From positions 1 through 64,000 of the forward strand of contig CAMMQC010000001.1 in assembly GCA_946498975.1 (NCBI GenBank): a stretch of DNA of 64,000 nucleotides, in the 5' to 3' direction. Shown piece after piece: positions 1 to 64,000 of this stretch (its first letter is position 1; each line of letters starts with the position of its first letter). Origin of the DNA: an uncultured Mycoplasmatota bacterium. Its GTDB lineage: Bacteria; Bacillota_I; Bacilli_A; RF39; UBA660. The position numbers and the translations under genes are program-made. The notes beneath the pieces are model-generated. The model was given only the letters and a program-made list of their open reading frames with translations, ran no database searches and was not told the DNA's origin.

Positions 1-284
1 CACATTTTTATAATTTTGTTAACCCCTTTTTAGAGGTTTCCGAACAACTCTAATAAAGATTTACATATGAATGAAAAAGAACTATTCTTAGGAACAATCG
101 CTCCTGATATTAGTAAACAAATTGGTGAGTCAAAGGTGAAATCTCACTTTTTACCTAACGAAAATACTGATTTACCTAATCTTGAGAAGTTCTTAAATAA
201 ATATAAAGATAATCTAAATATTCCTTTTATTATGGGATACTATATACATTTATTTACTGATTATCTTTGGTTTAAATATTTTAT

Positions 285-1896
285 GGTTCTTGCATAAAAG
301 TTGTGGGAATCTAAATAAATTATAGACAAAATAAAAACAACTTCCTATAATGGTTTTAATAGAATAAAAAAGGAAGTTGTTACTATGATTATATCAGAAA
401 AATTAATTAAATGTGTAAAAAGTATTAAAAATTTAGCAAAAAAAGTTATTTTACTATACAATTTTAATAAACAAGCCCCAAAATCTATACTAGAAAGCAA
501 AATAAATGAAGTAAATGCCATTGAAACAGATACGGATAATACATCAGGAAAATATCTTAGTATACCTTCATTATTAGAAGGATTTACTAATACTAATACA
601 ACTAGTGAAAAGATTGATAAAAATAGAAGTCTATATCGATTTAATGGGGTTTTAACTATTAATGATAGTGATTATATATGTCCTAAGTGTGGTCATAAAA
701 TGCATATAAATAACTCTCATCAAATAACCCTTAAACATTTATGTTTTGGAGGAAACTTTACAAGGGTATGTTTTGATCATACTCAATTTTATTGTGAAAA
801 TTGTCATAATACTAATATGCAAAATATAAGTTTTAAAGCTGATAATCACCGTATAACAACTGAACTATATAACTATGTAAGAGATTTATTAGCCACAGGA
901 CATTATACTAATAAAGAAGTGGCAGAAATAACAGGTCTAAACAGAAATATTGTGAAAGATATAGATAAAAAGAGATTAGAAGAAAAATATACTATTAATG
1001 GCAAGCTTATAAAACCAGAAAGACAGGCTATTTATTTGGGTATAGATGAGTTTAAATTACATAATGGTTATAAATATGCAACTCATATAATTGACTTGGA
1101 AACTGGTCATATATTGTGGATACAAGAAGGCAAGAAGAAGCAAGTCGTTTATGATTTTATTAATCATGTAGGTGGTGAATGGATGAGTAAAGTTAAAGCA
1201 GTGGCTTGTGATATGAATTCTGATTTTGAAGAGGCCTTTAGAGAAAAGTGTCCTAACATCACTATAGTTTTTGATTATTTTCATATAATTAAAAACTATA
1301 ATGAAAAAGTAATAAGTGCAATAAGGAAAGATGAACAAAATAGATTAAAAAATGAAGGAAAAACTGAGGAAGCTAAAACTTTAAAAAGAAGTAAATATAT
1401 TTTAACTTCATCACTATCTACTTTAATCAAAAAAGATAAAGAAGCAGAGAATGGTAAAGTAATTGATAAAGGTAGTGATCTTTTTAAAAAAGCACCAGTA
1501 AAAAGAACTGGTAGTAAGGTTGACAAATATAATAAAATATTAGAAGAAAATGAATTGTTATTTACAGCAGAATTAATTAAAGAGAAAATTCAACATGCCT
1601 ATACTTTAACTAATGAAAATGAAATGAAACTAGAAATAGAAGAGATTATAGATATGTGCGAAACTAATGGCAATAAACATCTTCTATGGTTTACTAAACT
1701 ATTAAAAAGTCATATGTATGGCATAACATCTCATGCTAAATACAATATATCAACTGGTAAGATAGAAGGAATTAATAACAAAATAAAAACTTTAAGAAGA
1801 CAAGCTTATGGTTATCCTGATGATGAATACTTCTTCTTAAAGCTATTTGATATATCTAGAACTAAATAGTTATCCCACAACTTTTATGCAAGAACC
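285..1896 (+). mobile_element. ISL3-family insertion sequence, apparently complete, with 24/25-bp terminal inverted repeats
   Basis: Left end GGTTCTTGCATAAAAGTTGTGGGAA at 285-309. Reverse complement of 1872-1896 is GGTTCTTGCATAAAAGTTGTGGGAT. Flanking 8-bp direct repeats TATTTTAT at 277-284 and 1897-1904. Encloses a single transposase ORF. Confidence 0.8.
385..1869 (+). CDS. ISL3-family transposase
   Basis: N-terminal zinc-ribbon-like CPKCGH...CENCHN. ISL3-like blocks LGIDEFKLHNGYKYAT, ACDMNSDF, VFDYFHIIKN and C-terminal GKIEGINNKIKTLRRQAYGY. Confidence 0.75.
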   Translation: MIISEKLIKCVKSIKNLAKKVILLYNFNKQAPKSILESKINEVNAIETDTDNTSGKYLSIPSLLEGFTNTNTTSEKIDKNRSLYRFNGVLTINDSDYICPKCGHKMHINNSHQITLKHLCFGGNFTRVCFDHTQFYCENCHNTNMQNISFKADNHRITTELYNYVRDLLATGHYTNKEVAEITGLNRNIVKDIDKKRLEEKYTINGKLIKPERQAIYLGIDEFKLHNGYKYATHIIDLETGHILWIQEGKKKQVVYDFINHVGGEWMSKVKAVACDMNSDFEEAFREKCPNITIVFDYFHIIKNYNEKVISAIRKDEQNRLKNEGKTEEAKTLKRSKYILTSSLSTLIKKDKEAENGKVIDKGSDLFKKAPVKRTGSKVDKYNKILEENELLFTAELIKEKIQHAYTLTNENEMKLEIEEIIDMCETNGNKHLLWFTKLLKSHMYGITSHAKYNISTGKIEGINNKIKTLRRQAYGYPDDEYFFLKLFDISRTK

Positions 1897-2239
1897 TATT
1901 TTATTAGAGAAATAACCAATAATAATTATATAAAACTCTTAAATGGAAACAATATTAAATGTAGTGAAGAAGAAATTACGAAAATAATATATAATGATTA
2001 TAGTAACTTAAATATCTTACTAATTGAAGAGTATAACTTAGACTTATCTTTATTCTATGCAGATATAAATATTCCTAATATTAAGTTTGATGAAGTACCT
2101 CTTGATAAATTACAAATCATTGTAGATAAAATGGGAACAATTATTGAAAATAGTAAAAATGGATATACATACTCTTTTAATATTGATAATGTTAAACAAT
2201 TTATAGAACTATGTACTAAAATAATAAGTACTGATATAA

Positions 2240-2268
2240 AAACGAGACTTAATTAGTCTCGTTTAGCA
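2240..2268. terminator. Hairpin terminator shared by convergent genes: AAACGAGACT-taatt-AGTCTCGTTT
   Basis: Perfect 10-bp stem with 5-nt loop, overlapping the stop codons of the interrupted plus-strand gene and of truB. Confidence 0.5.
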
Positions 2269-3670
2269 TTTTAAAACATTTTAATTTATCATCAATATTC
2301 TGATATATTGCTAGCACTTTATCATCTTTAATAAATAACACTTTGTCTTTAATATTATAATTATTATTAATAACTGCCCCATTAATTACTTTCATATAGT
2401 CTTTATCATCTATTTCTTTTGTTTCTATGTCTAAAGCATTACTAATAGTAATTAAAGAACCATTTATACTTACATCATCTAGATTAACTGCATCACTTAA
2501 TTTAAACTTACCTTGTCTAGTTCTTAGTAAACTACTCATAGTACAAGGTATATCTAAATAATCTCCCATATCTTTAATTAAACTTCTAATATAAGTACCT
2601 TTAGATACAACACATCTAAACTTAAAAGAATCTTCTTTATAATCTAATAATTCTAATTCTTTAATCATAACTTCTCTTTTAGGTAATTCTATATCTTTAT
2701 TACTTCTAGCATACTCATATAGTTTCTTACCATCTACTTTAATTGCAGAGTACTTTGGTGCTTCTTGTAGATATTCCCTTGGAAAATTATTGAATAAAGC
2801 TTCTAGCATATCTTTAGATACTCGTTTTTTACTTGTCTTTACTACTTTACCTTCTAAATCTAAAGTATCAGTTTCAACTCCTACTTTTACTTCTGCAATA
2901 TATTCTTTAAGAGTACAAGTAAGTAATTCATTTATTTTAGTTGCCTTATTAATAGTAATAACAAGTAATCCTTCTGCCATTGGATCAAGTGTTCCATTAT
3001 GTCCTACTTTCTTAGTATCAAAAACTCTTCCTATTTCATTAACAACATCTCTTGAAGTTAATCCTTTAGGTTTATTTACTAGTAAAACTCCACTCTTATT
3101 ATAAAGTTCATTATATTCTTCTAATGTTAGGTTATTATCTATTATGATTTTAGCGGTGCTTTTACCAACATATCTATAATGCCAAGGTTCATAGTTATAA
3201 CCAGTTATTTCTTCTTTACCTTTAGGATATCTAAGTATTAAACCATAATTAGGTAAAATACTTATAATTATTTTATAAATCTCTTCATTAGTAAATAGTT
3301 CATCATTTTCATATATTAACTTATTATTAATAATTAAGCCAATATCAAAACATAACCCTGTATGATGTTCACTTGCTTTAATAGGAGCGACATATTTCTT
3401 CGTATAATCTTCTCCATATTTGTTAATATAATCATTAATTATCATTTCTTGATCTTTTATAGTTCTATAACCACCTATTATATCAATAAAAATATTATCT
3501 TTTTCTAAATCCTTCTTTAAACTAAGAAAAGCCTTTAATGTTCTTTTTTCAAGTAAATACTCTTCACCTATTATATTAGTTATTTTTCTAAACTCTATAT
3601 TAGAAAAATTATTTTTATCATACAAATTATCTTTATTAACTAAGATTTTATAATTCATCTTATCCCTCAT
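2249..3670 (-). CDS. truB: Fusion protein: N-terminal M15/VanY-type D-Ala-D-Ala peptidase domain joined to tRNA pseudouridine(55) synthase TruB
   Basis: N-terminal ~190 aa carry IIGGYRT, SEHHTGLCFDIG and EPWHYRYVG (LAS/M15 metallopeptidase motifs). They run without a stop into GVLLVNKPKGLTSRDVV...GHNGTLDPMAEGLL (TruB catalytic core). Sits directly downstream of rbfA, as usual for truB. Confidence 0.7.
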   Translation of the reverse strand: MRDKMNYKILVNKDNLYDKNNFSNIEFRKITNIIGEEYLLEKRTLKAFLSLKKDLEKDNIFIDIIGGYRTIKDQEMIINDYINKYGEDYTKKYVAPIKASEHHTGLCFDIGLIINNKLIYENDELFTNEEIYKIIISILPNYGLILRYPKGKEEITGYNYEPWHYRYVGKSTAKIIIDNNLTLEEYNELYNKSGVLLVNKPKGLTSRDVVNEIGRVFDTKKVGHNGTLDPMAEGLLVITINKATKINELLTCTLKEYIAEVKVGVETDTLDLEGKVVKTSKKRVSKDMLEALFNNFPREYLQEAPKYSAIKVDGKKLYEYARSNKDIELPKREVMIKELELLDYKEDSFKFRCVVSKGTYIRSLIKDMGDYLDIPCTMSSLLRTRQGKFKLSDAVNLDDVSINGSLITISNALDIETKEIDDKDYMKVINGAVINNNYNIKDKVLFIKDDKVLAIYQNIDDKLKCFKMLNETN

Positions 3671-3998
3671 TTATTTCATCTATAATCTTATCAATTTTCT
3701 CTCCATAGAAAACAGATTCATCATATATAAACTTAAGCTCAGGAATATTTCTTATCTCTATTCTTTTAGCAAGCTCTCCTCTAATAAAACCACTAGCATT
3801 ATTTAAAGCTTGTAAAGTCTCCTCCTTTTTTTCTTGCTCTAAGACAGTTACATATACTTTACAATAACTTAAATCATTAGAAGTACCACAATCTGTAACA
3901 GTTACAAACTTAAATCTTTCATCTTTTACTTCTAACATTAATATCTTACTTACTTCTTCCATAATCATATGATTAATTCTTTCTATCTTTATATTCAT
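3660..3998 (-). CDS. rbfA: Ribosome-binding factor A
   Basis: 112 aa, good match to RbfA family, at the conserved position upstream of truB. Confidence 0.8.
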   Translation of the reverse strand: MNIKIERINHMIMEEVSKILMLEVKDERFKFVTVTDCGTSNDLSYCKVYVTVLEQEKKEETLQALNNASGFIRGELAKRIEIRNIPELKFIYDESVFYGEKIDKIIDEINEG

Positions 3999-4061
3999 TA
4001 AAATCAGTCCTTTCTTCTAATTAAGTATAGCATATTTTTTAAATTTTAGATATAATATGCT

Positions 4062-6287
4062 TTGTTAGGGGGAATTTATATGTCAAAAAACAGAGAATTA
4101 GTAAATGAATTAAAAAGTGAAAGTAGTAATAGACGTAATTTCTTTAAAGAAAAAATAAAAGAAGAGTTAAAGAAAAACAATATGGAAATCAATGATACTA
4201 TTATTAATGATATCTTTAATAATGCTTTAGATACATATACAGATGATGTTAAGATACCTTTCTTATTTCATATAAAAGCAGTTATAAAGAATAAAGATAA
4301 AAAGACGGAAACCGGATACTTAAATAAACTTCAATATGAAGTTATTAAACTATATTTAACTAAAGAAAATAATAAATATTTATCTAAAATAGATATCGCT
4401 ACTAAGCTCTCTATCAAAATTGATGAGGTTATAGATATTATAGAGTCTCTTAATAATGATAATAATTTAGATAAAATATTTCCTAATTATAAAGAAATAC
4501 TTAAAGATAGAAATGATTACTTTAAAAAGAAAGCAGTTGTTATATCTGAAAAGCAGATTATTTTATTAGTAGAATACTGTGGTGATCTAAAGAAAAAGAT
4601 GGATTTTAAAGCCCTTGCAAAGAAATATGATAAAACTACTATTGATATTAAAAATGAATTAAAAAATATCTTTAAACTATTAAAGACAGAAAATAATTTA
4701 ACTATTTTATTAGATAGATATCCTAATATTAAGAATGCTCTTATAAGAAAAAGTAAAGTATTTAATATTTCTTTAGATATTAAAGAAGATATAGCAGTTA
4801 AACATATTGTAACTAGTGATTTTAAAAGAAAAGCCCATCTTAATAAAGATGATATTACAATGCTAAAATTATTAGATAGTTATAATAAAAATGAAATAAC
4901 CTGTGAAAAAATAAAAGAAGCTAGTTTTGATAGTGTCGCTAGTTTTGTTGATAAGAGAAATAGATTCTTTAGTAAACTTAGGACTAATAAAAACTTTTTT
5001 GATACTGTTAATGAGTTATATCCTAATTTAGGTATTGAAACTTTAATAGATATGCCTAGATTAACATATTATGAATTTAAAGCTTTAGCACTTGTAGATG
5101 AATATTCTTATAAAAAGGTAATTGAAGATGAGAAATTAATTAAAGAAGATGTATTTAAAAATATTAAGTCTTTTAATAGTATATTAAAGAATGCTATTAA
5201 TAAGTTAAATGAAAGTGGATATCTATTAGAAAAAGTATCTTTAGTTCTTACTAATTTAAATGATTTAGAATTAGTTGATAATAAAAAGAAAAAAGATGAT
5301 TTAAGCCTTTCTTTAATAGAGTTAAAAATATTAGAAACTTTAAATGACAATCCAAACTTAACAAATAGAGAGCTTGCTGCTATAGCAGGTTTTAAAAGTG
5401 AAGCTAGTTTTGTTAATAGAAAATATGATTTATTAGCGAGAATTAACAATAATAAAATATTGGAATTAAAGATTAAGAGAAAATATCCTCATATTGTATT
5501 AATAAAGGAAAAGAGAAAAACTAAACTGAGTGATAAAAATATAGAATTACTTACTCTATTAGAAAAAAAGCTTTCTGATAAGGAAATGGCAGATACTTTA
5601 GAATTAGCGAATGAAAAGAGTTATTATACTGTTAAGAGAATATTATTTAAACAATTAGAAGAAAATGAATCTCTTAAAAGAGATGCTTTAAGAAAGTTCC
5701 CTGACCTAATCTTAGATGATTATATTAATAATCTTGCTATTAGATTTACAGAAAATGAAATAGTCTTTTTACAAGAGTTTTGTTTAATAGAAGATAATAA
5801 TCTTATTTATCAAAGTGAAGAAGAAATCCTAAAGAAGCTTAACTTACAACCTAAGATGATAGAATTTGTTAAAACTACTTCTACTATTAAAGTTGTTAAA
5901 AATATGATTGTAGGTACTAATTTAGATGAATTATTATGGTCTAATTTTACTGATGAGTTTATTACTAGGGATAGTTTTAATGGTGATAATAGTATTTCTG
6001 TTAATAATTTAGAGTTTAAAGAGCAAATGAGTGATGATATATTAGAAGGTATCAAAAGACTTGAAGAGTCTATCTTTGGAGACTTTGTAGAGCAATGTAC
6101 TTTAAAAGAAAAATTAGTTCTTGCTCTTAGATTAGGTTATTTTGATAAAAGATTTTTTACTAGTAGTGAAGTTGCTATGATTACAAAAATGGAAGAGATT
6201 AAAGTTATATCTCTAACTAAAAAGTGTTTAAAGATGTCTAGAAATAATTATATAGATGAAAAACAGAAGCAGAAGATTTTAATTTAA
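4062..6287 (+). CDS. Large sigma-70-like/multi-HTH protein of unknown function. Region 2-like N-terminus, about six HTH modules, region 4-like C-terminus.
   Basis: N-terminal INDIFNNALDTYTDDVKIPFLFHIKAVIKNKDKK resembles sigma region 2. C-terminal LKEKLVLALRLGYFDKRFFTSSEVAMITKMEEIKVISLTKKCLKM resembles region 4. Several internal HTH-like segments, for example LTNRELAAIAGFKSEASFVNRKYDLLARI. Lies antisense between infB and rbfA. Confidence 0.35.
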   Translation: MLGGIYMSKNRELVNELKSESSNRRNFFKEKIKEELKKNNMEINDTIINDIFNNALDTYTDDVKIPFLFHIKAVIKNKDKKTETGYLNKLQYEVIKLYLTKENNKYLSKIDIATKLSIKIDEVIDIIESLNNDNNLDKIFPNYKEILKDRNDYFKKKAVVISEKQIILLVEYCGDLKKKMDFKALAKKYDKTTIDIKNELKNIFKLLKTENNLTILLDRYPNIKNALIRKSKVFNISLDIKEDIAVKHIVTSDFKRKAHLNKDDITMLKLLDSYNKNEITCEKIKEASFDSVASFVDKRNRFFSKLRTNKNFFDTVNELYPNLGIETLIDMPRLTYYEFKALALVDEYSYKKVIEDEKLIKEDVFKNIKSFNSILKNAINKLNESGYLLEKVSLVLTNLNDLELVDNKKKKDDLSLSLIELKILETLNDNPNLTNRELAAIAGFKSEASFVNRKYDLLARINNNKILELKIKRKYPHIVLIKEKRKTKLSDKNIELLTLLEKKLSDKEMADTLELANEKSYYTVKRILFKQLEENESLKRDALRKFPDLILDDYINNLAIRFTENEIVFLQEFCLIEDNNLIYQSEEEILKKLNLQPKMIEFVKTTSTIKVVKNMIVGTNLDELLWSNFTDEFITRDSFNGDNSISVNNLEFKEQMSDDILEGIKRLEESIFGDFVEQCTLKEKLVLALRLGYFDKRFFTSSEVAMITKMEEIKVISLTKKCLKMSRNNYIDEKQKQKILI

Positions 6288-6320
6288 GTGAAACTAAAAA
6301 GTAGGGAGCTACCCTACTTT

Positions 6321-8444
6321 TTATCTTTCTACTTCTACAAGTTCATATACTTCAATGATATCTCCTTCTTTATAATCTTGGAAATTATCTAAAGTAAGTC
6401 CACAATCATGATCTTTAGACATTTCTTTAACCCCGTCTTTTTCATGTTGAAGTGACTTTATAGAGCCATTATAAATTACTATACTATCTCTTACTACTCT
6501 AGCTTTATCATTATTTTTAATAGTACCAGAAGTTACATGGCAACCTGCTATCATACCAACTTTAGAAAATTTAAATAGTTGACGTATCTCAGCAGTACCA
6601 GTAACTTTTTCTTCATAAATAGGCTCTAACATACCTTTCATAGCTTTTTCCATATCTTCTACTAATTTATAGATAATATCATAAATTCTAATTTCGATAC
6701 TATATTGTTTAGCCATATCTAATACTTTATTATTTCCTCTAACATTAAAACCTATTATTAGAGCATTAGAAGCGGATGCTAGGACAATATCACTTTCTGT
6801 AATACCACCAACTGCTCCTCTAATAACATTTATTTTAACTCCTTCTACTTCTATTTTTTCTAGTGAAGATTTTACTGCTTCTAAACTACCATTAGTATCT
6901 GTTTTTAAGACTACATTTATCTCTTTAAGGCCTTCATTTATCTTACCGAATAACTCTTCTAGACTCATACCAGTTCTATTAGTATCAGCATCTTTTTCTC
7001 TTAAGGCTCTATCACTTGCTATTTGTTTAGCTTGTTTTTCAGTTTCAAATGCCATGAATTTATCTCCAGCACTTGGAACACTAGATAGTCCTGTTATCTC
7101 TACTGGCATAGATGGAGGAGCAGTAGTTATGTTTCTTCCTAAATCATCTTTAAGCGTTCTAACCTTACCAAAAGCTGTTCCTACAACAATAGGATCACCT
7201 AATCTTAAAGTACCATTAGAAATAAGTAAAGTTGCAACTGCTCCTACATGTTTATCCATTTTACTTTCAAGGACAGCCCCAGTTGCATAACGATTAGGAT
7301 TAGCTTTTAATTCTTGCATTTCAGCAATTAATAGAATATTTTCTAATAATTCATCAACACCCTCACCTGTTTTAGCAGATATCTTAGTTACAATAGTATC
7401 TCCACCCCATTCTTCTGGAGTAAGTCCTGCTTCTACAAGTCCTGTCATAACTCTATCTATATTAGCTTCAGGTTTATCTATTTTATTTATGCATACAATA
7501 ATAGGAACACCTGCTGCTTTAGCATGATCAATTGCTTCTTTAGTTTGAGGCATTATACCATCATCTGCTGCTACTATAATGATAACTATATCAGTAACAC
7601 TAGCACCTCTTGCTCTCATCTCTGTAAAAGCAGCATGTCCTGGAGTATCTATAAAGGTTATCTTTTTACCATTACATTCTACTTGATAAGCACCTATTTC
7701 TTGAGTAATACCACCAGCTTCTCCACTTGCAACATTACTTTTTCTAATATAATCAAGAAGTGTTGTTTTACCATGATCAACATGTCCCATTATAGTTACA
7801 ACCGGAGGACGTTCTACTAAATCTTCTTCTCTATCTTCTATTTCATAATTTTCAAAGTTAGAAATGTCAGCTTGTTCTTCTTTTTTAACTGTTTTATTAT
7901 AATCTAGAGCGATTAATTCAACAGTATCAAAACTAACACTATTATTAACAGTAGCCATTATTCCTAATCCCATTAATTTTTTAATAATTTCCCCAGTAGA
8001 AACATCTAAAAGATTAGCTAAATCTGATACTGTCATACCTTCTTTATATAGTAAAACATTCTCATCTACTACTTGCTCATTACTTTGTAACTTCTCTTTA
8101 TGTTTATATATCTTCTTTCTTTCTTGTTTAAAGTTACTCTTATCTTTCTCTTGCTTCTTAGCTTTTTTAACCTTACTTGTTTTAACTAGATTATCATTAG
8201 TAAGATTAGATTCATATGCTATTTGTTCTGCTTTCTCATCTAAATTATAATCATTAAGCATCTCTTCATCAGGATTAGTTTCTACATAATCTTCTTCATC
8301 TTGAAAAGAATTATCTAAAAGTATTACTTCATCATCACTAAGAACTCTATCTAAATCACTTGTATCCATAGCAAGACTTTCCATATGTTTAACTATATCT
8401 TCCACACTTCTACTAATATCTTCTGCATATTCTTTTATTGTCAT
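6321..8444 (-). CDS. infB: Translation initiation factor IF-2
   Basis: [13 protein letters not shown]-domain, 707 aa, follows nusA-ylxR. Confidence 0.9.
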
Positions 8445-8453
8445 AAAATCACC

Positions 8454-8714
8454 TCACTCTAATATTTTTCTTATTTCATCATATACCTCATTACTAATAT
8501 TACATTCTAATTTTCTCTCTAAGCTTTTTTTCTTAATCGCTTCTTCTAAGACTTTTACATCTCTTTTAATATATGCACCTCTACCGTTCATTTTTCCTGT
8601 TAAATCAACTTTAACTTCTCCATCTTTACTTCTAACTATTCTAAGTAGTTCACGTTTATCTAATTTTTCTCCTGTTACTACACAACTTCTAAGAGGAATT
8701 TTTCTTGTTTTCAT
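8454..8714 (-). CDS. ylxR: YlxR/DUF448 RNA-binding protein
   Basis: 86 aa with KIPLRSCVVTGEKLDKRELLRIV, conserved between nusA and infB. Confidence 0.7.
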   Translation of the reverse strand: MKTRKIPLRSCVVTGEKLDKRELLRIVRSKDGEVKVDLTGKMNGRGAYIKRDVKVLEEAIKKKSLERKLECNISNEVYDEIRKILE

Positions 8715-8723
8715 AACTACCTC

Positions 8724-9938
8724 CTATTCTGATTTTATACTAATACCCATTTCCTTAGCTTGCTCACTAGTTTTAATATCAATTTTATATTTAGTAAGTC
8801 TAGTAGCAAGTTTAGCATTAAGACCTTTTCTACCTATAGCAAGTGAGAAATTATCACCATCTGCTATTACTAAAGCTTCCCTCTTCTTAGGATCAGTAAT
8901 TAATACTGTTAAATCTTTAGCAGGACTTAAAGCATTTTCTATAAATACTGCAGGATCACTATCGTATTTAACAATATCTACTTTCTCACCATTAAGCTCT
9001 GTAATGATATTGGCAATACGGCTACCTCTTTCTCCAATACATGCTCCAATAGGATCCACTTTAGGGTTTTCTGAATATACTGCTACTTTACTTCTAACAC
9101 CTGCTTCTCTTGCTACACTATATAGAAGCACTGTACCATCAACTAGTTCTGGTATTTCACTTTCAAATAATCTTTTAACAAAGCCAAAATGCCTTCTACT
9201 AAGTAGTACAAGTAAGCTTCTACCATTATTATCTACTTTAGTAACATAAACTTTAATCTGACTACCCATTTCAATATGTTCACCTGGTATAATATCTTTC
9301 TTAGGTAAAATACCATTAGTACGTCCTAAGTCAATAAAGTAGTTATCTGTATCTTCTAGTGCAACTGTACCAACAAGTAATTCATCTTGTTTATCTCCAA
9401 ACTCATCAGTAATACTAGAGCGTTCTGCTTCTCTAATCTTTTGAATAACAACTTGTTTAGCAGTACTTGCTGCAACTCTACCAAAGTCTTTAGGAGTAAC
9501 TTCAGTATCAATAGTATCTCCAACATTAACAGTTTTATCTAACTTTCTAGCATCACTAAGTTTAATCTCAGTACCTGGATTAAAGAAACTAATCTTTTCT
9601 TCTTCTTCATCCTTTTCCTTAGCTTTTTCTTCTTCTTTAAACTCTTTTTCACTTATTTCTGTATCAAGATTTTCATCTTCTGCATAACGTTCAAATAAAG
9701 CATCTTCATACTCTTCTTTAGTCATTTTATCATCAGGTACAACAGTAAGATAAGAATATACTTTTATATCTCCATTATTTTCATTAATTAAGACTTTTAC
9801 ATTATTATTTTTACTTTTAGCATTCTTCTTATAAGCACTAGTTAAAGCATTTCTCATCGCTTCAAAGATAATTTCTTTATCTATATGTTTTTCTTTAACT
9901 ACTAAGTCAACTGCTTTAAGAAATTCTTTTCCATTCAT
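8724..9938 (-). CDS. nusA: Transcription termination/antitermination factor NusA, with an acidic insert after the N-terminal domain
   Basis: N-terminal domain, S1 and KH regions recognisable (GRTNGILPKKDIIPGE; IGACIGERGSRIANI). Confidence 0.85.
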   Translation of the reverse strand: MNGKEFLKAVDLVVKEKHIDKEIIFEAMRNALTSAYKKNAKSKNNNVKVLINENNGDIKVYSYLTVVPDDKMTKEEYEDALFERYAEDENLDTEISEKEFKEEEKAKEKDEEEEKISFFNPGTEIKLSDARKLDKTVNVGDTIDTEVTPKDFGRVAASTAKQVVIQKIREAERSSITDEFGDKQDELLVGTVALEDTDNYFIDLGRTNGILPKKDIIPGEHIEMGSQIKVYVTKVDNNGRSLLVLLSRRHFGFVKRLFESEIPELVDGTVLLYSVAREAGVRSKVAVYSENPKVDPIGACIGERGSRIANIITELNGEKVDIVKYDSDPAVFIENALSPAKDLTVLITDPKKREALVIADGDNFSLAIGRKGLNAKLATRLTKYKIDIKTSEQAKEMGISIKSE

Positions 9939-9939
9939 T

Positions 9940-10188
9940 TTACATATCTCCTTTCTCTTTAGAATGTATATCTAATACATCTATATCATTACATAAGTTA
10001 TTATCATCCATAATAGGATTAATAATTTCAGTTGCCTCTGTTATTTTATTAACATCGATTATCTCTTCACTATCAAGTTCAATATTTAATGTTTTAACCC
10101 CTTCTTCAGTAGAATAATAAACACTACTTACAAATAGCCCTAAGTCTTTAATTTTATCATCTACTAAAGCTTTTACTTTATTTTCCAT
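9940..10188 (-). CDS. rimP: RimP-like ribosome maturation factor, only N-terminal domain length (82 aa)
   Basis: Position immediately upstream of nusA and weak N-terminal RimP similarity. C-terminal Sm-like domain absent. Confidence 0.45.
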   Translation of the reverse strand: MENKVKALVDDKIKDLGLFVSSVYYSTEEGVKTLNIELDSEEIIDVNKITEATEIINPIMDDNNLCNDIDVLDIHSKEKGDM

Positions 10189-10270
10189 AATACCTCCTTA
10201 CAAACTAAAGAGCGAAGTTTTTTAAACTTCACTCCTTTCTTGGAACTAATTATACTATATAAAAATAGTT

Positions 10271-10299
10271 TTGTCAAAACAGTTATTTAATGATATTAT
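10271..10299 (+). promoter_or_regulatory. Sigma-A-type promoter candidate (TTGTCA, 17 bp, TATTAT) for the CPBP protease gene
   Basis: -35 TTGTCA at 10271-10276, 17-bp spacer, -10 TATTAT at 10294-10299, about 20 bp before RBS AGGTGA and ATG at 10320. Confidence 0.4.
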
Positions 10300-10319
10300 T
10301 ATATAGTAGGTGATGACAA

Positions 10320-11003
10320 ATGAAAAAAGAACGAGTATTAGAAATATGTAAAGGATTAATAACATTTCTTATATTTTATTTTAGCAGTTATTTACAAGTA
10401 ATACCAATTGCCTTATTTAATATTAATGTTAATAATTATACAGCAAGTGATTTAGCGATTGTTAATACTTTTACTGATTTAATATTAGTATTAATATTAG
10501 TAGTTCTATATTTTAAAGAGTTAAAAAAAGAATTTAAGACTTTTAAAAATAGTTGGAAATTAAGTATGGATACTGCTTTTAAGTACTGGTTTATAGGTCT
10601 TATGATTATGTGTATTTCTAATGTAGCGATAGGTTTAATTACTGATTTAAGTACTTCTAGTAACGAAGCAGCAGTACAGACTTTAGTTAGTTCTAATCCA
10701 TATTTAATGTTATTTACAGCAGGTATACTTGCACCAATAGCAGAAGAGATAACATTTAGAAAAGGTGTATCTAAGATATTTAAGAATAAATGGGTATATG
10801 CAACTGCTTCTGGATTAATATTTGGTCTATTACATGTAATAGGTAGTGGTAATATTTTAGAGTACTTATATGTTATTCCTTATGGAAGTCTAGGTTTCTT
10901 CTTTGCTTTAACTTATTATGATACTAAAAGTATTTATCCATCTATTATAATGCATGCTATACATAATTCTGCTTTAATAGTTTTATCAATTATAACATTT
11001 TAA
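10320..11003 (+). CDS. CPBP (CAAX/Abi) family intramembrane metalloprotease
   Basis: Multi-TM protein with EEITFRKGV, FGLLHV and MHAIHN motifs. Confidence 0.75.
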   Translation: MKKERVLEICKGLITFLIFYFSSYLQVIPIALFNINVNNYTASDLAIVNTFTDLILVLILVVLYFKELKKEFKTFKNSWKLSMDTAFKYWFIGLMIMCISNVAIGLITDLSTSSNEAAVQTLVSSNPYLMLFTAGILAPIAEEITFRKGVSKIFKNKWVYATASGLIFGLLHVIGSGNILEYLYVIPYGSLGFFFALTYYDTKSIYPSIIMHAIHNSALIVLSIITF

Positions 11004-11005
11004 AA

Positions 11006-11034
11006 GGTACTGAAAGAAACCAGTACCTTTTTAT
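11006..11034 (+). terminator. Rho-independent terminator GGTACTG-aaagaaac-CAGTACC followed by TTTTT
   Basis: Perfect 7-bp stem followed by T-run directly after the CPBP stop. Confidence 0.6.
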
Positions 11035-11454
11035 AATTTGCTAATTCAATTTAAACAAGATATCTAACACAAGCTCTGTGCATTATTTCTATACCCATTA
11101 AATTGGCACTTCATTAATTGTCCAAATCTTAATATGCCTACTTTTGTTGTAACTATATTAGAAGTTAAACTACTCATATCAATATCTATATACTTTGCTA
11201 ATCTATAAGAATTATCATTACCTACTGTTCCTAAATCCCACAAAGTCTAATATTCTATATTGTATAATCAACATCCCTACTCCCATTATTTATTAGTTTA
11301 AAACTTGAACCTTCTAACGATAATCCTTCACTATCACTTATACATATAGCATTATAATTCTGTTCTAAAGTAGGCATGTGTTAATGCTAATATTGATAGT
11401 AATATTATTACCTTCTTTCATATGCAATACTTAATTAATTTTCACTCAATAGAT

Positions 11455-11709
11455 TTAACTATGTGATTTTTCTCTTTTGATTGTCTTATTTTTTATAGGG
11501 CCATCAGAGACTTTTTTCACTTCAAATTCCTCTATACCGAAATCATAGTTAGTTACTTCACAATCTCTTTCTTCGAAAAAAGTCATATCTGCATCTGGAA
11601 AATAACCTCTACCATTATAAATATCTCCAATATTTTTTAATTCTTCTAATATAAACTGATATTTTTTTATTAAAATTTCATTTTTATCTTCCATAAACCG
11701 TCCCTCCAT
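11455..11709 (-). CDS. Hypothetical small protein. Likely start is at MEDKNEIL, 11694.
   Basis: ORF only. No recognisable motif. Confidence 0.3.
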   Translation of the reverse strand: MEGRFMEDKNEILIKKYQFILEELKNIGDIYNGRGYFPDADMTFFEERDCEVTNYDFGIEEFEVKKVSDGPIKNKTIKREKSHS

Positions 11710-11751
11710 TGTTTTACTTAAAGCTATTCTAACATAATAAATTAATTTATA

Positions 11752-14697
11752 CTATATTAATTCTTCATTATTAGTTAATTTTACACTAACGAGTTTAGAA
11801 ACACCAGACTCTTGCATTGTAATACCATATAAAGTATCTGCATATTCCATTGTTTTTTTCTTATGAGTAATTATTAAAAACTGAGTTTTATTTTTGTAAT
11901 TAGCTAGATACTTACCAAACTCCATAACATTCGCTTCATCTAATGCTGCTTCTACTTCATCAAAGACACAGAATGGCACCGTTCTAACATTGATTATTGC
12001 AAATAATAGACTAATAGCAGTTAAAGTCTTTTCTCCTCCTGATAATAAACTAATAGTAGTTAATTTCTTACCTGGAGGACATGCAACTATTTCTATTCCT
12101 GTCGTTAAGATATCATCGCTAGTTAACTTTAAATCTGCTTCTCCACCATGGAATAATGCTCTAAAGACTTCTTTAAACTCTTTTCTTATAAGCTCAAAAG
12201 TCTTTAAGAACTCTTCTTTCATAACTTCATCCATCTCATTCATAATCTCAAGAAGTGTTGCAATCGCTTTAGATAAATCTTCTTTTTGATGTAATAAAAA
12301 CATATATCTAGTATTAACTCTTTCATATTCATCAATCGCTGCTAAATTAACCATACCAAGACTTTTAATTCTAGCTTTATAGTTACTTACTTTGCTTCTA
12401 GCAGTTTTTTCTTCTATATCAAGTTCATAATCTTTTCTAGCTTTTTCATAAGTAATAGAATACTCACTACTTAAAGTATTAAGTAAATTATCTAATTTTA
12501 CATCTATTTCTTTAAGTTTAAGATCTAAACTATTTCTTTTCTCTTCAGTCTTTCTAATTAAATTATTCTTATATTTACTCTTCTCTTCATCTTCTTCGAT
12601 TTTCTCTTTTAATAGTTTTATATCTTTCTTAAGAGTAGTTAGTTTAAGGTCTAATTTTTCTTTAAAGCTTTCTAAATCATAGAACCTAGTTACTAACTCT
12701 TCTTCTTTGGTATCAAGAGTATTCTCATTACTTGATAGATTATCAATATTATCACTAATACTACTAAGAGTATCTTTATTACTTATTAGAGCATGATTTT
12801 TATTAGTAACATCATCTATTAATAGTTTTAAGTCCTTTTCTTTTAGATATATCTTATCTTCTAATTTTCTTATATCTTCTTTAGTATCGTTAATATCAAG
12901 ACTAATTTTCTTATTAGATTCTTCTAGACTAGTAATTATATTAATATAGTTAGTAATCTCTTGATTAATCATAACAGAGCTTCTTCCTTTATAGTTAGCA
13001 CCTCCTGTCATTGATCCTCCTACATTAATAACATCACCTGCTAGAGTAATTACTTTATAACGTCTATCTATCTTTCTACTTATTCTTAAAGCAGTGTCCA
13101 TGTCTTCTGCTACCAGTACAAGTCCTAATTGATTATAGACAATATTTTTATATTCTTTATCTGTAGTAACTAAGTCTGCTAGGACACCAATATATCCATC
13201 TAATCCTTCTAATATGTGTTTAGTATTTTCATCTATATATCTTTTCTTAATAACATTAATAGGAAAGAATGTCGCTCTTCCTAGATTATTATTCTTTAAA
13301 TATCTAATTGCCTCTTTAGCACTATCTTCATCTTTAACTATAACAAAGTTTTTACTACTACTAATTGCAACATCTAAACATCTTACATACTCATCTTTAG
13401 TCTTAATAACATTACCTATAATATCGTAAATTCCTTGTAATTTATCTTCTTCTAGTATTTTCTTAATAGCATTAGGTAAATTATTACCTCTTTCTGCTTC
13501 TAACCTTAACAACTCTACTTTATGTTTATTAGTTAAGATATCTCTATCTTGCTTACTCTGTGTCTGTTCATAATTCTTTAGAGTTAATTTAAGACCTTTA
13601 AGGTTATTCTTACTAGAGTTAATATCATCATTCATATTAGAAATATCTTGATTTATAATATTTATCTCATCTTCTAAAACACTAATATCTTTACTAATCT
13701 TACCTTTCTCATCTATTAAGGTTCTTAACTCTTCTTCTACTTTAGTAGTATCTTTATTCTTTCTTTGTTCTTTTAAGATATTAAGTTGTACGTTTAATTT
13801 ACCTATCTCTTCTGTTTTATTAAGTAACTCTTTTTGTGTAAATTCCAAGTCTTTCTCTAAGTTGAATAAATCTGTCTTTTTCTTTAAAGAGACACCACTA
13901 TCTTTATTAACAGTACTCTCTAAATCTACTATCTCTTTATCTAGAGCATCTTTTTCTTTCTTTAATATCTCTTCATTAGTAGATAGATTATAAATATCAT
14001 AAGCGATTAAAGCTATTTCAAGGTTTTCTAATTCTTCTTTAAGAGTTTTATATTCTTTTGCTTTCTCACTTTGTTCTTTTAAAGGCTCTACTTGTACTTC
14101 TAACTCTTTAATAATATCTTCTACTCTGTCAAGTGCATCATTTGTCTTATCTAGTTTTCTTAAAGCTTCTTCTTTACGCTTTTTATATTTCAAAATACCT
14201 GCTGCCTCTTCAAAAACAACTCTTCTATCATCAGTACTTTCACTAATTATTTTAGATACTTCTCCTTGAGAAATAATATTAAATGATTCTTTACCAACAC
14301 CACTATCTAGAAAAAGATTAACTATATCTTTTAGTCTTGCTTTATTATTATTAATAAAGTATTCATTCTCACCACTTCTATAGACTCTTCTTTTAATACT
14401 AACTTCACTGTAGTCTATTTTTAGATAGTGATCACTATTATCAAAGATAAGTTCTACACTAGCGACATTTTTAGATTTACGTGACGCACTTCCAGCGAAT
14501 ATTACATCACTCATGCCCCCATCACCACGTAAGTTTTTAACTGATTGTTCTCCTAATACCCAACGAACAGCATCAACGATATTACTCTTACCACTACCAT
14601 TAGGTCCCACAATACAAGTAACTTCATCATCTAGTTTTATTTCCATTTTATCAGCGAAAGATTTAAAACCATTTGTTATAATTTCTTTCAAGTACAT
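11752..14697 (-). CDS. smc: Chromosome segregation protein SMC, short form (981 aa)
   Basis: N-terminal Walker A GPNGSGKSN. Long coiled-coil. Hinge. C-terminal LSGGEKTLTAISLLFAI signature and DEVEAALD Walker B. Confidence 0.85.
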   Translation of the reverse strand: MYLKEIITNGFKSFADKMEIKLDDEVTCIVGPNGSGKSNIVDAVRWVLGEQSVKNLRGDGGMSDVIFAGSASRKSKNVASVELIFDNSDHYLKIDYSEVSIKRRVYRSGENEYFINNNKARLKDIVNLFLDSGVGKESFNIISQGEVSKIISESTDDRRVVFEEAAGILKYKKRKEEALRKLDKTNDALDRVEDIIKELEVQVEPLKEQSEKAKEYKTLKEELENLEIALIAYDIYNLSTNEEILKKEKDALDKEIVDLESTVNKDSGVSLKKKTDLFNLEKDLEFTQKELLNKTEEIGKLNVQLNILKEQRKNKDTTKVEEELRTLIDEKGKISKDISVLEDEINIINQDISNMNDDINSSKNNLKGLKLTLKNYEQTQSKQDRDILTNKHKVELLRLEAERGNNLPNAIKKILEEDKLQGIYDIIGNVIKTKDEYVRCLDVAISSSKNFVIVKDEDSAKEAIRYLKNNNLGRATFFPINVIKKRYIDENTKHILEGLDGYIGVLADLVTTDKEYKNIVYNQLGLVLVAEDMDTALRISRKIDRRYKVITLAGDVINVGGSMTGGANYKGRSSVMINQEITNYINIITSLEESNKKISLDINDTKEDIRKLEDKIYLKEKDLKLLIDDVTNKNHALISNKDTLSSISDNIDNLSSNENTLDTKEEELVTRFYDLESFKEKLDLKLTTLKKDIKLLKEKIEEDEEKSKYKNNLIRKTEEKRNSLDLKLKEIDVKLDNLLNTLSSEYSITYEKARKDYELDIEEKTARSKVSNYKARIKSLGMVNLAAIDEYERVNTRYMFLLHQKEDLSKAIATLLEIMNEMDEVMKEEFLKTFELIRKEFKEVFRALFHGGEADLKLTSDDILTTGIEIVACPPGKKLTTISLLSGGEKTLTAISLLFAIINVRTVPFCVFDEVEAALDEANVMEFGKYLANYKNKTQFLIITHKKKTMEYADTLYGITMQESGVSKLVSVKLTNNEELI

Positions 14698-14791
14698 TTA
14701 AAACACCACTCTTTACTCTTATCATTTTATCAGAGATTAAGGTTTTATACAAGAACTAGAATTTTTAGACTTTGTCTTAGCATAAGTTAAT

Positions 14792-14820
14792 TTGACAAAA
14801 ATACTATCTTATAGTATAAT
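14792..14820 (+). promoter_or_regulatory. Consensus sigma-A promoter (TTGACA, 17 bp, TATAAT) for the gene at 14851
   Basis: TTGACA 14792-14797, 17-bp spacer, TATAAT 14815-14820, followed by AAGGGGGG RBS and ATG at 14851. Confidence 0.55.
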
Positions 14821-14850
14821 AACAATACTTTTATAAAGGGGGGAATAATA

Positions 14851-16032
14851 ATGCAAAAAAGTAATGAACGATACTCTGTTTTTGCATCAGAAGATATAGT
14901 TAGAAATTTAAAAAAAGGTATAAACCTACTACCTGAACGTATAGTACCTCTCGATTCTTATGGAATAATGCTGTATCGTGATAAACAGAACGGTGATACA
15001 TATCAATATATACCAAGTCAAAAAAGAAGCTATGATGGAAAACCACTTGGCTATTCACATGAGCGTTTAACACTTTCTGATGGAACTACCTATGTTTCTG
15101 AAATTGCAGAATACAGTGATGATAGAAATAAAGATATATATAAAATTAATGAAGAAAAAGTAACTAAAGAAGAATTTTTTGATAAAATATCAAGATTATC
15201 TTTGAAACAAAATGATATAAATAATAAGCAAAACAATAATACAATTTCAGATATTAATAAAATGAAGAAAAAAGATATTATTAACACTATATTGTCTCAT
15301 AGAAACAATGAAGCACTTAGAAGTCTTATAAAACATTTAGAATTAGAAAAAAAAGCAAAACAGGTATTAAATAGTTCTATAAAACTATATAAACAAAAAG
15401 AAAAAGCAAAAACAAAAAATGAACTAACAAATGCTTTTGCTGTTGAAAGTATTAAACTTTATAAACAAAGTGAATTTATAAATGAACAAGCTGATATTGA
15501 ATTACAAAGAGCATATTTACTAGACTTTTTCTCTTATACTGAAGATAATAACACCACTTTTACTAATAAATTATCTAGTTTAATTAATAATAATTACTTT
15601 ACCAAATTAAATGATACTGAATATAAAGATGTAATTGAGTATTTACAAGTCGTTTTTTCAACTAAAGGCTTAAATGATGTTATAGAATTTTTATTAAAAA
15701 TGAAAAATGCTAGTATTGAATATTCAGATGCTCTTCTTAGAAAAAGAAATACAGAATCAATTACTATTGCTCTAGGAATAACTTTATTTAAATTTAAACA
15801 ATATAACGAAGACAAACTGCTTAACTTAGAAAAAATTAATACTATTATTTATAATAATCCTAACAAAAGAGAACTAAAAGAAACAAAATGGCATGAATTT
15901 TCTCATGTTTTATTACAACCATTAACAGAAATAATTGATGAAGGACAACTAGAAAAAAAGGTTGATGACTATACTGGTGATTTAATAGCAAAAGCAAATA
16001 ATGATGAAAAAAATAATGGTAAAAAAAGATAG
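14851..16032 (+). CDS. Hypothetical K/N-rich protein
   Basis: 393-aa ORF with strong promoter and RBS. No recognisable domain. Confidence 0.4.
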   Translation: MQKSNERYSVFASEDIVRNLKKGINLLPERIVPLDSYGIMLYRDKQNGDTYQYIPSQKRSYDGKPLGYSHERLTLSDGTTYVSEIAEYSDDRNKDIYKINEEKVTKEEFFDKISRLSLKQNDINNKQNNNTISDINKMKKKDIINTILSHRNNEALRSLIKHLELEKKAKQVLNSSIKLYKQKEKAKTKNELTNAFAVESIKLYKQSEFINEQADIELQRAYLLDFFSYTEDNNTTFTNKLSSLINNNYFTKLNDTEYKDVIEYLQVVFSTKGLNDVIEFLLKMKNASIEYSDALLRKRNTESITIALGITLFKFKQYNEDKLLNLEKINTIIYNNPNKRELKETKWHEFSHVLLQPLTEIIDEGQLEKKVDDYTGDLIAKANNDEKNNGKKR

Positions 16033-16046
16033 ACGAATAAAATCAT

Positions 16047-16613
16047 CTATCTTTTATTATTTAACATTTTATCATAGTAATTAAATAAATCTTCAAAAGC
16101 ATTATAATGAACTATTTCTCTTTGTCTTAACCATAATAGAGGTCCAATAACATCAGGGTCATCTGTAAGGTCTATTAAATTTTCATATACTGCTCTTGCT
16201 TTTTGTTCTGCAGCCATATCTTCCATAATGTCTGCTAATGGATCTCCTGTTGTTGCAAAATAGGCAACTGTAAATGGTACTCCATTAGCATCTGTAGGAT
16301 ATAGAGCATTTCTATGTTCTGCATAGTTTGAAGCAAGTCCTGCTTCTTTTAATTCTTCTACAGTAGCATCTTTCAAAAGTTGATATACCATTGTAGAGAT
16401 CATTTCCACATGTGCAAGTTCTTCTGTTCCAATATCTGTTAACAATGCTTGTCCTTTTTGATCAGGCATAGTATATCTTTGATTAAGATATCTAAGTGCT
16501 GCAGCAAGTTCTCCATTACTACCACCATACTGAGTAATTAACTGTTTAGCCATATTAATATCCTTTTTCTTAATATTAACTGGATATTGTAATCTCTTAG
16601 CATATTTAAACAT
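16047..16613 (-). CDS. cotJC: Spore coat protein CotJC (Mn-catalase family)
   Basis: QYGGSNGELAAALRYLNQRYTMPD and TDIGTEELAHVEMISTMVYQL closely match CotJC. Confidence 0.8.
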   Translation of the reverse strand: MFKYAKRLQYPVNIKKKDINMAKQLITQYGGSNGELAAALRYLNQRYTMPDQKGQALLTDIGTEELAHVEMISTMVYQLLKDATVEELKEAGLASNYAEHRNALYPTDANGVPFTVAYFATTGDPLADIMEDMAAEQKARAVYENLIDLTDDPDVIGPLLWLRQREIVHYNAFEDLFNYYDKMLNNKR

Positions 16614-17037
16614 TACTTAACCCCTCCATATTCCAAGGAAATATTAATGTTTGCCATAAAAACGGACTTGTATCTAGACTATCACTACTAACTAGAATTG
16701 GACCATACTTATCTTCATAATCCATCATCAATCTATTCGCTTCTTTTCTATACTTATTAAATAAGTCTAGTGCATTACCATCATTAGGATATAAATCTAA
16801 ATATAAATTAAGGTCATGAGCAGCAAACTCTGCTTCTGACATTCTTAAAAACATCTCCTCTTGTTCTGTAGTAGGTCTTAAAGTTTGAGGTTCATAATTC
16901 TTATACTGACTATATAAATTTCTAAACATATTACCTCTTAAATAACCCTCTTTTTCAGTAAAGAATTTAGGATTATTCATATCTCTATCCATATTGTTTG
17001 GATAGTAATTATAGTTATAATTAAAATCTCTATTCAT
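16606..17037 (-). CDS. cotJB: CotJB spore coat protein, with an N-terminal extension that may be a fused CotJA-like segment
   Basis: C-terminal half HDLNLYLDLYPND...KYGPI...PWNMEG matches CotJB. The N-terminal 60 aa (Y/N-rich, ...YLRGNMFRNLYSQY) weakly resemble CotJA. Overlaps cotJC start by 8 bp. Confidence 0.6.
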   Translation of the reverse strand: MNRDFNYNYNYYPNNMDRDMNNPKFFTEKEGYLRGNMFRNLYSQYKNYEPQTLRPTTEQEEMFLRMSEAEFAAHDLNLYLDLYPNDGNALDLFNKYRKEANRLMMDYEDKYGPILVSSDSLDTSPFLWQTLIFPWNMEGLSNV

Positions 17038-17253
17038 AATTTTCTCCCTTCCCTTTATTCTATTCTAGATAGGAACCCAGGAAAGGGCTTTAACCTAACA
17101 ACTTAAAATATAATTACACAAATAGTAAAAATATATGTTATACTATTTATACCGAAAGTTAAAAACTTTGTCAGGTCTATAACTGATGTATGATATTAAA
17201 TCACTTCAGTTAGGTTGAAAGGAATATCAAGTCCTTTTTTCTTTTTCAACAAA

Positions 17254-17285
17254 AAGTCTTCGGTCCACACGGGATACCGAAGATT
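17254..17285 (-). terminator. GC-rich hairpin TCTTCGGT-ccacacgggat-ACCGAAGA downstream of the ABC permease gene
   Basis: 8-bp stem. Minus-strand reading is followed by a U-rich tract. Confidence 0.4.
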
Positions 17286-17329
17286 ATTATAAATAAATCT
17301 GTAACATAAATAGGTTTAAGATTTATTCT

Positions 17330-20300
17330 CTACTCTACTGATTTTAATGAATCTATCATATCTATTCTTCTTAAGATAAAATATGTTATTACTTGAACTA
17401 TAACACTAAATACTATAATAATTATAAATGATAGAACATAACTTAATGGTTTAATTGTCTTAATAAATAGTATTTCATCAGTCTCTGCTATCATTAAGAT
17501 AAAGGTATTTAAAGAAAAGCCTAAGAATATTCCCACTATAATACCTACTATAGTTAGAATAATAGTTTCCCTATATACATAACTAGATACTTCTTTATCT
17601 CTAAAGCCTAAGACCTTTAGAGTCGCTATCTCTCTTTTTCTTTCATTGATATTAATAATTGTTAGATTATATAAAACTGTTATAGCAAGAAAACTAGAAA
17701 ATGCTATTATTAGATAGACTATATTATTCATACCAGCGATAATATCATTAAACATTTCCATATTATCATCAGTATACTGTATCGCTCCAAAGTATCCAGT
17801 ATCTAATAGATTATTAGATAGTTTTTCTTCATTAGTAGAATCTTTTAGATTAACAAGATAACTATTAAACTCGTCATCATTAAATATCTCTTCATAATAA
17901 GTATTATTCATATACATAAAATTACTTATATAGTTTTTACATATTCCTTTTACTTTAACAATAAATAATTCATTATCACTATTTCTAATACTAATATTCT
18001 CTCCTGCTTTAGCATTTAATAAATCAGCCATCTTTTCTGTAATAATAACCCCATCATCGCTTAAGTTTAAATCACTTCCATCAACAGACTTTAAAGTTAC
18101 ATAATCGTTAATCTTTTCATCATTCATAAAGGCATTTAAAGTAAAGTCTAAATTCTTATTATTCGCTTTAAAAGTAAAACTAGATATATTAGTATTTATA
18201 TAATTAGTTATATCATTATCGCTTAAAGATTTAGTAACATCATCTTCATTAACATCATCTTCATTAACATCATCATTTAAGACTAAAGTTGCATCATAAT
18301 GAGTTATTTCTCCATACTGTATTTCAAGTAAATCACTAAGACTATCTTTTATACCAAAACCTGTAAGAAGTAAAGCAGTACATCCTGCAATACCTAAAAC
18401 AGTCATAAAGATTCTTTTCTTGTATCTAAATAAATTACGTAAAGTTATCTTCCAAGAAAATGATAAATGTCTCCAAAATGGTTTAATTCTCTCTAATAAT
18501 ATCTTTTTACCATTCTTAGGAGATTCTGGTCTTAATATAGTTGCAGGTGCTAATTTAAAGTCTTTAATAAGAGTAATAAATACTACTAAACTCATTAAGA
18601 TAATTGTTGTTAAGACAATGATTAGACAAGCATATGGATTAGCATAAGTAGATAGTTCTGGTATTGTAAAGGATGCAGAATACACTGTATAAAGTATTCT
18701 TGGTATTAAAGTATAACCAATACTTAGTCCTATAACAAGACCTAAAACACAAGCGATAAAAACATATAGTAAATAACTAAAGGCAATGGTAGATTTTCTA
18801 ATACCTAAAGATATAAAAGCCCCTATCTCACTTCTTTCTTCTTCTATCATTCTATTCATAGTATTAAAAGCCATAAGAAATGCTATTAAAATAAAGAATA
18901 TTGGAAATACGGCAGCGATAGAATCTACTTTAGTAGCACTTTCATAAAAACTAGTATAACCTGTTAAATCTTCTCTAGTTAATAAATACCAAACAGGTTT
19001 CTCTATATTTTGAATCTCATTTTTAGCATCATTTATCTCATTCTCATAATTAGAAACTTCTTCTAAGTATAGATTATAGTTAGTATTATATTCATCATAA
19101 CCCTTTTCTAATTCAATATAACCATTATCTATTTCTCTTTTAGCACTATTCAATTCTTTTAAAGCTTTACTATATTCATTATTCCAAGTACTTAAAGAAC
19201 TATTTAAAGTATTTTCTTGTTCTATTAAAGTATTATTAGTACTTATTAATGCCTCAATATTAGTTTTATTATTTTTAAGTTCATTAAGTCTAGCATTTAA
19301 TGTTTCATATAAACTATCACTAGGATCAAGTCCTTCTAACTGTTTTTCTAACTCTGTAATAGTAGCATTTATTGTATCAAGTGTAGGCCCTAAACTATCT
19401 ACTGTAAGCCCTACACTACTTAAAGCATTATTAAACTCTGTCTTAGCATTTTCTAAAGCACTAAAACCATTATTAAGTTCTGATTCTGTAGACTCCTTAG
19501 TCTTATTTAAAGTATTTAAATTACTGTTATATTCTTCTAATCCTTCATCAAGTTTTATTTTATTAGAATTTAACTCAGTTAAAGCATCATTAAACTTAGT
19601 TTCATTTTCACTCTTTATCCTATTAAGTTCATTCTCTGCTTCTACTACTTTATCCATCGCTTCTTTTAGAATTTCTTCATATCTAGCTGTCTCCCTTAAA
19701 GGTTTTAACTTTTGTAATTTCTTATTTACTTTACTTATAATTTCATCATAACTATCACTATAAGATAATTCTTCTTTAGCATTATCTACTATTAGATAAA
19801 CTTCTGTATAATAATCTAATTTAAAGTTATCTTTAGGAACATATAACAAACTATCAAGTTTACCATCACCTACTGAAGACAAGCCTTTATTTTCATAAAT
19901 ATAACTACTACTATTAATAGTTCCTACTATTTTACAAGTATTATTTTCAAGATATGTATCATCTTCTATTGTAACATTATCTCCTATTTTAAATGATTCA
20001 TCTTCACCAAGACATTCACTATTACTTTTAGGCATTCTACCATCTACTAATGTTACTTTACTAATATCTGATAATGCACTAACTTTAACTGCATCACCAT
20101 CTATTAGAGTGTCAATTGAGTAAGTTCCTTCTATTTCTTTTATACCATCTATTTCTTCTAAAGATTTAATATCATCATCTGTAAGACCCATAGTACTAAC
20201 TATCTTAAAGTCATAAAGATTAGTCTCATCATAATAATTATCTAAAGTCTTAATCATATCACTAGCAGTTTCTCTAACTCCTGCAAAGAAAGAAGTACCT

Positions 20301-20386
20301 AATATTACAATAAGGATTAAAGATAAGAATCTTCCTTTAGACTTCCATATTTTCCTAAAACTATTCTTAAAGATTAACATCACCAA
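17330..20386 (-). CDS. ABC transporter permease, FtsX/MacB family, with a very large extracellular coiled-coil domain (1018 aa)
   Basis: Two FtsX-like 4-TM modules separated and preceded by long coiled-coil regions. Overlaps the upstream ATPase gene. Confidence 0.7.
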   Translation of the reverse strand: MVMLIFKNSFRKIWKSKGRFLSLILIVILGTSFFAGVRETASDMIKTLDNYYDETNLYDFKIVSTMGLTDDDIKSLEEIDGIKEIEGTYSIDTLIDGDAVKVSALSDISKVTLVDGRMPKSNSECLGEDESFKIGDNVTIEDDTYLENNTCKIVGTINSSSYIYENKGLSSVGDGKLDSLLYVPKDNFKLDYYTEVYLIVDNAKEELSYSDSYDEIISKVNKKLQKLKPLRETARYEEILKEAMDKVVEAENELNRIKSENETKFNDALTELNSNKIKLDEGLEEYNSNLNTLNKTKESTESELNNGFSALENAKTEFNNALSSVGLTVDSLGPTLDTINATITELEKQLEGLDPSDSLYETLNARLNELKNNKTNIEALISTNNTLIEQENTLNSSLSTWNNEYSKALKELNSAKREIDNGYIELEKGYDEYNTNYNLYLEEVSNYENEINDAKNEIQNIEKPVWYLLTREDLTGYTSFYESATKVDSIAAVFPIFFILIAFLMAFNTMNRMIEEERSEIGAFISLGIRKSTIAFSYLLYVFIACVLGLVIGLSIGYTLIPRILYTVYSASFTIPELSTYANPYACLIIVLTTIILMSLVVFITLIKDFKLAPATILRPESPKNGKKILLERIKPFWRHLSFSWKITLRNLFRYKKRIFMTVLGIAGCTALLLTGFGIKDSLSDLLEIQYGEITHYDATLVLNDDVNEDDVNEDDVTKSLSDNDITNYINTNISSFTFKANNKNLDFTLNAFMNDEKINDYVTLKSVDGSDLNLSDDGVIITEKMADLLNAKAGENISIRNSDNELFIVKVKGICKNYISNFMYMNNTYYEEIFNDDEFNSYLVNLKDSTNEEKLSNNLLDTGYFGAIQYTDDNMEMFNDIIAGMNNIVYLIIAFSSFLAITVLYNLTIININERKREIATLKVLGFRDKEVSSYVYRETIILTIVGIIVGIFLGFSLNTFILMIAETDEILFIKTIKPLSYVLSFIIIIVFSVIVQVITYFILRRIDMIDSLKSVE

Positions 20387-21090
20387 TCAATCTCCTTAAC
20401 AAGTTTAGGGTTCTTATTAACAGTAACACTTTCTATTTTACCGTTTTTAACTTTAATAACTTTATCAGCAATATCGGCAATAACTGCATTATGAGTGATA
20501 ATTATAGTAGTTGTTTTCGTCTTATGACAAGTATCTTGTAATAGTTCTATTATTTTTTTACCAGTTTTAGAATCAAGAGCCCCTGTTGGTTCATCACAAA
20601 GTAATAGTTTAGGACTTTTTGCAATAGCACGAGCGATAGAAACACGTTGTTGTTCACCGCCTGAAAGTTGAGCAGGAAAGTGATCTCTTCTATCAAGTAA
20701 ACCTACACTTTTTAATGCTTCACTAGAGTCCATTGGATGTTTACATATTTGACTAGCAAGAGAAACATTTTCTATAGCAGTTAAATTACCTACAAGATTA
20801 TAGAACTGAAAGACAAAACCTATATCATAACGTCTATAATCAGTTAATTTTCTACTATTATATTTAGCGATATCATTATTATCTATAATAACTTTCCCAC
20901 TACTAGCTTTGTCCATTCCCCCTAAGATATTTAATATAGTTGTCTTACCTGCTCCGCTTGGCCCTAATACAACCGTAAGTTCACCTTCATCAATATCAAA
21001 AGAAACATTATCTAAGGCTTTAATAGTAACTTCTCCCATTTTATAAATTTTAGTTAGATTCTTAACACTAATATAAGACACAAGTATCAC
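20380..21090 (-). CDS. ABC transporter ATP-binding protein (MacB/LolD-like)
   Basis: Walker [10 protein letters not shown], signature [14 protein letters not shown], Walker B LLLCDEPT. Confidence 0.85.
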
Positions 21091-21171
21091 CCTCTTATGA
21101 TTACATTATACTATTTAAATCATAAAAAATATATAGTTTTTTGCAAAAGAAAAGTAGTCTAATAAAATTTA

Positions 21172-21513
21172 TTATCTACTTTTACCTTTACATGAAGCTT
21201 CATAAATATCATAAGAAGTTTCTCTTCTTACTAAAGTATAACCTGATTTTAATGCTACCTTTTTAGAAGCAATATTATCATATTTTATTTCAAGTATAGG
21301 TTTTTCTATTCTTTCAGTAATCAATTTTAAAGCAACTGTTGCAATACCTTGATTTCTATATTTTTCATAAACTTCATAGGCAATATGATTTTCTACAGTA
21401 AATAATATACCTACAATGTCGTTATTATCTTTATTTATTATATTAAAGAAAAGCTCACTATTTTTATTCTCTATTTCCACTAAATCTATATTCATAATAT
21501 ACTCCCATCCCAA
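21172..21513 (-). CDS. GNAT family N-acetyltransferase (small)
   Basis: YRNQGIATVALKLI...KKVALKSGY resembles the GNAT acetyl-CoA binding region. Confidence 0.5.
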   Translation of the reverse strand: MGWEYIMNIDLVEIENKNSELFFNIINKDNNDIVGILFTVENHIAYEVYEKYRNQGIATVALKLITERIEKPILEIKYDNIASKKVALKSGYTLVRRETSYDIYEASCKGKSR

Positions 21514-21549
21514 TATCAGTATAACATAATTTAATATTTAAGTGCTAGC

Positions 21550-22332
21550 TTATAAAATAGTTCTATTACCTATTTTTTTCAATATTTTTTGATTTCCCGA
21601 AACAACCTTATCATAGTTTTCTTTAATCCTGTCATCAACCATTATTGGATAATTAGCTTCTATACAATTTACTAATTCTTCAGTTCCTATACTAAATATC
21701 TCTAAAAAGTATTTATAAACTTCAGGAAAATCGTTTAAAAATCTATCAATACTCTCTGCATCTTTCGGTATACTAATATAAGGATTATAATAAAAATTAA
21801 AAGAGACAGCACCAAAACTCCTTGCAAAATCAATAACTGGTGTTAGATGAATAATATTTTTATCGATTATCTCTTCCATATTTCTACCAAATCTATCCGT
21901 TTGTTCCATCATAATATCTAGAGTGATTAATTTAGCTTGTTCTTTTTGATATGGTTTAGGTAGTAATTTTAATTTACTAACATTGTACACCTCACTAAAA
22001 GCTAAAATCTCATCATCAGTTGGATTTTTATATTTTAAATTTTGTTTTCTATAATTAGGAGTAGCGATTTTAATCTCATTTTTATCTAATAATAATTCTA
22101 AAGTAGTAGTTTCAAGATCAACTTTAGCACATAAATATCTACCTACAATTTCGTTACAAAGTTCTAACTCATTTACTTTTTTTACATAGTAATAGTCATC
22201 ACTTAATTTCATTAAATATTTACAACCTAAGGAATTCGCATAATTAGTTTTAGTTAAATATAATTTTGTAATAAAAGATAGCTTATTTTTAACAATATCA
22301 GTTCTAATTTTATCGCTAGTTAAATCTATCAT
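21550..22332 (-). CDS. Hypothetical protein
   Basis: 260-aa ORF. No confident domain. Confidence 0.35.
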   Translation of the reverse strand: MIDLTSDKIRTDIVKNKLSFITKLYLTKTNYANSLGCKYLMKLSDDYYYVKKVNELELCNEIVGRYLCAKVDLETTTLELLLDKNEIKIATPNYRKQNLKYKNPTDDEILAFSEVYNVSKLKLLPKPYQKEQAKLITLDIMMEQTDRFGRNMEEIIDKNIIHLTPVIDFARSFGAVSFNFYYNPYISIPKDAESIDRFLNDFPEVYKYFLEIFSIGTEELVNCIEANYPIMVDDRIKENYDKVVSGNQKILKKIGNRTIL

Positions 22333-22388
22333 TGTAATACCCCTTTCTCTAGAGGCATATTATACCAAAAAAAGAAGGAAATTTCAAA

Positions 22389-23345
22389 TTATTTCTTTCC
22401 TTCTTTAAATGTCTCACTCAATACTGTTCCTGCTGTTACTAAACTCTGTAATTCACTAGGAACTATTATTTTAGTAGACTGTCCATTAGCAACTTTTACC
22501 ATGGCATCATAACTTTTTAGTTTTAATACTGAAGCATCTGCTTTAGCATCTTTAAGTAGTCTAATACCTTCAGCTTCCGCATTCTTAATTTTAATAATTG
22601 CCTCTGCTTCACCTTCTGCTTTCTTAATAGCCGCTTCTTTCGCTGCTTCTGCTCTTAAAACTGTACTTTCTTTTTCTCCTTCAGCGATTAATACAGCAGC
22701 TTTCTTCTCACCTTCCGCTTGTAATATCTTTTCACGTCTTTCACGTTCTGCCCTCATTTGTTTTTCCATAGCATCTTGAATATCACGAGGTGGTATGATG
22801 TTTTTAACTTCTACTCTATTTACTTTAATACCCCAAGGATCAGTCGCTTCATCTAGAATTGATCTCATTTTAGAATTAATGATATCTCTTGATGTTAAAG
22901 TTTGATCTGGTTCAATTGTACCTGTATCTACTGCTCTATTAGGAGTTACTCCCATACTACTTAAGTCATTCGCATTTCCTACTACATTATCTTTTGTTAA
23001 ACTATACCTAATTGCAGAATCTGGCATTCTAGTCTCACCACTGTTTAATTCCATATCATCTAAATAAATAGTATAATCTGTATCAATACCACCTTCATTT
23101 ACTAAACTAAAGTTAAAACCATTTAAACTTTGGCCTTCACTATCTTCTAAAGGTATTACTTTCTCTAATACTAATTCATTTCCTTCTTCTAGTTTTAATC
23201 CTAAACTTCCTGCTCTAATAGCATATTCTTTAGTACCATATAAAGTAGTTGTTAAATACACAAAAGCTACTCCTATTAATAATATTAATATTATTGCAAT
23301 TCCAATTATTATTAACTTTTTATTTTTCTTTATAGACTCTTTCAT
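22389..23345 (-). CDS. SPFH/band-7 (stomatin/prohibitin-like) membrane protein with divergent N-terminal half
   Basis: N-terminal TM. C-terminal ILDEATDPWGIKVNRVEVKNIIPP and an Ala/Glu-rich coiled coil typical of SPFH proteins. Confidence 0.6.
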   Translation of the reverse strand: MKESIKKNKKLIIIGIAIILILLIGVAFVYLTTTLYGTKEYAIRAGSLGLKLEEGNELVLEKVIPLEDSEGQSLNGFNFSLVNEGGIDTDYTIYLDDMELNSGETRMPDSAIRYSLTKDNVVGNANDLSSMGVTPNRAVDTGTIEPDQTLTSRDIINSKMRSILDEATDPWGIKVNRVEVKNIIPPRDIQDAMEKQMRAERERREKILQAEGEKKAAVLIAEGEKESTVLRAEAAKEAAIKKAEGEAEAIIKIKNAEAEGIRLLKDAKADASVLKLKSYDAMVKVANGQSTKIIVPSELQSLVTAGTVLSETFKEGKK

Positions 23346-23622
23346 TTCCTAGCTCCTTACTACTCTTAATATTATCAATTATTTCTATTCTAATGCTTAA
23401 TATTAGTACGCAAAATCCTTTATATCAAATATTTTGACATTATAAAAGAATAGAATAATCTCTTACTCTATTCTTCTTACACTATGAAAAAAAGTAACTA
23501 AATTACTACTAAAAAGCACCCCCCAGTAACATATTGTAAACATGGTTTCTCATATTTTTACCTTCTTTCCTTATCTTTTGTTAATTTAATGATAACAGAA
23601 AAAAGAACTTAGACAAGTCCTT

Positions 23623-24165
23623 TTATTCATAATTATTTGCTCTAACTTCCATAAAACTTTGTGGGTGATTACATACTGGACATACCTCAAGAGCATCTTT
23701 ACCAACATATACATGTCCACAGTTACGACAAATCCAAATCTTGTCTCCATCTTTATGGAATACCCTATCATCTTTAACATTCTTAAGAAGTGTTAAATAT
23801 CTTTCTTCATGTTCTTTTTCAATCTTTGCTACACTTTCAAATAGGAATGCTAAACGAGTAAATCCTTCTTCTCTAGCAGTTTCAGCAAAGCCTTTATACA
23901 TATCAGTCCACTCATAGTTTTCACCAGCAGCAGCATCTTCTAAATTAGTCATAGTATCAGGAATATCTCCACCATGTAATTCTTTAAACCAAAGTTTAGC
24001 ATGTTCCTTCTCATTATTAGCAGTTTCTTCAAAAATAGCTGCTATTTGTTCATAACCATCTTTTCTAGCTTTAGATGCGTAATATGTATATTTATTACGA
24101 GCTTGACTTTCTCCTGCAAATGCAGTCATTAAGTTTTGTTCAGTTTTTGAACCTTTTAATTCCAT
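23623..24165 (-). CDS. rbr: Rubrerythrin
   Basis: Ferritin-like diiron domain [22 protein letters not shown]...EKEH plus C-terminal rubredoxin-like CRNCGH...CPVC. Confidence 0.85.
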
Positions 24166-24253
24166 TAATATACCTTCTTTCTACATATTATTTATATTAA
24201 AGAGCTAGCTCTATTAATATACTACTATTATTTTAACACTTATAAATTTTTCT

Positions 24254-24640
24254 TCAAGAGTTAACAGTATCTTTATTTAGTTTTTGACAATTATCACATA
24301 TACCTTCAAATACTAAGTTAACATGTTTAATATCAGTTAAATTAGAAGATGATAATAAATTATCTATAAGACTATTATCAAAAAAAACGTCAGTAATTTT
24401 ATTACATTTAAGACAATAAAAGTGATAATGATCTTTTCTATAATCATAATGAACTCCATCAGGACAATCTATCCTTCTAATAACATCATCATTAACTAGA
24501 GTATTAACAGTTCTATAAACAGTCGCTTGTCCTATATTTTTATCACTTACTAGTTCACACAACTCTTTAATAGTAGGATGATTATAGTTATTTTTTAATA
24601 CTTCTATTATCTCTTGTCTTTGTACTGTTCTTCTTTCCAT
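24254..24640 (-). CDS. perR: Fur-family transcriptional regulator, PerR-like
   Basis: 128 aa with ATVYRTVNTL HTH, HYH.YCLKC and CDNC metal sites. Adjacent to rubrerythrin. Confidence 0.7.
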   Translation of the reverse strand: MERRTVQRQEIIEVLKNNYNHPTIKELCELVSDKNIGQATVYRTVNTLVNDDVIRRIDCPDGVHYDYRKDHYHFYCLKCNKITDVFFDNSLIDNLLSSSNLTDIKHVNLVFEGICDNCQKLNKDTVNS

Positions 24641-24652
24641 ATCTACACCTTA

Positions 24653-24669
24653 TTGATAATCATTATCAA
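24653..24669. promoter_or_regulatory. Fur/PerR-box-like 8-1-8 palindrome TTGATAATCATTATCAA
   Basis: Perfect inverted repeat immediately upstream of the RBS of the Fur-family gene. Likely autoregulatory operator. Confidence 0.55.
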
Positions 24670-24882
24670 TTAAATTATAGTAAAATAAAATCTATAAGTC
24701 AATAAAAAGAACTAAATATCTCTATTTAATTCCTATATATTTTCTTTTAAACTCTTCTAAATCTTTAAAATACTTATTCTTAAAATCAATATCATTATTA
24801 ACGATACCTAAATTATTACTTTGTTTTAACATATATAAATATCTCATTTTTATTAAATAATCCTTTTCACTTTTCATAACTC

Positions 24883-25575
24883 TTACGAATACTTAACTAT
24901 ATTCTTTAACCTCCTAATCACTTTCTTTTCTATTCTTGATATATAAGACTGACTAATACCAAGTAGTTCTGCAACTTCTTTCTGGGTTAATTCATTATGT
25001 CCCATTAGTCCATATCTTAGTATGATAATATCTCTATCTCTTGGATTTAACTTCATAACTTCATCTAGCATTAATTTTTTATCTGTCTCTTCTTCTATTC
25101 CTTTAGTTACAATATCTGCATCTGTTCCTAAGATATCTTCTAGATGTAATTCATTCCCTTCTGCATCTAAACTAAGAGAGGCATCTATACTTACTTCTGT
25201 TTTAGATTTCTTAATCTTTCTTAAGTACATTAATATCTCATTATCAATACAACGTGATGCATAAGTTGCAAGCTTAATATTTTTATCTGGTTTAAAAGTA
25301 TTGATACCTTTAATAAGCCCAATTGTCCCTATACTAACTAAATCTTCTAAATCTACTTTCGTATTTTCATACTTTTTAGCAAGAAATACTACTAATCTTA
25401 GATTATGTTCAATTAAAACATCTCTTGCATGTATATCCCCATCCATAGCCATTACAAGATATGCTTCTTCATCTTCTTTTGATAATGGTTCTGGTAAGAT
25501 ATCACTACTACCTACATAAAATATTTCACATGATTTATCAAGTAAAAATGCTACTAAGTAAAGTAAACTAATCAT
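24883..25575 (-). CDS. sigE: Sporulation sigma factor pro-sigma-E
   Basis: Pro-sequence ending ...YVGSSDILPEPLSKEDE, then HARDVLIEHNLRLVVFLAKKY...GTIGLIKGINTF...ISQSYISRIEKK. Near-collinear with SigE. Confidence 0.85.
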   Translation of the reverse strand: MISLLYLVAFLLDKSCEIFYVGSSDILPEPLSKEDEEAYLVMAMDGDIHARDVLIEHNLRLVVFLAKKYENTKVDLEDLVSIGTIGLIKGINTFKPDKNIKLATYASRCIDNEILMYLRKIKKSKTEVSIDASLSLDAEGNELHLEDILGTDADIVTKGIEEETDKKLMLDEVMKLNPRDRDIIILRYGLMGHNELTQKEVAELLGISQSYISRIEKKVIRRLKNIVKYS

Positions 25576-26369
25576 TTTAATTCCTCCTCTATTATATTAG
25601 GGAGTATACAAGAAGCTCCCTTTATTTCTATATTCTTAGGACTAACTCCTAATAGGTATTTATTAGTAATTAAATTATCATCTATCCTTAATTCCTCTAT
25701 TTCTATACATCTAAGTAAACTATTAGAATCTACTGTTTTAAAGGGCACTAAAATAGACTCTTCTAAACTAAGATTAATTTCACTAGAATTAATAAGAATA
25801 ACTCCCCTTCTCTTATAGGGATCTTTAATATTATTACCTGTATCTAAGAATCCTAATGTATTAATAGTACCTTTTTTACACCTAATAGATACACTATGAA
25901 GTAGTTCTCTTTTCTTCTTTTCATTTTTCATCATTTTATGATATAGATAAAAGATTATAGGACTACTTATTAAGATAATTATTAAGTTTAAACTAGTCCC
26001 ATCATGGATAAAAATAAAACCTTTTTGTTTATAACTAAACTGATTATTTAAAAAGTAGATAAGTCCTCCTAAGATAATACTATTACCATATAGACTCTTT
26101 ATAAGAGAAAAAAATAGTTCCTTAGATGTTATTTTAAAATCAACTATAATCATAATAATACTTATTACTACTTTAAAAAGAAATAAAGAAAAATTATTTA
26201 AGGGTAGGAACAAAAGAAATGTACTAAGACTTCCTAGAAATGAAGATATAAGTAATCTTCTTTTTTTAGAAAAGACTTTACACTCTATACTAACTGTCAT
26301 TAAAAGGAGTAAATCAAACATGAAATTAATAAAGAATATTAGATCTAAATATACTTTCATTCCTACCAC
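25572..26369 (-). CDS. spoIIGA: Sigma-E processing aspartic peptidase SpoIIGA
   Basis: Five N-terminal TM segments plus GFLDTGN aspartyl protease motif. Directly upstream of sigE with 4-bp overlap. Confidence 0.75.
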   Translation of the reverse strand: MVGMKVYLDLIFFINFMFDLLLLMTVSIECKVFSKKRRLLISSFLGSLSTFLLFLPLNNFSLFLFKVVISIIMIIVDFKITSKELFFSLIKSLYGNSIILGGLIYFLNNQFSYKQKGFIFIHDGTSLNLIIILISSPIIFYLYHKMMKNEKKKRELLHSVSIRCKKGTINTLGFLDTGNNIKDPYKRRGVILINSSEINLSLEESILVPFKTVDSNSLLRCIEIEELRIDDNLITNKYLLGVSPKNIEIKGASCILPNIIEEELK

Positions 26370-26415
26370 CGTTTTAAGTATATAAAAAAAGAAGCGAATA
26401 ATTTGTCGTTTCTTA

Positions 26416-28536
26416 TTAAATATTATTTTTTTCCAATACTGTTAGGACTTTATATCTTGTACAAGTTTTAATTTTATTGTTAGTAAAGTCAAACATAACC
26501 ATACCGTTTACCCCGGTATTATAAATTAAAGAACCATTCTCCTCTAATCTTTCTACTACCTCTTTATGAGGATGATTAAATTTATTATCTACCCCTGCAG
26601 ATATTAAGGCATAAGTAGGATTAATAACATCTATAAACTCTTCACTACTACTAGTTCTAGAACCATGATGTCCTACTTTTAGTATTGTAATATCTGAAAG
26701 ATTATAATTATCTAAAATATATTTTTCACTTTTAATACTTGCATCTCCCATAAATAATAACTTCTTATTATCGATAGTACTATATAAAACTAAACTACTA
26801 TCATTTTCATCAGTATAAGTATTAGAGATAACTAAAAAGTTAAAGTTACCTAATCTGAAACTATCTCCTTCTCTTAATTTATAATGACTAGAAGAATTAA
26901 CCCATATTTTTTTCTCTAATGAATTTAAATCATTTCCATTAAAGAAAACAGTTCCCACATCTATCTCATCCATTATAGTTAAAGCTTCCCCAGCATGATC
27001 ATAATCTCCATGAGTTATGACTAAGTAATCTAATTTTGTTATACCTAACTGATTTAGAAAGGTAACTAAATATTTACCCTGGCTACTTTTTTCATACTGC
27101 ATCCAATCTTCTTGATAATAAGACATAACTCCTCCTGTATCTATTAACATAGCCTTATTATTAGATGTTAATAAAAAAGAATCTCCTTGTCCTACATCAA
27201 TCATATATAAAGCATCTTTTGGAAATACTTTAGGATAAGAGTAATGGACTACTATCATTAGTAATATTAAGTACAGAAATAACTTCTTTTTTATCTTTAA
27301 GAATAAATAACTAAATATAAGTACAAAGTATAATAAATAATAAACTAAATTGAATCTTGCTAGAGTTATATACCCTATATTAATGTGAGATAAAAATAAT
27401 ACACTTCCTTCAAAGATATTTATAAAAAACTCTAAGATAAAAGATAAATGCGGTATAAAGAAGCATGCAATTGATAAAGGAAATATAATAACATTAATAA
27501 AAGGAACATAGAAGAGATTATAAATTATACTAAGAGGATTAATATAAGAAAAATGATATAAAGAAATGGGTAAACTAACTAAGAAGCTTACCCATGATAC
27601 CTCTAATAAGTCTATTATCTTTCCTTTACTCTTCTTATTATTCATGTATAGTATTAAAGTACAACTTATAACTGTAGAGTACTGGAATCCTACATCGAAT
27701 ATGTAATAGGGATTTATTAAGAAAAGAATACTTAAAGATAATAGAATTAAGAAAAGAGGTCTTATATTGAAGTCAAAAGTGTTATTAATAGAAAATACTA
27801 AACTAAAAATCAAGGCTCTATCAATCGCTGCACAGTCTTCTATTATTAAATAATAACTAAACAAAAGACAAATAGCAAAAAATAAATTTTTGAGATTAAA
27901 CGATTTCCTACGTAGAGTAATAATTGAAATTAGAAAACTTATTTGTGTTCCTGATAGAGCGAAAAGATGGGAGATTCCAAGTTTTCTGAAATCTTCTTCT
28001 AAAGTAGTATCAAAGGAAGTATCATCTCCTAAGAAGAAGACTTTTATATAACTTCCTACTTTATTATCTGCTATACTACTTCTAACAGTATTTCTAATAC
28101 TATTTAAAATATTACTATTTTTTGTTTTAATAGTAAAATCAGATACTTTCATTATATAAAAAATCTTTTGGTATTTTAGGTAGGTAGGATAGGAAAAACC
28201 ATAAAAATTTTGACTGGAAATGGGTCTTTTTAACTCTCCTTCTAAAGTAAGAGTATCACCTAATGAAAGTTCTTTTTTTGTTTTATTTAATTCTTCTTCG
28301 GTATCGAAGTAATAAGTGGCGATAAGTTTTTCTTTAGTTTTAAGTGTCAGTGTCATTTTATTACCTTGATATTTTATAGATAAAACTTCTCCATCTATTT
28401 TAGTTTCACTCCCTTCAAATGAAGAAGTAAAATCTATATTTATATAAATAACAAGATAAGTTAAACTAATAATAAATAACGTAATATAAATAGATTTAAA
28501 TAGTAATATTTTCCTTAATCTGATCAAAGATAGCAT
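26416..28536 (-). CDS. comEC: DNA internalisation competence protein ComEC/Rec2
   Basis: Multi-TM competence domain and C-terminal metallo-beta-lactamase motifs IDVGQGDS, ITHGDYDHAGE. Confidence 0.8.
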   Translation of the reverse strand: MLSLIRLRKILLFKSIYITLFIISLTYLVIYINIDFTSSFEGSETKIDGEVLSIKYQGNKMTLTLKTKEKLIATYYFDTEEELNKTKKELSLGDTLTLEGELKRPISSQNFYGFSYPTYLKYQKIFYIMKVSDFTIKTKNSNILNSIRNTVRSSIADNKVGSYIKVFFLGDDTSFDTTLEEDFRKLGISHLFALSGTQISFLISIITLRRKSFNLKNLFFAICLLFSYYLIIEDCAAIDRALIFSLVFSINNTFDFNIRPLFLILLSLSILFLINPYYIFDVGFQYSTVISCTLILYMNNKKSKGKIIDLLEVSWVSFLVSLPISLYHFSYINPLSIIYNLFYVPFINVIIFPLSIACFFIPHLSFILEFFINIFEGSVLFLSHINIGYITLARFNLVYYLLYFVLIFSYLFLKIKKKLFLYLILLMIVVHYSYPKVFPKDALYMIDVGQGDSFLLTSNNKAMLIDTGGVMSYYQEDWMQYEKSSQGKYLVTFLNQLGITKLDYLVITHGDYDHAGEALTIMDEIDVGTVFFNGNDLNSLEKKIWVNSSSHYKLREGDSFRLGNFNFLVISNTYTDENDSSLVLYSTIDNKKLLFMGDASIKSEKYILDNYNLSDITILKVGHHGSRTSSSEEFIDVINPTYALISAGVDNKFNHPHKEVVERLEENGSLIYNTGVNGMVMFDFTNNKIKTCTRYKVLTVLEKNNI

Positions 28537-29191
28537 CTCCTATACCACTAACTTCTTTTAACTCTTCAATATTTTGAAATGCTCCTACTTCTTCCCGATA
28601 CTCTATTATAGCTTGTGCTTTTGATTCACCAATACCAGGAAGTGTCATTAACTCATCAAGTGTTGCAGTATTAAGTGATACTTTACCACTAATAACTACA
28701 CTACTAGAACTAGTATCATCAGTACTATCTTTAATACAAGCATCGTTTTGAATACCATTTTGTTTCAAACAGGCTTCTTGTTCTATTTCTTCCTTTTCTA
28801 TAGTTTCTGTGAAAGCCTCTACTTCATTATAACTATAAACAATAATAACCATTTCATCTTCAACTTTCTTAGAAAGATTCAAAACTGAAGTATCTGCAAC
28901 TTCCGTTAAATCACCTGCTAATCTAATGACATCAATAACTCTACTTCCTTCTTTAACAGTATATATTCCGGGATTAATAACTTCTCCTTTAATATCTACT
29001 TGATAGTAAACCTCTTCTTCCTCCTCTTCATCCTTTTTAGTATCTTTCTTTGTATTTAAAACTATATTTTCCTCTACTTTATTTTCCGCAGTATAATTTT
29101 TATAAATAAAGAAAGAGCCTATGACTAATAGCAAAACAAGTCCTAAACACACTAAAATAATTTGTTTTTTATGACGATAAGTAAAAGTCAT
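28496..29191 (-). CDS. comEA: Competence protein ComEA (SLBB + tandem helix-hairpin-helix). Start placed at MTFTY.
   Basis: TM helix. SLBB-like VDIKGEVINPGIYTVKEG. C-terminal SLNTATLDELMTLPGIGESKAQAIIEYRE. Confidence 0.75.
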   Translation of the reverse strand: MTFTYRHKKQIILVCLGLVLLLVIGSFFIYKNYTAENKVEENIVLNTKKDTKKDEEEEEEVYYQVDIKGEVINPGIYTVKEGSRVIDVIRLAGDLTEVADTSVLNLSKKVEDEMVIIVYSYNEVEAFTETIEKEEIEQEACLKQNGIQNDACIKDSTDDTSSSSVVISGKVSLNTATLDELMTLPGIGESKAQAIIEYREEVGAFQNIEELKEVSGIGDAIFDQIKENITI

Positions 29192-29265
29192 TTCTATTAC
29201 CTCCTTTCCAGTTATGATACTAACAGAAAGGAAAAATAATTGCAAAAAGGCAATTTTTAAAATTC

Positions 29266-29304
29266 AACAAAAAAAGGGCCTCAATTTATCAAATTGCCCT
29301 AAGG
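29266..29304 (-). terminator. Terminator downstream of spoVE (GGGC..GCCC imperfect stem followed by T7 on the minus strand)
   Basis: Minus-strand reading GGGCAATTTGATAAATTGAGGCCC followed by TTTTTTTGTTG. Confidence 0.45.
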
Positions 29305-29357
29305 AATTTTCAATTTTAAAGTGATAAATTCACTGAATTTTCAAAATTCATACTTTT

Positions 29358-30497
29358 TTAACTTTTTTTATCTCTTAGTCTATTTTCTATATTAACACGT
29401 TGAACTATTGCTAATGAAACCATTAAACACAAAGTAAAACTTCCTCCATAACTTAAGAAAGGTAGTGGAACTCCTGTCATTGGCATAAGTCCAAATAATC
29501 CCATTAAATTAACAATAACATGTAAAAAGATATAGACCGCAACTCCATAGCAAAGTAAAGCCCCTCTATTGGTATAACTTTCTCTACCTATCTTTAATAT
29601 TCTATAAAGTAAATAAAGATAAGCAAGGATGATAGCAATTCCTACAATAAGACCTAATTCTTCGACTACAACTGCAAAGATAAAGTCAGTATATGGATAT
29701 GGTAAATATAAATATTTCTGAGTACTATTACCAAGCCCAATTCCTGTAAGTCCTCCATTATTAATAGCAATATAACCATTACATACTTGGTTACCTGTAT
29801 CAAGAAGTCTATCACAAGGCCTTGTAAAATTAAATCTTTCTAACTGTCTTACTTGTAAAATACTTCCACCAGTCATAATAAGAACTGCACCTACTACTAA
29901 ACACATACCAAAGAAAAGAAGAAGTACTTTAAATTTAATTGATTTTGAAACAGGTGAAGAAAAAAAGATTAAACCAGTAAGTGCTGCAAAGATAATAGCA
30001 GTTCCTAAATCTGGTTGTAACATAATTAAGAAAGTTATTACTACTCCTATTATTAAAGGTATAATCGCTATAAAGAAATTATCTAAACGTTTCTCATGTA
30101 CTTCATAAAATCTTGCCATAAAAACTATCATAATTATTTTAATAAATTCACTAGGTTGTAAGGTAAAAGGACCTATAGGAATCCAACTAACAGCATAGTT
30201 TGTCGCTTTACCATAAATAAGTAATAGAATAAGTACTGCTACAAAAACTATTAAAAGAATATTTGACATTATACCATAAAATTTAGTATTAAATTTAACC
30301 ATAAATATACAAAAAATAAAACTTACTAACAAGAACATCCCTTGTCTTAAGAAATAAGCATAAGGGCTTCCCCCATTCATATAGGATGTAACATTACTAG
30401 CAGAAAATATCATTATAAGTCCTAATACGAAAAGAATTAAGGTTAGAATAAATAGAGGTTTATCTATATTTTTTATTATGTCCTTAAATTTAGTCAT
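29358..30497 (-). CDS. spoVE: SEDS-family peptidoglycan glycosyltransferase (FtsW/RodA/SpoVE)
   Basis: 10-TM SEDS protein. Lies in a sporulation/competence neighbourhood. Exact paralog (FtsW vs SpoVE) not resolvable by eye. Confidence 0.7.
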   Translation of the reverse strand: MTKFKDIIKNIDKPLFILTLILFVLGLIMIFSASNVTSYMNGGSPYAYFLRQGMFLLVSFIFCIFMVKFNTKFYGIMSNILLIVFVAVLILLLIYGKATNYAVSWIPIGPFTLQPSEFIKIIMIVFMARFYEVHEKRLDNFFIAIIPLIIGVVITFLIMLQPDLGTAIIFAALTGLIFFSSPVSKSIKFKVLLLFFGMCLVVGAVLIMTGGSILQVRQLERFNFTRPCDRLLDTGNQVCNGYIAINNGGLTGIGLGNSTQKYLYLPYPYTDFIFAVVVEELGLIVGIAIILAYLYLLYRILKIGRESYTNRGALLCYGVAVYIFLHVIVNLMGLFGLMPMTGVPLPFLSYGGSFTLCLMVSLAIVQRVNIENRLRDKKS

Positions 30498-30637
30498 TAT
30501 TCTAACCCTCCTTATCTTTAGTCTTTTTCTTTAAGAATACCACAAATTTCAGCATGTTTAAAGTAACCTAGTCAAATTCATTAACAATTTGACATATTTT
30601 TTCATATCTTATATTAGAAAAAGGAGGTTTTTAACTA

Positions 30638-30816
30638 TGTATTATTATGGTGGTGGATCATTTAATTCATTTCCAAGTTGCGGATGCGGTAATCAATGGT
30701 TCTTCCCTAGTTGCAATTGTGGCTGGGGATGGAATAACAACAATAACAATTATGCTATAATTTTAGTTTTATTTATACTATTGGTTATAGTAATTGGCAC
30801 AAGAATTTCAAGATAA
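30638..30816 (+). CDS. Small Gly/Cys/Trp/Asn-rich protein with C-terminal TM anchor (59 aa)
   Basis: Strong RBS AAAGGAGG 8 nt before ATG at 30638. MYYYGGGSFNSFPSCGCGNQWFFPSCNCGWGWNNNNNN followed by hydrophobic helix. Terminator follows. Confidence 0.5.
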
Positions 30817-30820
30817 AAAA

Positions 30821-30858
30821 CTGGGTAGAAATGAATAATTTCTACTCAGTTTTATTTA
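30821..30858. terminator. Hairpin terminator CTGGGTAGAAAT-gaataa-ATTTCTACTCAG followed by TTTTATTT, between convergent genes
   Basis: 11/12-bp stem. T-run on plus strand. Confidence 0.55.
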
Positions 30859-30875
30859 CAAATATTAAATAAATT

Positions 30876-33020
30876 TTAATATAATATATAGCTTTTACCA
30901 CTTGCTTCTTTAACTTGTTGTTTAGAAATCATATATTCCCTTAATAATTTAAGTAACGTTTTAATATCTATTCCCACATATTTACTAACTTCTTCCATTG
31001 CTTTTTCTTCATTATACCCAAATTCTAAATACTTTCTTAATAATCTTAAACAAGATTCTTCTATTGTTTCTTCGTTTGAATACACCATTTCTTCATATAT
31101 TGTTTTTTGAATCACTTCTTCTTCTACATTAATATTGGTATCTTTAATTCCCCTATCAAATATACTTGTTTCTTCTAAAAAATCACTTCTAAAAATTGAA
31201 TATTTTTTATTTCTGTGGCTTCTTTTTATCAATCTTATCGCATTTCTTATAATTATAGCTTTTATAGCAATTTTTATTTGCTCATCAGTTAAATAATTTT
31301 TTTCAATATTGCCACATTTTTCTATTATGTACATTATAGAATCACTTACAATATCATCTTTTATATTATCACATTTGTATTTTGCAGTTAACTTATTACT
31401 AATTTTAGTACCACTTTCTATCATATACTGTGCATATTTTTCAACAAATTTTTTACTACATTTTATATATCCTATCCATAGTTGACCCTTTATCTCTAAA
31501 CTATTCAATAAAGAACTTACATTTTTAACACTTTTAAAGCCAAATATATATTGCAATACAACTTCTAATTCTATATCATATTTTTTAGCTAATTCTTCTA
31601 ATTCAGTTTTTGAATAATACTTTGATTCAATTAATACATGTTTTACTCGATTAATTTTCTTTTGTATTAAATAATCTCTTACAATTGCTCGTGTACCTTT
31701 ATTTCGTATGCTATTATAATTAGAATGACTTATACCCAAAATACTTGCAAACTCTACTTCACTTAATTTATCTTTATATATCCTATATAAACTTAAAAAT
31801 TCTTTGTAGTCTATTACTTGCCCTATTTTAACTTTTTTTAAGACTTCTTCCTTGATTTTTTCTTTGCCTTTTAAATTTATGCTTTTTTGCTCATTTTTTA
31901 ATATCCTTGCTCGTGTACCTTTTTTTCGCATACTTTCATAATTGGAATAATTTATGTTTAGGATGCTTGCAAATTCTACTTCACTTAATTTATCTTCATA
32001 TGACTTATATAAACTTAAAAATTCTTTATAATTTGTTAGATGTCCAGGTTTTACTTTTTTTAAGACCTCTTCCTTGATTTTTTCCTTATCTTCTAATTTT
32101 ATACTTCTTTGTTCGTTTTTTAATACCCTTACATGTGTACCTCTATTTCGCATACTATTATAATTGGAATAATTTATGTTTAGGATGCTTGCAAACTCTA
32201 CTTCGCTTAATTTATCTTCATATGACTTATATAAACTTAAAAATTCTTTGTAATTTATTAGTTGACTAGGTTTTACTTTTTTTAAGACTTCTTCCTTAAT
32301 TTTTTCCTTGTCTTCTAACTCTATACTTTTTTGCTCTTTTTTTAATATCCTTGCTCGTGTACCTTTATTTCGCATATTATTATAATTAGAATAACCTATA
32401 CTTAAAATATTTGCAAACTCTACTTCACTTAATTTATCTTCGTATGGCTCATATAAACTTAAAAATTCTTTATAATTTATTAGTTGTCCAGGTTTTACTT
32501 TTTTTAATACCTCTTCCTTGATTTTTTCCTTGTCTTCTAACTTTATACTTCTTTGCTCATTTTTTAATAACCTTGCTCGTGTACCTTTTTTTCGCATACT
32601 ATTATAATTGGAATAATTTATGTTTAGGATGTTTGCAAATTCTACTTCACTTAATTTGTCTTTATATGACTTATATAAACTTAAAAATTCTTTATAATTT
32701 ATTAGTTGTCCGGGTTTTACTTTTTTTAAGACTTCTTCCTTGATTTTTTCCTTGTCTTCTAACTTTATACTTCTTTGTTCACTTTTTAATACCCTTACAT
32801 GTGTACCTCTATTTCTCATATTATTATGATTGTTATAACTTATGTTTAGAATGCTTGCAAACTCTACTTCACTTAATTTGTCTTCATATAACTTATATAA
32901 ATTTAAAAATTCTTTATAATTTATTAGTTGTCCAGGTTTTACTTTTTTTAAGACTTCTTCTTTAATTTTCTCGTTTTCTTTTAAAATGTTATCCATTATT
33001 TTCCTCTTTATTAAATTCAT
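30876..33020 (-). CDS. Sigma-70-like protein: six tandem 74-aa HTH-like repeat modules, then a region 2-like and a region 4-like C-terminal segment
   Basis: Repeats KIKEEVLKKVKPGQLINYKEFLSLYKSYEDKLSEVEFASILNINYSNYNSMRNRGTHVRVLKNEQRSIKLEDKE x6. C-terminus has DIVSDSIMYIIEKCGNIEKNY...IKAIIIRNAIRLIKRSHRNKK (r2-like) and ESCLRLLRKYLEFGYNEEKAMEEVSKYVGIDIKTLLKLLREYM (r4-like). Confidence 0.4.
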   Translation of the reverse strand: MNLIKRKIMDNILKENEKIKEEVLKKVKPGQLINYKEFLNLYKLYEDKLSEVEFASILNISYNNHNNMRNRGTHVRVLKSEQRSIKLEDKEKIKEEVLKKVKPGQLINYKEFLSLYKSYKDKLSEVEFANILNINYSNYNSMRKKGTRARLLKNEQRSIKLEDKEKIKEEVLKKVKPGQLINYKEFLSLYEPYEDKLSEVEFANILSIGYSNYNNMRNKGTRARILKKEQKSIELEDKEKIKEEVLKKVKPSQLINYKEFLSLYKSYEDKLSEVEFASILNINYSNYNSMRNRGTHVRVLKNEQRSIKLEDKEKIKEEVLKKVKPGHLTNYKEFLSLYKSYEDKLSEVEFASILNINYSNYESMRKKGTRARILKNEQKSINLKGKEKIKEEVLKKVKIGQVIDYKEFLSLYRIYKDKLSEVEFASILGISHSNYNSIRNKGTRAIVRDYLIQKKINRVKHVLIESKYYSKTELEELAKKYDIELEVVLQYIFGFKSVKNVSSLLNSLEIKGQLWIGYIKCSKKFVEKYAQYMIESGTKISNKLTAKYKCDNIKDDIVSDSIMYIIEKCGNIEKNYLTDEQIKIAIKAIIIRNAIRLIKRSHRNKKYSIFRSDFLEETSIFDRGIKDTNINVEEEVIQKTIYEEMVYSNEETIEESCLRLLRKYLEFGYNEEKAMEEVSKYVGIDIKTLLKLLREYMISKQQVKEASGKSYILY
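31700..32970. repeat. Six near-identical 222-bp tandem direct repeats inside the coding sequence
   Basis: Recurring DNA blocks, for example ...cttgctcgtgtacctttttttcgcatact... and ...gcttgcaaactctacttcacttaatttatcttcatatgacttatataaacttaaaaattctttataatt..., at roughly 222-bp period across 31.7-33.0 kb. Confidence 0.8.
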
Positions 33021-33300
33021 TCAAAATTATGTTGTTATTATACATATTTTTATTTTAGGTGTCAATTGCACAAGAATAAAGTTATTGAGTCCCAATGAAT
33101 TTAATAAATTTGTTTAGATATCAATAAAAAAATGATAGTTATACTAAGCAATATAATTTTATTGATTTCTAGTGATTTTTATTGCTCAGTCTTGAACTTT
33201 AATTCAAAAAACTGAAACTCAAAACTGAAACTCAAAACTACTTATCCTTTCTTTTTTTTTAATTTTGTGTTAAAATATAGCAAGAAATGGGGTATTTTAG

Positions 33301-33849
33301 ATGTTAAGAAATAAAGATATATTAGATGAAAAAGACAAAAGATTAAGATTAGTTAGTAAAGATGTTACTTTTCCTTTAAGTAAAGACGATTTAAAGACTA
33401 TTGATTTAATAGTAGAATATCTAACTAATAGTCAAATAGAAAGGTTATCAGAAAAATATAATTTAAGACCTGGTATGGGTATGGCTGCAATTCAATTAGG
33501 AATTCCTAAAAGATATTTAGTAATTGTTCATGAAATAGATGAAGAAGAGTTTGATACTTATATTATTTGTAATCCTAAAATTATTAGTAATTCGGCTGAA
33601 AAGATTTATGTAGAAATGGGAGAAGGATGTTTATCTGTTAATCGTGAAGTTGATGGTATTGTACCAAGATATGCTAGAGTTACTGTAGAAGGATATGATA
33701 CTAAAGGTAATAAGATAAGAGTAAGAGCAAGAGAAGAACTTGCTATTGCCTTCCAACATGAAATAGATCATTTAAATGGTATTATGTTTACAGATTATAT
33801 TGATCCTAAAAACCCATTTAAAGATAGTGATAAATATAGACCAATTTAA
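33301..33849 (+). CDS. def: Peptide deformylase
   Basis: GMGMAAIQLG, EGCLSV, QHEIDHLNG motifs. Confidence 0.85.
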   Translation: MLRNKDILDEKDKRLRLVSKDVTFPLSKDDLKTIDLIVEYLTNSQIERLSEKYNLRPGMGMAAIQLGIPKRYLVIVHEIDEEEFDTYIICNPKIISNSAEKIYVEMGEGCLSVNREVDGIVPRYARVTVEGYDTKGNKIRVRAREELAIAFQHEIDHLNGIMFTDYIDPKNPFKDSDKYRPI

Positions 33850-33868
33850 AAACAGGACGAACCTGTTT

Positions 33869-34630
33869 TTATTTTATATCTTTTTTCTTGCCATAATATA
33901 AAGCTAGTACTTGAAGCTTATCATCATCACTTTCTAAATCAGTAATTTCTTGTAAAATTTTGGCGAACTCATCAAGGACTTCTTCATAAGTAAGTTTAGC
34001 AAGTACTTCTCCATTAAGTACTTTATCTTTATCTTCCTTACTTTTATATAGAGCATTACTTGCAATATCTAAAGTTTCCTCTTCTTTTTCTAAATAAGCA
34101 TGAAAGTGCCCTCTTCCTAGTAAATTATATTCAAAAGATAAAATAGCATTATAGTCTCTGCACTCTTTAATAAAATCAAAAGTTCTATCAAAACATTCTC
34201 CGCTTAATTTTTTATCAAATATATAATCAACTTTAGTATGTTTAAAGAAATCGCTAGCTTTATAAACAGAAATAACTCCGCATTTGCTTTTTAAAATATA
34301 TTTAGAATCACACCTATCTTTACTTATAATACCAGGCCATAACAAAGTATAAGGGCTATCATTTAAAAGATAAGAAATAGCACTTTGAATAGAAGAATTA
34401 TAATTAATGTCATATCTATGTAAAATTTCATCTATAACAGCTTCTTTATTTCTCTGTTTTAAGCTCATATAATTTAAAATAAGATTATTAAGAGGATTAT
34501 CTTTATCGTAAAGATGATAAATCCCCAATTCTTTACATTCTTCTAAAATAGCTTCTGCTCTTTTCTTATTTAAACTTAAATAGAACTTTTCTGTATCTGC
34601 ATAATATTTATCTAATAAATTGGTACTCAT
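33869..34630 (-). CDS. Hypothetical protein
   Basis: 253-aa ORF. No confident domain. Confidence 0.35.
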   Translation of the reverse strand: MSTNLLDKYYADTEKFYLSLNKKRAEAILEECKELGIYHLYDKDNPLNNLILNYMSLKQRNKEAVIDEILHRYDINYNSSIQSAISYLLNDSPYTLLWPGIISKDRCDSKYILKSKCGVISVYKASDFFKHTKVDYIFDKKLSGECFDRTFDFIKECRDYNAILSFEYNLLGRGHFHAYLEKEEETLDIASNALYKSKEDKDKVLNGEVLAKLTYEEVLDEFAKILQEITDLESDDDKLQVLALYYGKKKDIK

Positions 34631-34752
34631 ACTCTACCACCCTTTTAATGATTGTTATATATTGTAACACATTTTACATAAATTGAATCATTTATTTTGT
34701 TTTTAGATTTACAAAACTACCCTTCCTTGCTAGAATTAAATAGGAGGATATC

Positions 34753-35664
34753 ATGAAGAAATACATTGTTTTATTAATTTTAGTTATTTTATTTGGATTC
34801 ACCTTTGCCTTTAGACGGCCTTTATATAATTTATATAGAACTTATTTTGTTAAAGAGGAAAAAGAAGTTACTTTGACTGCATCCAATGATTATACAAGGG
34901 ACTATGATTTTAATTATGTTAAAAGAACTGATGATTTTACTCCTAGTAATTATCAAGATTTATTAAATATTTACTATACTGTTTTAAACTCTGGAGAAGA
35001 AGAATTCTCATTTTACTGTACTGATGAATATTCCGAATGTATAAATGATGTTGATAGTCTTGCTAATAATCAAAAAGTTCTTTCTACTATTAATAATTTT
35101 GTTCATCCTTTTAATAGTTTTAGACATTTAGAAACTAGTTATGATGATTATGGTAAAGTTACTTTAAAGATTGAACATATTTATAATAATAATGATATTA
35201 AATTAATAAATGCTAAAGTTGAAGAAATAGAAAAAGAAATATGGAATAGTTCTATGAGTAATGAAGATAAGATTAAGGAAGCTCATAATTATATTATTAA
35301 TAATAGTAAGTATGATAAAGATAGAAGTGATAACAATATTGTTAAATATAAATCAGATACTGCTTATGGTAGTCTTTTAGAAGGTTATAGTTTATGTGGT
35401 GGTTATACTGATGCTATGGAATTATTTTTAGAAGATATGGGTATAAAAAGTTATAAGATATCTTCAGAAAATCATGTTTGGAATGCAGTCAATTTAAATA
35501 ATGCTTGGTATCACTTAGACCTTACTTGGGATGATCCTATTACTACTGATGGTAGTGATATCTTAGAATATAACTTCTTCTTAATAACTACAAGTGAGTT
35601 AAGTGAATTAGAAGGAGAACAACATAATTATGATAAAAATGTCTATAGTGAACTCGCTACTTAA
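34753..35664 (+). CDS. Transglutaminase-like cysteine protease domain protein with N-terminal signal/TM
   Basis: Cys-His-Asp triad context YSLCGGYTDAMELF...ENHVWNAVNLNNAWYHLDLTWDDP. Confidence 0.6.
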   Translation: MKKYIVLLILVILFGFTFAFRRPLYNLYRTYFVKEEKEVTLTASNDYTRDYDFNYVKRTDDFTPSNYQDLLNIYYTVLNSGEEEFSFYCTDEYSECINDVDSLANNQKVLSTINNFVHPFNSFRHLETSYDDYGKVTLKIEHIYNNNDIKLINAKVEEIEKEIWNSSMSNEDKIKEAHNYIINNSKYDKDRSDNNIVKYKSDTAYGSLLEGYSLCGGYTDAMELFLEDMGIKSYKISSENHVWNAVNLNNAWYHLDLTWDDPITTDGSDILEYNFFLITTSELSELEGEQHNYDKNVYSELAT

Positions 35665-35716
35665 AAAAATGTTAGGAAATGATTCTTAACATTTTTTTGT
35701 TACAATCAGAAATAAT

Positions 35717-36283
35717 CTACTTCTTTAATTGCTTTTCTTCAAAATTAAGTTCTAAATTATCATAAATTTTTATTTCGTCATTATTATGAAAGAAAGAATT
35801 TATTAAGTCCATATCGGAAATATTGTTTTCTAAAATCCATATACATTTGCTTATAAAATTATGAGTAACAATAAGTACTGTTTTTTCCTCATATTTTGTA
35901 TGTATTTCACTAAGAAAATTTCCTACTCTCTTTAATCCTGCTAATAAAGTTTCTGCTCCTTCCGGGGTTCTATCCATATCCAGTGAATTCCAAGCCTTTT
36001 TATCTATACTTCTTCTTGATATACCTAACAACGTCCCAGGGTCTCTTTCTGCTAATCTAGAATCTAATATAATACTATTTTGAGGTGCTACAATATTAGC
36101 TGTTTGTATAGCTCTATCTACAGGTGAAGAGTAAACAACATCAAATTTAACATTTTGCAATTCATTTCTAATTTTTGTAGCTTGCTCTATCCCTTTTTTT
36201 GTTAGCTTTTCATCATTCCATCCACTAACAACTCTTTCAATGTTAGATGGTACTTGTCCATGTCTAACAACATATAAATTCAT
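35717..36283 (-). CDS. Histidine phosphatase family protein (phosphoglycerate mutase-like)
   Basis: N-terminal LYVVRHGQ catalytic RHG motif. C-terminal VLIVTHNF. Confidence 0.65.
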   Translation of the reverse strand: MNLYVVRHGQVPSNIERVVSGWNDEKLTKKGIEQATKIRNELQNVKFDVVYSSPVDRAIQTANIVAPQNSIILDSRLAERDPGTLLGISRRSIDKKAWNSLDMDRTPEGAETLLAGLKRVGNFLSEIHTKYEEKTVLIVTHNFISKCIWILENNISDMDLINSFFHNNDEIKIYDNLELNFEEKQLKK

Positions 36284-36295
36284 TACAAAAACCTC

Positions 36296-36679
36296 CTATT
36301 TATTAAAGAACTGTTTATCACTAAATATTTCTAATGGATAAATTCTATTTTCAATATAATCTTTAATGATATTTTTACCAACCAAATAATTTCTAAGTTG
36401 TTCTTCTGCCATTTTTTCAATATCTTTAATATCTATCCACTTAACATCAAGAATTTCGTTGGAGTCAAATTCAATTTTTCCACCAATTACTTCTGCAACA
36501 AAGCGTATAATGACATGCGTTTCATTTCGCAATTCTGTTTCACATATAGGTAACACACCTTTTAATTTTACATCTAATCCTGTTTCTTCTTTTACTTCTC
36601 TAACTGCTGCATCTGTAACATTTTCAAACTCATTAACATGACCTGCAGGAAAATTCCACTGTCCATAACAAAAGTCCAA
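36296..36679 (-). CDS. NUDIX hydrolase, apparently N-terminally truncated
   Basis: Nudix box GHVNEFENVTDAAVREVKEETGL begins at residue 14. Upstream in-frame sequence hits a TAA within about 40 nt and the SDR gene ends 38 bp away. Confidence 0.45.
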   Translation of the reverse strand: MDFCYGQWNFPAGHVNEFENVTDAAVREVKEETGLDVKLKGVLPICETELRNETHVIIRFVAEVIGGKIEFDSNEILDVKWIDIKDIEKMAEEQLRNYLVGKNIIKDYIENRIYPLEIFSDKQFFNK

Positions 36680-36717
36680 GCCTTTTTATGTATAGTAATT
36701 AGACTCTGCAACTGAAA

Positions 36718-37599
36718 TTATTTATTATTTTCCATCATTTTCTTAGCCATTTTTAAGATAAATTTATTAGTTGCAGGCACTTTTTCTCTATCTTTCTTAT
36801 AACCTAGTGTTTTTAGAGAACTATCACTAAAATCAACACATAAATCAACTCCAGAGGTAAAGCTTGCCATACTTGAGCCTAAAAAGATAATAGGTCCTGC
36901 CATTTCTTCACTAGTGGCAAGGCGATGAGCCACTCCTGTCTCAGCAAGTAGAGCTTCTTCTCCACCAGCCATCTTTTCAAATTCATCTTTCATGCCTGTA
37001 TCAGTAGAGCCTGGCATTACATTATTAACTCTAATACCTTGTTTACCTAGTTTAACTGATGCTTCACATGCATACTCTGATAAACATCTTTTAGAATACA
37101 TATAGGCAAAAGTTGAAGGAGATATTTTTGCAAGAGGTTCTACTACCCTCTCTACTTCTTCCCAAGTGCTTGCAGCTACTACTTTACTTTGTTCTTTTCT
37201 AAACTCTTTCCAATTAAGACCTGCAGTACTAGTTACATAGACAATACTGTCACCCTTACTCATTCTCTTAGTTAAATACTCTTCTGTAATATAGAAGTTT
37301 GCAGTATAATTACAATTAAAAGTTGTCATATAATCTGTTTTAGAACCTGATAATCCTGCTACTCCAAAAAAACAGTCAATATGTTCAGGAAGTTTACTAA
37401 ATAAGTTATCTATTTCTTCTTTTTTAGACAAATCACACTTTATAAACTCAGTTATTCCCTTAACATCACAAGGATTTAAGTCAACTGCATAACATCTAGC
37501 TCCTAAATCAACTAACATTTCTACTGTTGCCTTACCCATACCACTACTAGCTCCTGTTACTACACAAACTTTATCCTTATAACCAAAATAATCTTTCAT
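36718..37599 (-). CDS. Short-chain dehydrogenase/reductase (SDR) family oxidoreductase
   Basis: TGASSGMGKA Rossmann motif, YMYSK-like catalytic region. Confidence 0.7.
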   Translation of the reverse strand: MKDYFGYKDKVCVVTGASSGMGKATVEMLVDLGARCYAVDLNPCDVKGITEFIKCDLSKKEEIDNLFSKLPEHIDCFFGVAGLSGSKTDYMTTFNCNYTANFYITEEYLTKRMSKGDSIVYVTSTAGLNWKEFRKEQSKVVAASTWEEVERVVEPLAKISPSTFAYMYSKRCLSEYACEASVKLGKQGIRVNNVMPGSTDTGMKDEFEKMAGGEEALLAETGVAHRLATSEEMAGPIIFLGSSMASFTSGVDLCVDFSDSSLKTLGYKKDREKVPATNKFILKMAKKMMENNK

Positions 37600-37649
37600 A
37601 TAAATCCTACCTTTCTAACTAAAGTATAGATAGACAAAAGAAAAAAGTA

Positions 37650-37751
37650 AATAATTTATTACTCGCGGGCCATCTACAAGCGAGATAATCTGCAGTGTAG
37701 AATAATTTATTACTCGCATCCATCTACAAGCGAGAACATCTCCGTAAAAAG
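37650..37751. repeat. Two tandem ~51-bp direct repeats, each with a GC-rich imperfect hairpin core (TTACTCGC...GCGAGA)
   Basis: AATAATTTATTACTCGCGGGCCATCTACAAGCGAGATAATC at 37650-37690 and AATAATTTATTACTCGCATCCATCTACAAGCGAGAACATC at 37701-37740. Upstream of the SDR gene. Confidence 0.6.
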
Positions 37752-37874
37752 AAAATCATCTTACATATATTATATGAAGTTTCCCTCATCTAATACGTTT
37801 TAATCATATCATAAATGGTACTAGTATGTAAAGCTATTTTGTAAAATTAGTTAGATATTTTACTTTTGTTGATA

Positions 37875-38591
37875 TTATCTTTTTAATAATAATTTCTTTT
37901 CTAAAGAATAATCTACAATAGAGTCAATATGCGACTGTGTAGTATCAAATACAGAAATGTCTAAATCTTTTTGACTAATTAACATTTCTATTTCAGTACA
38001 TCCTAATATTATACCTTTAATATCACTTTGTTTTTTCATATTATTTATTACATCAATATAATAATCTCTTGAATTATCATTAATCCTGCCTTTACATAGC
38101 TCATCAAATATTATTCTATCTATTTCATTAATCTCATTTTCACTATTTGGAATACTAACTGTTAAGCCATTTTTTCTTAATCTGTCTTTTAAAAAGTCTT
38201 CTCTCATTGTATAACCAGTACCTAAAAGTCCAACGTTTAATACTTCATTCTCTTTACATTTATCAGCAACACAGTCAGCAATGTGAATTAGAGGAATATT
38301 TATTTGACTTTCTATATAATCTGCTAATTTATGCATTGTATTAGTTGCAATAACTATATAATCAGCACCAGCATTTTCTAATGTTTTAGCAATAGAAGCT
38401 AGCTCTACACCAATTTTATCCCACTCATTATTTAACATTAGTTTTCTAATCTCTTCAAAATTAACATTGTAAATAATCATTTTAGCACAGTTTAAGCCAC
38501 CACATATCGCATTAACTCCATTATTAATTCTTTCATAATAATGAATTGATGACTCATAACTCATTCCCCCAATAAGTCCAATTGTTTTCAT
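37875..38591 (-). CDS. Asp/Glu racemase family protein (aspartate racemase-like)
   Basis: IGLIGGMSYESS N-terminal motif and GCTEI second catalytic-Cys region. Confidence 0.7.
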   Translation of the reverse strand: MKTIGLIGGMSYESSIHYYERINNGVNAICGGLNCAKMIIYNVNFEEIRKLMLNNEWDKIGVELASIAKTLENAGADYIVIATNTMHKLADYIESQINIPLIHIADCVADKCKENEVLNVGLLGTGYTMREDFLKDRLRKNGLTVSIPNSENEINEIDRIIFDELCKGRINDNSRDYYIDVINNMKKQSDIKGIILGCTEIEMLISQKDLDISVFDTTQSHIDSIVDYSLEKKLLLKR

Positions 38592-38764
38592 TTTTTAGTT
38601 CCTTTCAATTTATTTTTTTGTTTTTTAGGTTTTTCATCATCAAAATCAATAATACCTTCCCATTCAAAAGGTTTAAGTCCTTTAACCGCTTCACCTGCAG
38701 AGATTATTGGACGTTTTTGTTGAAAAAAGCCTTCAGGAAACTTTGTTATGTTTTTCTTTGCCAT
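38589..38764 (-). CDS. Small basic protein (58 aa), translationally coupled to the racemase gene
   Basis: RBS GGGAGGG 7-9 nt before ATG at 38764. The TGA overlaps the racemase ATG (ATGA). Sequence MAKKNITKFPEGFFQQKRPIISAGEAVKGLKPFEWEGIIDFDDEKPKKQKNKLKGTKK. Confidence 0.45.
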
Positions 38765-38859
38765 ATAACATTCCCTCCCATATAGAATTTAATACAATTA
38801 TATATTATCATTAATGTAACAAGCAGTCAATATTTTTAAATACCATTAACAAAATTAAA

Positions 38860-39267
38860 TTATAAATTTGTAATAGTATCTTTAGTTTTATTTTCAACAT
38901 TTAAACTTATAACTAATTTTATTAACTTATCTAACATATCATCACTTAAACGACCAATTACTTTATATTCTATTTTATCTTTCTTAAAGTAGAATAAATC
39001 GTCTGCCCTAATATAACCAGTTTTGTTGTTAACATTTCTACCTTTAATTTTATTAGGTACTATCTCTAAATTACTTTTAATTTTTAACTTTCTTTTCTTA
39101 TGGTTTTCACTATGAAAACTACACATAATATTAGAAATGAAATCATATGAATAACTCTCTATTATCCCTGCCTCATCACTGATTACCACAAAAGAGTGTT
39201 TAGGAACAACAGTGCCATTCCTATCTTTAAATTCCTTAACAACAATTATGTCTCCAACTCTACACAT
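38860..39267 (-). CDS. MazF/PemK/Kid-family endoribonuclease toxin-like protein with no adjacent antitoxin gene
   Basis: VGDIIVVKEFKDRNGTVVPKHSFVVIS...IGRLSDDMLDKLIKLVISL pattern. RBS AAAGGAGGG before ATG (MCRVGD) at 39267. The longer ORF start at 39294 lacks an RBS. Confidence 0.5.
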   Translation of the reverse strand: MCRVGDIIVVKEFKDRNGTVVPKHSFVVISDEAGIIESYSYDFISNIMCSFHSENHKKRKLKIKSNLEIVPNKIKGRNVNNKTGYIRADDLFYFKKDKIEYKVIGRLSDDMLDKLIKLVISLNVENKTKDTITNL

Positions 39268-39361
39268 AGATACCCTCCTTTCTTTAATATTCACACAAGA
39301 AGAAATACTTGTGTCTACTATATAATTAACGATATCTTTATTTTTGCTCTTTTAATTCTAC

Positions 39362-39391
39362 ACAAAAAAACTAGAGTTTTTCCTCTAGTCT
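39362..39391 (-). terminator. pheT terminator (GACTAGAG-gaaaaa-CTCTAGT followed by U7 on the minus strand)
   Basis: Perfect 7-8-bp stem followed by T-run in minus-strand sense, directly after the pheT stop. Confidence 0.6.
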
Positions 39392-39413
39392 CTTTTCTCT
39401 TCTTTTAACTTTA

Positions 39414-41804
39414 TTACTTATCTCTTAATTCTACATCTAAAGTAGTTGTAACTTTCTTAATAATATTATCAAAGACATTCATAACCTCTTCATCAGTTAA
39501 AGTTCTATTACTATCCATAAATGTTAAGTTATAGGCAATAGATTTTTTATCATTATCAAATTTTTCATAAACATCAAATACCTTAATATCACTAAGTAAT
39601 CTACCCCCTGCTTTTTTAATAACTGTCTCTACTTCACTTGATGGCATAGACTTAGGAACAATGAATGCTACATCTTTAACGATTGTTGGATATTTTGATG
39701 CTTCTTTATATTTTAATGGTTTAACTTTAGTCATTAAAGCATTTAAAGATAACTCACACACATATACTTCATCTTTACATACTTTAGGATGAACTTTACC
39801 CATAATACCTATTCTTTTACGGTCAAGTAAAATATCTGCAGAAATTCCTGGATGTAAGTCTGAGACATTACTTTTAACAAAACTATAACGGTTTTTAAAG
39901 CCTAGATAATCAAGAATACTTTCTACTATTCCTTTCATTAGATAGAAGTCTACTTTCATAGAACCCTTCCAAGAATTAGTAATGTAATTACCTTTCATTA
40001 AGAATGCTATCTTAGATTCTTCATTATAAGATTTATCGTAAGTTTTAGCAATTTCATAGATATTTATATCTTCAACTTTACGTGCTTTATTATAATTATA
40101 AACATTCATTAATGATGGTATTATACTTGTTCTAATAACACTCTTATCAATACTCATTGGATTAGGTAAAGTGATTTTCTCTTTTCCTTCATAATCAAAG
40201 CTAGAAGCCATTGAAGGTGATACTAAAGTATAAGTTTTAACTTCATTAAGTCCTAAACTTCTAAGACGTTTAGATATAGCTTTACGGTATTTAACGTCTC
40301 CTACATACTCGCCACATTTTACTTCAATATTAGGAAGAGTTCCTTTTATATTTTGATAACCATAAAGTCTACCAATTTCTTCTGCTATATCATTAACATT
40401 AGAATCAATATCTAGTCTTCTACTAGGAATAGTTACAGTAAATTTACCATCTTTAATAGTATATGGAAAGTCTAGTCTTTCTAACTCATGTTTCATATCT
40501 TCTTCATCTATTTTAAGTCCTAGCATTTTGTCTACTTCAATAGGATAGAATTCTACTACTTTAGGAGTCTTATCAAGTCTTTCATGCATAACAGTTCCAG
40601 AAAGGATAGTTGCATTAGCATATTTTTCTAATAAGTGACAGGCTCTATTAATAGCCATATTAGTATATTCATAACTTAGTCCTTTACCATATCTTATACT
40701 TGCTTCACTTCTAAGGTCTAAATGAGATGCAGTATATCTAATACTAACAGGATCAAAGATAGCTGCTTCTATTAAGATATTTTTAGTAGTATCTTCAACT
40801 TCTGTAGTAAGTCCTCCCATAACACCGGCAACACAAATAGCGTCACTACCATTACTAATAACAATATCACTAGATTTAAGAGTTCTTTCCTTACCATCTA
40901 AAGTAGTAATTAACTCATCATCTTTAGCATCTCTAACTAATATTTTATCACCTAGAGAATCTTTATCAAAGAAATGAAGTGGTTGACCAAACTCTAACAT
41001 AACGTAATTAGAAATATCTACGACATTATTAATAGGTCTCATACCTACTGATAATAGTCTTCTTTTAATAAAATCAGGTGACTCCTTAATTTCAACATTA
41101 GTAACCATCTTTGCTAAGTAATAAGGACATTTAGGTGTATCAACTTCTAGTTTAAAATGATTATTAACATTATCTTTATCTTCACTATAAGATAAATCAG
41201 GTAATTTTACTTTTCTATTTAATATTGCAGAGATTTCATAAGCAAAACCGATATGATAGTAACAGTCATTATTACGATGTTTATGAATATCTAACTCATA
41301 TAAAGTATCTTCTAGACCTAAGTATACAAGAGGGTCTTTTCCAACTGGAGCATCTTCATTTAATTCTTCAATACCTTTAGCATAAGTCTCATCAGTTTTC
41401 TCTTCAAGACCTAATTCATATAAAGCACAAATCATCCCATTAGATTCTACTCCTCTAATCTTACTTGATTTAATAGCAAAGTCTCCTGGTAAGACAGCCC
41501 CTGGTAATGCTACTATTACTTTAAGTCCTTCTCTTACATTAGGAGCCCCACAGACTATTTGTTGTAGTTCCTCTTTACCTATATCTACCTGACATAAATG
41601 TAAATGGTCGCTATCAGGATGGTCTATACAACTAACAACTTTACCAATTACTAAATTATCTATTTTATTAGTAATAACTTTTTCAATATTAATACCAGAT
41701 TCTGTTATTTTAACTGCAAGCTTCTCTAAATCTTGATCACTTATATCAATATAATCTTTTACCCATTCTAAATTAATCATTACTACTAATCTCCCCTCTA
41801 TCAA
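39414..41804 (-). CDS. pheT: Phenylalanine--tRNA ligase beta subunit
   Basis: 796 aa. tRNA-binding, B3/B4 and B5 regions. Overlaps and follows pheS. Confidence 0.9.
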   Translation of the reverse strand: MIEGRLVVMINLEWVKDYIDISDQDLEKLAVKITESGINIEKVITNKIDNLVIGKVVSCIDHPDSDHLHLCQVDIGKEELQQIVCGAPNVREGLKVIVALPGAVLPGDFAIKSSKIRGVESNGMICALYELGLEEKTDETYAKGIEELNEDAPVGKDPLVYLGLEDTLYELDIHKHRNNDCYYHIGFAYEISAILNRKVKLPDLSYSEDKDNVNNHFKLEVDTPKCPYYLAKMVTNVEIKESPDFIKRRLLSVGMRPINNVVDISNYVMLEFGQPLHFFDKDSLGDKILVRDAKDDELITTLDGKERTLKSSDIVISNGSDAICVAGVMGGLTTEVEDTTKNILIEAAIFDPVSIRYTASHLDLRSEASIRYGKGLSYEYTNMAINRACHLLEKYANATILSGTVMHERLDKTPKVVEFYPIEVDKMLGLKIDEEDMKHELERLDFPYTIKDGKFTVTIPSRRLDIDSNVNDIAEEIGRLYGYQNIKGTLPNIEVKCGEYVGDVKYRKAISKRLRSLGLNEVKTYTLVSPSMASSFDYEGKEKITLPNPMSIDKSVIRTSIIPSLMNVYNYNKARKVEDINIYEIAKTYDKSYNEESKIAFLMKGNYITNSWKGSMKVDFYLMKGIVESILDYLGFKNRYSFVKSNVSDLHPGISADILLDRKRIGIMGKVHPKVCKDEVYVCELSLNALMTKVKPLKYKEASKYPTIVKDVAFIVPKSMPSSEVETVIKKAGGRLLSDIKVFDVYEKFDNDKKSIAYNLTFMDSNRTLTDEEVMNVFDNIIKKVTTTLDVELRDK

Positions 41805-42822
41805 AATTATTAACTTCTCTTAAGTCTGTATTATAGAAAACTCTTAAGTCATTAATACCATATTTAAGCATGGCAACTCTCTCTGCTCCAAAACCAAAGG
41901 CAAATCCTGACCAAACACTTGGGTCAAATCCACTCATTCTAAGAACATCTGGATGAACTACTCCTGCTCCACAGATAGTAATAAAGCCTGTATTTTTACA
42001 AATATTACAACCAGCACCTTTACAATTAAAACAACTAATATCTACTTCAACTGATGGTTCTGTAAACTGATAATAACTTGGTCTTAATCTTACTTCAACA
42101 CTATCTCCAAATAACTTTTTAAATACAACTTCAAAAGTACCTTTTAAGTCAGATAATGATATATCTTTATCTACAAGTAATCCTTCTATTTGCATAAATT
42201 GATGAGAGTGAGTTGCATCATCATCATCTCTTCTATATGTCTTACCAGGACAAATAACTCTAACCGGCTTCTTACCTTCTGCTTTTAACATTGTTCTAAC
42301 TTGAACTGGTGAAGTTTGACTTCTAAGTAATATCTCTTCTCCTTCAATATAGAATGTATCTTGAGCATCTCTTGCAGGATGTCCTTTAGGTATATTTAAC
42401 ATCTCAAAGTTATATTTATCTTCCTCAACTTCAGGTCCATCTACTACATCATAACCCATAGACATAAAGATTTCTTCTACTTCTTCTATTAATTTCTCTA
42501 AGATATTAGGAGAACCTATACTAACTTTAGTAGAAGGTAAACTAATATCAATAGATTCACTTTCTAGCTTTTTATTTAACTCTTCTTCATCAAGCTTATC
42601 TTTCAATGCATTATACTTTTCATTAAAGTAAGTTCTTAGAGAATTAACTTCCATTCCAAACTCTTTTTTCTTATCATTAGGAACGTCTTTAATCTTACTA
42701 TTAAGTTCTGTAATAATACCTTTCTTACTTAAATATTTAACGTGTAGTTCATTAAGTTCTTTTAAGTCCTTAACATTTTCTAAATCTTTTTCAATTTCTT
42801 TTTTAATCTCTTCTATATTCAT
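41773..42822 (-). CDS. pheS: Phenylalanine--tRNA ligase alpha subunit
   Basis: Class II aaRS motifs (FRPSYYQFTEPSVEVD, GAGVVHP...GFAFGFGAERVAML). Confidence 0.9.
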   Translation of the reverse strand: MNIEEIKKEIEKDLENVKDLKELNELHVKYLSKKGIITELNSKIKDVPNDKKKEFGMEVNSLRTYFNEKYNALKDKLDEEELNKKLESESIDISLPSTKVSIGSPNILEKLIEEVEEIFMSMGYDVVDGPEVEEDKYNFEMLNIPKGHPARDAQDTFYIEGEEILLRSQTSPVQVRTMLKAEGKKPVRVICPGKTYRRDDDDATHSHQFMQIEGLLVDKDISLSDLKGTFEVVFKKLFGDSVEVRLRPSYYQFTEPSVEVDISCFNCKGAGCNICKNTGFITICGAGVVHPDVLRMSGFDPSVWSGFAFGFGAERVAMLKYGINDLRVFYNTDLREVNNFDRGEISSND

Positions 42823-43447
42823 CTTCTAACATCTCCTTTATCTTAATTAATCTTTTTATATGAGGAACATCTACATCTTTTTTAGGGCTATAGTAAATTG
42901 TTTCAAGTCCTGCATTTCTCGCCCCTAATATATCTTTATCATAATTATCTCCTACCATAACACATTCACTAGGTTTATAAGGACCACAAGCATAGAGAAA
43001 TCCTTCTTTACTCGGTTTCATATAATAATCTGCTCCTCTTATCTCCTTGAAGTATGAATCTAGTCCTAATTTCTTAAGCCTTCCTACTTGAGTATTAGTA
43101 AATGCATTTGAATATATTACATTCTCTATTCCTAATTCATTTAAATAATCAAGAACTTCTATTGCCCCAGGATGTATACATTCATTAACATTTATCATAT
43201 AATTAGCCCATTCATCTATTAACTCTGGACTTATATGAACCCCTGTGTTTATACTAAGAAAACCACTTAACATTTTTATGTCATATTTAGGATATCTTCT
43301 TTCATAAGCCCCAAGTAAACCAAACCATTTACCAATAAACTTTGTATAGTCTTCTTCACTTAAATTATCTTTAAATAACTTCTCTTCTATAGAAAAATCT
43401 CCATCTAAAATAGTACCATCAAGGTCCCAAATAAATCGTTTAATCAT
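42803..43447 (-). CDS. HAD-superfamily hydrolase, co-transcribed with pheST
   Basis: DLDGTILDG motif I, later VGDNYDKDILGARNAGL. Overlaps pheS start by 20 bp. Confidence 0.7.
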   Translation of the reverse strand: MIKRFIWDLDGTILDGDFSIEEKLFKDNLSEEDYTKFIGKWFGLLGAYERRYPKYDIKMLSGFLSINTGVHISPELIDEWANYMINVNECIHPGAIEVLDYLNELGIENVIYSNAFTNTQVGRLKKLGLDSYFKEIRGADYYMKPSKEGFLYACGPYKPSECVMVGDNYDKDILGARNAGLETIYYSPKKDVDVPHIKRLIKIKEMLEDEYRRD

Positions 43448-43454
43448 AACTCCC

Positions 43455-43700
43455 TCCTAAAATAAAAAAATAACTATAACTTAAGGGCGTTAAACTAACA
43501 CTGTACCACCTTAATTTATAGTTATTGTAACTAACTCATTAATCTTAACGCAATTAACGCCTATAATTTTGTTATAGGAACTCCTAAGACGAATTCATAA
43601 ACTATTCTTATCTATTTCCACCTACCATAGACTCTCTTTAAAGAAATTATTTACTACTACTTCTTATTCACAGTCATTTCATGAATTACTATATCATATT
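43455..43700 (-). promoter_or_regulatory. T-box riboswitch leader, probably Phe-specific, upstream of the HAD-pheS-pheT operon
   Basis: Minus-strand RNA contains AAUUAAGGUGGUACAG (T-box consensus AAUUAGGGUGGUACCGCG). A terminator helix AACUAUAAAUUAAGG...CCUUAAGUUAUAGUU followed by AUUUUUUUAUUUU overlaps it. An AGAGAG element and a GAAUUCG segment (UUC Phe codon) lie upstream. Confidence 0.65.
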
Positions 43701-43726
43701 TAAAAGTTAATTGTAAATAGAAAATA

Positions 43727-44299
43727 TTACTTTTTAAGTGTATACTTCTTTTCTAACTCTAAAACTCTCTCTCTTCTTTCATCCATTTCTACTAAATAGT
43801 TATAATTATAATCTCCATCTAAATATTTAGTTAAATTTCTAGCCATTAAATTATTCATATAGTCATCATAATTATCTGCATAAACCTCTGCATTATATAA
43901 CTGTTCTATTAAAACTTTAATATCTTTAAGCCTTCTAGTATCATTAGTAATATCTAATCCTTCTAAAACTCTCTTATAATTATCAAAAGCTATTTTACCA
44001 CTATCTAGACCCAATGAAATCATTTTTCCAAGTTCTCTTTTCCTAGGTATAAAAATTCCTAAAGTTTTTCTTACATATAAAGAACCTTTAATAGTAAAAC
44101 TGTTCCATTCTTTTAAATTATTCATACTATCATAAACATCAACACCTATTTGCTTTAATAGCAAATTATAACTATGAATAGAAAGTTCTCCATTTTTTCT
44201 TACTTCTCTATCAATAAATTTCTTTCTATCTTTCATTATTTCTAAAGGATAATCGAATTTCTCTTTACTAATAAACATAAGTATCCCTCTTTCTAACAA
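43727..44299 (-). CDS. Hypothetical protein
   Basis: 190-aa ORF. No confident domain. Confidence 0.35.
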   Translation of the reverse strand: MLERGILMFISKEKFDYPLEIMKDRKKFIDREVRKNGELSIHSYNLLLKQIGVDVYDSMNNLKEWNSFTIKGSLYVRKTLGIFIPRKRELGKMISLGLDSGKIAFDNYKRVLEGLDITNDTRRLKDIKVLIEQLYNAEVYADNYDDYMNNLMARNLTKYLDGDYNYNYLVEMDERRERVLELEKKYTLKK

Positions 44300-44391
44300 A
44301 ACATATTATATACTAAAAATAATCTTAAGTAAAGAACTTCCTCTTATATTAAAATATTTTACTCAAAAAATAAAAGTAGTGCTAAACACTA

Positions 44392-44937
44392 CTATACAGT
44401 CATTAATTCTTTTTCTTTATCTTTATAGATATTATCTATATCTTTATTATAGTCATTAACTAAATCTTGAACATCCTTCATCATACCTTTTTCTTCATCT
44501 TCAGGTAGTTCCATCCTCTCTATCTTTTCATTAGCTTCATGTCTAATATTTCTAATAGATACTTTAGCTTCTTCAGCCATAGCTTTAACTTGTTTAGTAA
44601 GTTCACGTCTTCGCTCTTCTGTTAAAGCAGGTATAACTATTCTAATAGTCTCTCCATCATTAGATGGATTAAATCCTAGATTAGCGGCGATAATTGCTTT
44701 TTCAATATTACCTAAGCATCCTCTATCAAAAGGTTTAATTAATAACTGAGTCGCTTCAGGAACTGATATAGTTGCAAGACTTTTAAGTGGAGTCATAGAT
44801 CCATAATAATCTACCATAACACCATCTAAACTAGATGGGTTAGCACGCCCTGCTCTAACTGTAGTAAAACGTTTTTCTAAGTTAGCAAGAGTTCCTTTCA
44901 TTTTATTTTCAATATCACTAATAAATTCACTATTCAT
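44392..44937 (-). CDS. frr: Ribosome recycling factor
   Basis: 181 aa. RFTTVRAGRANPSSLDGVMVDYYG...TEERRRELTKQ. Confidence 0.9.
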   Translation of the reverse strand: MNSEFISDIENKMKGTLANLEKRFTTVRAGRANPSSLDGVMVDYYGSMTPLKSLATISVPEATQLLIKPFDRGCLGNIEKAIIAANLGFNPSNDGETIRIVIPALTEERRRELTKQVKAMAEEAKVSIRNIRHEANEKIERMELPEDEEKGMMKDVQDLVNDYNKDIDNIYKDKEKELMTV

Positions 44938-44986
44938 AACATCTTCTCCTTAATTAAATTTTACTATAAATATCACAAAATATCAA

Positions 44987-45988
44987 TTATATTAAATTAC
45001 TTCTTTTATAAGTACTTACTTTAGAATCTAAATATATATCAACTATTCCTTTATTAACACCTTTTACAAAGCCTAAACCATTAATACATATATCTTCATC
45101 ATAACCCATTTCATAAGTTCTTTTCTGTAAGTCTTTTAAATCATCATGTCTACTAGATATTCTTCTAATCTTTAAATCATTAGACATATAGAAAGTAAAA
45201 CTATTCTTTTCTCCTTCTACATAATCTATTCTAAAGAAGTTATCTACTATTACACTTTGTCCTTTCCTAAGTTGAAAAGTCTTAGGTTTAATCTCTTTTT
45301 TAGGACTTATCTTCTTAAATTCATCATCACTAATATAATTAACTATACTACCACTATCAACTAGTCCTGGAGTATCTATAAGAGTTAAATACTCATTAAT
45401 TTCTATTTCAACTGTATTTAGTGTAGTAGAAGGAAGTGGTGATATAGTAAGTTCTCTATCACTAGTAGAATAGTTCTTTAATAGTTTATTTATTAAAGTA
45501 CTCTTACCAGCATTAGTATGACCTACTACATAAACATTATTAGTAGTCTGATATAGTTTTATTTGTTTTAATAAATAATCTATATTATAGTTTTTCTCAC
45601 TACTTATAACTATTACTTTATCAAAGATATCATTATCTTTAAAATAATCTATTAGTTTATCATCATTTACTGACTTAGGTAGAACATCTCTTTTATTTAA
45701 GACTAATATCATTTTATTAGGAATAATCTCTCTAATCTTATTAATGTCTTCTTCTATATTAAGTAAATCTGCTATATAAAGTACTAAATCTTTAGTCTCT
45801 CCTACACTTTTAAGTATCTCTAAATACTCATCATTACTTTTAGTAACTATCTGATACTCTCCATAGTTTTTAATTCTAAAACATCTTTGACAGTATTCTT
45901 TATCTAAACTAGTAGTATAACCTTCCCCTAAGATATTCTCATCTTGAAGCTTAACTCCACATCCAAGACAATACTTCTCACTATTCAT
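44987..45988 (-). CDS. yqeH: Ribosome biogenesis GTPase YqeH (circularly permuted GTPase with N-terminal Zn ribbon)
   Basis: CLGCG...CQRCF zinc ribbon. LNKRDVLP (G4) before GHTNAGKSTLIN (G1) and DTPG (G3). Confidence 0.8.
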   Translation of the reverse strand: MNSEKYCLGCGVKLQDENILGEGYTTSLDKEYCQRCFRIKNYGEYQIVTKSNDEYLEILKSVGETKDLVLYIADLLNIEEDINKIREIIPNKMILVLNKRDVLPKSVNDDKLIDYFKDNDIFDKVIVISSEKNYNIDYLLKQIKLYQTTNNVYVVGHTNAGKSTLINKLLKNYSTSDRELTISPLPSTTLNTVEIEINEYLTLIDTPGLVDSGSIVNYISDDEFKKISPKKEIKPKTFQLRKGQSVIVDNFFRIDYVEGEKNSFTFYMSNDLKIRRISSRHDDLKDLQKRTYEMGYDEDICINGLGFVKGVNKGIVDIYLDSKVSTYKRSNLI

Positions 45989-46496
45989 AATACTTTCCTT
46001 TCTTGAAAAGATTATTTTTACTATATTTATTCATAATCTTTTCTTCTAAATATCTATTAATATTAGTAATCTTTAAATCTTTAACTGCTAGAGGATCTAC
46101 AAATATTTTAGTAATATTACCCTTATAGCCATATCCCATATCTGTAATAAATTGATCTCCTATGATAGCAATGTTTTTAGACTCTAAATTATATTTTGAT
46201 TTAATTTTCTTAAGTGTTCTAATAGTAGGTTTAAGTGCAAAGGAATAGGAATCTACTCCTAAATCTTCACTAAACTTAGATACACGTTTTTTAGGACTAT
46301 TAGAAACTATAACTACTAAAAAGTCTTTCTTTAATTTAGTAATTAACTCTTTAACTTTATCTTCTACCTTTACACTGTCTATTAAAGCTAGAGTATTATC
46401 TAAGTCAAAGATTAAACATTTAATATCTTTTTTCTTTAATTTATCATAATTAATAGCAAAGATATTTTTCTTATAAATATCTGGTAAATATTTCAT
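45981..46496 (-). CDS. yqeG: YqeG-family HAD phosphatase
   Basis: IKCLIFDLDNTL motif I, GDQFITD motif. Directly upstream of yqeH as in Bacillus. Confidence 0.75.
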   Translation of the reverse strand: MKYLPDIYKKNIFAINYDKLKKKDIKCLIFDLDNTLALIDSVKVEDKVKELITKLKKDFLVVIVSNSPKKRVSKFSEDLGVDSYSFALKPTIRTLKKIKSKYNLESKNIAIIGDQFITDMGYGYKGNITKIFVDPLAVKDLKITNINRYLEEKIMNKYSKNNLFKKGKYYE

Positions 46497-46541
46497 AGTC
46501 TTACTCCTTTATACTAGTATATAACAAAATTGCTTTTAATG

Positions 46542-47951
46542 CTAGTTATTTAGTCTTTGTCTTATAGGCATAGTATCTATATCTAAGGAATCAAAACTAT
46601 AACCATTACTTAAACAATAGTCAATTATACTACTTAAAGCATCTCTTGTATAAGTCTTAGTATCATGCATTAAAATAACATTATATTTATCATGAGATAT
46701 ACTATTAACTACACTATTATATAGTTTATAAGGATTAGTTGCAAAAGAAGCATCTCCACTATCAACATTCCAATCATAGTATTGATAACCTTTATTTAAG
46801 ACTTCTTTAGTTAAAGTACTCATAATACCTTCACTATATTTTTTAGATATAGTATTACTAGAACCTCCTGGGAATCTAATTAATTTAGAATCAACTCCTG
46901 TTATATCATAAATTCTCTTATGAACTTGTTCTAAATCATTAAAGTAGTTATCTTTTGATGCATAAATAATATCATATTTATGAGATGCAGTATGAATACC
47001 AATAGAATGTCCTTCATCTACAATTCTCTTAATTAAAGAATCATTTCCATTCATCGTTACAAAGAATGTCGCTTTAACTCCTTTTTCTTTTAAAATATCT
47101 AAAATTACATCAGTAGTTCCATCTCTTGGACCATCATCAAATGTAAGATAAATAGTATTAGTTTTTAATGGTTCTCTTACTTTAACATTCCTTACTATTT
47201 TACTTTTATTATTACTACTATCACTAACTTCATAAGTTACTCTATAATCACCTACTTTAGTATTATCTATATCATTAGTTATTTTAATATTAGAAGTTAA
47301 ATCATTATCACAGTTATCACTAATAGTTACATTGTCTTCTATATAAGGCTCATTTAAGTTTAAAAAGATATTATCATCTCCATTTAGTGTTATAGAAGGA
47401 GAATCTACATCTTTAGCAATTAACTTTCTTACAACTTCACTTTTATTACCACTACTATCAAGAACTCTATAAATAATTTTATCTTTCTCTTTTTTTACTT
47501 TAACTTTATCAGTAATATCTTTATCTACATTATCATAAGCACTAAAACCTTGCTCTTTATATTCACCATTAGGACAATAGTATTCTTTTAGATTACCATT
47601 TAATTTAATTTTAGGTTTCTCTATATCTTTTACACTTATTTTTTTAGAGATATGATAAGTAAATATATTATCTTTATAAGTATAATTTATATTATAATCT
47701 CTATTCTTATTAGTATTTATCTTATCAAGTGGTTTAACTATTCTTTTATTCCCTAAAATATCACTTATAGTTATCCCTTTATCAGTATAAGAAGAATTTA
47801 TATTAATTATTTCTTTTAGGGGAGCATTTAATGTTACTCTAGGAACAAATAAAAGTGCAAAAGCAAAAAGTATAAGTACTAAGGTAACAGTAATATTTAT
47901 AAAATATTCGCTTTTAGATACCCTTCTTTTTTTAATCTTCTTCTTAAGCAT
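46542..47951 (-). CDS. Polysaccharide deacetylase (NodB domain) with signal anchor and two Ig-like N-terminal repeat domains
   Basis: YLTFDDGP, FFVTMNG, IGIHTASH NodB motifs. Two internal about 60-aa repeats (KPKIKLNGNLKEYYCPNGEY... and SPSITLNGDDNIFLNLNEPY...). Confidence 0.75.
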   Translation of the reverse strand: MLKKKIKKRRVSKSEYFINITVTLVLILFAFALLFVPRVTLNAPLKEIININSSYTDKGITISDILGNKRIVKPLDKINTNKNRDYNINYTYKDNIFTYHISKKISVKDIEKPKIKLNGNLKEYYCPNGEYKEQGFSAYDNVDKDITDKVKVKKEKDKIIYRVLDSSGNKSEVVRKLIAKDVDSPSITLNGDDNIFLNLNEPYIEDNVTISDNCDNDLTSNIKITNDIDNTKVGDYRVTYEVSDSSNNKSKIVRNVKVREPLKTNTIYLTFDDGPRDGTTDVILDILKEKGVKATFFVTMNGNDSLIKRIVDEGHSIGIHTASHKYDIIYASKDNYFNDLEQVHKRIYDITGVDSKLIRFPGGSSNTISKKYSEGIMSTLTKEVLNKGYQYYDWNVDSGDASFATNPYKLYNSVVNSISHDKYNVILMHDTKTYTRDALSSIIDYCLSNGYSFDSLDIDTMPIRQRLNN

Positions 47952-48011
47952 AATCTCAACTCCTAATATTAGTATAGCAAGTTCTATAATTTTTACAATA
48001 CACTAATATTT

Positions 48012-48731
48012 TTAACTGAAGTCTACATCATTATACTTATTATTCTTAATAAATTCTCTAAGTATTTTAGTTAAGGCTCTCTTTTCAATTCGGGATACAT
48101 AGCTTCTAGATATATTTAATTTATCAGCAATTTGTTTTTGTGTCCATAAATCATTTCCTTCTAAACCATATCTTTTAACAATAATTTCTCTTTCTCTTTT
48201 AGTTAAAACTTTTAAGTAAGAATTAAGTAGTTTAACATTATCTTTTAAATTAATTTCTTCTATAAAATCAGGACGTGGGGCTTTTATAACATCAAGGATT
48301 GATATTTCATTACCTTCTTTATCAAAACCAACGGGTTCATTTAAAGAGATATTTTTATTATTTTTATTGTTTGCACGAAAATACATTAGTATTTCATTTT
48401 GAATACATTTAGCACAATAAGTAGTAAGACGATTTCCTTTATTAGGAACAAAGGTATCTACACCTTTAATAAGACCAATAGTACCAACACTAATAAGATC
48501 ATCTTGATCAACGTTTTTATAATCGAACTTTTTAACAATATGAGCGACTAATCTAAGATTATGTTCTATTAGTTTATTACGAGCTTCTTTATCTCCCTCC
48601 ACCATCTTTTTAATACACTCTTCTTCCTCATCTTTTGATAGTGGTTCTTTAAAGACTTGATTAGAGTAACTTGCTGTAAAAGTAAAGAAACCTCTTAGGC
48701 TATCAAATAAATTAAACAACATTTTTATCAC
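48012..48731 (-). CDS. sigK: Sporulation sigma factor pro-sigma-K, uninterrupted
   Basis: Hydrophobic pro-sequence then PLSKDEEEECIKKMVEGDKEARNKLIEHNLRLVAHIVKKF...GTIGLIKGVDTF...ISRSYVSRIEKRAL. Near-collinear with SigK. No intervening element. Confidence 0.85.
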   Translation of the reverse strand: MIKMLFNLFDSLRGFFTFTASYSNQVFKEPLSKDEEEECIKKMVEGDKEARNKLIEHNLRLVAHIVKKFDYKNVDQDDLISVGTIGLIKGVDTFVPNKGNRLTTYCAKCIQNEILMYFRANNKNNKNISLNEPVGFDKEGNEISILDVIKAPRPDFIEEINLKDNVKLLNSYLKVLTKREREIIVKRYGLEGNDLWTQKQIADKLNISRSYVSRIEKRALTKILREFIKNNKYNDVDFS

Positions 48732-48745
48732 CTAATAAATAATAT

Positions 48746-48780
48746 GTCAAAAAAAAGGAGTTAGAATATCTAAACTCCTT
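48746..48780 (-). terminator. Minus-strand intrinsic terminator (GGAGTT-tagatattct-AACTCC followed by U9) about 20 bp upstream of the sigK RBS
   Basis: Perfect 8-bp stem AAGGAGTT/AACTCCTT. On the minus strand it is followed by nine T. Confidence 0.55.
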
Positions 48781-48906
48781 TATTACCATAAATTACCAGT
48801 TAAAATTATCTCTTGTTCTATTGTTATATAGATTACAGTATGATACTATATAAACAAGGAACATTTGATATGAGTGTCGTACCTCCAGAAAGGAGGCAGA
48901 AGAAAA

Positions 48907-48999
48907 ATGAAGTTAAAAACATTTATTATAAAAACTTTAAAACAACTTCCTTTTATTCTAATTAGTCTTGCTTTACTAATACTTGCAATTAAAATATAA
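48907..48999 (+). CDS. 30-aa hydrophobic peptide (MKLKTFIIKTLKQLPFILISLALLILAIKI). Candidate type I toxin-like or membrane micro-protein.
   Basis: Consensus RBS GGAGG 9 nt upstream. That RBS lies in a perfect CCTCC-agaaa-GGAGG hairpin. The ORF is flanked by inverted repeats GAGTGTCG (48872-48879) and CGACACTC (49004-49011). Confidence 0.35.
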   Translation: MKLKTFIIKTLKQLPFILISLALLILAIKI

Positions 49000-49186
49000 A
49001 TAGCGACACTCTAATCAACATTTGAGAAGAGTGTCTGCAATCCAAAAAACTTATGGAGGAGACATTCGGTCGCAAATCAAATGTTCCTCTTTTTTAATTT
49101 ATGTAAATTCCTTTTACATATTCATGATATCATAAATGTTATGTTTATGCAAGTGTCTAACATATATCTTTCCAGTCAAATAAATT

Positions 49187-51361
49187 CTACAAATGAATTG
49201 GATTAAAGTCAACATCTAAGTTTACTTTATTGATAGATGCATAATAATCAACTAGTTTTTCTAAGACTTCATGAATATTATCTTGATACTGATATTTTAA
49301 TATTAATTGATAGTGATAAATATTTTGTTTTTTAAAGATAGATGCAGGACTAGGTCCTAAGATAATGGTCTTATCTAAATATTTATGGCAAACTTTCTCA
49401 CACTTCTTCGCTTCAACTAATGCTAACTTACTATCTTTACTAGAAATATTTAAAGATACAAGATAATAGTAAGGAGGATATTTCATTAACTTTCTTACTT
49501 TCATCTCTTCTTTATAAAAAGACTTGTAATCATTTTCTTTTGCATTTATAATTGCATAATTATCGGGATTAAAGGTCTGAAAGATAACTTTACCTTCTCT
49601 TTCACTTCTTCCTGCTCTTCCTGCTACTTGGCTAAGTAAATCAAATGTTTTTTCACTGCTTCTAAAGTCAGGTAACATTAAAGAGGTATCAGCATTTATT
49701 ACACCTACTAAAGTAACATTAGGAAAATCAAGACCCTTTGCAACCATTTGTGTACCGAGCAATATATCAGCATCTCCCTTACTAAAAGCATCTACTATTT
49801 TTTTATGAGCACCTTTCTTACTAGTAGTATCAACATCCATTCTAAGAACTCGAGCCTTAGGTAATATTTCTTTTAGTTCTTCTTCTATTTTCTCAGTACC
49901 AACTCCTAAGTCTTTTAAAGACTTCTCATGACACTTAGGACATGTAACTTCATACTTAGTTGCATAACCACAATAATGACATCTTAAGATATTACTACTC
50001 TTATGATATGTTAAAGTTATATCACAGTTAGGACATTTAACACTCTCGCCACAATTAGAACAGGTAACAAATGAAGAATAACCTCTTCTATTTAATAGAA
50101 GTATTACTTGTTCACCTTTTTCTATAGTCTTATTAATTTCATCTATTAAAGGAAGAGAGAAATGTCCCTTAGCCCTACCAACTTCTTTATTCATATCAAT
50201 TAACTCTACTTTAGGCAATTCTTTACCATTTACACGTTTTTCTAATGTTACTAGATTAAAGACATCTTTTAATCCTCTAGCATACTCTTCTAACATAGGT
50301 GTTGCACTACCAAGTACTACCTTTGCATTATTATCTTTTGCACGTTTAATCGCTACATCTTTAGCATTATATCTAGGGTTATTATCTTGTTTATAAGAAT
50401 CACTATGACACTCGTCTATAATAATAAGACCAAGATTTTTAAGAGGAGCGAATACTGCACTTCTAGCACCTATTACAATATCTGCTTCTCCTTTTACTAT
50501 TCTTCTATACTCATCATACTTCTCTCCATCAGATAAGGCACTGTGTAGTAATGCTATATTATTTCCAAATCTTTCTTCAAAGCGTTTAATTAACTGAGGT
50601 GTTAGAGATATTTCAGGTACTAAAACAATACTCTTTAAGCCTTTTTCTAAATACTTATCAATAAGTTCCATATAAACTTCAGTCTTACCACTACCAGTAA
50701 CACCATATAATAAAGAAACTGTATTTTCAGTAGTTAAAATATTATTAACTGTATTTTCTTGTAATGGAGTTAATTTCTTTATTTTTTTATCACTTTCTTC
50801 ATAATCTAATCTATAAACTTCTTCTTCTAAAACTCTTAAAATATCATTCTTAACTAAAGTATTTAGAATAGATATAGAGACATCTTTTAACTCATCACGA
50901 CTTAGTTTTTCTTTACCTTTAAATAAGCCTACAACTTCTCTTTGCTTATCAGTTAATTTCTTATCATAATCATTTAAATAGTATACTTTTCTATATTTTT
51001 TCTTAACATCACTTTTAATACTAGCTTTATATCCTTTAGGAAGCATTACTTGATAACAACTAATTAGAGAGGCTAAGGTTGTCTTATGTAAATATTCTCC
51101 TAATTCTAATAATTCTTTAGTAAGTATTACTTCTTCATCAAGGACTTCTTCTATTTCTTTTAACTTTTCTACACCACTATTTTTATCTTTCTCTAAAATA
51201 AAACCTACTAAAGTTCTATTACCAAAAGGAACCTTTACTCTTTTACCTATTTCTATTTTATCTTCTAAATATTTAGGAACTAAATAATCAAAGATTCTAT
51301 CAACACTTTTACTAGTTATCTCAACTAAAACACCTACTACCAAGTTATCACTTCCTTTCAT
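49187..51361 (-). CDS. priA: Primosomal protein N' (replication restart helicase PriA)
   Basis: GVTGSGKTEVY Walker A, DECH box, Cys-rich zinc-binding region CSNCGESVKCPNCD...CHYCGY...CPKC. Confidence 0.9.
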   Translation of the reverse strand: MKGSDNLVVGVLVEITSKSVDRIFDYLVPKYLEDKIEIGKRVKVPFGNRTLVGFILEKDKNSGVEKLKEIEEVLDEEVILTKELLELGEYLHKTTLASLISCYQVMLPKGYKASIKSDVKKKYRKVYYLNDYDKKLTDKQREVVGLFKGKEKLSRDELKDVSISILNTLVKNDILRVLEEEVYRLDYEESDKKIKKLTPLQENTVNNILTTENTVSLLYGVTGSGKTEVYMELIDKYLEKGLKSIVLVPEISLTPQLIKRFEERFGNNIALLHSALSDGEKYDEYRRIVKGEADIVIGARSAVFAPLKNLGLIIIDECHSDSYKQDNNPRYNAKDVAIKRAKDNNAKVVLGSATPMLEEYARGLKDVFNLVTLEKRVNGKELPKVELIDMNKEVGRAKGHFSLPLIDEINKTIEKGEQVILLLNRRGYSSFVTCSNCGESVKCPNCDITLTYHKSSNILRCHYCGYATKYEVTCPKCHEKSLKDLGVGTEKIEEELKEILPKARVLRMDVDTTSKKGAHKKIVDAFSKGDADILLGTQMVAKGLDFPNVTLVGVINADTSLMLPDFRSSEKTFDLLSQVAGRAGRSEREGKVIFQTFNPDNYAIINAKENDYKSFYKEEMKVRKLMKYPPYYYLVSLNISSKDSKLALVEAKKCEKVCHKYLDKTIILGPSPASIFKKQNIYHYQLILKYQYQDNIHEVLEKLVDYYASINKVNLDVDFNPIHL

Positions 51362-51400
51362 GTTAAAACTTTGTTCGTAAAATATTTTAAAGAAAAAGGC

Positions 51401-52651
51401 TTATGCAAACAAAGCCATATATATTAAGAATCCTAAGAATATTAAACTAACAATAAGTCCATTAATCTTTTCAAAGTTACTACTTTTATATTTAACACCG
51501 ACACCTATCATCATTAAAGCTCCACCAATTAAACCACCAATATGAGCGGCATTATCAATACCAGGAACCATAAAACCAAGTATTAAGTTAATAACAATCA
51601 AAGGTATAATTTGACTCTTAATAACCGTACCAAGATAAACTCTATAATGATATCCAAAGTAAAGTAACGCTCCAAGAAGACCAAATATCGCTCCACTTGC
51701 TCCTACACTTAAAGCATCAGGTGTTACTACTACCGATAATAAAGATCCACATACTGCACTAAATAAGTAAACAACTAAATATCTCCATTTACCTATAAAG
51801 CTTTCTAACTGCATACCTATAATCCATAAAGCATACATATTGAAAAGTAAATGGGCAATATTTGCATGAACAAACGCCGCAGTGATTAATCTATAGTAAT
51901 CTCCCATTTTAAAAAATGGGCCATAACTTCCAAGATAAGTTATTACAGTATCAGAATTACCTAAGAGCATTGGAATAAAGTATACTAACAAATTAATTAT
52001 AATTAAAGCATAAGTAACAACAGGCTTTTTAGGTGAAAAAACATCTGCAACTTTTTCTTGATCTTTTTTATTATGATCATTTATATCATTAGTAACTTTA
52101 ATGAATAATTCTATTCCCTCTTCACTAAATTTTAACTTACGAGAAAGGTCAGGAAAAATAGATTTTAATAATTTATTTTTCTTAACATCAGCATCTTCAT
52201 GTACTTCTACTGCTGTTATATTATCAGTTTTAAATTCATCTAAATTAACCGCTCCACCTAAATCCAAAAAGATACTTAGTGTATTTAATTTAAATGATAA
52301 AGTTTTCTTCTTTATTTTTCTTAAGATTCTATTAGTCTTAAATATATCAAATTTATATTGTTCATCATTATGAATATATCTCATTACTAATCTAACTACT
52401 TTATAATCTTCATCTAGGTTTTCAAGCCAAATCTCATCTTCTGCACCTTGTAATATTATAGGAGTGTATCCTTTTTCAGTTATAAAGTAATGAAGAAGTT
52501 TCATAGCTAGAGTATTTTTCTCATTCATATCTATAATATGTTCTTCCATAGATATCTCCTCCGATATATATTCTATCATATTTTGGATTAGAAATAAACA
52601 CATTATAATTTTGTTTAATCCTATATTGTTTATTGTTGGAATTTCTTTCAA
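51401..52651 (-). CDS. Rhomboid-family intramembrane serine protease with N-terminal cytoplasmic domain
   Basis: C-terminal 6-TM core with HLLFNMYAL and GASGAIFGLLGA (catalytic Ser) and AHIGGLIGG (catalytic His). Confidence 0.75.
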   Translation of the reverse strand: MKEIPTINNIGLNKIIMCLFLIQNMIEYISEEISMEEHIIDMNEKNTLAMKLLHYFITEKGYTPIILQGAEDEIWLENLDEDYKVVRLVMRYIHNDEQYKFDIFKTNRILRKIKKKTLSFKLNTLSIFLDLGGAVNLDEFKTDNITAVEVHEDADVKKNKLLKSIFPDLSRKLKFSEEGIELFIKVTNDINDHNKKDQEKVADVFSPKKPVVTYALIIINLLVYFIPMLLGNSDTVITYLGSYGPFFKMGDYYRLITAAFVHANIAHLLFNMYALWIIGMQLESFIGKWRYLVVYLFSAVCGSLLSVVVTPDALSVGASGAIFGLLGALLYFGYHYRVYLGTVIKSQIIPLIVINLILGFMVPGIDNAAHIGGLIGGALMMIGVGVKYKSSNFEKINGLIVSLIFLGFLIYMALFA

Positions 52652-52759
52652 ATGAATATTATTCTTATCAAAGTCTGCATAAGCTTTTAAACTTTACTTA
52701 TAGATGAAAAACAGAAATCTGTTAATTACGAAATTCCTTTCAGATTTCTGTATTAAAAA

Positions 52760-53674
52760 TTATTTTCTTCTTAAATTTAATGTTTTTTTCAAAACAGGTC
52801 CATCTTGTTCATCTATTGAAACATAATTTTGCTCAAAGCCAGGTTGTACTTCTAAATCCTTTTTTGTAGTACTATCATCAATACGAGATTGTCTAATTTC
52901 TTCAATAACTTTTTCTATTTTTTCATCTGTATCTTCATTTTTTTCAAACAGATAAACTGTAAATGTTTTATCTTTAGCTTCTTCTTCAGTCATTTTTTCA
53001 TAAGGATGTGTAATTTTATAATCTTCTGACTTAAATTTAATCCTACTAACAGGACTATTTGGATTTGGAATACCTATAATTGCTACATTTTTATCATCAA
53101 TTTTACCGATTCTATAAGAAAAATTTGTTGTTTCATTTAATCTTTTCACTTCATCTAAAGTATAATTTAGTGGTAATAATTCTTCATAATATAAGGAAGT
53201 CAATCCATGATCCACAACAATAGGTCTCTTCCCAATAAAGCCAAAAAATTCTTCCTCTTCTTCTTTTCCCACTGTAAACGAAGTAAATATTAATTTTTGC
53301 ATTTTAGTACTCATTTTTTTATATTGTTCCTTTTCATTGTCAGACATAGGAACAATTGCATCTTTAATTTTTGGATCTGTCATTACTGTTTTTTTCATTT
53401 TTTCTGCTTTTATTCCTGCATTTACTAAATTAACTCCTGGAACTAATATTAATAAAATTTCTAATATTTTTTTGATACCATTTTTTCCATGTTTTTCTTC
53501 TGATTGTTTCTTTTTATATTCATCTAACACACTTTTATCAATCTTATAGCCATTTTTTGAAATTTCTAATATAGAATCTATTCCAGCATTAAAGATGATA
53601 GCATAAGCTCCAACTACAGTAACTAGTTCTCCAATAATTCCTAAAAATATATACATATAAACCTCCATTAGCAA
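52760..53674 (-). CDS. Hypothetical membrane protein (two predicted TM helices)
   Basis: 304-aa ORF. No recognisable domain. Confidence 0.35.
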   Translation of the reverse strand: MLMEVYMYIFLGIIGELVTVVGAYAIIFNAGIDSILEISKNGYKIDKSVLDEYKKKQSEEKHGKNGIKKILEILLILVPGVNLVNAGIKAEKMKKTVMTDPKIKDAIVPMSDNEKEQYKKMSTKMQKLIFTSFTVGKEEEEEFFGFIGKRPIVVDHGLTSLYYEELLPLNYTLDEVKRLNETTNFSYRIGKIDDKNVAIIGIPNPNSPVSRIKFKSEDYKITHPYEKMTEEEAKDKTFTVYLFEKNEDTDEKIEKVIEEIRQSRIDDSTTKKDLEVQPGFEQNYVSIDEQDGPVLKKTLNLRRK

Positions 53675-53754
53675 AAGTAACTTGATAGAAATATTATATC
53701 ATACCGCGGACGTTGTCCGCAACCTAAAAGAGGACCTAAAAAATATGTCTTAAT

Positions 53755-53885
53755 TCTGAAAGTAAATGCAACTAACACTATAACACTTGCAACTACTTTC
53801 AGAATATCACTTGCACTTAGTTTCAGATTAACCTACTTATATCTATTATCAATTAATAAATAAATATTTGCATTTAGTTTCAGAC
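53755..53885. promoter_or_regulatory. Cluster of four copies of a 17-bp motif TTGCAnyTAsTTTCAGA, one inverted and three direct. Candidate regulator binding sites.
   Basis: TCTGAAAGTAAATGCAA at 53755-53771 (inverted). TTGCAACTACTTTCAGA at 53787-53803. TTGCACTTAGTTTCAGA at 53811-53827. TTGCATTTAGTTTCAGA at 53869-53885. Confidence 0.5.
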
Positions 53886-54008
53886 TAAGTGCTTTTTAGT
53901 GTGTTATAAGATAAACTATCTTCTTATAAGGAGGTGTTTATTATGTTGTAATTATTTAATTAAATAGTAAAAGATAAAGAAGGGGTAAAAAGGAAGGAGA
54001 AAATAAAC

Positions 54009-54410
54009 ATGAATGATAATATTAGAACAATTTATTTGGATTATAAGTTGTTTGTTATGGAAATTGAAGACAGTGAAGAAATATACAAAACAACTTTAAC
54101 GTATATTTCATCTAATAATCAAAAATATGATAAGGAAGAAATAATAGTTTCTTTAAAATCAATTACTGAAACTTTTTCTAATATAATTGATTATCAAAAA
54201 ACAATAGAAAACCTTTTGAAAGATAACGAACTTATACCAAGTTATTATTTATTAATAGTTCTTATTATTAATAATATTACAGATAAGATATGGATTCTAT
54301 TAGAAATATTAAAAAGTCAAAAAACAGAACATAAATCAATAACTAAAGTGGAAAATATTTTCAATTTAACAAATCATCTTCTAAAAAATATGGATTATAT
54401 ATTCTATTGA
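54009..54410 (+). CDS. Hypothetical protein
   Basis: 133-aa ORF with RBS AAGGAAGGAG. Downstream of the motif cluster. Confidence 0.4.
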   Translation: MNDNIRTIYLDYKLFVMEIEDSEEIYKTTLTYISSNNQKYDKEEIIVSLKSITETFSNIIDYQKTIENLLKDNELIPSYYLLIVLIINNITDKIWILLEILKSQKTEHKSITKVENIFNLTNHLLKNMDYIFY

Positions 54411-54432
54411 ATAGAAGTGGAATATTATAAAA

Positions 54433-54603
54433 ATGAAAAAGAAGAATCATCTATCTGATGCAGAAAGAAAAACAATCGAAAACCTTTTAAATGAAGGATG
54501 TAATATTAAAACAATCAGTGATACTATATCAAGAAGTATTTCAACAGTAGCAAGAGAAATTGAAAAACATAAACAAATTCTTTATTATTTTTCCACTCTT
54601 TAG
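54433..54603 (+). pseudogene. IS30-family transposase remnant, N-terminal HTH only (56 codons)
   Basis: MKKKNHLSDAERKTIENLLNEGCNIKTISDTISRSISTVAREIEKH matches the conserved IS30 N-terminal HTH (..LTLEER..IE.LL.EG.S.R.IA..LGRS.STISREIKRN). The ORF stops right after. No catalytic domain and no inverted repeats were found. Confidence 0.55.
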
Positions 54604-54754
54604 GTATCTTAGTAGAACTAGCATGAATATATAATTCTCCTCTATAATTAGTCTTAAAACTTCTAGTTTCTATTTTCTTTTTACCAAGTTTTATCAAAGT
54701 TGCATATGGTTCTGTTAAACTAAGTACTTTCACTTTATAATTCCTCCATGACAT
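54524..54754 (-). CDS. ASCH-domain protein, probably C-terminally truncated at the junction with the IS30 remnant
   Basis: VKVLSLTEPYATLIKLGKKKIETRSFKTNYRGELYIHAS matches the ASCH N-terminal core. The last about 15 codons are antisense of the IS30 fragment and look non-native. Confidence 0.4.
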   Translation of the reverse strand: MSWRNYKVKVLSLTEPYATLIKLGKKKIETRSFKTNYRGELYIHASSTKIPKEWKNNKEFVYVFQFLLLLLKYFLI

Positions 54755-55203
54755 TTTAATTCATATATTAGTTTTTTATCTTTATATATCTGTTCAGTAC
54801 CTACAAAGTTTTCCATATCTCCATCTACATTAAAGGTATAAAGATAGCATTCATTTATAAACTCTTTAGGACCTCTAATAGGAATAACACTTTTATCTTC
54901 TCCTACCTTCATAAGAGCGACTCTTAAGACTTTGTCCATCACTTCTTCAGTTAAACTAGAGTCTAATGTAACTCCATAATAATTCATTCCCCAAAGAATA
55001 TTATCATTATAATAAACTACTTCTTCACCCATAAACTTAATTCCACCAAAATAAGTATCATGATAGGTAAAATTGCCATCTGTAAACTCATAATCTTTTG
55101 AGTTTAATCTACTAGGTATAACTTTAGGAGCATCACTATTAGCATAAGTACCTTTCTTTGCTTTCACTAAAAACTCTAAAAATTCTTTGTTATTTATATT
55201 CAT
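54730..55203 (-). CDS. Hypothetical protein (157 aa)
   Basis: ORF in an apparent three-gene minus-strand operon. No recognisable motif. Confidence 0.4.
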   Translation of the reverse strand: MNINNKEFLEFLVKAKKGTYANSDAPKVIPSRLNSKDYEFTDGNFTYHDTYFGGIKFMGEEVVYYNDNILWGMNYYGVTLDSSLTEEVMDKVLRVALMKVGEDKSVIPIRGPKEFINECYLYTFNVDGDMENFVGTEQIYKDKKLIYELKCHGGIIK

Positions 55204-55212
55204 ATTATCTTA

Positions 55213-55614
55213 TCATCCTTTCTTAGATATATTAGGTATTTCACTTCGAGGAATTATTCTTACTTTAACTTTATCCATACCTAATAATTTACATTTTACT
55301 AATCTATGAAGCCCATCTAAAATAACTAATCTGTCTTTATTCGCCATAACATCAATTGGATAAGTTATATTAGACTGCATAACTCTATCATATTGTGATT
55401 TATACTTTACTGGATTATTTATAACATCAAGAGGCTTTAAAACATACCACTCATTATTCCAGTTCCAAAATGGAATATCAAAATGCCATTCTAGTATTTC
55501 AATACTAATTTCTTGTTCAGGATAGTCAAGCTTCCAAACATCTTGCTCATCCCAGTCAAAATCAAAACCATATTCTAAAACACTTTGGGGAATTTCTTTA
55601 TTCATCTCCTTCAC
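55213..55614 (-). CDS. ParB/sulfiredoxin-like nuclease-domain protein (133 aa)
   Basis: C-terminal PIDVMANKDRLVILDGLHRLVKCKLLGMDKVKVRIIP resembles the ParB N-terminal/ParBc DGxHR motif. Start overlaps the rluD end. Confidence 0.4.
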   Translation of the reverse strand: MKEMNKEIPQSVLEYGFDFDWDEQDVWKLDYPEQEISIEILEWHFDIPFWNWNNEWYVLKPLDVINNPVKYKSQYDRVMQSNITYPIDVMANKDRLVILDGLHRLVKCKLLGMDKVKVRIIPRSEIPNISKKG

Positions 55615-56497
55615 TCTCCAAACTATTTAAATAATCTAAAAATTCTTTAGGTGGAACTTGCTCAAAATACAACTCTTTACCTGTAATAGGATGTATAAAT
55701 CTAATACTCTTAGAATGTAACATTTGTCCAAACTCTGTTGTATTCTTATGATTACCATATAAAGGATCATTACTAACTGGATGTTTAATGTAGTTTAAAT
55801 GTACTCTTATCTGATGAGTTCTACCTGTTTCTAAGATACATTCTATTAAGGTATTATTCTTAAATCTTTTTAACACTCTAAAATTAGTTATTGCATCTTT
55901 ACTATTATGAGCAGTTACAACCATCTTTTGTCTATTGGTATCATCTCTTCCAATAGGAGCATCAATAGTACCAGTCTCATGCATAATAAGTCCATCAACT
56001 ATGGCAAGATAATGTCTTTCTATTTTTTTATTTTTAATCATATCACTAAGTAATTCCATAGTTTTAATATCTTTGGCAACCACCATTAAACCACTAGTAT
56101 CTTTATCAAGGCGATGAACAATACCTGGTCTAAAGGTACCATCTTTACTTACTTTAGAGTGATAAATAAGAGCATTAACTAAAGTATCAGTAACATGTCC
56201 TGGAGCAGGATGAACAACAAGTCCACTCCCTTTATTAATAATCATTAAGTATTCATCTTCATAAACAATATCAAGAGGAATATTAGTAGGTTCTAAATTG
56301 TCTAAATTTATCTCTTCATCAAAACTTACTTCAATAACATCACCTATTTTTACTTTACAACTAGCATTTTTCTCTTTACCATTAACAAGTACTTTATTGT
56401 CACTTATAAGTTTAGATACTCTACTCCTAGATAAATCACTATTACTTGCAATATAACTATCTAGTCTTACCCCTTCACTATTTACTTCTAACTTCAT
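55598..56497 (-). CDS. rluD: 23S rRNA pseudouridine synthase, RluA family (RluD-like) with N-terminal S4 domain
   Basis: HRLDKDTSGLMVVAKD catalytic motif. S4-like N-terminus. Confidence 0.85.
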   Translation of the reverse strand: MKLEVNSEGVRLDSYIASNSDLSRSRVSKLISDNKVLVNGKEKNASCKVKIGDVIEVSFDEEINLDNLEPTNIPLDIVYEDEYLMIINKGSGLVVHPAPGHVTDTLVNALIYHSKVSKDGTFRPGIVHRLDKDTSGLMVVAKDIKTMELLSDMIKNKKIERHYLAIVDGLIMHETGTIDAPIGRDDTNRQKMVVTAHNSKDAITNFRVLKRFKNNTLIECILETGRTHQIRVHLNYIKHPVSNDPLYGNHKNTTEFGQMLHSKSIRFIHPITGKELYFEQVPPKEFLDYLNSLESEGDE

Positions 56498-56960
56498 ACC
56501 TCTTACCTCTTTCTTTTAATATTTCTTTAATTATAACTACAATTATTCCTACTACTATTAATATATCTGCAAAGTTAAAGATAGGATAGTTGTATCCTAA
56601 TATTTTAAATGATAAGTAGTCTATAATGTAACCATCTATTAATCTATCAAGAAAATTACCTAATAGACCTGCTAAGACTAGAGAATAACCTATAGAAAGT
56701 ACTCTATCATCTAAATTATTCTTTAACTCATAAATTATAAAGAATAGACAAATTATTGCGATAAGTATTAATAGATAAATCCTACTTGCAAATAAAGAAA
56801 AGGCTGCTCCATCATTTAAAACATAGGTTAAGGAAAAGAAATTATCTATAATATTAACAGTTGTTAAATAAGTACTAACTAAGTATTTTAACAATAAATC
56901 TATTCCTAACAAAACACTAACTAATATAACCACTAATATAATATTACTCTTCTTCTTCAT
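56478..56960 (-). CDS. lspA: Lipoprotein signal peptidase II
   Basis: Four TM, NLGAAF-like DGAAFSLF and FNFADILIVVG motifs. Confidence 0.8.
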   Translation of the reverse strand: MKKKSNIILVVILVSVLLGIDLLLKYLVSTYLTTVNIIDNFFSLTYVLNDGAAFSLFASRIYLLILIAIICLFFIIYELKNNLDDRVLSIGYSLVLAGLLGNFLDRLIDGYIIDYLSFKILGYNYPIFNFADILIVVGIIVVIIKEILKERGKRYEVRSK

Positions 56961-59907
56961 TTTCTCTCCTTATATAACTAATTTTACTAACTACTAATTG
57001 TAATTCATCATATCTTTTCTCTACTGTTCCTGTAAATATACAAATATCTCCTTTTTTAATATCAATATTATTTTTATATACTCTAGGAAAGAAGATAAAA
57101 TCAACCTGCCCTGTCTCATCACTTGCAGTTATAAAGGCCATATCTTCATTTTTCTTAGTCTTAATCGCTTTAACTTTTTCTACCATTACCATAACATTAA
57201 CTATTCTATTAAAGTAATTACCTATATAATTAATACTAACAATATTCTGATACTTACTCTTATATGTAGTAACAGGATGATTACTAATATAAAAGCCAAA
57301 GCACTCTTCTTCTTGTTCTAATAAAACACTATTAGGAAATTCATTAGTAATAATTATCTCTGGCTTTAATACTAAACTCTCATCTAAATCAATAGTCAAA
57401 GTTCCATAATTAACTAAACTGTCTAAATTAGTGATTAATGTTTTTTTATTAAACCCAAAATTCCTAAAAGCATTAGCTTTTATTAAAGACTCTAATTGTT
57501 TTTTAGTAACACCACCTCTAACTAATTTAGAAAAGGCATCATATATATCAGTAAATTCTTTATCTCTTGATTTTAATACTAAACTAGAAACACTTGTTCC
57601 TACACCTTTAATAGTAGAAAACGGAAAGATTATATTATTACCATCAATAACAAATCTATTAGTACTTTTATTTATATCAGGCTTTAATACTTTCAAATCA
57701 TGACTTCTTATCTCTCTTAAATATTCTTGCATTTTAGAGGAAGCTCCTATAACATTATTTAAAAGATTAGCATAGAACTCTAACTTATAATGTACTTTTA
57801 AATAAGCCATTTTATAAGCGACTAGAGAGTATGCAACAGCATGGGATTTATTAAAACCATAACCAGTGAATTTTAAGATGCTTGAAAATATTGTTTTAGA
57901 AATATTTTCATCGTGTCCTAACTCTTTCGCTTTACTTATAAATTTACTTTCTTCATTCTTTAAAACATCTACTTTTTTCTTACTAATCGCCCGTCTTAAG
58001 ATATCCGCTTCTCCTAATGTATAACCTGCATATATGTTTGCAACTTGCATTATTTGTTCTTGATATATCATAATACCATATGTTTCTTTTAAAATAGGTT
58101 CTAAGGACTTATCTTGATATATAACTTTCTCTCTTCCCTCTTTTCTTGCTATATATAAATCTATATTTTCAGCAGGACCAGGTCTAAATAGAGCGATCGC
58201 GGCGATTAAATCATCAAAACTACTAGGTTTAAGCTTTCTTAAGAATCCTCTCATTCCATTAGATTCAAATTGAAAGATACCACTAGTATCACTATTTGCA
58301 AATAATCTATAAACCTCATTATCATCTAAAGGAATATCATTAAACTCTATTCTTTCACCTCTAGTTTTATAAACCATATCCATTACATTCATGATAATAG
58401 TAAGATTTCTAATCCCTAGAAAATCCATCTTTAATAGACCCAACTCTTCTAAATAGTTCATAGAATATCCTGTTAAGTACATATCATCACTTTTAGTTAA
58501 AGGAATAACTTCATCTAAGTCCTTCTTACACATAACAATACCCGCTGCATGTGTTCCAATCTGTCTTGGGAATCCTTCGATAATAGAAGCGATTTTATAG
58601 ACTTTAGACAATACTTCATCACTGTTTATATATGCTCTAAACTTCTCATTTTCCCTATAAAACTCCTCTAACTTCTTATGAGACATAACAGGTATAAAAG
58701 ATGTTAGCCTATCTACTTTATATAAAGGTACACTAAATATACGAGATACATCTCTTAACACTTGTTTAGCAGCAAGAGTTCCAAATGTAACTATTCCAGA
58801 CACTCTTTTTTTACCATACTTATCAGTAACATAATTAATAATATCATCACGATATATATCAGGTATATCTGTATCTATATCAGGCATAGTCTTACGTTCT
58901 GGATTTAAGAATCTTTCAAATAGTAAGTTATATTTTAAAGGATCTATTTCGGTAATACCAAGAGAGTATGCAACTAAACTACCTGCTGCACTACCCCTAC
59001 CTGGTCCTACTAATATACCTTTCTTTTTAGCATTTCTAATAAAATCATAAACAACAAGAAAATAGTTAGCAAAGCCCGTATTATTAATTATATTTAATTC
59101 ATAACCTAATCTATCAAGATAATCTTTAGTAACATTATTATTAAGTCTTTTAGATAGCCCTGCTTTAGCAAGACTCATTAAATAAATAGATGAATCTACT
59201 CCCTTAGGACATTCATATATAGGTAGTAATAAACTAGGTTTAGGAAACTCTAAATTACATTCATCTACTATTTTTAAAGTATTAAGTAACCCTATATTTT
59301 CATAAGTATTAATAATATCAGTAACTTCTAACTCTTTATTTAAAATATCATAACTAATATTATCATTAAGAGTCTTACCATCCCTAATTAAATAAAGATA
59401 TTTTAAATAATCACTATCTTCTTTTTTCTTATATAAGCATGGCTTTAAATATACTATATCTTTAGTAATAACTAAAGCCTCACTTTCCTCTTTCTTATTA
59501 CTAAAGCCAAGATAAATATCCGTAAATTTATCTTTATGTTCTAAATAGAAATTTAAACTATCAAAAGGCACTAAAATAAAGAGATTATCTTTATATTTAA
59601 TAATATCATCTATTGTAATACTATTATCATTTACTCTTGTACATATTTTTATTAGATTAAGATAACCCTGATAGTCTTTAATATAAAGTAATATTTTATA
59701 ATTATCAAAAGACACTTCTAGTCCAACAACAGGTTTTATTTTCTTAAGATTACACTTCTTAATAAACTCTATTGTCCCATACATATTATCATCACAGATA
59801 ATAGCATTAGTTCTATTATTTTTTATATTAAAATCTATAATATCATCTATTGTTAAAAGACTTGAAAGTAAAGAGTAATTACTCTTAACATATAACATAT
59901 TATACAT
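56944..59907 (-). CDS. dnaE: DNA polymerase III alpha subunit (DnaE type), compact form. Start placed at MYNMLYV.
   Basis: N-terminal PHP domain, polymerase core (GFNKSHAVAYSLVAYKMAYLKVHY), C-terminal OB fold. RBS GGAGAG before ATG at 59907. Confidence 0.85.
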   Translation of the reverse strand: MYNMLYVKSNYSLLSSLLTIDDIIDFNIKNNRTNAIICDDNMYGTIEFIKKCNLKKIKPVVGLEVSFDNYKILLYIKDYQGYLNLIKICTRVNDNSITIDDIIKYKDNLFILVPFDSLNFYLEHKDKFTDIYLGFSNKKEESEALVITKDIVYLKPCLYKKKEDSDYLKYLYLIRDGKTLNDNISYDILNKELEVTDIINTYENIGLLNTLKIVDECNLEFPKPSLLLPIYECPKGVDSSIYLMSLAKAGLSKRLNNNVTKDYLDRLGYELNIINNTGFANYFLVVYDFIRNAKKKGILVGPGRGSAAGSLVAYSLGITEIDPLKYNLLFERFLNPERKTMPDIDTDIPDIYRDDIINYVTDKYGKKRVSGIVTFGTLAAKQVLRDVSRIFSVPLYKVDRLTSFIPVMSHKKLEEFYRENEKFRAYINSDEVLSKVYKIASIIEGFPRQIGTHAAGIVMCKKDLDEVIPLTKSDDMYLTGYSMNYLEELGLLKMDFLGIRNLTIIMNVMDMVYKTRGERIEFNDIPLDDNEVYRLFANSDTSGIFQFESNGMRGFLRKLKPSSFDDLIAAIALFRPGPAENIDLYIARKEGREKVIYQDKSLEPILKETYGIMIYQEQIMQVANIYAGYTLGEADILRRAISKKKVDVLKNEESKFISKAKELGHDENISKTIFSSILKFTGYGFNKSHAVAYSLVAYKMAYLKVHYKLEFYANLLNNVIGASSKMQEYLREIRSHDLKVLKPDINKSTNRFVIDGNNIIFPFSTIKGVGTSVSSLVLKSRDKEFTDIYDAFSKLVRGGVTKKQLESLIKANAFRNFGFNKKTLITNLDSLVNYGTLTIDLDESLVLKPEIIITNEFPNSVLLEQEEECFGFYISNHPVTTYKSKYQNIVSINYIGNYFNRIVNVMVMVEKVKAIKTKKNEDMAFITASDETGQVDFIFFPRVYKNNIDIKKGDICIFTGTVEKRYDELQLVVSKISYIRRENEEEE

Positions 59908-60042
59908 AATAATCACTCTCCTCTCTTCATTTATATCATACAGATGTATGCGAGTCAATAAAATTATGCGATTTTATTTGACTTTGTGTTATATTTATGA
60001 TAAAGTTATAAAGCAGAAACGTTTAGTAAAGGAGGAATTATT

Positions 60043-60225
60043 ATGGCAAAGAAAGTTACTAGCAAAAAGCCTTTAACTGGAAATAGTAGATCACATGCTT
60101 TAAATGCTACTAAAAGACAACAAAAACCAAATTTACAAGTAATTAGACTTGAAGATGGAACTAAAATTAGAATGAGTGCAAGAGAAATTAGAAGTTTAAG
60201 AAAACAAGATAAGCAAGCTGCTTAA
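60043..60225 (+). CDS. rpmB: 50S ribosomal protein L28
   Basis: PLTGNSRSHALNATKRQQKPNLQ matches the L28 signature. RBS AAAGGAGG. Confidence 0.85.
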   Translation: MAKKVTSKKPLTGNSRSHALNATKRQQKPNLQVIRLEDGTKIRMSAREIRSLRKQDKQAA

Positions 60226-60234
60226 AAGAAAAAA

Positions 60235-60265
60235 AAGATAATCGCCACAAACGATTATCTTTTTC
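60235..60265. terminator. Hairpin terminator AAGATAATCG-ccacaaa-CGATTATCTT followed by TTTTC
   Basis: Perfect 10-bp stem immediately after the rpmB stop. Overlaps the 3' end of the convergent gene. Confidence 0.6.
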
Positions 60266-60566
60266 TATTACCATAATGCATACTGGCTTGTTTTCTCATA
60301 TAATCCAAATTTCTAGATTCTTGTTTCCTAGCAAGTAATTGAAAATATGCTAAATCAAAAGTCTGACTTTTTGGTTTTGTTATTTCCTCTTTAGTATCAT
60401 CTACAATAGTTGCAAACTGAAATGTCATATTAGGCACAGTTTTTACTAAACTGTTAGATAAATTACCTCCTACTCTAGCCGAAGCTAAAGCCTCAGTATA
60501 TGACTTTTCTCTTATTTGATAGTTCATTAATTGCTCCTTTCTTACTGCGTGCTGATATATTATCAT
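60255..60566 (-). CDS. Hypothetical protein (about 90 aa if started at MNYQI)
   Basis: ORF only. Confidence 0.35.
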   Translation of the reverse strand: MIIYQHAVRKEQLMNYQIREKSYTEALASARVGGNLSNSLVKTVPNMTFQFATIVDDTKEEITKPKSQTFDLAYFQLLARKQESRNLDYMRKQASMHYGNRKR

Positions 60567-60615
60567 ATTTTAGATAATTTGTCAAACATTTTTTTGTAAT
60601 GCAATTAATGAATAC

Positions 60616-61137
60616 TTATCTTTCTAAATAATCTGCCCCTTTAAAAGATCCTCCTTCTGGTTCTTCTCTTAACAAATCATTAAAATTCTGTTGTCTTAAA
60701 GCTTCATATATAACAATCGCTACACTATTAGAAATATTTAAAGCTCTAACATTAGATGTCATTGGTATTCTAAGACAATGAGATAAATCATTCTTTAATA
60801 TTTCTTTAGGAATACCAGTAGACTCTTTTCCAAAGATAAAATATAAGTCTAAATTATCTTTATTACTATAATCAAAACTAGTATGTGGAACTCTACCATA
60901 TCTAGTTAAATAATAGTAGACACCATTATTTTTAGATGTAAAATCATCCCAATTCTCATATACTACATAATCTAGCTTATCTATATAATTAACTGCACTT
61001 CTTCTTAAATGAGCCTCATCTAAAGAAAATCCTAATGGTTTAATTAAATGTAATTTTGTATTAGTAGCAACACAAGTTCTCATAATATTACCAGTATTTT
61101 GTGGTATTTCAGGTTCAAACAAAACAATATGATTCAT
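60616..61137 (-). CDS. trmL: tRNA (cytidine/uridine-2'-O)-methyltransferase TrmL (SpoU family)
   Basis: IVLFEPEIPQNTGNIMRTC and SLNISNSVAIVIYE SPOUT motifs. About 170 aa. Confidence 0.8.
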   Translation of the reverse strand: MNHIVLFEPEIPQNTGNIMRTCVATNTKLHLIKPLGFSLDEAHLRRSAVNYIDKLDYVVYENWDDFTSKNNGVYYYLTRYGRVPHTSFDYSNKDNLDLYFIFGKESTGIPKEILKNDLSHCLRIPMTSNVRALNISNSVAIVIYEALRQQNFNDLLREEPEGGSFKGADYLER

Positions 61138-61167
61138 AACAAATATCCTCCTAAACTAAAACAAGAC

Positions 61168-61671
61168 TTATTGTCCTGCTTTATCATTAATATCAAGAAA
61201 ACTTAAAGCATCATCTCTTGTTAACAATGCTCCATTAAGTCCATCTTCTACTGCCGTAACTTTTCCATCAGTAAATTTAATTAAACATGGAATACGACTA
61301 ATAGTAAAATCAGTCCCTTCAAGCAATCTCTTTATATAAGTTTCCTTATCTTCTACATCTTCTAAATTAATATAAACTAAACTTTCATAATTATTCTTTT
61401 CTAAAGGTGATTTAATTGTCTCTTCAAAATCTCTACAATCACTATCACTAGCAGTACATAAATATAAAACTGGTGATGGATTTTCTGTTAAATAATGTTC
61501 AAATTCTGAAGGACTAATCTCAGAAACCACATCTTCTAAAACAGGTATTTCATTCTGATAATTTTTATAAGTATTATACCAACTAGCTAAATACAATACT
61601 AAAACTATTACTACAACATATATAACTACTAATACTACATAATTCTTTTTTTGTTTCTTTTTACTCTTCAT
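61168..61671 (-). CDS. Membrane-anchored hypothetical protein
   Basis: N-terminal TM. No confident motif. Confidence 0.35.
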   Translation of the reverse strand: MKSKKKQKKNYVVLVVIYVVVIVLVLYLASWYNTYKNYQNEIPVLEDVVSEISPSEFEHYLTENPSPVLYLCTASDSDCRDFEETIKSPLEKNNYESLVYINLEDVEDKETYIKRLLEGTDFTISRIPCLIKFTDGKVTAVEDGLNGALLTRDDALSFLDINDKAGQ

Positions 61672-61806
61672 ATCAGTATCACCTCTAACTTAATTTAATT
61701 GTAACACAATCTTAAAAAATTGAAAACAATAGTTTACAATTTTTTAGGCAGAAAAACCTCCACATTACACAATTAACCATAAACTATTATAAAGGAGGAG
61801 AAAGTC

Positions 61807-61992
61807 ATGTACAGTAGACCAATATATCCAAATAATAATAGAAATGGTTTCATTCCTTTAATAATTGGTGGTGTTATAGGATATGGACTAGGAAGTAATA
61901 ATAGACCTAATTATTATCCAATGTACCCTATTCCAGTTTATCAAGTATATCCACCATATTATTTTTATAGCCCCCCATATAGAGGAAGATAA
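61807..61992 (+). CDS. Small Tyr/Pro/Asn-rich protein with central TM segment (61 aa)
   Basis: RBS AAAGGAGGAG before ATG. Composition ...YPNNNRNG, hydrophobic IPLIIGGVIGYGL, then YYPMYPIPVYQVYPPYYFYSPPYRGR. Terminator follows. Confidence 0.5.
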   Translation: MYSRPIYPNNNRNGFIPLIIGGVIGYGLGSNNRPNYYPMYPIPVYQVYPPYYFYSPPYRGR

Positions 61993-62014
61993 GAAAAAAT
62001 CTTTCTTTTTTTGA

Positions 62015-62045
62015 AATAAAAAGTCCTATGGACTATTTTATTTCA
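62015..62045. terminator. Bidirectional hairpin ATAAAAAGTCC-tat-GGACTATTTTAT between convergent genes
   Basis: Stem flanked by A-run and T-run. Overlaps the greA stop. Confidence 0.5.
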
Positions 62046-62506
62046 GTTATTTCAACTTCATAACTTCCATTAGGACTTTCTACTGTAATAACATCTCCTA
62101 CTTTATGATTAAGTAAAGCTTTAGCGATAGGACTTTCATTAGAGATTCTTCCTTCAAAAGGATCTGCTTCTTGACTACCTACAATTTGGTATTCATCTGT
62201 ATCATCTTCATCATCTACATACTTAATAGAAACTGTGCTACCAAGACCAACTACATCTTTAGGAATATCTTTAATAATCTCTACATTTTCAAGCATCTTC
62301 TCAATAGTTTTAATTCTACCTTCAATTTGAGCTTGTTCATTTTTAGCAGCATCATAGTCAGCATTTTCAGATAAATCTCCTAAACTACGAGCCTCCTTAA
62401 TAGCCTGAATATTAGCAGGCCTTTTTTCATTTATTAATTCACTTAATTCATTTTTCAAATCATTAAGTCCTTCTTCTGTTAAATAAACTGTTTTTTTGTT
62501 TCCCAT
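62033..62506 (-). CDS. greA: Transcription elongation factor GreA
   Basis: LTEEGLNDLKNEL...GDLSENADYDAAK...GLGSTVSIKY. RBS GAGGTGA before ATG (MGNKK). Confidence 0.85.
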   Translation of the reverse strand: MGNKKTVYLTEEGLNDLKNELSELINEKRPANIQAIKEARSLGDLSENADYDAAKNEQAQIEGRIKTIEKMLENVEIIKDIPKDVVGLGSTVSIKYVDDEDDTDEYQIVGSQEADPFEGRISNESPIAKALLNHKVGDVITVESPNGSYEVEITEIK

Positions 62507-62652
62507 TGTAATCACCTCAAAAATTATTATAAACTAGCTAGGTCTCCCTAACCATAATACGAGTAAAATTTTAGCATAAATTTAACAAAATAGCAAGTAT
62601 TTTTTTTAGAAATTACTACTAGATATAGTATGCTATACACTTTAAAATGATA

Positions 62653-63351
62653 CTAAGAATTAACAATCCACTCTATTATTAACTTTTTTATAGCAAAATA
62701 CTCATATTTATCATATTGCATATTACAAATACAATATTTCTTATTAGCAATATGAGAACAAAACATACATTCATCTAAATTAAAACAGTCTTGAATAAAT
62801 AAAGAATTACTTATTTTATTAGAACAAATAACACTATAAGAATTACTACAATTATTAGAATCATCTACCCTAATTGAAAAAGTACAGTTACCACTACGTT
62901 GTGATGCTAACAAATACTCACTTCTACCACAACCATCACAAAATACAATGTTTTTACAATTAGAACAATTTGTAGAATTATAGACATAACTGGAGTCATA
63001 TATAGTATCACTTTTACTAACATAAGTAGAATTATAGCATCGCTCAGTTGTAATAGTGTTAATATCTTCCCAAGTATTAATTAACTCTTCCAAAGAACTA
63101 AAAGATATCTTTTCTTTCATAAACCCTTTACTACTATCAAGTCTTTCCATATTATCTTTAGTAATAAAATTAGTAGCATTATCAAAGTCAGTATAAGTCT
63201 CTTCATTAGTCATATTATCATACACTTTACGAGGAAGTTTTATATCAAAAGCATATTTTTTATAAATATTATCTAATGAATCTTTATTCTCTACTAAAAA
63301 TACTGCTTTAAATATCTTATTTATAATCAATAATACTTCTTCCCTACTCAT
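62653..63351 (-). CDS. Cys/Ser/Asn-rich hypothetical protein (about 20 Cys in C-terminal half)
   Basis: NCSNCKNIVFCDGCGR...CSNSYSVICSN...CFNLDECMFCSH...CICN. Overlaps upstream ORF by 8 bp, so likely an operon. Confidence 0.4.
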   Translation of the reverse strand: MSREEVLLIINKIFKAVFLVENKDSLDNIYKKYAFDIKLPRKVYDNMTNEETYTDFDNATNFITKDNMERLDSSKGFMKEKISFSSLEELINTWEDINTITTERCYNSTYVSKSDTIYDSSYVYNSTNCSNCKNIVFCDGCGRSEYLLASQRSGNCTFSIRVDDSNNCSNSYSVICSNKISNSLFIQDCFNLDECMFCSHIANKKYCICNMQYDKYEYFAIKKLIIEWIVNS

Positions 63352-64000
63352 ATCTATTACTTCCCTTTTTTCTACTATTAGAAAGAGTTATTAAGATATC
63401 TTTTAATTTTCTCGTTGTAAAGTTAGAGAAAGTATTCTTAACATTATTTTGTACTTTTTTAATCTTATCACTTACTTTAACTTTATCTCTTTTCAAAGGA
63501 ACTGCTACAAAATCAGTAGTTTTCGCCTTAACAACTGGTAGTAATTTACCATCCTTACTTAATCTTACTACAACTTCTCTATTATTTAAACCTGTAAGTA
63601 AATTAATTTTAACTTCATCTGTTACACTTCTAGCGAATTTAATATCTAAAACATCTTTTAATAGAACTGCATCACTTCTTGAAGTCCTAAATGCATAATA
63701 GTTAATAACATTTGCAAAGATTGAATCTTGTAACTTCTTACTAATCTGTCCAAAATACTGTTCTGTTAAAATAAGAGCGATATCAAATTTTCTCGCTTCC
63801 GCTAAAATTCTTTCCATAATGGGATTTTCAAGTAAGGATACTTCATCAACAACTAATATTAATTTCTTACCTATTTTATCTTCTATAGCAGATTCTAGTA
63901 TTCCTTCCATTACTAAAGAAGAAACAGTCTTAACTATTCTATCACCTAAAATACTTCTATCTAAAGAAAATATAGTTAAGTCATTATCTTTTATTACATC
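63344..64000 (-). CDS. P-loop ATPase of HerA/FtsK-like type, partial. Only the C-terminal part lies in the window and the ORF is open to the window end.
   Basis: LILVVDE (Walker B) followed by EARKFDIALILTEQ (Arg-finger/sensor pattern of HerA/FtsK/VirB4-like ATPases). The reading frame continues without a stop to position 64000. Confidence 0.4.
   Translation of the reverse strand, partial: DVIKDNDLTIFSLDRSILGDRIVKTVSSLVMEGILESAIEDKIGKKLILVVDEVSLLENPIMERILAEARKFDIALILTEQYFGQISKKLQDSIFANVINYYAFRTSRSDAVLLKDVLDIKFARSVTDEVKINLLTGLNNREVVVRLSKDGKLLPVVKAKTTDFVAVPLKRDKVKVSDKIKKVQNNVKNTFSNFTTRKLKDILITLSNSRKKGSNRYE

Follow-up and report, generated by a model that had tools for sequence, protein, structure and literature searches.

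Few operon neighbourhoods in bacteria are as conserved as that of infB and rbfA. In the window, the 64,000-nt stretch of DNA analysed here, the two genes are separated by an opposite-strand gene, termed X below, whose protein consists throughout of parts resembling those of the sigma-70 family. The position of X on the chromosome is fixed, but its sequence varies in the manner of a hypervariable specificity locus. X is resident in uncultured Candidatus Onthousia-like Bacilli of the gut and specific to this lineage. Its product is a chain of nine small helical domains throughout, with no further domain type detected. Judging from the sequence, we put at about even chances the likeliest reading, namely that X is a sequence-specific, sigma-derived DNA-targeting transcription factor with a hypervariable array at a fixed address. 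The features on which the analysis rests are collected in Table 1.

Table 1. Features of the infB-rbfA slot and the tandem-repeat gene of the same window
Feature	Position	Strand	Basis or remark
rbfA (ribosome-binding factor A), 112 aa	3660..3998	-	Pfam RBFA E 5e-35
rbfA ribosome-binding site, GAAAGGAC	about 4008-4015	-	sequence read
Candidate extended -10 of rbfA, TGCTATACT	4024..4032	-	conserved across 14 loci; promoter function inferred
Candidate -10 box of X, TATAAT	4051..4056	+	invariant in 14/14 aligned loci
X ribosome-binding site, AGGGGGA	4067..4073	+	conserved G-rich block
X, multi-HTH sigma-derived gene, 735 aa	4080..6287	+	homologues, AF2 model
M0, N-terminal four-helix domain, residues 1-75	4080..4304	+	resembles sigma region 2.1-2.3, without region 2.4
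M1 and M2, A-type HTH modules, residues 79-155 and 153-235	4314..4784	+	hhalign
M3-M6, B-type HTH modules, residues 250-327, 326-398, 405-475 and 480-548	4827..5723	+	
M7, conserved A-type module, sigma-3-like, residues 552-640	5733..5999	+	
M8, C-terminal sigma-70 region 4 homologue, 'terminal sigma-4' subtype, residues 645-735	6012..6284	+	
Bidirectional intrinsic terminator hairpin of convergent X and infB	6295..6323	.	12-bp stem
infB (IF-2), 707 aa	6321..8444	-	
714-aa tandem-repeat protein gene	30876-33020	-	same window

A resident gene in the infB-rbfA slot

In the window, infB closes a rimP-nusA-ylxR-infB unit, whose ylxR, nusA and short rimP precede it on the minus strand, and the downstream rbfA / VanY-truB unit opens with rbfA. 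The order rbfA (-), X ORF (+, end 6287), bidirectional terminator and infB (-) bears out the initial annotation, in which the infB-rbfA linkage was described as broken by an opposite-strand gene. The Pfam domains IF2_N, GTP_EFTU and IF-2 are found in the infB orthologues, and the flanking proteins are well conserved in relatives (86-99% identity for InfB, 80-98% for RbfA). The ORF itself was originally delimited as 741 aa at 4062..6287; the frame, its end and the plus strand stand, but the TTG start at 4062 does not. The start is the ATG at 4080 (735 aa), since all homologues begin there and are preceded by a conserved AGGGGGA at 4067-4073. The ORF can be considered real, because it has homologues (25 close ones, 191 by exhaustive search), shows dN/dS of 0.25-0.53 and forms a 2.2-kb frame that is improbable by chance at 24% GC. 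The encoded protein has a basic pI of 8.8.

The rbfA/X intergenic region spans 81 nt and contains promoter-like elements for both divergent genes that are invariant in 14 aligned loci, including those of the distant lineages L029 and L030. The candidate -10 of rbfA (TGcTATACT, minus strand 4032-4024) has a GTATA.CA core invariant in 14/14 loci. The candidate -10 box of X lies 24 nt upstream of its ATG, and the G-rich block 6-12 nt ahead of the ATG is kept across all loci. Transcripts are predicted to begin near 4063 on the plus strand and near 4017 on the minus strand. At the opposite end of the gene, the hairpin has an A-tract on one side and a T-tract on the other, was detected on both strands and overlaps the infB stop codon. 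X and the bidirectional terminator would uncouple rbfA-truB from infB, and rbfA would rely on its own conserved promoter within the divergent intergenic region. The conserved candidate -10 and the terminator at the infB end agree with the original proposal that rbfA-truB needs a promoter of its own; for annotation purposes, rbfA-truB would be an independent transcription unit in the Onthousia-like clade.

Among related loci in which infB and rbfA are both present, every one (21/21) has an X-family member in the slot between them, and L029 and L030 also carry an X-family gene between infB and rbfA. X had been regarded as inserted. It does interrupt the linkage, but a recent event is not indicated, since the slot is occupied in every related locus examined, including the distant lineages. 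In relatives X is thus a common, conserved member of the operon region, though not one with a known function; the initial annotation had named the two together as counting against its reading, and half of this holds. IS elements are found in the slot in L001/L002, and L022 is interrupted. All family members follow one scheme, M0-M1-M2-[B module]n-M7-M8, where n varies from 4 to 17, giving 7 to about 20 HTH modules between the ends and proteins of 719-1915 aa.

Domain architecture

Searches with the X protein against Pfam, NCBIfam, PHROG and PADLOC assigned it to no family and yielded no sigma domains, only a marginal Pfam HTH_24 match at residues 412-435. Cluster look-ups never gave an annotation beyond 'hypothetical protein', and searches of the literature on Onthousia, RFN20 and multi-sigma-4 architectures turned up no account of the family. 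A PDB search with the full-length family profile also returned nothing relevant, but succeeded after domain splitting and inclusion of remote members. Similarly, self-BLAST revealed no internal repeats, whereas profile-profile comparison of sub-alignments did. The AF2 model of X (pLDDT 80.5) is all-helical, with domains arranged as beads on a string, and nearly all Foldseek matches to the whole model are sigma factors.

The N-terminal domain M0 aligns in register with sigma regions 2.1-2.3. The alignment ends before region 2.4, the tryptophan (WW) pair of region 2.3 is absent, and the domain itself runs out at approximately residue 75, within a linker of low confidence (residues 73-78). Thus, sigma-like promoter melting is doubtful. 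The sigma region 2-like N-terminus of the initial annotation holds at the profile and fold level, with controls, but not as a Pfam assignment, as Sigma70_r2 matched neither X nor any member scanned. Pfam matches among family members are HTH_24, MarR, HTH_10 and Sigma70_r4.

At the other end of the chain, M8 is a sigma-4 domain by both profile and structure comparison, as had been proposed for the C-terminus. Its best structural match is 4g6d, a sigma-4 bound by a phage anti-sigma protein. At the start of its recognition helix, M8 carries acidic residues (MEEIKV...) instead of the TRERIRQ of sigma-4, suggesting that M8 may not read a -35 element.

M0 and M8 are separated by about 570 residues in X and by up to about 1750 in relatives. 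In X this interval is filled with seven HTH modules of ~75 aa, mostly sigma-4-like and one sigma-3-like; the HTH modules noticed initially are therefore genuine, but seven rather than about six in number. M1 and M2 match sigma-4 at 95% (P 2e-8) and 94.5% (P 8e-8), respectively, resemble each other (hhalign 81%) and are present in nearly all family members. M3-M6, HTH modules of the sigma-4/AsnC type and of about 72 aa each, are mutually homologous (hhalign 96-98%, E 1e-9 to 1e-13) and match sigma-4 to different degrees (M5 94%, M4 72%, M6 71%). M7 resembles sigma-3 (71%, P 4e-5), is similar to M2 (79%) and contains the conserved motifs FLQEFC and LWPNF..EFI.R.

The window encodes a second protein with an HTH-like array, the 714-aa tandem-repeat protein, which was initially taken for a paralog of X. 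This relationship was not supported: BLASTP between the two gave E 2, comparison of the family profiles by hhalign gave a probability of 2.5%, and none of the M0-M8 HMMs matched the 714-aa protein. The similarity of its units to X modules (46-56%) is of a generic HTH level, and the homologue lists of the two proteins do not overlap. The 714-aa family (P0026-P0094) is nevertheless like X in being ~700 aa long, unannotated, lineage-restricted and variable in repeat number, and both contain arrays of roughly 74-aa HTH-like units; unlike in X, the repeats of the 714-aa protein are near-identical copies placed N-terminally. Assignment of its C-terminus as sigma-2 plus sigma-4 was considered and rejected, the C-terminal 270 aa having no detectable sigma likeness. 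A search of the whole window for tandem DNA repeats as array targets found none except the coding repeats of the 714-aa gene itself.

Hypervariability and mosaicism of X

Within one clade, InfB sequences are 98-100% identical, whereas X alleles share just 38-48% identity. The allele class of the window is also found in another InfB clade, where X is 87-90% and InfB 92-93% identical. Other allele classes are the L005 type and the L008 type, the latter of 985 aa. Nucleotide identity is 95-100% in the flanks and 47-69% inside X, with a razor-sharp 3' boundary. Synonymous divergence from L005 is higher in X than in the flanks (dS 0.85 versus 0.15), while that from L014 is lower (0.04 versus 0.16). 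L015 and the window are 98-100% identical at 5561-6160 within flanks of about 89%. Along the chain, M3-M6 form the variable-number and most divergent portion, with the lowest mean pairwise identity (38-50%). These data show two sources of diversity in the array: old allele classes have recombined, and modules have been gained and lost. The dN/dS of X, given above, compares with 0.05-0.12 for infB and nusA. In a per-helix analysis of whether the recognition helices are hot spots, variable positions appeared to be spread over the surface of all helices without concentration in the recognition helices.

Old, exchanged allele classes are normally found at surface-antigen, restriction-specificity or immunity loci. 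The presence of such an allele pattern inside a highly conserved operon neighbourhood is thus an unusual population signature. The hypervariability, the mosaicism and the variable number of modules had all escaped the initial annotation.

Possible functions of X

The drastic differences of X between near-identical genomes point to a fast-evolving transcription or DNA-recognition factor. In the reading that we favour, X is a sigma-derived transcription factor with a division of labour: its conserved ends would do the same job in every allele, for instance RNA polymerase docking as sigma-2/sigma-4 or interaction with a constant DNA or protein partner, whereas a DNA target that is long or composite would be recognized by the central array. 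Both the DNA binding and the RNA polymerase binding of X are inferred from homology. A bolder version, which we consider quite unlikely, is a modular, 'programmable' sigma-like factor whose 4-17 exchangeable modules read long DNA addresses in an arms race with invaders. The sigma-2-like head and the terminal sigma-4 would then tether X to RNA polymerase or to the partner of an extended primary sigma, and the array would owe its hypervariability to the arms race with phages, IS elements and other invading DNA. If true, bacteria would have in X their own equivalent of fast-evolving zinc-finger arrays, made from sigma-factor parts. Should the favoured reading hold, region 4-type HTH units have been multiplied inside a sigma-like frame to form an array of variable length, a design of which we found no description. 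For this clade of small-genome gut Bacilli, which only metagenomes have revealed, X may also offer a single-gene route into the control of transcription or the defence of the genome, and a natural scaffold of concatenated HTH modules from which DNA-recognition rules could be derived.

A role in conflict with phages or mobile elements, with X as a silencer of incoming DNA, analogous to fast-evolving KRAB zinc-finger arrays, or as a sigma-4-like decoy for phage anti-sigma proteins, is on balance unlikely. Old allele classes, sharing across lineages, raised dN/dS and variation in module number are hallmarks of conflict loci, and the genomes are rich in IS elements. Furthermore, an X-type M8 domain occurs in one relative as a fusion with an AbiL-like defence ATPase, and the sigma-4 that best matches M8 in structure is the target of a phage anti-sigma protein. 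However, PADLOC and PHROG gave no match, no neighbouring defence genes were seen and X has no effector domain. The modules, recognizable only by profile-profile methods, are too diverged from real sigma-4 for convincing mimicry, and the overall dN/dS of X is below 1.

Alternatively, X could be a true giant alternative sigma with its own regulon, M0 sitting on the beta-prime clamp helices and M8 on the beta flap, in which case the HTH array would replace sigma-3 and the linker and recognize an extended promoter. The head and tail in canonical order, the sigma-3- or sigma-4-like nature of every intervening module and the best whole-model fold matches, all to sigma factors, are consistent with this view. 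Nevertheless, we regard it as rather improbable. X has the C-terminal region 4 HTH of sigma-70, but neither the aromatic and basic residues with which regions 2.3/2.4 recognize the -10 element and open the strands nor a Sigma70_r2 match. The compact spacing that lets sigma-2 and sigma-4 dock simultaneously is also absent from X: the distance between the docking sites of RNA polymerase is fixed, while the ends of X are 570 to about 1750 residues apart. In addition, genuine sigma factors carry the M8 type alongside a canonical sigma-4, and a regulon-defining factor would not be expected to retain just 38-47% identity between near-identical genomes.

The usual logic of a divergently encoded HTH regulator is local regulation. 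Accordingly, X might control the divergent rbfA-truB-rpsO-pnp or, through convergent transcription, the nusA-infB operon, as would fit the shared, highly conserved 81-nt control region with its back-to-back promoter elements and the strict slot association throughout the clade. Yet hardly any variation is seen in the control region or the flanking genes, against a hypervariable X protein, and seven to twenty DNA-binding modules far exceed the need of one operator, making this reading very unlikely. Finally, the view of X as mobile-element or prophage cargo landed between infB and rbfA, or as a decaying functionless ORF, is scarcely credible: X does break up an operon that is otherwise widely conserved, has a lower GC content (21-25%) than infB and lies in a slot that IS elements reach, but neither an integrase nor repeats nor att-like boundaries were seen, all related loci have X with unchanged architecture and promoter region, and intact frames of 719-1915 aa with dN/dS of 0.25-0.53 denote purifying selection. 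A phage or mobile origin is ruled out by the absence of X relatives from 2.9 million viral contigs together with the conservation of the slot.

Comparison with known systems

Sigma-70 factors of the two-domain ECF group 4 and of group 3 share with X a sigma-2-like head and a C-terminal sigma-4 HTH in the same order. Between these ends, sigma factors have sigma-3 or a short linker, whereas in X-family proteins tandem HTH modules fill 570 to about 1750 residues. X also differs in missing region 2.4, the melting determinants and Pfam Sigma70_r2, and in being hypervariable within near-identical genomes. Ordinary sigma factors of the same organism are encoded at 24883-25575 and 48012-48731.

Uncultured Bacilli/Firmicutes also have extended primary-like sigma factors of 589-1198 aa that share the C-terminal domain type of X; an example is P0181, which is annotated as 'sigma-70 family RNA polymerase sigma factor'. 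The M8-type domain is located at the end of 120/126 extended sigma-A-like proteins and other sigma factors, which speaks for a tie of X to the transcription machinery; the A3 profile matches the extended sigma C-termini with E 1e-33 to 1e-38, and the motif L.LRLGY.D.KYFS...IA.FLGI...EV is common to X and the extended sigma factors. The same domain type is found in P0170 and P0175, which are small extension-only proteins. The extended sigma factors have a complete r1.2-r2-r3-r4 core and no B-type array, whereas X has no canonical sigma core. Since the M8 type accompanies canonical sigma-4 in these proteins, M8 is not simply a flap-binding sigma-4. That related bacteria have this 'terminal sigma-4' domain on their primary sigma factors is a further feature that needs explanation.

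Regulators of the LuxR/GerE and AsnC/MarR types likewise use an HTH as the DNA-binding unit, but carry one per subunit, compared with seven to twenty per chain in X, which contains none of their receiver, sensor, ligand-binding or dimerisation domains. By analogy only, X resembles TAL effector repeats, KRAB zinc-finger arrays and PRDM9, in which a constant scaffold is combined with a variable number of modules and rapid diversification. These systems have unrelated folds, occur in unrelated organisms and diversify at few specificity residues, whereas the ~72-aa HTH modules of X, for which DNA reading is predicted, diverge along their whole surface.

The locus between rbfA and infB

The window has a GC content of ~24%, and the sole long ORF in the gap between rbfA and infB is X, the multi-HTH, sigma-derived gene (see the table below). 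The initial annotation rightly placed an opposite-strand gene here, with a start at 4062 and a 741-aa product, as in the mechanical ORF call (TTG 4062 to 6287). The real start is almost certainly the ATG at 4080, which gives 735 aa, because an equivalent Met begins every homologue, a ribosome-binding site is present upstream and both site and Met are kept in 14 aligned loci. The rbfA/X intergenic region of 81 nt contains two blocks that are invariant in 14 of 14 loci, including two distant lineages: a candidate promoter block of X and a candidate extended -10 element of rbfA. The latter is correctly placed upstream of the rbfA ribosome-binding site, and its conservation supports the earlier suggestion that rbfA-truB would need its own promoter. 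A hairpin with a 12-bp stem, set between an A-tract and a T-tract, extends over the infB stop codon. It is scored as a terminator on each strand, and infB transcription is therefore predicted to stop there.

Other features of the region were also recorded. truB encodes a 473-aa product with a fused N-terminal VanY-type D-Ala-D-Ala carboxypeptidase domain (Pfam VanY E 3e-29, TruB_N E 5e-49). The fusion is kept in all relatives, and its inter-domain stretch (~3311-3460) has ~63% nucleotide identity even to genomes otherwise 93-96% identical here. An ISL3-family transposase gene lies just past truB, and many further IS elements flank the region. The 82-aa rimP product matches the RimP N-terminal domain only (21.8 bits, Pfam cut-off 22.7), and rimP therefore appears truncated in the clade. 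In one related locus (L003, 1671-2910), two tandem ToxN-type toxin genes just past pnp adjoin an integrase and form a small defence or toxin-antitoxin islet close to the same operon region.

Features of the window (nucleotide positions) and modules of the X protein (residues; best matches by hhalign)
Feature	Position	Strand	Remark
ISL3-family transposase gene	385-1869	+	
VanY-TruB fusion gene	2249-3670	-	
rbfA	3660-3998	-	
Candidate extended -10 of rbfA, AGTATAGCA	4024-4032	-	minus-strand reading TGcTATACT
Candidate promoter block of X	4051-4056	+	TATAAT
Ribosome-binding site of X	4067-4073	+	AGGGGGA
X	4080-6287	+	
Putative terminator hairpin	6295-6323	both	
infB	6321-8444	-	
ylxR	8454-8714	-	
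nusA	8724-9938	-	
rimP, short	9940-10188	-	upstream of nusA
Ordinary sigma factor gene	24883-25575	-	
714-aa protein gene	30876-33020	-	
222-bp x 5.9 tandem repeat	31685-32984		
def	33301-33849		
Ordinary sigma factor gene	48012-48731	-	
M0	residues 1-75		unique
M1	residues 79-155		looser group; sigma-4, 95%
M2	residues 153-235		looser group; sigma-4, 94.5%
M3	residues 250-327		B-type group
M4	residues 326-398		B-type group; sigma-4, 72%
M5	residues 405-475		B-type group; sigma-4, 94%
M6	residues 480-548		B-type group; sigma-4, 71%
M7	residues 552-640		looser group; sigma-3, 71%
M8	residues 645-735		unique

Domain architecture and sigma likeness of X

The AlphaFold2 model of the X protein (15-member alignment) is an all-helical chain of small domains with a mean pLDDT of 80.5 and low-confidence linkers at residues 73-78, 236-252, 400-406 and 476-478; its pTM of 0.40 means that the domains are confident and their mutual arrangement is not. 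The protein is basic (pI 8.8). No internal repeats were detected by BLAST, and they were revealed by profile-profile comparison of sub-alignments (hhalign). In this comparison M3, M4, M5 and M6 match one another at 96-98% (E 1e-9 to 1e-13), while M1, M2 and M7 form a looser group (M1 vs M2 81%, M2 vs M7 79%, M2 vs M5 56%). A module HMM scan of family members gave an invariant plan, M0-M1-M2-[B-type module]n-M7-M8, where n is 4 in X, 5-8 in relatives and at most 13 (P0101, 1479 aa) and 17 (P0108, 1915 aa). The architecture first described is essentially right: HTH modules do lie between the two ends, but they number seven by hhalign, not six.

Profile comparisons identify M8 as sigma region 4-like, as the initial annotation had proposed for the C-terminus. 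Outside the X family, the family profile matches only M8-type domains, in many other proteins. A profile of M8 and 16 such domains matches PDB entries of primary sigma factors at region 4 (1rio_H, E 3e-4; T. thermophilus SigA, residues 356-409; T. maritima 1tty) and sigma-4 of the two ordinary sigma factors of the window (E ~1e-6), and M8 reaches 96-98% in hhalign against eight Pfam-verified sigma-4 regions. The two ordinary sigma factors (~235 aa, Sigma70_r2 and Sigma70_r4), probably of the sporulation-type group 3, served as in-genome positive controls. The internal modules likewise compare as sigma-3- or sigma-4-type HTH units. Pfam matches among 15 family members were to HTH_24 (11/15), Sigma70_r4 (5/15), MarR and HTH_10, and Foldseek with the whole model gave weak matches, nearly all to sigma factors.

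M0 is probably sigma-2-like, less firmly so than M8 is sigma-4-like. It has no Pfam or NCBIfam match, and its best PDB sequence match, to the sigma-2 part of SigI6, is non-significant (E 0.09). The strongest evidence comes from a 31-member N-domain profile, which aligns with eight verified sigma-2 regions over 75 columns (hhalign 79%, P 1.6e-5). The alignment is in register, with the GD motif aligned and 'eAidsY...F.FY..IK' opposite 'kAvdkFd...FstYA..I'. Controls were clean (sigma-3 P 0.32, sigma-4 P 0.17, reversed alignment P 0.78, column shuffles 20/20 at P >= 0.19). The alignment ends short of region 2.4 and the domain itself ends at about residue 75, so the -10 recognition/melting part of a sigma factor is missing. 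The region 2-like N-terminus of the initial annotation is probable at the level of profile-profile likeness, without region 2.4.

Distribution and hypervariability

The nearest public matches come from MAGs under the names uncultured Bacilli, Tenericutes or Candidatus Onthousia excrementipullorum, one of which is circular (1.52 Mb). Synteny comparison, suggested earlier as a check, shows that each of the 21 loci with both flanking genes, rbfA and infB, has a family member between them, always oriented alike. The much more distant P0108 and P0140 (1186 aa) occupy the same slot, and genes beyond rbfA differ at their loci. X is therefore a fixed feature of the clade, not a recent insertion. Variants are two tandem copies (L009/L017), one interrupted copy (L022) and a DDE_Tnp_1 IS element at 8357-9814 that separates X from the rbfA/X promoter region (L001/L002). 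An exhaustive search of 1.84 billion representatives returned 191 proteins at E <= 1e-3, of which 55 reach E <= 1e-30; all sources name them only 'hypothetical protein', and no relatives were found among 2.9 million viral contigs.

The most striking result, absent from the initial annotation, is that X is hypervariable and mosaic. Across loci, flanking proteins are 86-100% identical and X proteins 30% to 100%. In infB, nusA and rbfA, two relatives (L005, L008) share 95-100% nucleotide identity with the window, yet only 47-69% from ~4211 to 6310; identity returns razor-sharp at the X stop codon/terminator and falls gradually at the 5' end, where the first 150-200 nt are conserved. One InfB clade (window, L005, L008, L013, L014; InfB 98-100%) carries three X allele classes that are mutually 38-48% identical, one of them of 985 aa, and a second (L001, L006, L015, L018, L024; InfB 95-99%) at least four. 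The class of the window is common to both clades (X 87-90%, InfB 92-93%). Synonymous divergence from L005 is 0.85 in X and 0.15 in the flanks, indicating an old allele; from L014 it is 0.04 and 0.16, indicating a recently shared one. Between 5561 and 6160, L015 and the window agree at 98-100%, with flanks of ~89%, and nearest relatives differ from module to module. Mean pairwise identity is highest in M0, M7 and M8 (54-60%) and lowest in M2-M5 (38-45%). The dN/dS of X (0.25-0.53, versus 0.05-0.12 for infB and nusA) reflects constraint plus a large variable part rather than decay. Relaxed constraint alone is ruled out by raised synonymous divergence and cross-lineage allele sharing, which point to allele classes that have persisted for long and that homologous recombination has moved via conserved flanks. 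This is the population pattern of specificity or conflict loci.

infB itself is mosaic: a 150-nt bin (7061-7210) shares ~85% identity with L005, L008 and L014, which are near-identical elsewhere, and 98% with L015, L018 and L006, which are more distant. This indicates recombination inside a core gene too.

The M8-type domain in other proteins

Several proteins matched through M8 are complete sigma factors (r1.2, r2, r3, r4) with a C-terminal extension of 150-700 aa ending in an M8-type domain. This end is found in 120 of 126 extended sigma factors from uncultured Bacilli/Firmicutes (E ~1e-33 to 1e-38), which are primary-like and 589-1198 aa long (P0181, P0193, P0194, P0178, P0261-P0378); the extension also occurs by itself, as small proteins (P0170, P0175). 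M8 therefore represents a distinct 'terminal sigma-4' subtype of the transcription-initiation apparatus of these bacteria. Since canonical sigma-4 is present besides it, M8 is not simply a flap-binding sigma-4, which argues against naming X a sigma factor. A sigma factor with an M8-type terminal domain (P0195, locus L032) adjoins def and is preceded by two unannotated ~540-aa genes. In P0150 (286 aa), an X-type M8 domain (family profile, E 3.7e-21) follows directly on an AbiL-like AAA_21 ATPase (PADLOC AbiLi E 9e-37); the protein is either a natural defence-ATPase/M8 fusion or a gene call that is chimeric, the contig being short.

The 714-aa tandem-repeat protein

This unannotated protein, whose gene adjoins def, had been taken for a paralogue of X. 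The tandem DNA repeat encodes its six 74-aa HTH-like units, which are nearly identical, and a 270-aa tail follows in which sigma likeness is not detectable. Its family (405-1109 aa) has no members in common with that of X. Comparison with X gave a BLASTP E of 2, hhalign of the two family profiles 2.5%, and M0-M8 HMMs did not match it; its unit has generic HTH similarity only (sigma-4 56%, M6 46%). The two proteins share the theme of arrays of HTH-like units and are not demonstrable paralogues.

Possible function and relation to known systems

X encodes a sigma-derived, basic, all-HTH protein with a constant frame round an expandable central array. It has a fixed genome address, old and exchanged alleles, and a terminal domain in common with primary sigma factors. 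A general reading, which we hold with evenly balanced confidence, is that the HTH modules would bind DNA, the conserved ends would provide a constant function, by contacting either RNA polymerase or some shared partner or site, and the central array would set target specificity, on which diversifying or frequency-dependent selection would act. A role in conflict with phages or mobile DNA, with X as silencer or decoy, fits the population signature and the suggestive ATPase fusion, but X matches no defence family and has no effector domain, and we consider this role possible though unlikely. That X is a true giant sigma factor is decidedly unlikely given the missing region 2.4, a spacing that varies from 570 to ~1750 residues and hypervariability. 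Local regulation of neighbouring operons is highly improbable, as the control region is near-invariant while the protein is hypervariable. Mobile cargo or a dead ORF is hardly credible.

In the libraries and literature searched we found no description of this architecture with its variable-number sigma-4-type array, nor of the terminal sigma-4 subtype and hypervariability at a core-operon address. This unusual anatomy and population pattern open clear experiments. The folds of its building blocks, sigma-2 and sigma-3/4 HTH, are all known. X is a sigma-70-derived protein family that stands outside the sigma factor family, since it departs from the latter in two defining features, regions 2.3/2.4 and compact sigma-2/sigma-4 spacing.

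Follow-up and report, generated by a model that had tools for sequence, protein, structure and literature searches.

Gene Structure and the Insertion at the Locus

The window, i.e., the entire 64-kb stretch of DNA analysed, carries on its minus strand a coding sequence of 706 aa plus stop at positions 30876..32996, as assigned from the ORF list and the geometry of Shine-Dalgarno sequence and promoter. An upstream ATG at 33020 offers an alternative start, extending the open reading frame to 30876..33020 (−) and the protein to 714 aa. The second ATG (32996) is probably the true start, because an AGAGGA Shine-Dalgarno sequence (33002..33007, −) sits 7 nt upstream of it, because the −10 box of the promoter ends just 17 nt before the first ATG, and because homologues in databases begin at the same place. 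The gene is predicted to be transcribed from its own consensus sigma-A-type promoter, TTGACA-17-TATAAT, matching at 12 of 12 positions (33037..33065, −), with the predicted transcription start near 33030. The same perfect promoter precedes the orthologue at locus L001, and near-consensus −10 boxes, interpreted from the upstream sequences as extended −10 (TGn) elements, were found at three other family genes.

Downstream, a hairpin with a 16-bp stem and U-runs on both strands (30817..30853) was folded by RNAfold at −19.6 kcal/mol on the plus strand and −13.8 kcal/mol on the minus strand. It is a predicted bidirectional terminator, serving the gene and a convergent small ORF. A search of Rfam over 30300-33900 revealed no non-coding RNA.

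Empty sites were located in relatives via the neighbouring sigE, and the window was aligned by blastn to loci L011-L034. Together with the junction sequences, this delimited a 2,425-bp insertion at 30817..33241, newly found here, which comprises terminator, gene, promoter and a 13-bp repeat and is missing in 11 of 11 related species. Its left end is the terminator hairpin; its right end is a perfect tandem repeat of AAAACTGAAACTC in 2.5 copies (33208..33239), detected by TRF. Of an ancestral terminator hairpin, the 5′ arm (GAAAGG) has given way to the insertion and the 3′ half persists at 33242-33260; short AAAACT-type repeats flank the insertion. The insert holds no recombinase, and no defence or mobility genes adjoin it. 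The gene forms a single-gene accessory cassette and does not belong to the core genome. As a conserved binding site the 13-bp repeat is unsupported, because it recurs neither elsewhere in the window nor upstream of the L001 orthologue; TRF revealed no candidate DNA target array in the 64 kb.

Coding on the minus strand is reflected by a between-unit dN/dS of 0.15-0.71 and by a frame that is kept in 69 homologues. The ORF is intact and under purifying selection, and this gene of an uncultured gut bacterium is a real one. The protein has a calculated net charge of +34 and a pI of 9.4, and reading its sequence revealed neither a signal peptide nor an anchor motif. No family was identified in Pfam, NCBIfam or PDB sequences, whether the query was the complete protein, one unit or the C-terminal part, and reference genomes searched directly with the window protein gave no match.

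The Tandem Array

TRF reported a single array at 31685-32984 with a period of 222, 5.9 copies, 87% matches, no indels and a score of 1900, the runner-up tandem repeat in the window scoring 90. The array is in frame within one ORF, confirming the six tandem 222-bp units encoding 74-aa modules that had been proposed in the first-pass annotation. According to TRF and the unit alignment, the units begin at aa 18, 92, 166, 240, 314 and 388, corresponding to window positions 32969 down to 31638 on the minus strand: unit 1 at 32748..32969, unit 2 at 32526..32747, unit 3 at 32304..32525, unit 4 at 32082..32303, unit 5 at 31860..32081 and unit 6, which is divergent and whose tail runs into the C-terminal domain, at 31638..31859.

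The units had been described as nearly identical and as the product of a recent expansion. The first description did not hold: units 1-5 share 86-93% nucleotide and 74-89% amino acid identity, and unit 6 shares 71-75% and 59-65%, respectively, with the others. Pairwise dS between units ranges from 0.13 to 0.66, and with values this high (about 0.5) recent expansion is unsupported.

The array is also not an assembly artefact, because the longest exact match between units is 49 bp, every unit being distinct, and because the six-unit protein recurs in independent assemblies. An identical 706-aa, six-unit protein (P0074) was found on 4 contigs from at least 2 separate samples, a one-residue variant on 40 contigs, and the six-unit form on at least 45 contigs overall; orthologues at 53% identity likewise carry six units. 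The same 90% cluster holds several truncated versions and two 2-unit versions (410 aa) that differ from each other; these might be taken as signs of an artefact or of a decaying pseudogene. Set against the distinct units, the recurrence of the six-unit form on separate contigs and in orthologues and a dN/dS below 1, that explanation has a negligible chance of being correct. The 2-unit forms are the sole shorter alleles; they stem from SPAdes contigs, two of which are covered only 3-7x, and may reflect collapsed assembly. The strain-level variation in copy number that had been anticipated is therefore unproven.

Between species, copy number ranges from 1 to 11. Unit 6 alone shows positional orthology between species, and the units within one protein are homogenised. 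The array probably evolves via unequal recombination and gene conversion, and the module number therefore differs between species. Between-unit dN/dS was 0.13 for the scaffold, against 1.42 for recognition helix and wing combined; when 8 genes were pooled, the ratio of nonsynonymous to synonymous counts was 3.1-3.7 for the scaffold and 7.9 for the recognition helix. The modules of one protein differ mainly in the predicted recognition, i.e., DNA-reading, helix.

Fold of the Repeat Unit

The units are predicted to be basic four-helix modules of the HTH type. Their calculated pI is 8.8-9.9, with positive charge located on helix 4 and the strand after it. Using hhalign, the unit segment ‘sE.EFA.ILGIS..n’ aligned with the region 4.2 HTH of SigE (P = 2.8e-4, 23 columns), so that the HTH core suggested earlier for the unit is genuine. 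Weak matches were also obtained among Cro/C1 HTH families and among phage PHROGs annotated as ‘transcriptional regulator’. HTH_26 was weakly matched by 10 of 48 di-units (best E = 6e-4); searched singly against Pfam, the unit gave no HTH match, the gathering scores of HTH_3, HTH_26 and HTH_19 not being reached.

The AF2 model of a di-unit (units 3-4) had a pLDDT of 84, low-confidence linkers and a pTM of 0.48. The linker confidence and the pTM value point to the units being independent domains, and the model suggests ‘beads on a string’ joined by short flexible linkers.

Other database matches of the repeats did not withstand inspection. The Villin headpiece (VHP) value of E = 6.6e-8 sums over the repeats, with no single stretch passing, and the loop underlying a troponin C/EF-hand match (E = 0.008), ‘K-G-Y-x-N-K-x-I-D-Y’ in the consensus, has no acidic ligands. 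‘VHP’, ‘EF-hand’, ‘FERM’ and ‘Cas9_PI_C’ are all summed sub-threshold repeat matches. A profile search for the unit in other architectures, limited by its word index, returned just truncated or internally deleted genes of the family.

The C-Terminal Region and Its Proposed Relationship to Sigma-70 Factors

The non-repeat C-terminal part comprises ~255 aa, longer than the about 200 aa initially assigned, and includes an extra helical module of ~60 aa ahead of the sigma-like part. This module (31455..31637, −) was delineated by an AF2 pLDDT of ~90 and by conservation, and carries a conserved ‘G-K-x-W-I-G-K’ motif. Its comparison with the repeat unit was not significant (hhalign, P = 0.14), and it was not retained as a degenerate unit. 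A sigma-2-like domain follows at 31203..31454 (−) with the signature (E/D)D-x-x-(Q/S)-(D/E)...G-D-I-E-K-N-F, the N of which is invariant in the family; its conserved D-x-x-(Q/S)-(D/E) part occupies the position that D-L-x-Q-E has in sigma region 2.1/2.2. An acidic linker with a net charge of ~−8 (31065..31202, −) is largely disordered or of low confidence (AF2 pLDDT 33-63). The protein ends in a sigma-4-like three-helix HTH with a terminal β-hairpin (30879..31064, −), assigned by AF2 and by hhalign to SigE region 4.2, in which the G of ‘E-x-G-(Y/M/L)’ is almost invariant.

A first hhalign comparison of a 16-sequence C-terminal alignment with one SigE and one RpoE sequence was collinear and non-significant (P ~0.15). 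It was superseded by a comparison of alignments, in which 122 family and 87 SigE sequences gave a probability of 77% and P = 2e-5, with 148 columns aligned collinearly between regions 2.1 and 4.2. Family member P0115 matched the sigma70-ECF model TIGR02937 (E = 2.9e-5; 23.8 bits versus a cut-off of 42.9) and the RpoE-like model NF041236 (E = 8.8e-5), spanning sigma-2 to sigma-4; P0110 gave a sub-threshold match to region 2 of TIGR02985. The best PDB sequence match of the family profile was SigB (E = 0.048). Both a sigma-2 fold and remote homology over regions 2 to 4 were found.

The Pfam sigma models had no match in the window protein or in 16 + 31 + 10 family members. No family member reached the threshold of a curated sigma model, TIGR02937 being matched by P0115 alone. 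The curated sigma-4 models had no match either, and the recognition helix of the sigma-4-like HTH is without the usual basic residues. In sigma factors, aromatic and basic residues of regions 2.3/2.4 and 4.2 serve DNA melting and −35 contact; these are not evidently conserved in the family alignment. The invariant residues of the family (G, D, N, G) are its own. On the favoured reading, the C-terminal ~190 aa (about aa 515-706) would belong to the sigma-70 superfamily as a highly divergent representative with two domains and an ECF-like layout lacking sigma-3. Of the sigma factor initially seen here, the region-2-like and region-4-like parts stand only at the level of fold and profile-profile comparison, and the curated thresholds remain out of reach.

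Family and Distribution

Taken together, the sequence comparisons delineate what appears to be an undescribed protein family, in which a variable string of basic, DNA-binding-type modules is joined to a sigma-factor-like domain that has diverged strongly. The ~255-aa C-terminal domain is common to about 312 clusters (50% identity) and is preceded by 1-11 units; forms that seem to have no unit are for the most part truncated calls. The close clusters number 69, the ~312 being distant ones. It carries no family annotation anywhere, and no description of it was found in the literature, in keeping with the earlier view of an unusual regulator and candidate novel system.

Gene contexts vary, tandem paralogues occur, and no conserved partner gene was found across six genomic contexts; in two species of one lineage the position acpS-gene-tatD is stable. 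Many alleles are truncated or internally deleted. A phage origin was considered and rejected: a motif scan of viral contigs gave 34 loci with 0 family members, and PHROG matches were confined to generic HTH regulators.

Comparison with Known Systems

ECF sigma factors usually regulate their own transcription and are paired with an anti-sigma gene. At the loci compared here, neither an anti-sigma partner nor a conserved neighbour gene was found, and the promoter consensus is of the housekeeping type. The family does not display these ECF hallmarks, an observation that speaks against a sigma-type reading.

Compared with the ECF (group 4) factors E. coli RpoE, M. tuberculosis SigH/SigK and B. subtilis SigW, the family falls below all Pfam and NCBIfam sigma thresholds, has the invariant G-D-I-E-K-N-F signature of its own, and differs in possessing the ~60-aa pre-module and, in the window protein, a 450-aa N-terminal array, as well as in having a housekeeping-type promoter instead of autoregulation and no anti-sigma neighbour. 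In the ECF reclassification, N-terminal extensions of ECFs are described as rare and short, and extensions usually accompany the absence of an anti-sigma gene (PMC7826278). The C-terminal extensions of ECF41/42/SnoaL, the N-terminal pro-sequence of BldN and the sigma-mimic domain of PhyR may be seen as sharing the concept of an extra domain that controls or re-purposes a sigma-type core; however, these are single domains or short peptides, and none is a variable tandem HTH array.

For the array, the nearest known systems include tandem tri-helical repeats (c-Myb R1R2R3, Myb/SANT-like and homeodomain-like folds, and the three-repeat protein RecX). The motif ‘s-E-x-E-F-A-x-I-L-G-I-S-x-x-n-y-x-x-i-k-x-g’ is like the helix 2-turn-helix 3 region of the Cro/C1 (XRE) HTH, and some units weakly match Pfam HTH_26, HTH_3 and HTH_19, all below curated thresholds, but the flanking helices differ. 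TALE-type repeats, cited by analogy only, are likewise tandem and variable in copy number, with a conserved scaffold and differences between repeats concentrated in the predicted nucleic-acid-reading element, whereas the two have nothing in common in fold, repeat length or taxonomy.

Proposed Function and Alternatives

We tentatively regard the protein as a cytoplasmic, nucleic-acid-binding transcription protein composed of a sigma-like part and a module array, an assignment that may well need revision. We infer that its most likely role would be that of an RNA-polymerase-associated transcription factor, with the array tethering or targeting DNA. The sigma-like part would dock on the RNA polymerase core, and each module of the array would occupy one site, so that a long stretch of DNA is contacted; such contact could tether the polymerase or add upstream specificity in promoter choice. 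Alternatively, the array might keep the sigma-like part inactive until its release. A much more elaborate version, in which each module reads a short DNA segment with its variable recognition helix, the number and order of modules, changed by unequal recombination, spell a long composite upstream address, the sigma-like C-terminus recruits the core and the promoter-to-terminator cassette moves among gut Bacilli and Clostridia as a modular DNA-reading device on RNA polymerase, is very unlikely in full.

Somewhat unlikely, and still the strongest competitor, is a non-sigma DNA-binding regulator or nucleoid-associated protein, in which the sigma-like domain, as a degenerate relic, would serve to bind a partner or to oligomerise. 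In PhyR, an ECF-like domain titrates another protein as a sigma mimic, and the family might act similarly. The basic HTH array would bind AT-rich DNA, either coating or bridging it. The strong consensus housekeeping promoter would provide abundant, constitutive expression, the strongly basic protein has neither anti-sigma partner nor conserved neighbour, its sigma-like domain passes no curated sigma model and is without the usual DNA-contact residues, and homogenised units fit low-specificity or repetitive binding. However, ~312 clusters conserve both the full sigma-2-to-sigma-4 layout and the acidic motif resembling region 2.1/2.2, which argues for a retained sigma-type interaction surface, and the gene's absence from close relatives does not fit a core chromatin protein.

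That absence, as a single-gene insertion, would suit an accessory gene of defence or of a mobile element, in which the array reads repeated or foreign DNA, the sigma-like part redirects or blocks RNA polymerase and the cassette spreads among related gut Bacilli. The variable contexts with tandem paralogues, the rapid array turnover with diversification of the recognition helix, the many truncated or internally deleted alleles and a weak likeness to an RpoE-like sigma model associated with CRISPR type III-E are in line with such a conflict-related role. We consider it improbable, however, as neither an effector domain nor neighbouring defence or mobility genes nor a recombinase were found, the viral-contig and PHROG results described above offer it nothing, and the acpS-gene-tatD position is stable.

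A transposase, recombinase or repeat-containing surface protein, to which only the flanking AAAACT-type repeats would point, has next to no likelihood: Pfam, NCBIfam and PHROGs gave no transposase, recombinase or cell-wall-anchor match, the C-terminal domain is all-helical and sigma-like without invariant residues of the catalytic type, and the sequence holds no signal peptide or anchor motif.

Significance

Should the protein turn out not to be a sigma factor, it still stands for a sizeable, unannotated family (~312 clusters at 50% identity). Because its domains are clearly bounded, its models are usable and the insertion can be paired with a defined empty site, it is a tractable target for DNA- and RNA-polymerase-binding tests. 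If the C-terminal domain binds RNA polymerase, as the transcription-factor reading presumes, the family would represent a sigma-type factor in which a tandem array, 1-11 DNA-binding modules of variable length, extends the DNA targeting. Such an arrangement would lie outside current sigma-factor classifications, because these begin from Pfam sigma models that the family does not match. It would be a natural case of promoter addressing through modular repeats and would add a class of regulator in poorly known gut Bacillota with small, very AT-rich genomes.

The repeat array and its gene

Tandem Repeats Finder revealed a single array at 31685-32984 (period 222, 5.9 copies, 87% matches, no indels, score 1900), the runner-up tandem repeat across the 64-kb window scoring only 90. 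The array lies within one minus-strand ORF of 714 aa (30876..33020), in which the six 74-aa units start at residues 18, 92, 166, 240, 314 and 388. Units 1-5 share 86-93% nucleotide and 74-89% amino acid identity with each other, and unit 6 shares 71-75% and 59-65%, respectively, with units 1-5; dS between unit pairs was 0.13-0.66 and dN/dS 0.15-0.71. From these values, the six in-frame 222-bp units described in the first-pass annotation are real and coding, yet the term "near-identical" applied to them there is too strong. The longest exact match between units is 49 bp, and a protein identical to that of the window, beginning at its second Met (P0074, 706 aa), was recovered on four contigs from at least two separate samples, with a variant differing by one residue on a further 40 contigs. 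The possibility that the array is an assembly artefact is thus excluded for practical purposes.

The ATG at 32996, preceded by an AGAGGA Shine-Dalgarno sequence, is most likely the start codon, judging from the sequence. The ATG at 33020 is disfavoured because the strong, housekeeping-type promoter, a perfect TTGACA-17-TATAAT at 33065-33037 on the minus strand, would give it zero leader. A perfect sigma-A-type promoter also precedes the orthologue in locus L001, and near-consensus -10 boxes, read as extended -10 elements from the upstream sequences, occur in several further genes of the family. An Rfam search of the region around the gene gave no match.

A terminator hairpin with a 16-bp stem and U-runs on both strands (30817-30853) serves the gene and a small convergent ORF (30637-30816, plus strand), which encodes 59 aa from an internal Met or 75 aa if started from TTG. 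The small protein, MYYYGGGSFNSFPSCGCGNQWFFPSCNCGWGWNNNNNNYAIILVLFILLVIVIGTRISR, has a head rich in Gly, Cys, Asn and Trp and a hydrophobic tail, is conserved in related genomes and has a presumed resemblance to the very small sporulation membrane proteins of the YjcZ type.

The number of units clearly differs from species to species. In the 90% cluster of the window protein the six-unit form predominates, and two distinct in-frame two-unit forms occur in the same genomic context. The latter come from SPAdes contigs, two of them with only 3.3x and 7x coverage, and their junctions fall within the longest stretches shared between units; either true deletions or collapsed assemblies could account for them.

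Genomic setting

The window has a G+C content of 22-31% and carries smc, sigE with spoIIGA, comEC with comEA, an ftsW/spoVE-type gene, def and pheT; the sigE/spoIIGA and comEC/comEA pairs adjoin each other at 24883-26369 and 26416-29245, both on the minus strand. Among reference genomes, the closest relatives by window SigE were uncultured Bacilli, some labelled Tenericutes, including Candidatus Onthousia species (Bacilli incertae sedis) and one circular MAG of 1.52 Mb. Given relatives of roughly 1.5 Mb genome size that are classed as "Tenericutes" or Bacilli, the organism appears to belong to a lineage with small, very AT-rich genomes that retains sporulation and DNA-uptake genes. A minus-strand ORF of 1018 aa (17330-20386) gave weak SMC/Rad50-like coiled-coil matches at residues ~190-465 and a C-terminal FtsX/LolCE-type permease match, an unusual pairing.

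The gene is an accessory cassette. Its flanks are 76-94% identical in 11 related species, all of which lack the segment 30817-33241. In these species, the empty site runs from the TAA stop of the small ORF through the hairpin GAAAGG-TTAT-CCTTTC and a T-run to the def promoter. In the window, 2,425 bp stand in place of the GAAAGG arm, and the ancestral hairpin persists only as its right half, at 33242-33260. The parsimonious direction is insertion into the window lineage. Besides the gene and its promoter, the insert includes a new terminator hairpin and a perfect 13-bp tandem repeat, AAAACTGAAACTC (33208-33239, 2.5 copies). This repeat lies precisely on the right-hand boundary of the insert and is equivalent to five AAACT pentamers at 6-7 bp spacing. 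A related sequence, AAAACTG(G/A)GTAG, makes up both hairpin arms at the left edge; the 13-bp repeat occurs neither elsewhere in the window nor upstream of the orthologue.

Another presence/absence polymorphism lies beside this insertion, namely a 253-aa minus-strand ORF without family match (33869-34630) that is absent or replaced in several relatives: blastn gaps span ~33850-34700 in loci L026 and L034, and in locus L124 a transglutaminase-like gene directly adjoins def.

None of 80 reference-genome sigE loci contained a family member, and a motif scan found none in viral contigs. The context of an orthologue with 53% identity is smc-gene-pyrG-def-ftsW-spoIIGA-sigE, and that in two other species is acpS-gene-tatD; across the contexts compared, neither a conserved partner gene nor a recombinase was found. 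Tandem family paralogues are present at two loci: L007 encodes proteins of 875 and 874 aa with eight units each (6001-8628, 9745-12369), separated by an unannotated 152-aa gene, and L009 encodes proteins of 634 and 698 aa with five and six units (4061-5965, 6001-8097). In one lineage (locus L003), the family gene (8001-9671) overlaps the start of a downstream tatD-type DNase gene (9668-10471) by 4 bp, which suggests co-transcription; the corresponding gap in L009 is 15 bp.

The repeat unit

An AlphaFold2 model of two consecutive units (48-sequence alignment; pLDDT 84, pTM 0.48) showed each unit as one long and three short helices plus a two-residue strand pair. Given the lower confidence of the linker between units and the pTM of 0.48, the units are predicted to be independent domains on a flexible string. 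The segment s-E-x-E-F-A-x-I-L-G-I-S aligned with the SigE region 4.2 HTH (P = 2.8e-4, 23 columns), bearing out the HTH-like core resembling sigma region 4 proposed earlier, and also gave weak matches to Cro/C1 HTH and phage "transcriptional regulator" entries.

With pI values of 8.8-9.9, the units are basic, and helix 4 together with the strand after it bears the positive charge. In window units 1-5, dN/dS was 0.13 for the scaffold (positions 1-33) versus 1.42 for the predicted recognition helix and wing (positions 45-62), where nine variable codons were nonsynonymous versus one synonymous-only. In eight pooled family genes, the nonsynonymous/synonymous count ratio was 7.9 in the recognition helix versus 3.1-3.7 in the scaffold. 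A concentration of variation in the predicted recognition helix is, with such small samples, suggestive only. Units are 75-80% identical within one protein versus 52-66% between orthologues, and only the last unit corresponds in position between orthologues; it follows that the arrays are remodelled through unequal recombination or gene conversion. Old, divergent units (40-54% identity) are found in some family members.

The C-terminal domain

The AlphaFold2 model of the C-terminal domain (16-sequence alignment, pLDDT 81) is all-helical with disorder at model residues 154-180; its fold resemblance is to sigma factors (E. coli sigma-E region 2, SigW, SigC, SigE and many others). Family protein P0115 matched TIGR02937 sigma70-ECF (E = 2.9e-5, residues 56-185 on profile positions 5-124) and the RpoE-like NF041236 from sigma-2 to sigma-4 (E = 8.8e-5), and a second member, P0110, matched TIGR02985 region 2. 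The best PDB sequence match of a 31-sequence family profile was S. aureus SigB (E = 0.048). A profile-profile hhalign comparison of 122 family sequences with 87 SigE sequences from the window and loci of relatives aligned 148 collinear columns (probability 77%, P = 2e-5), beginning in sigma region 2.1 and ending in the HTH of region 4.2. The family motif (E/D)-D-x-x-(Q/S)-(D/E) coincides with the D-L-x-Q-E position of sigma region 2.1/2.2, and the linker between the sigma-2-like and sigma-4-like domains is acidic (net -8). By our own estimate, a distant relationship of the domain to two-domain sigma factors can be concluded with good confidence. The sigma-like C-terminal domain of the first-pass annotation thus stands as remote homology; its size does not, the conserved domain being ~255 aa rather than about 200 aa.

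Family-specific features are an invariant N in G-D-I-E-K-N-F and a pre-module of ~60 aa with a G-K-x-W-I-G-K motif. That this pre-module is a degenerate repeat unit is not supported (P = 0.14).

Extent of the family

Among 5.8 billion proteins, word-indexed searching retrieved 69 homologues, all unnamed and from metagenomes or MAGs, and all with 2-11 units followed by the conserved domain. When the C-terminal domain served as query for an exhaustive profile search, 312 clusters (50% identity) were retrieved, 95 of them at E <= 1e-30, with 0 to 11 detected units per protein (commonest 6, 3, 1, 5, 4 and 8); many apparent zero-unit forms start mid-unit and are truncated gene calls. No meaningful Pfam domain was found in 20 further members. 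Profile search with the unit, bounded by the word index, yielded truncated or internally deleted family genes only, and therefore no other architecture was seen for the unit. P0239 (156 aa, 18 contigs up to 91 kb) has unit 2 fused straight to the final 15 residues, P0240 has lost all but two units and the sigma-4-like end, and P0204 runs on into DnaQ-type exonuclease sequence; these internally deleted or chimeric alleles may be genuine decay products or assembly chimeras.

Possible function and relation to known systems

We tentatively favour a mechanism in which the sigma-like part would dock on the RNA polymerase core while the array binds a long DNA stretch, thereby tethering or targeting transcription. 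Alternatively, the array may keep the sigma-like part inactive for as long as it is attached, N-terminal control for which the BldN pro-sequence is a precedent (PMC7826278). The main rival, somewhat less probable, casts the protein as a regulator that binds DNA, or as one of nucleoid type, whose sigma-like domain no longer contacts RNA polymerase; the DNA-contact residues of sigma factors show no evident conservation in the family. A conflict-related role appears unlikely, and would fit sigma-type and non-sigma mechanisms alike. A transposase or surface protein, like an assembly artefact, has a negligible probability; Pfam, NCBIfam and PDB sequence searches with the whole protein, a single unit and the C-terminal part gave no significant match, and villin headpiece and EF-hand identities were rejected, these signals being added up from sub-threshold matches to one short motif that recurs sixfold.

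Among known systems, ECF sigma factors come closest; the family resembles them in fold and profile-profile comparison but not by curated models. According to the ECF reclassification (PMC7826278), N-terminal extensions of ECF sigma factors are rare and short, and nothing similar to a tandem HTH array is listed there; a full-text literature search found no description of proteins with this architecture. What is new is the family and its architecture, neither of them previously described, with a sigma-type core as their basis.
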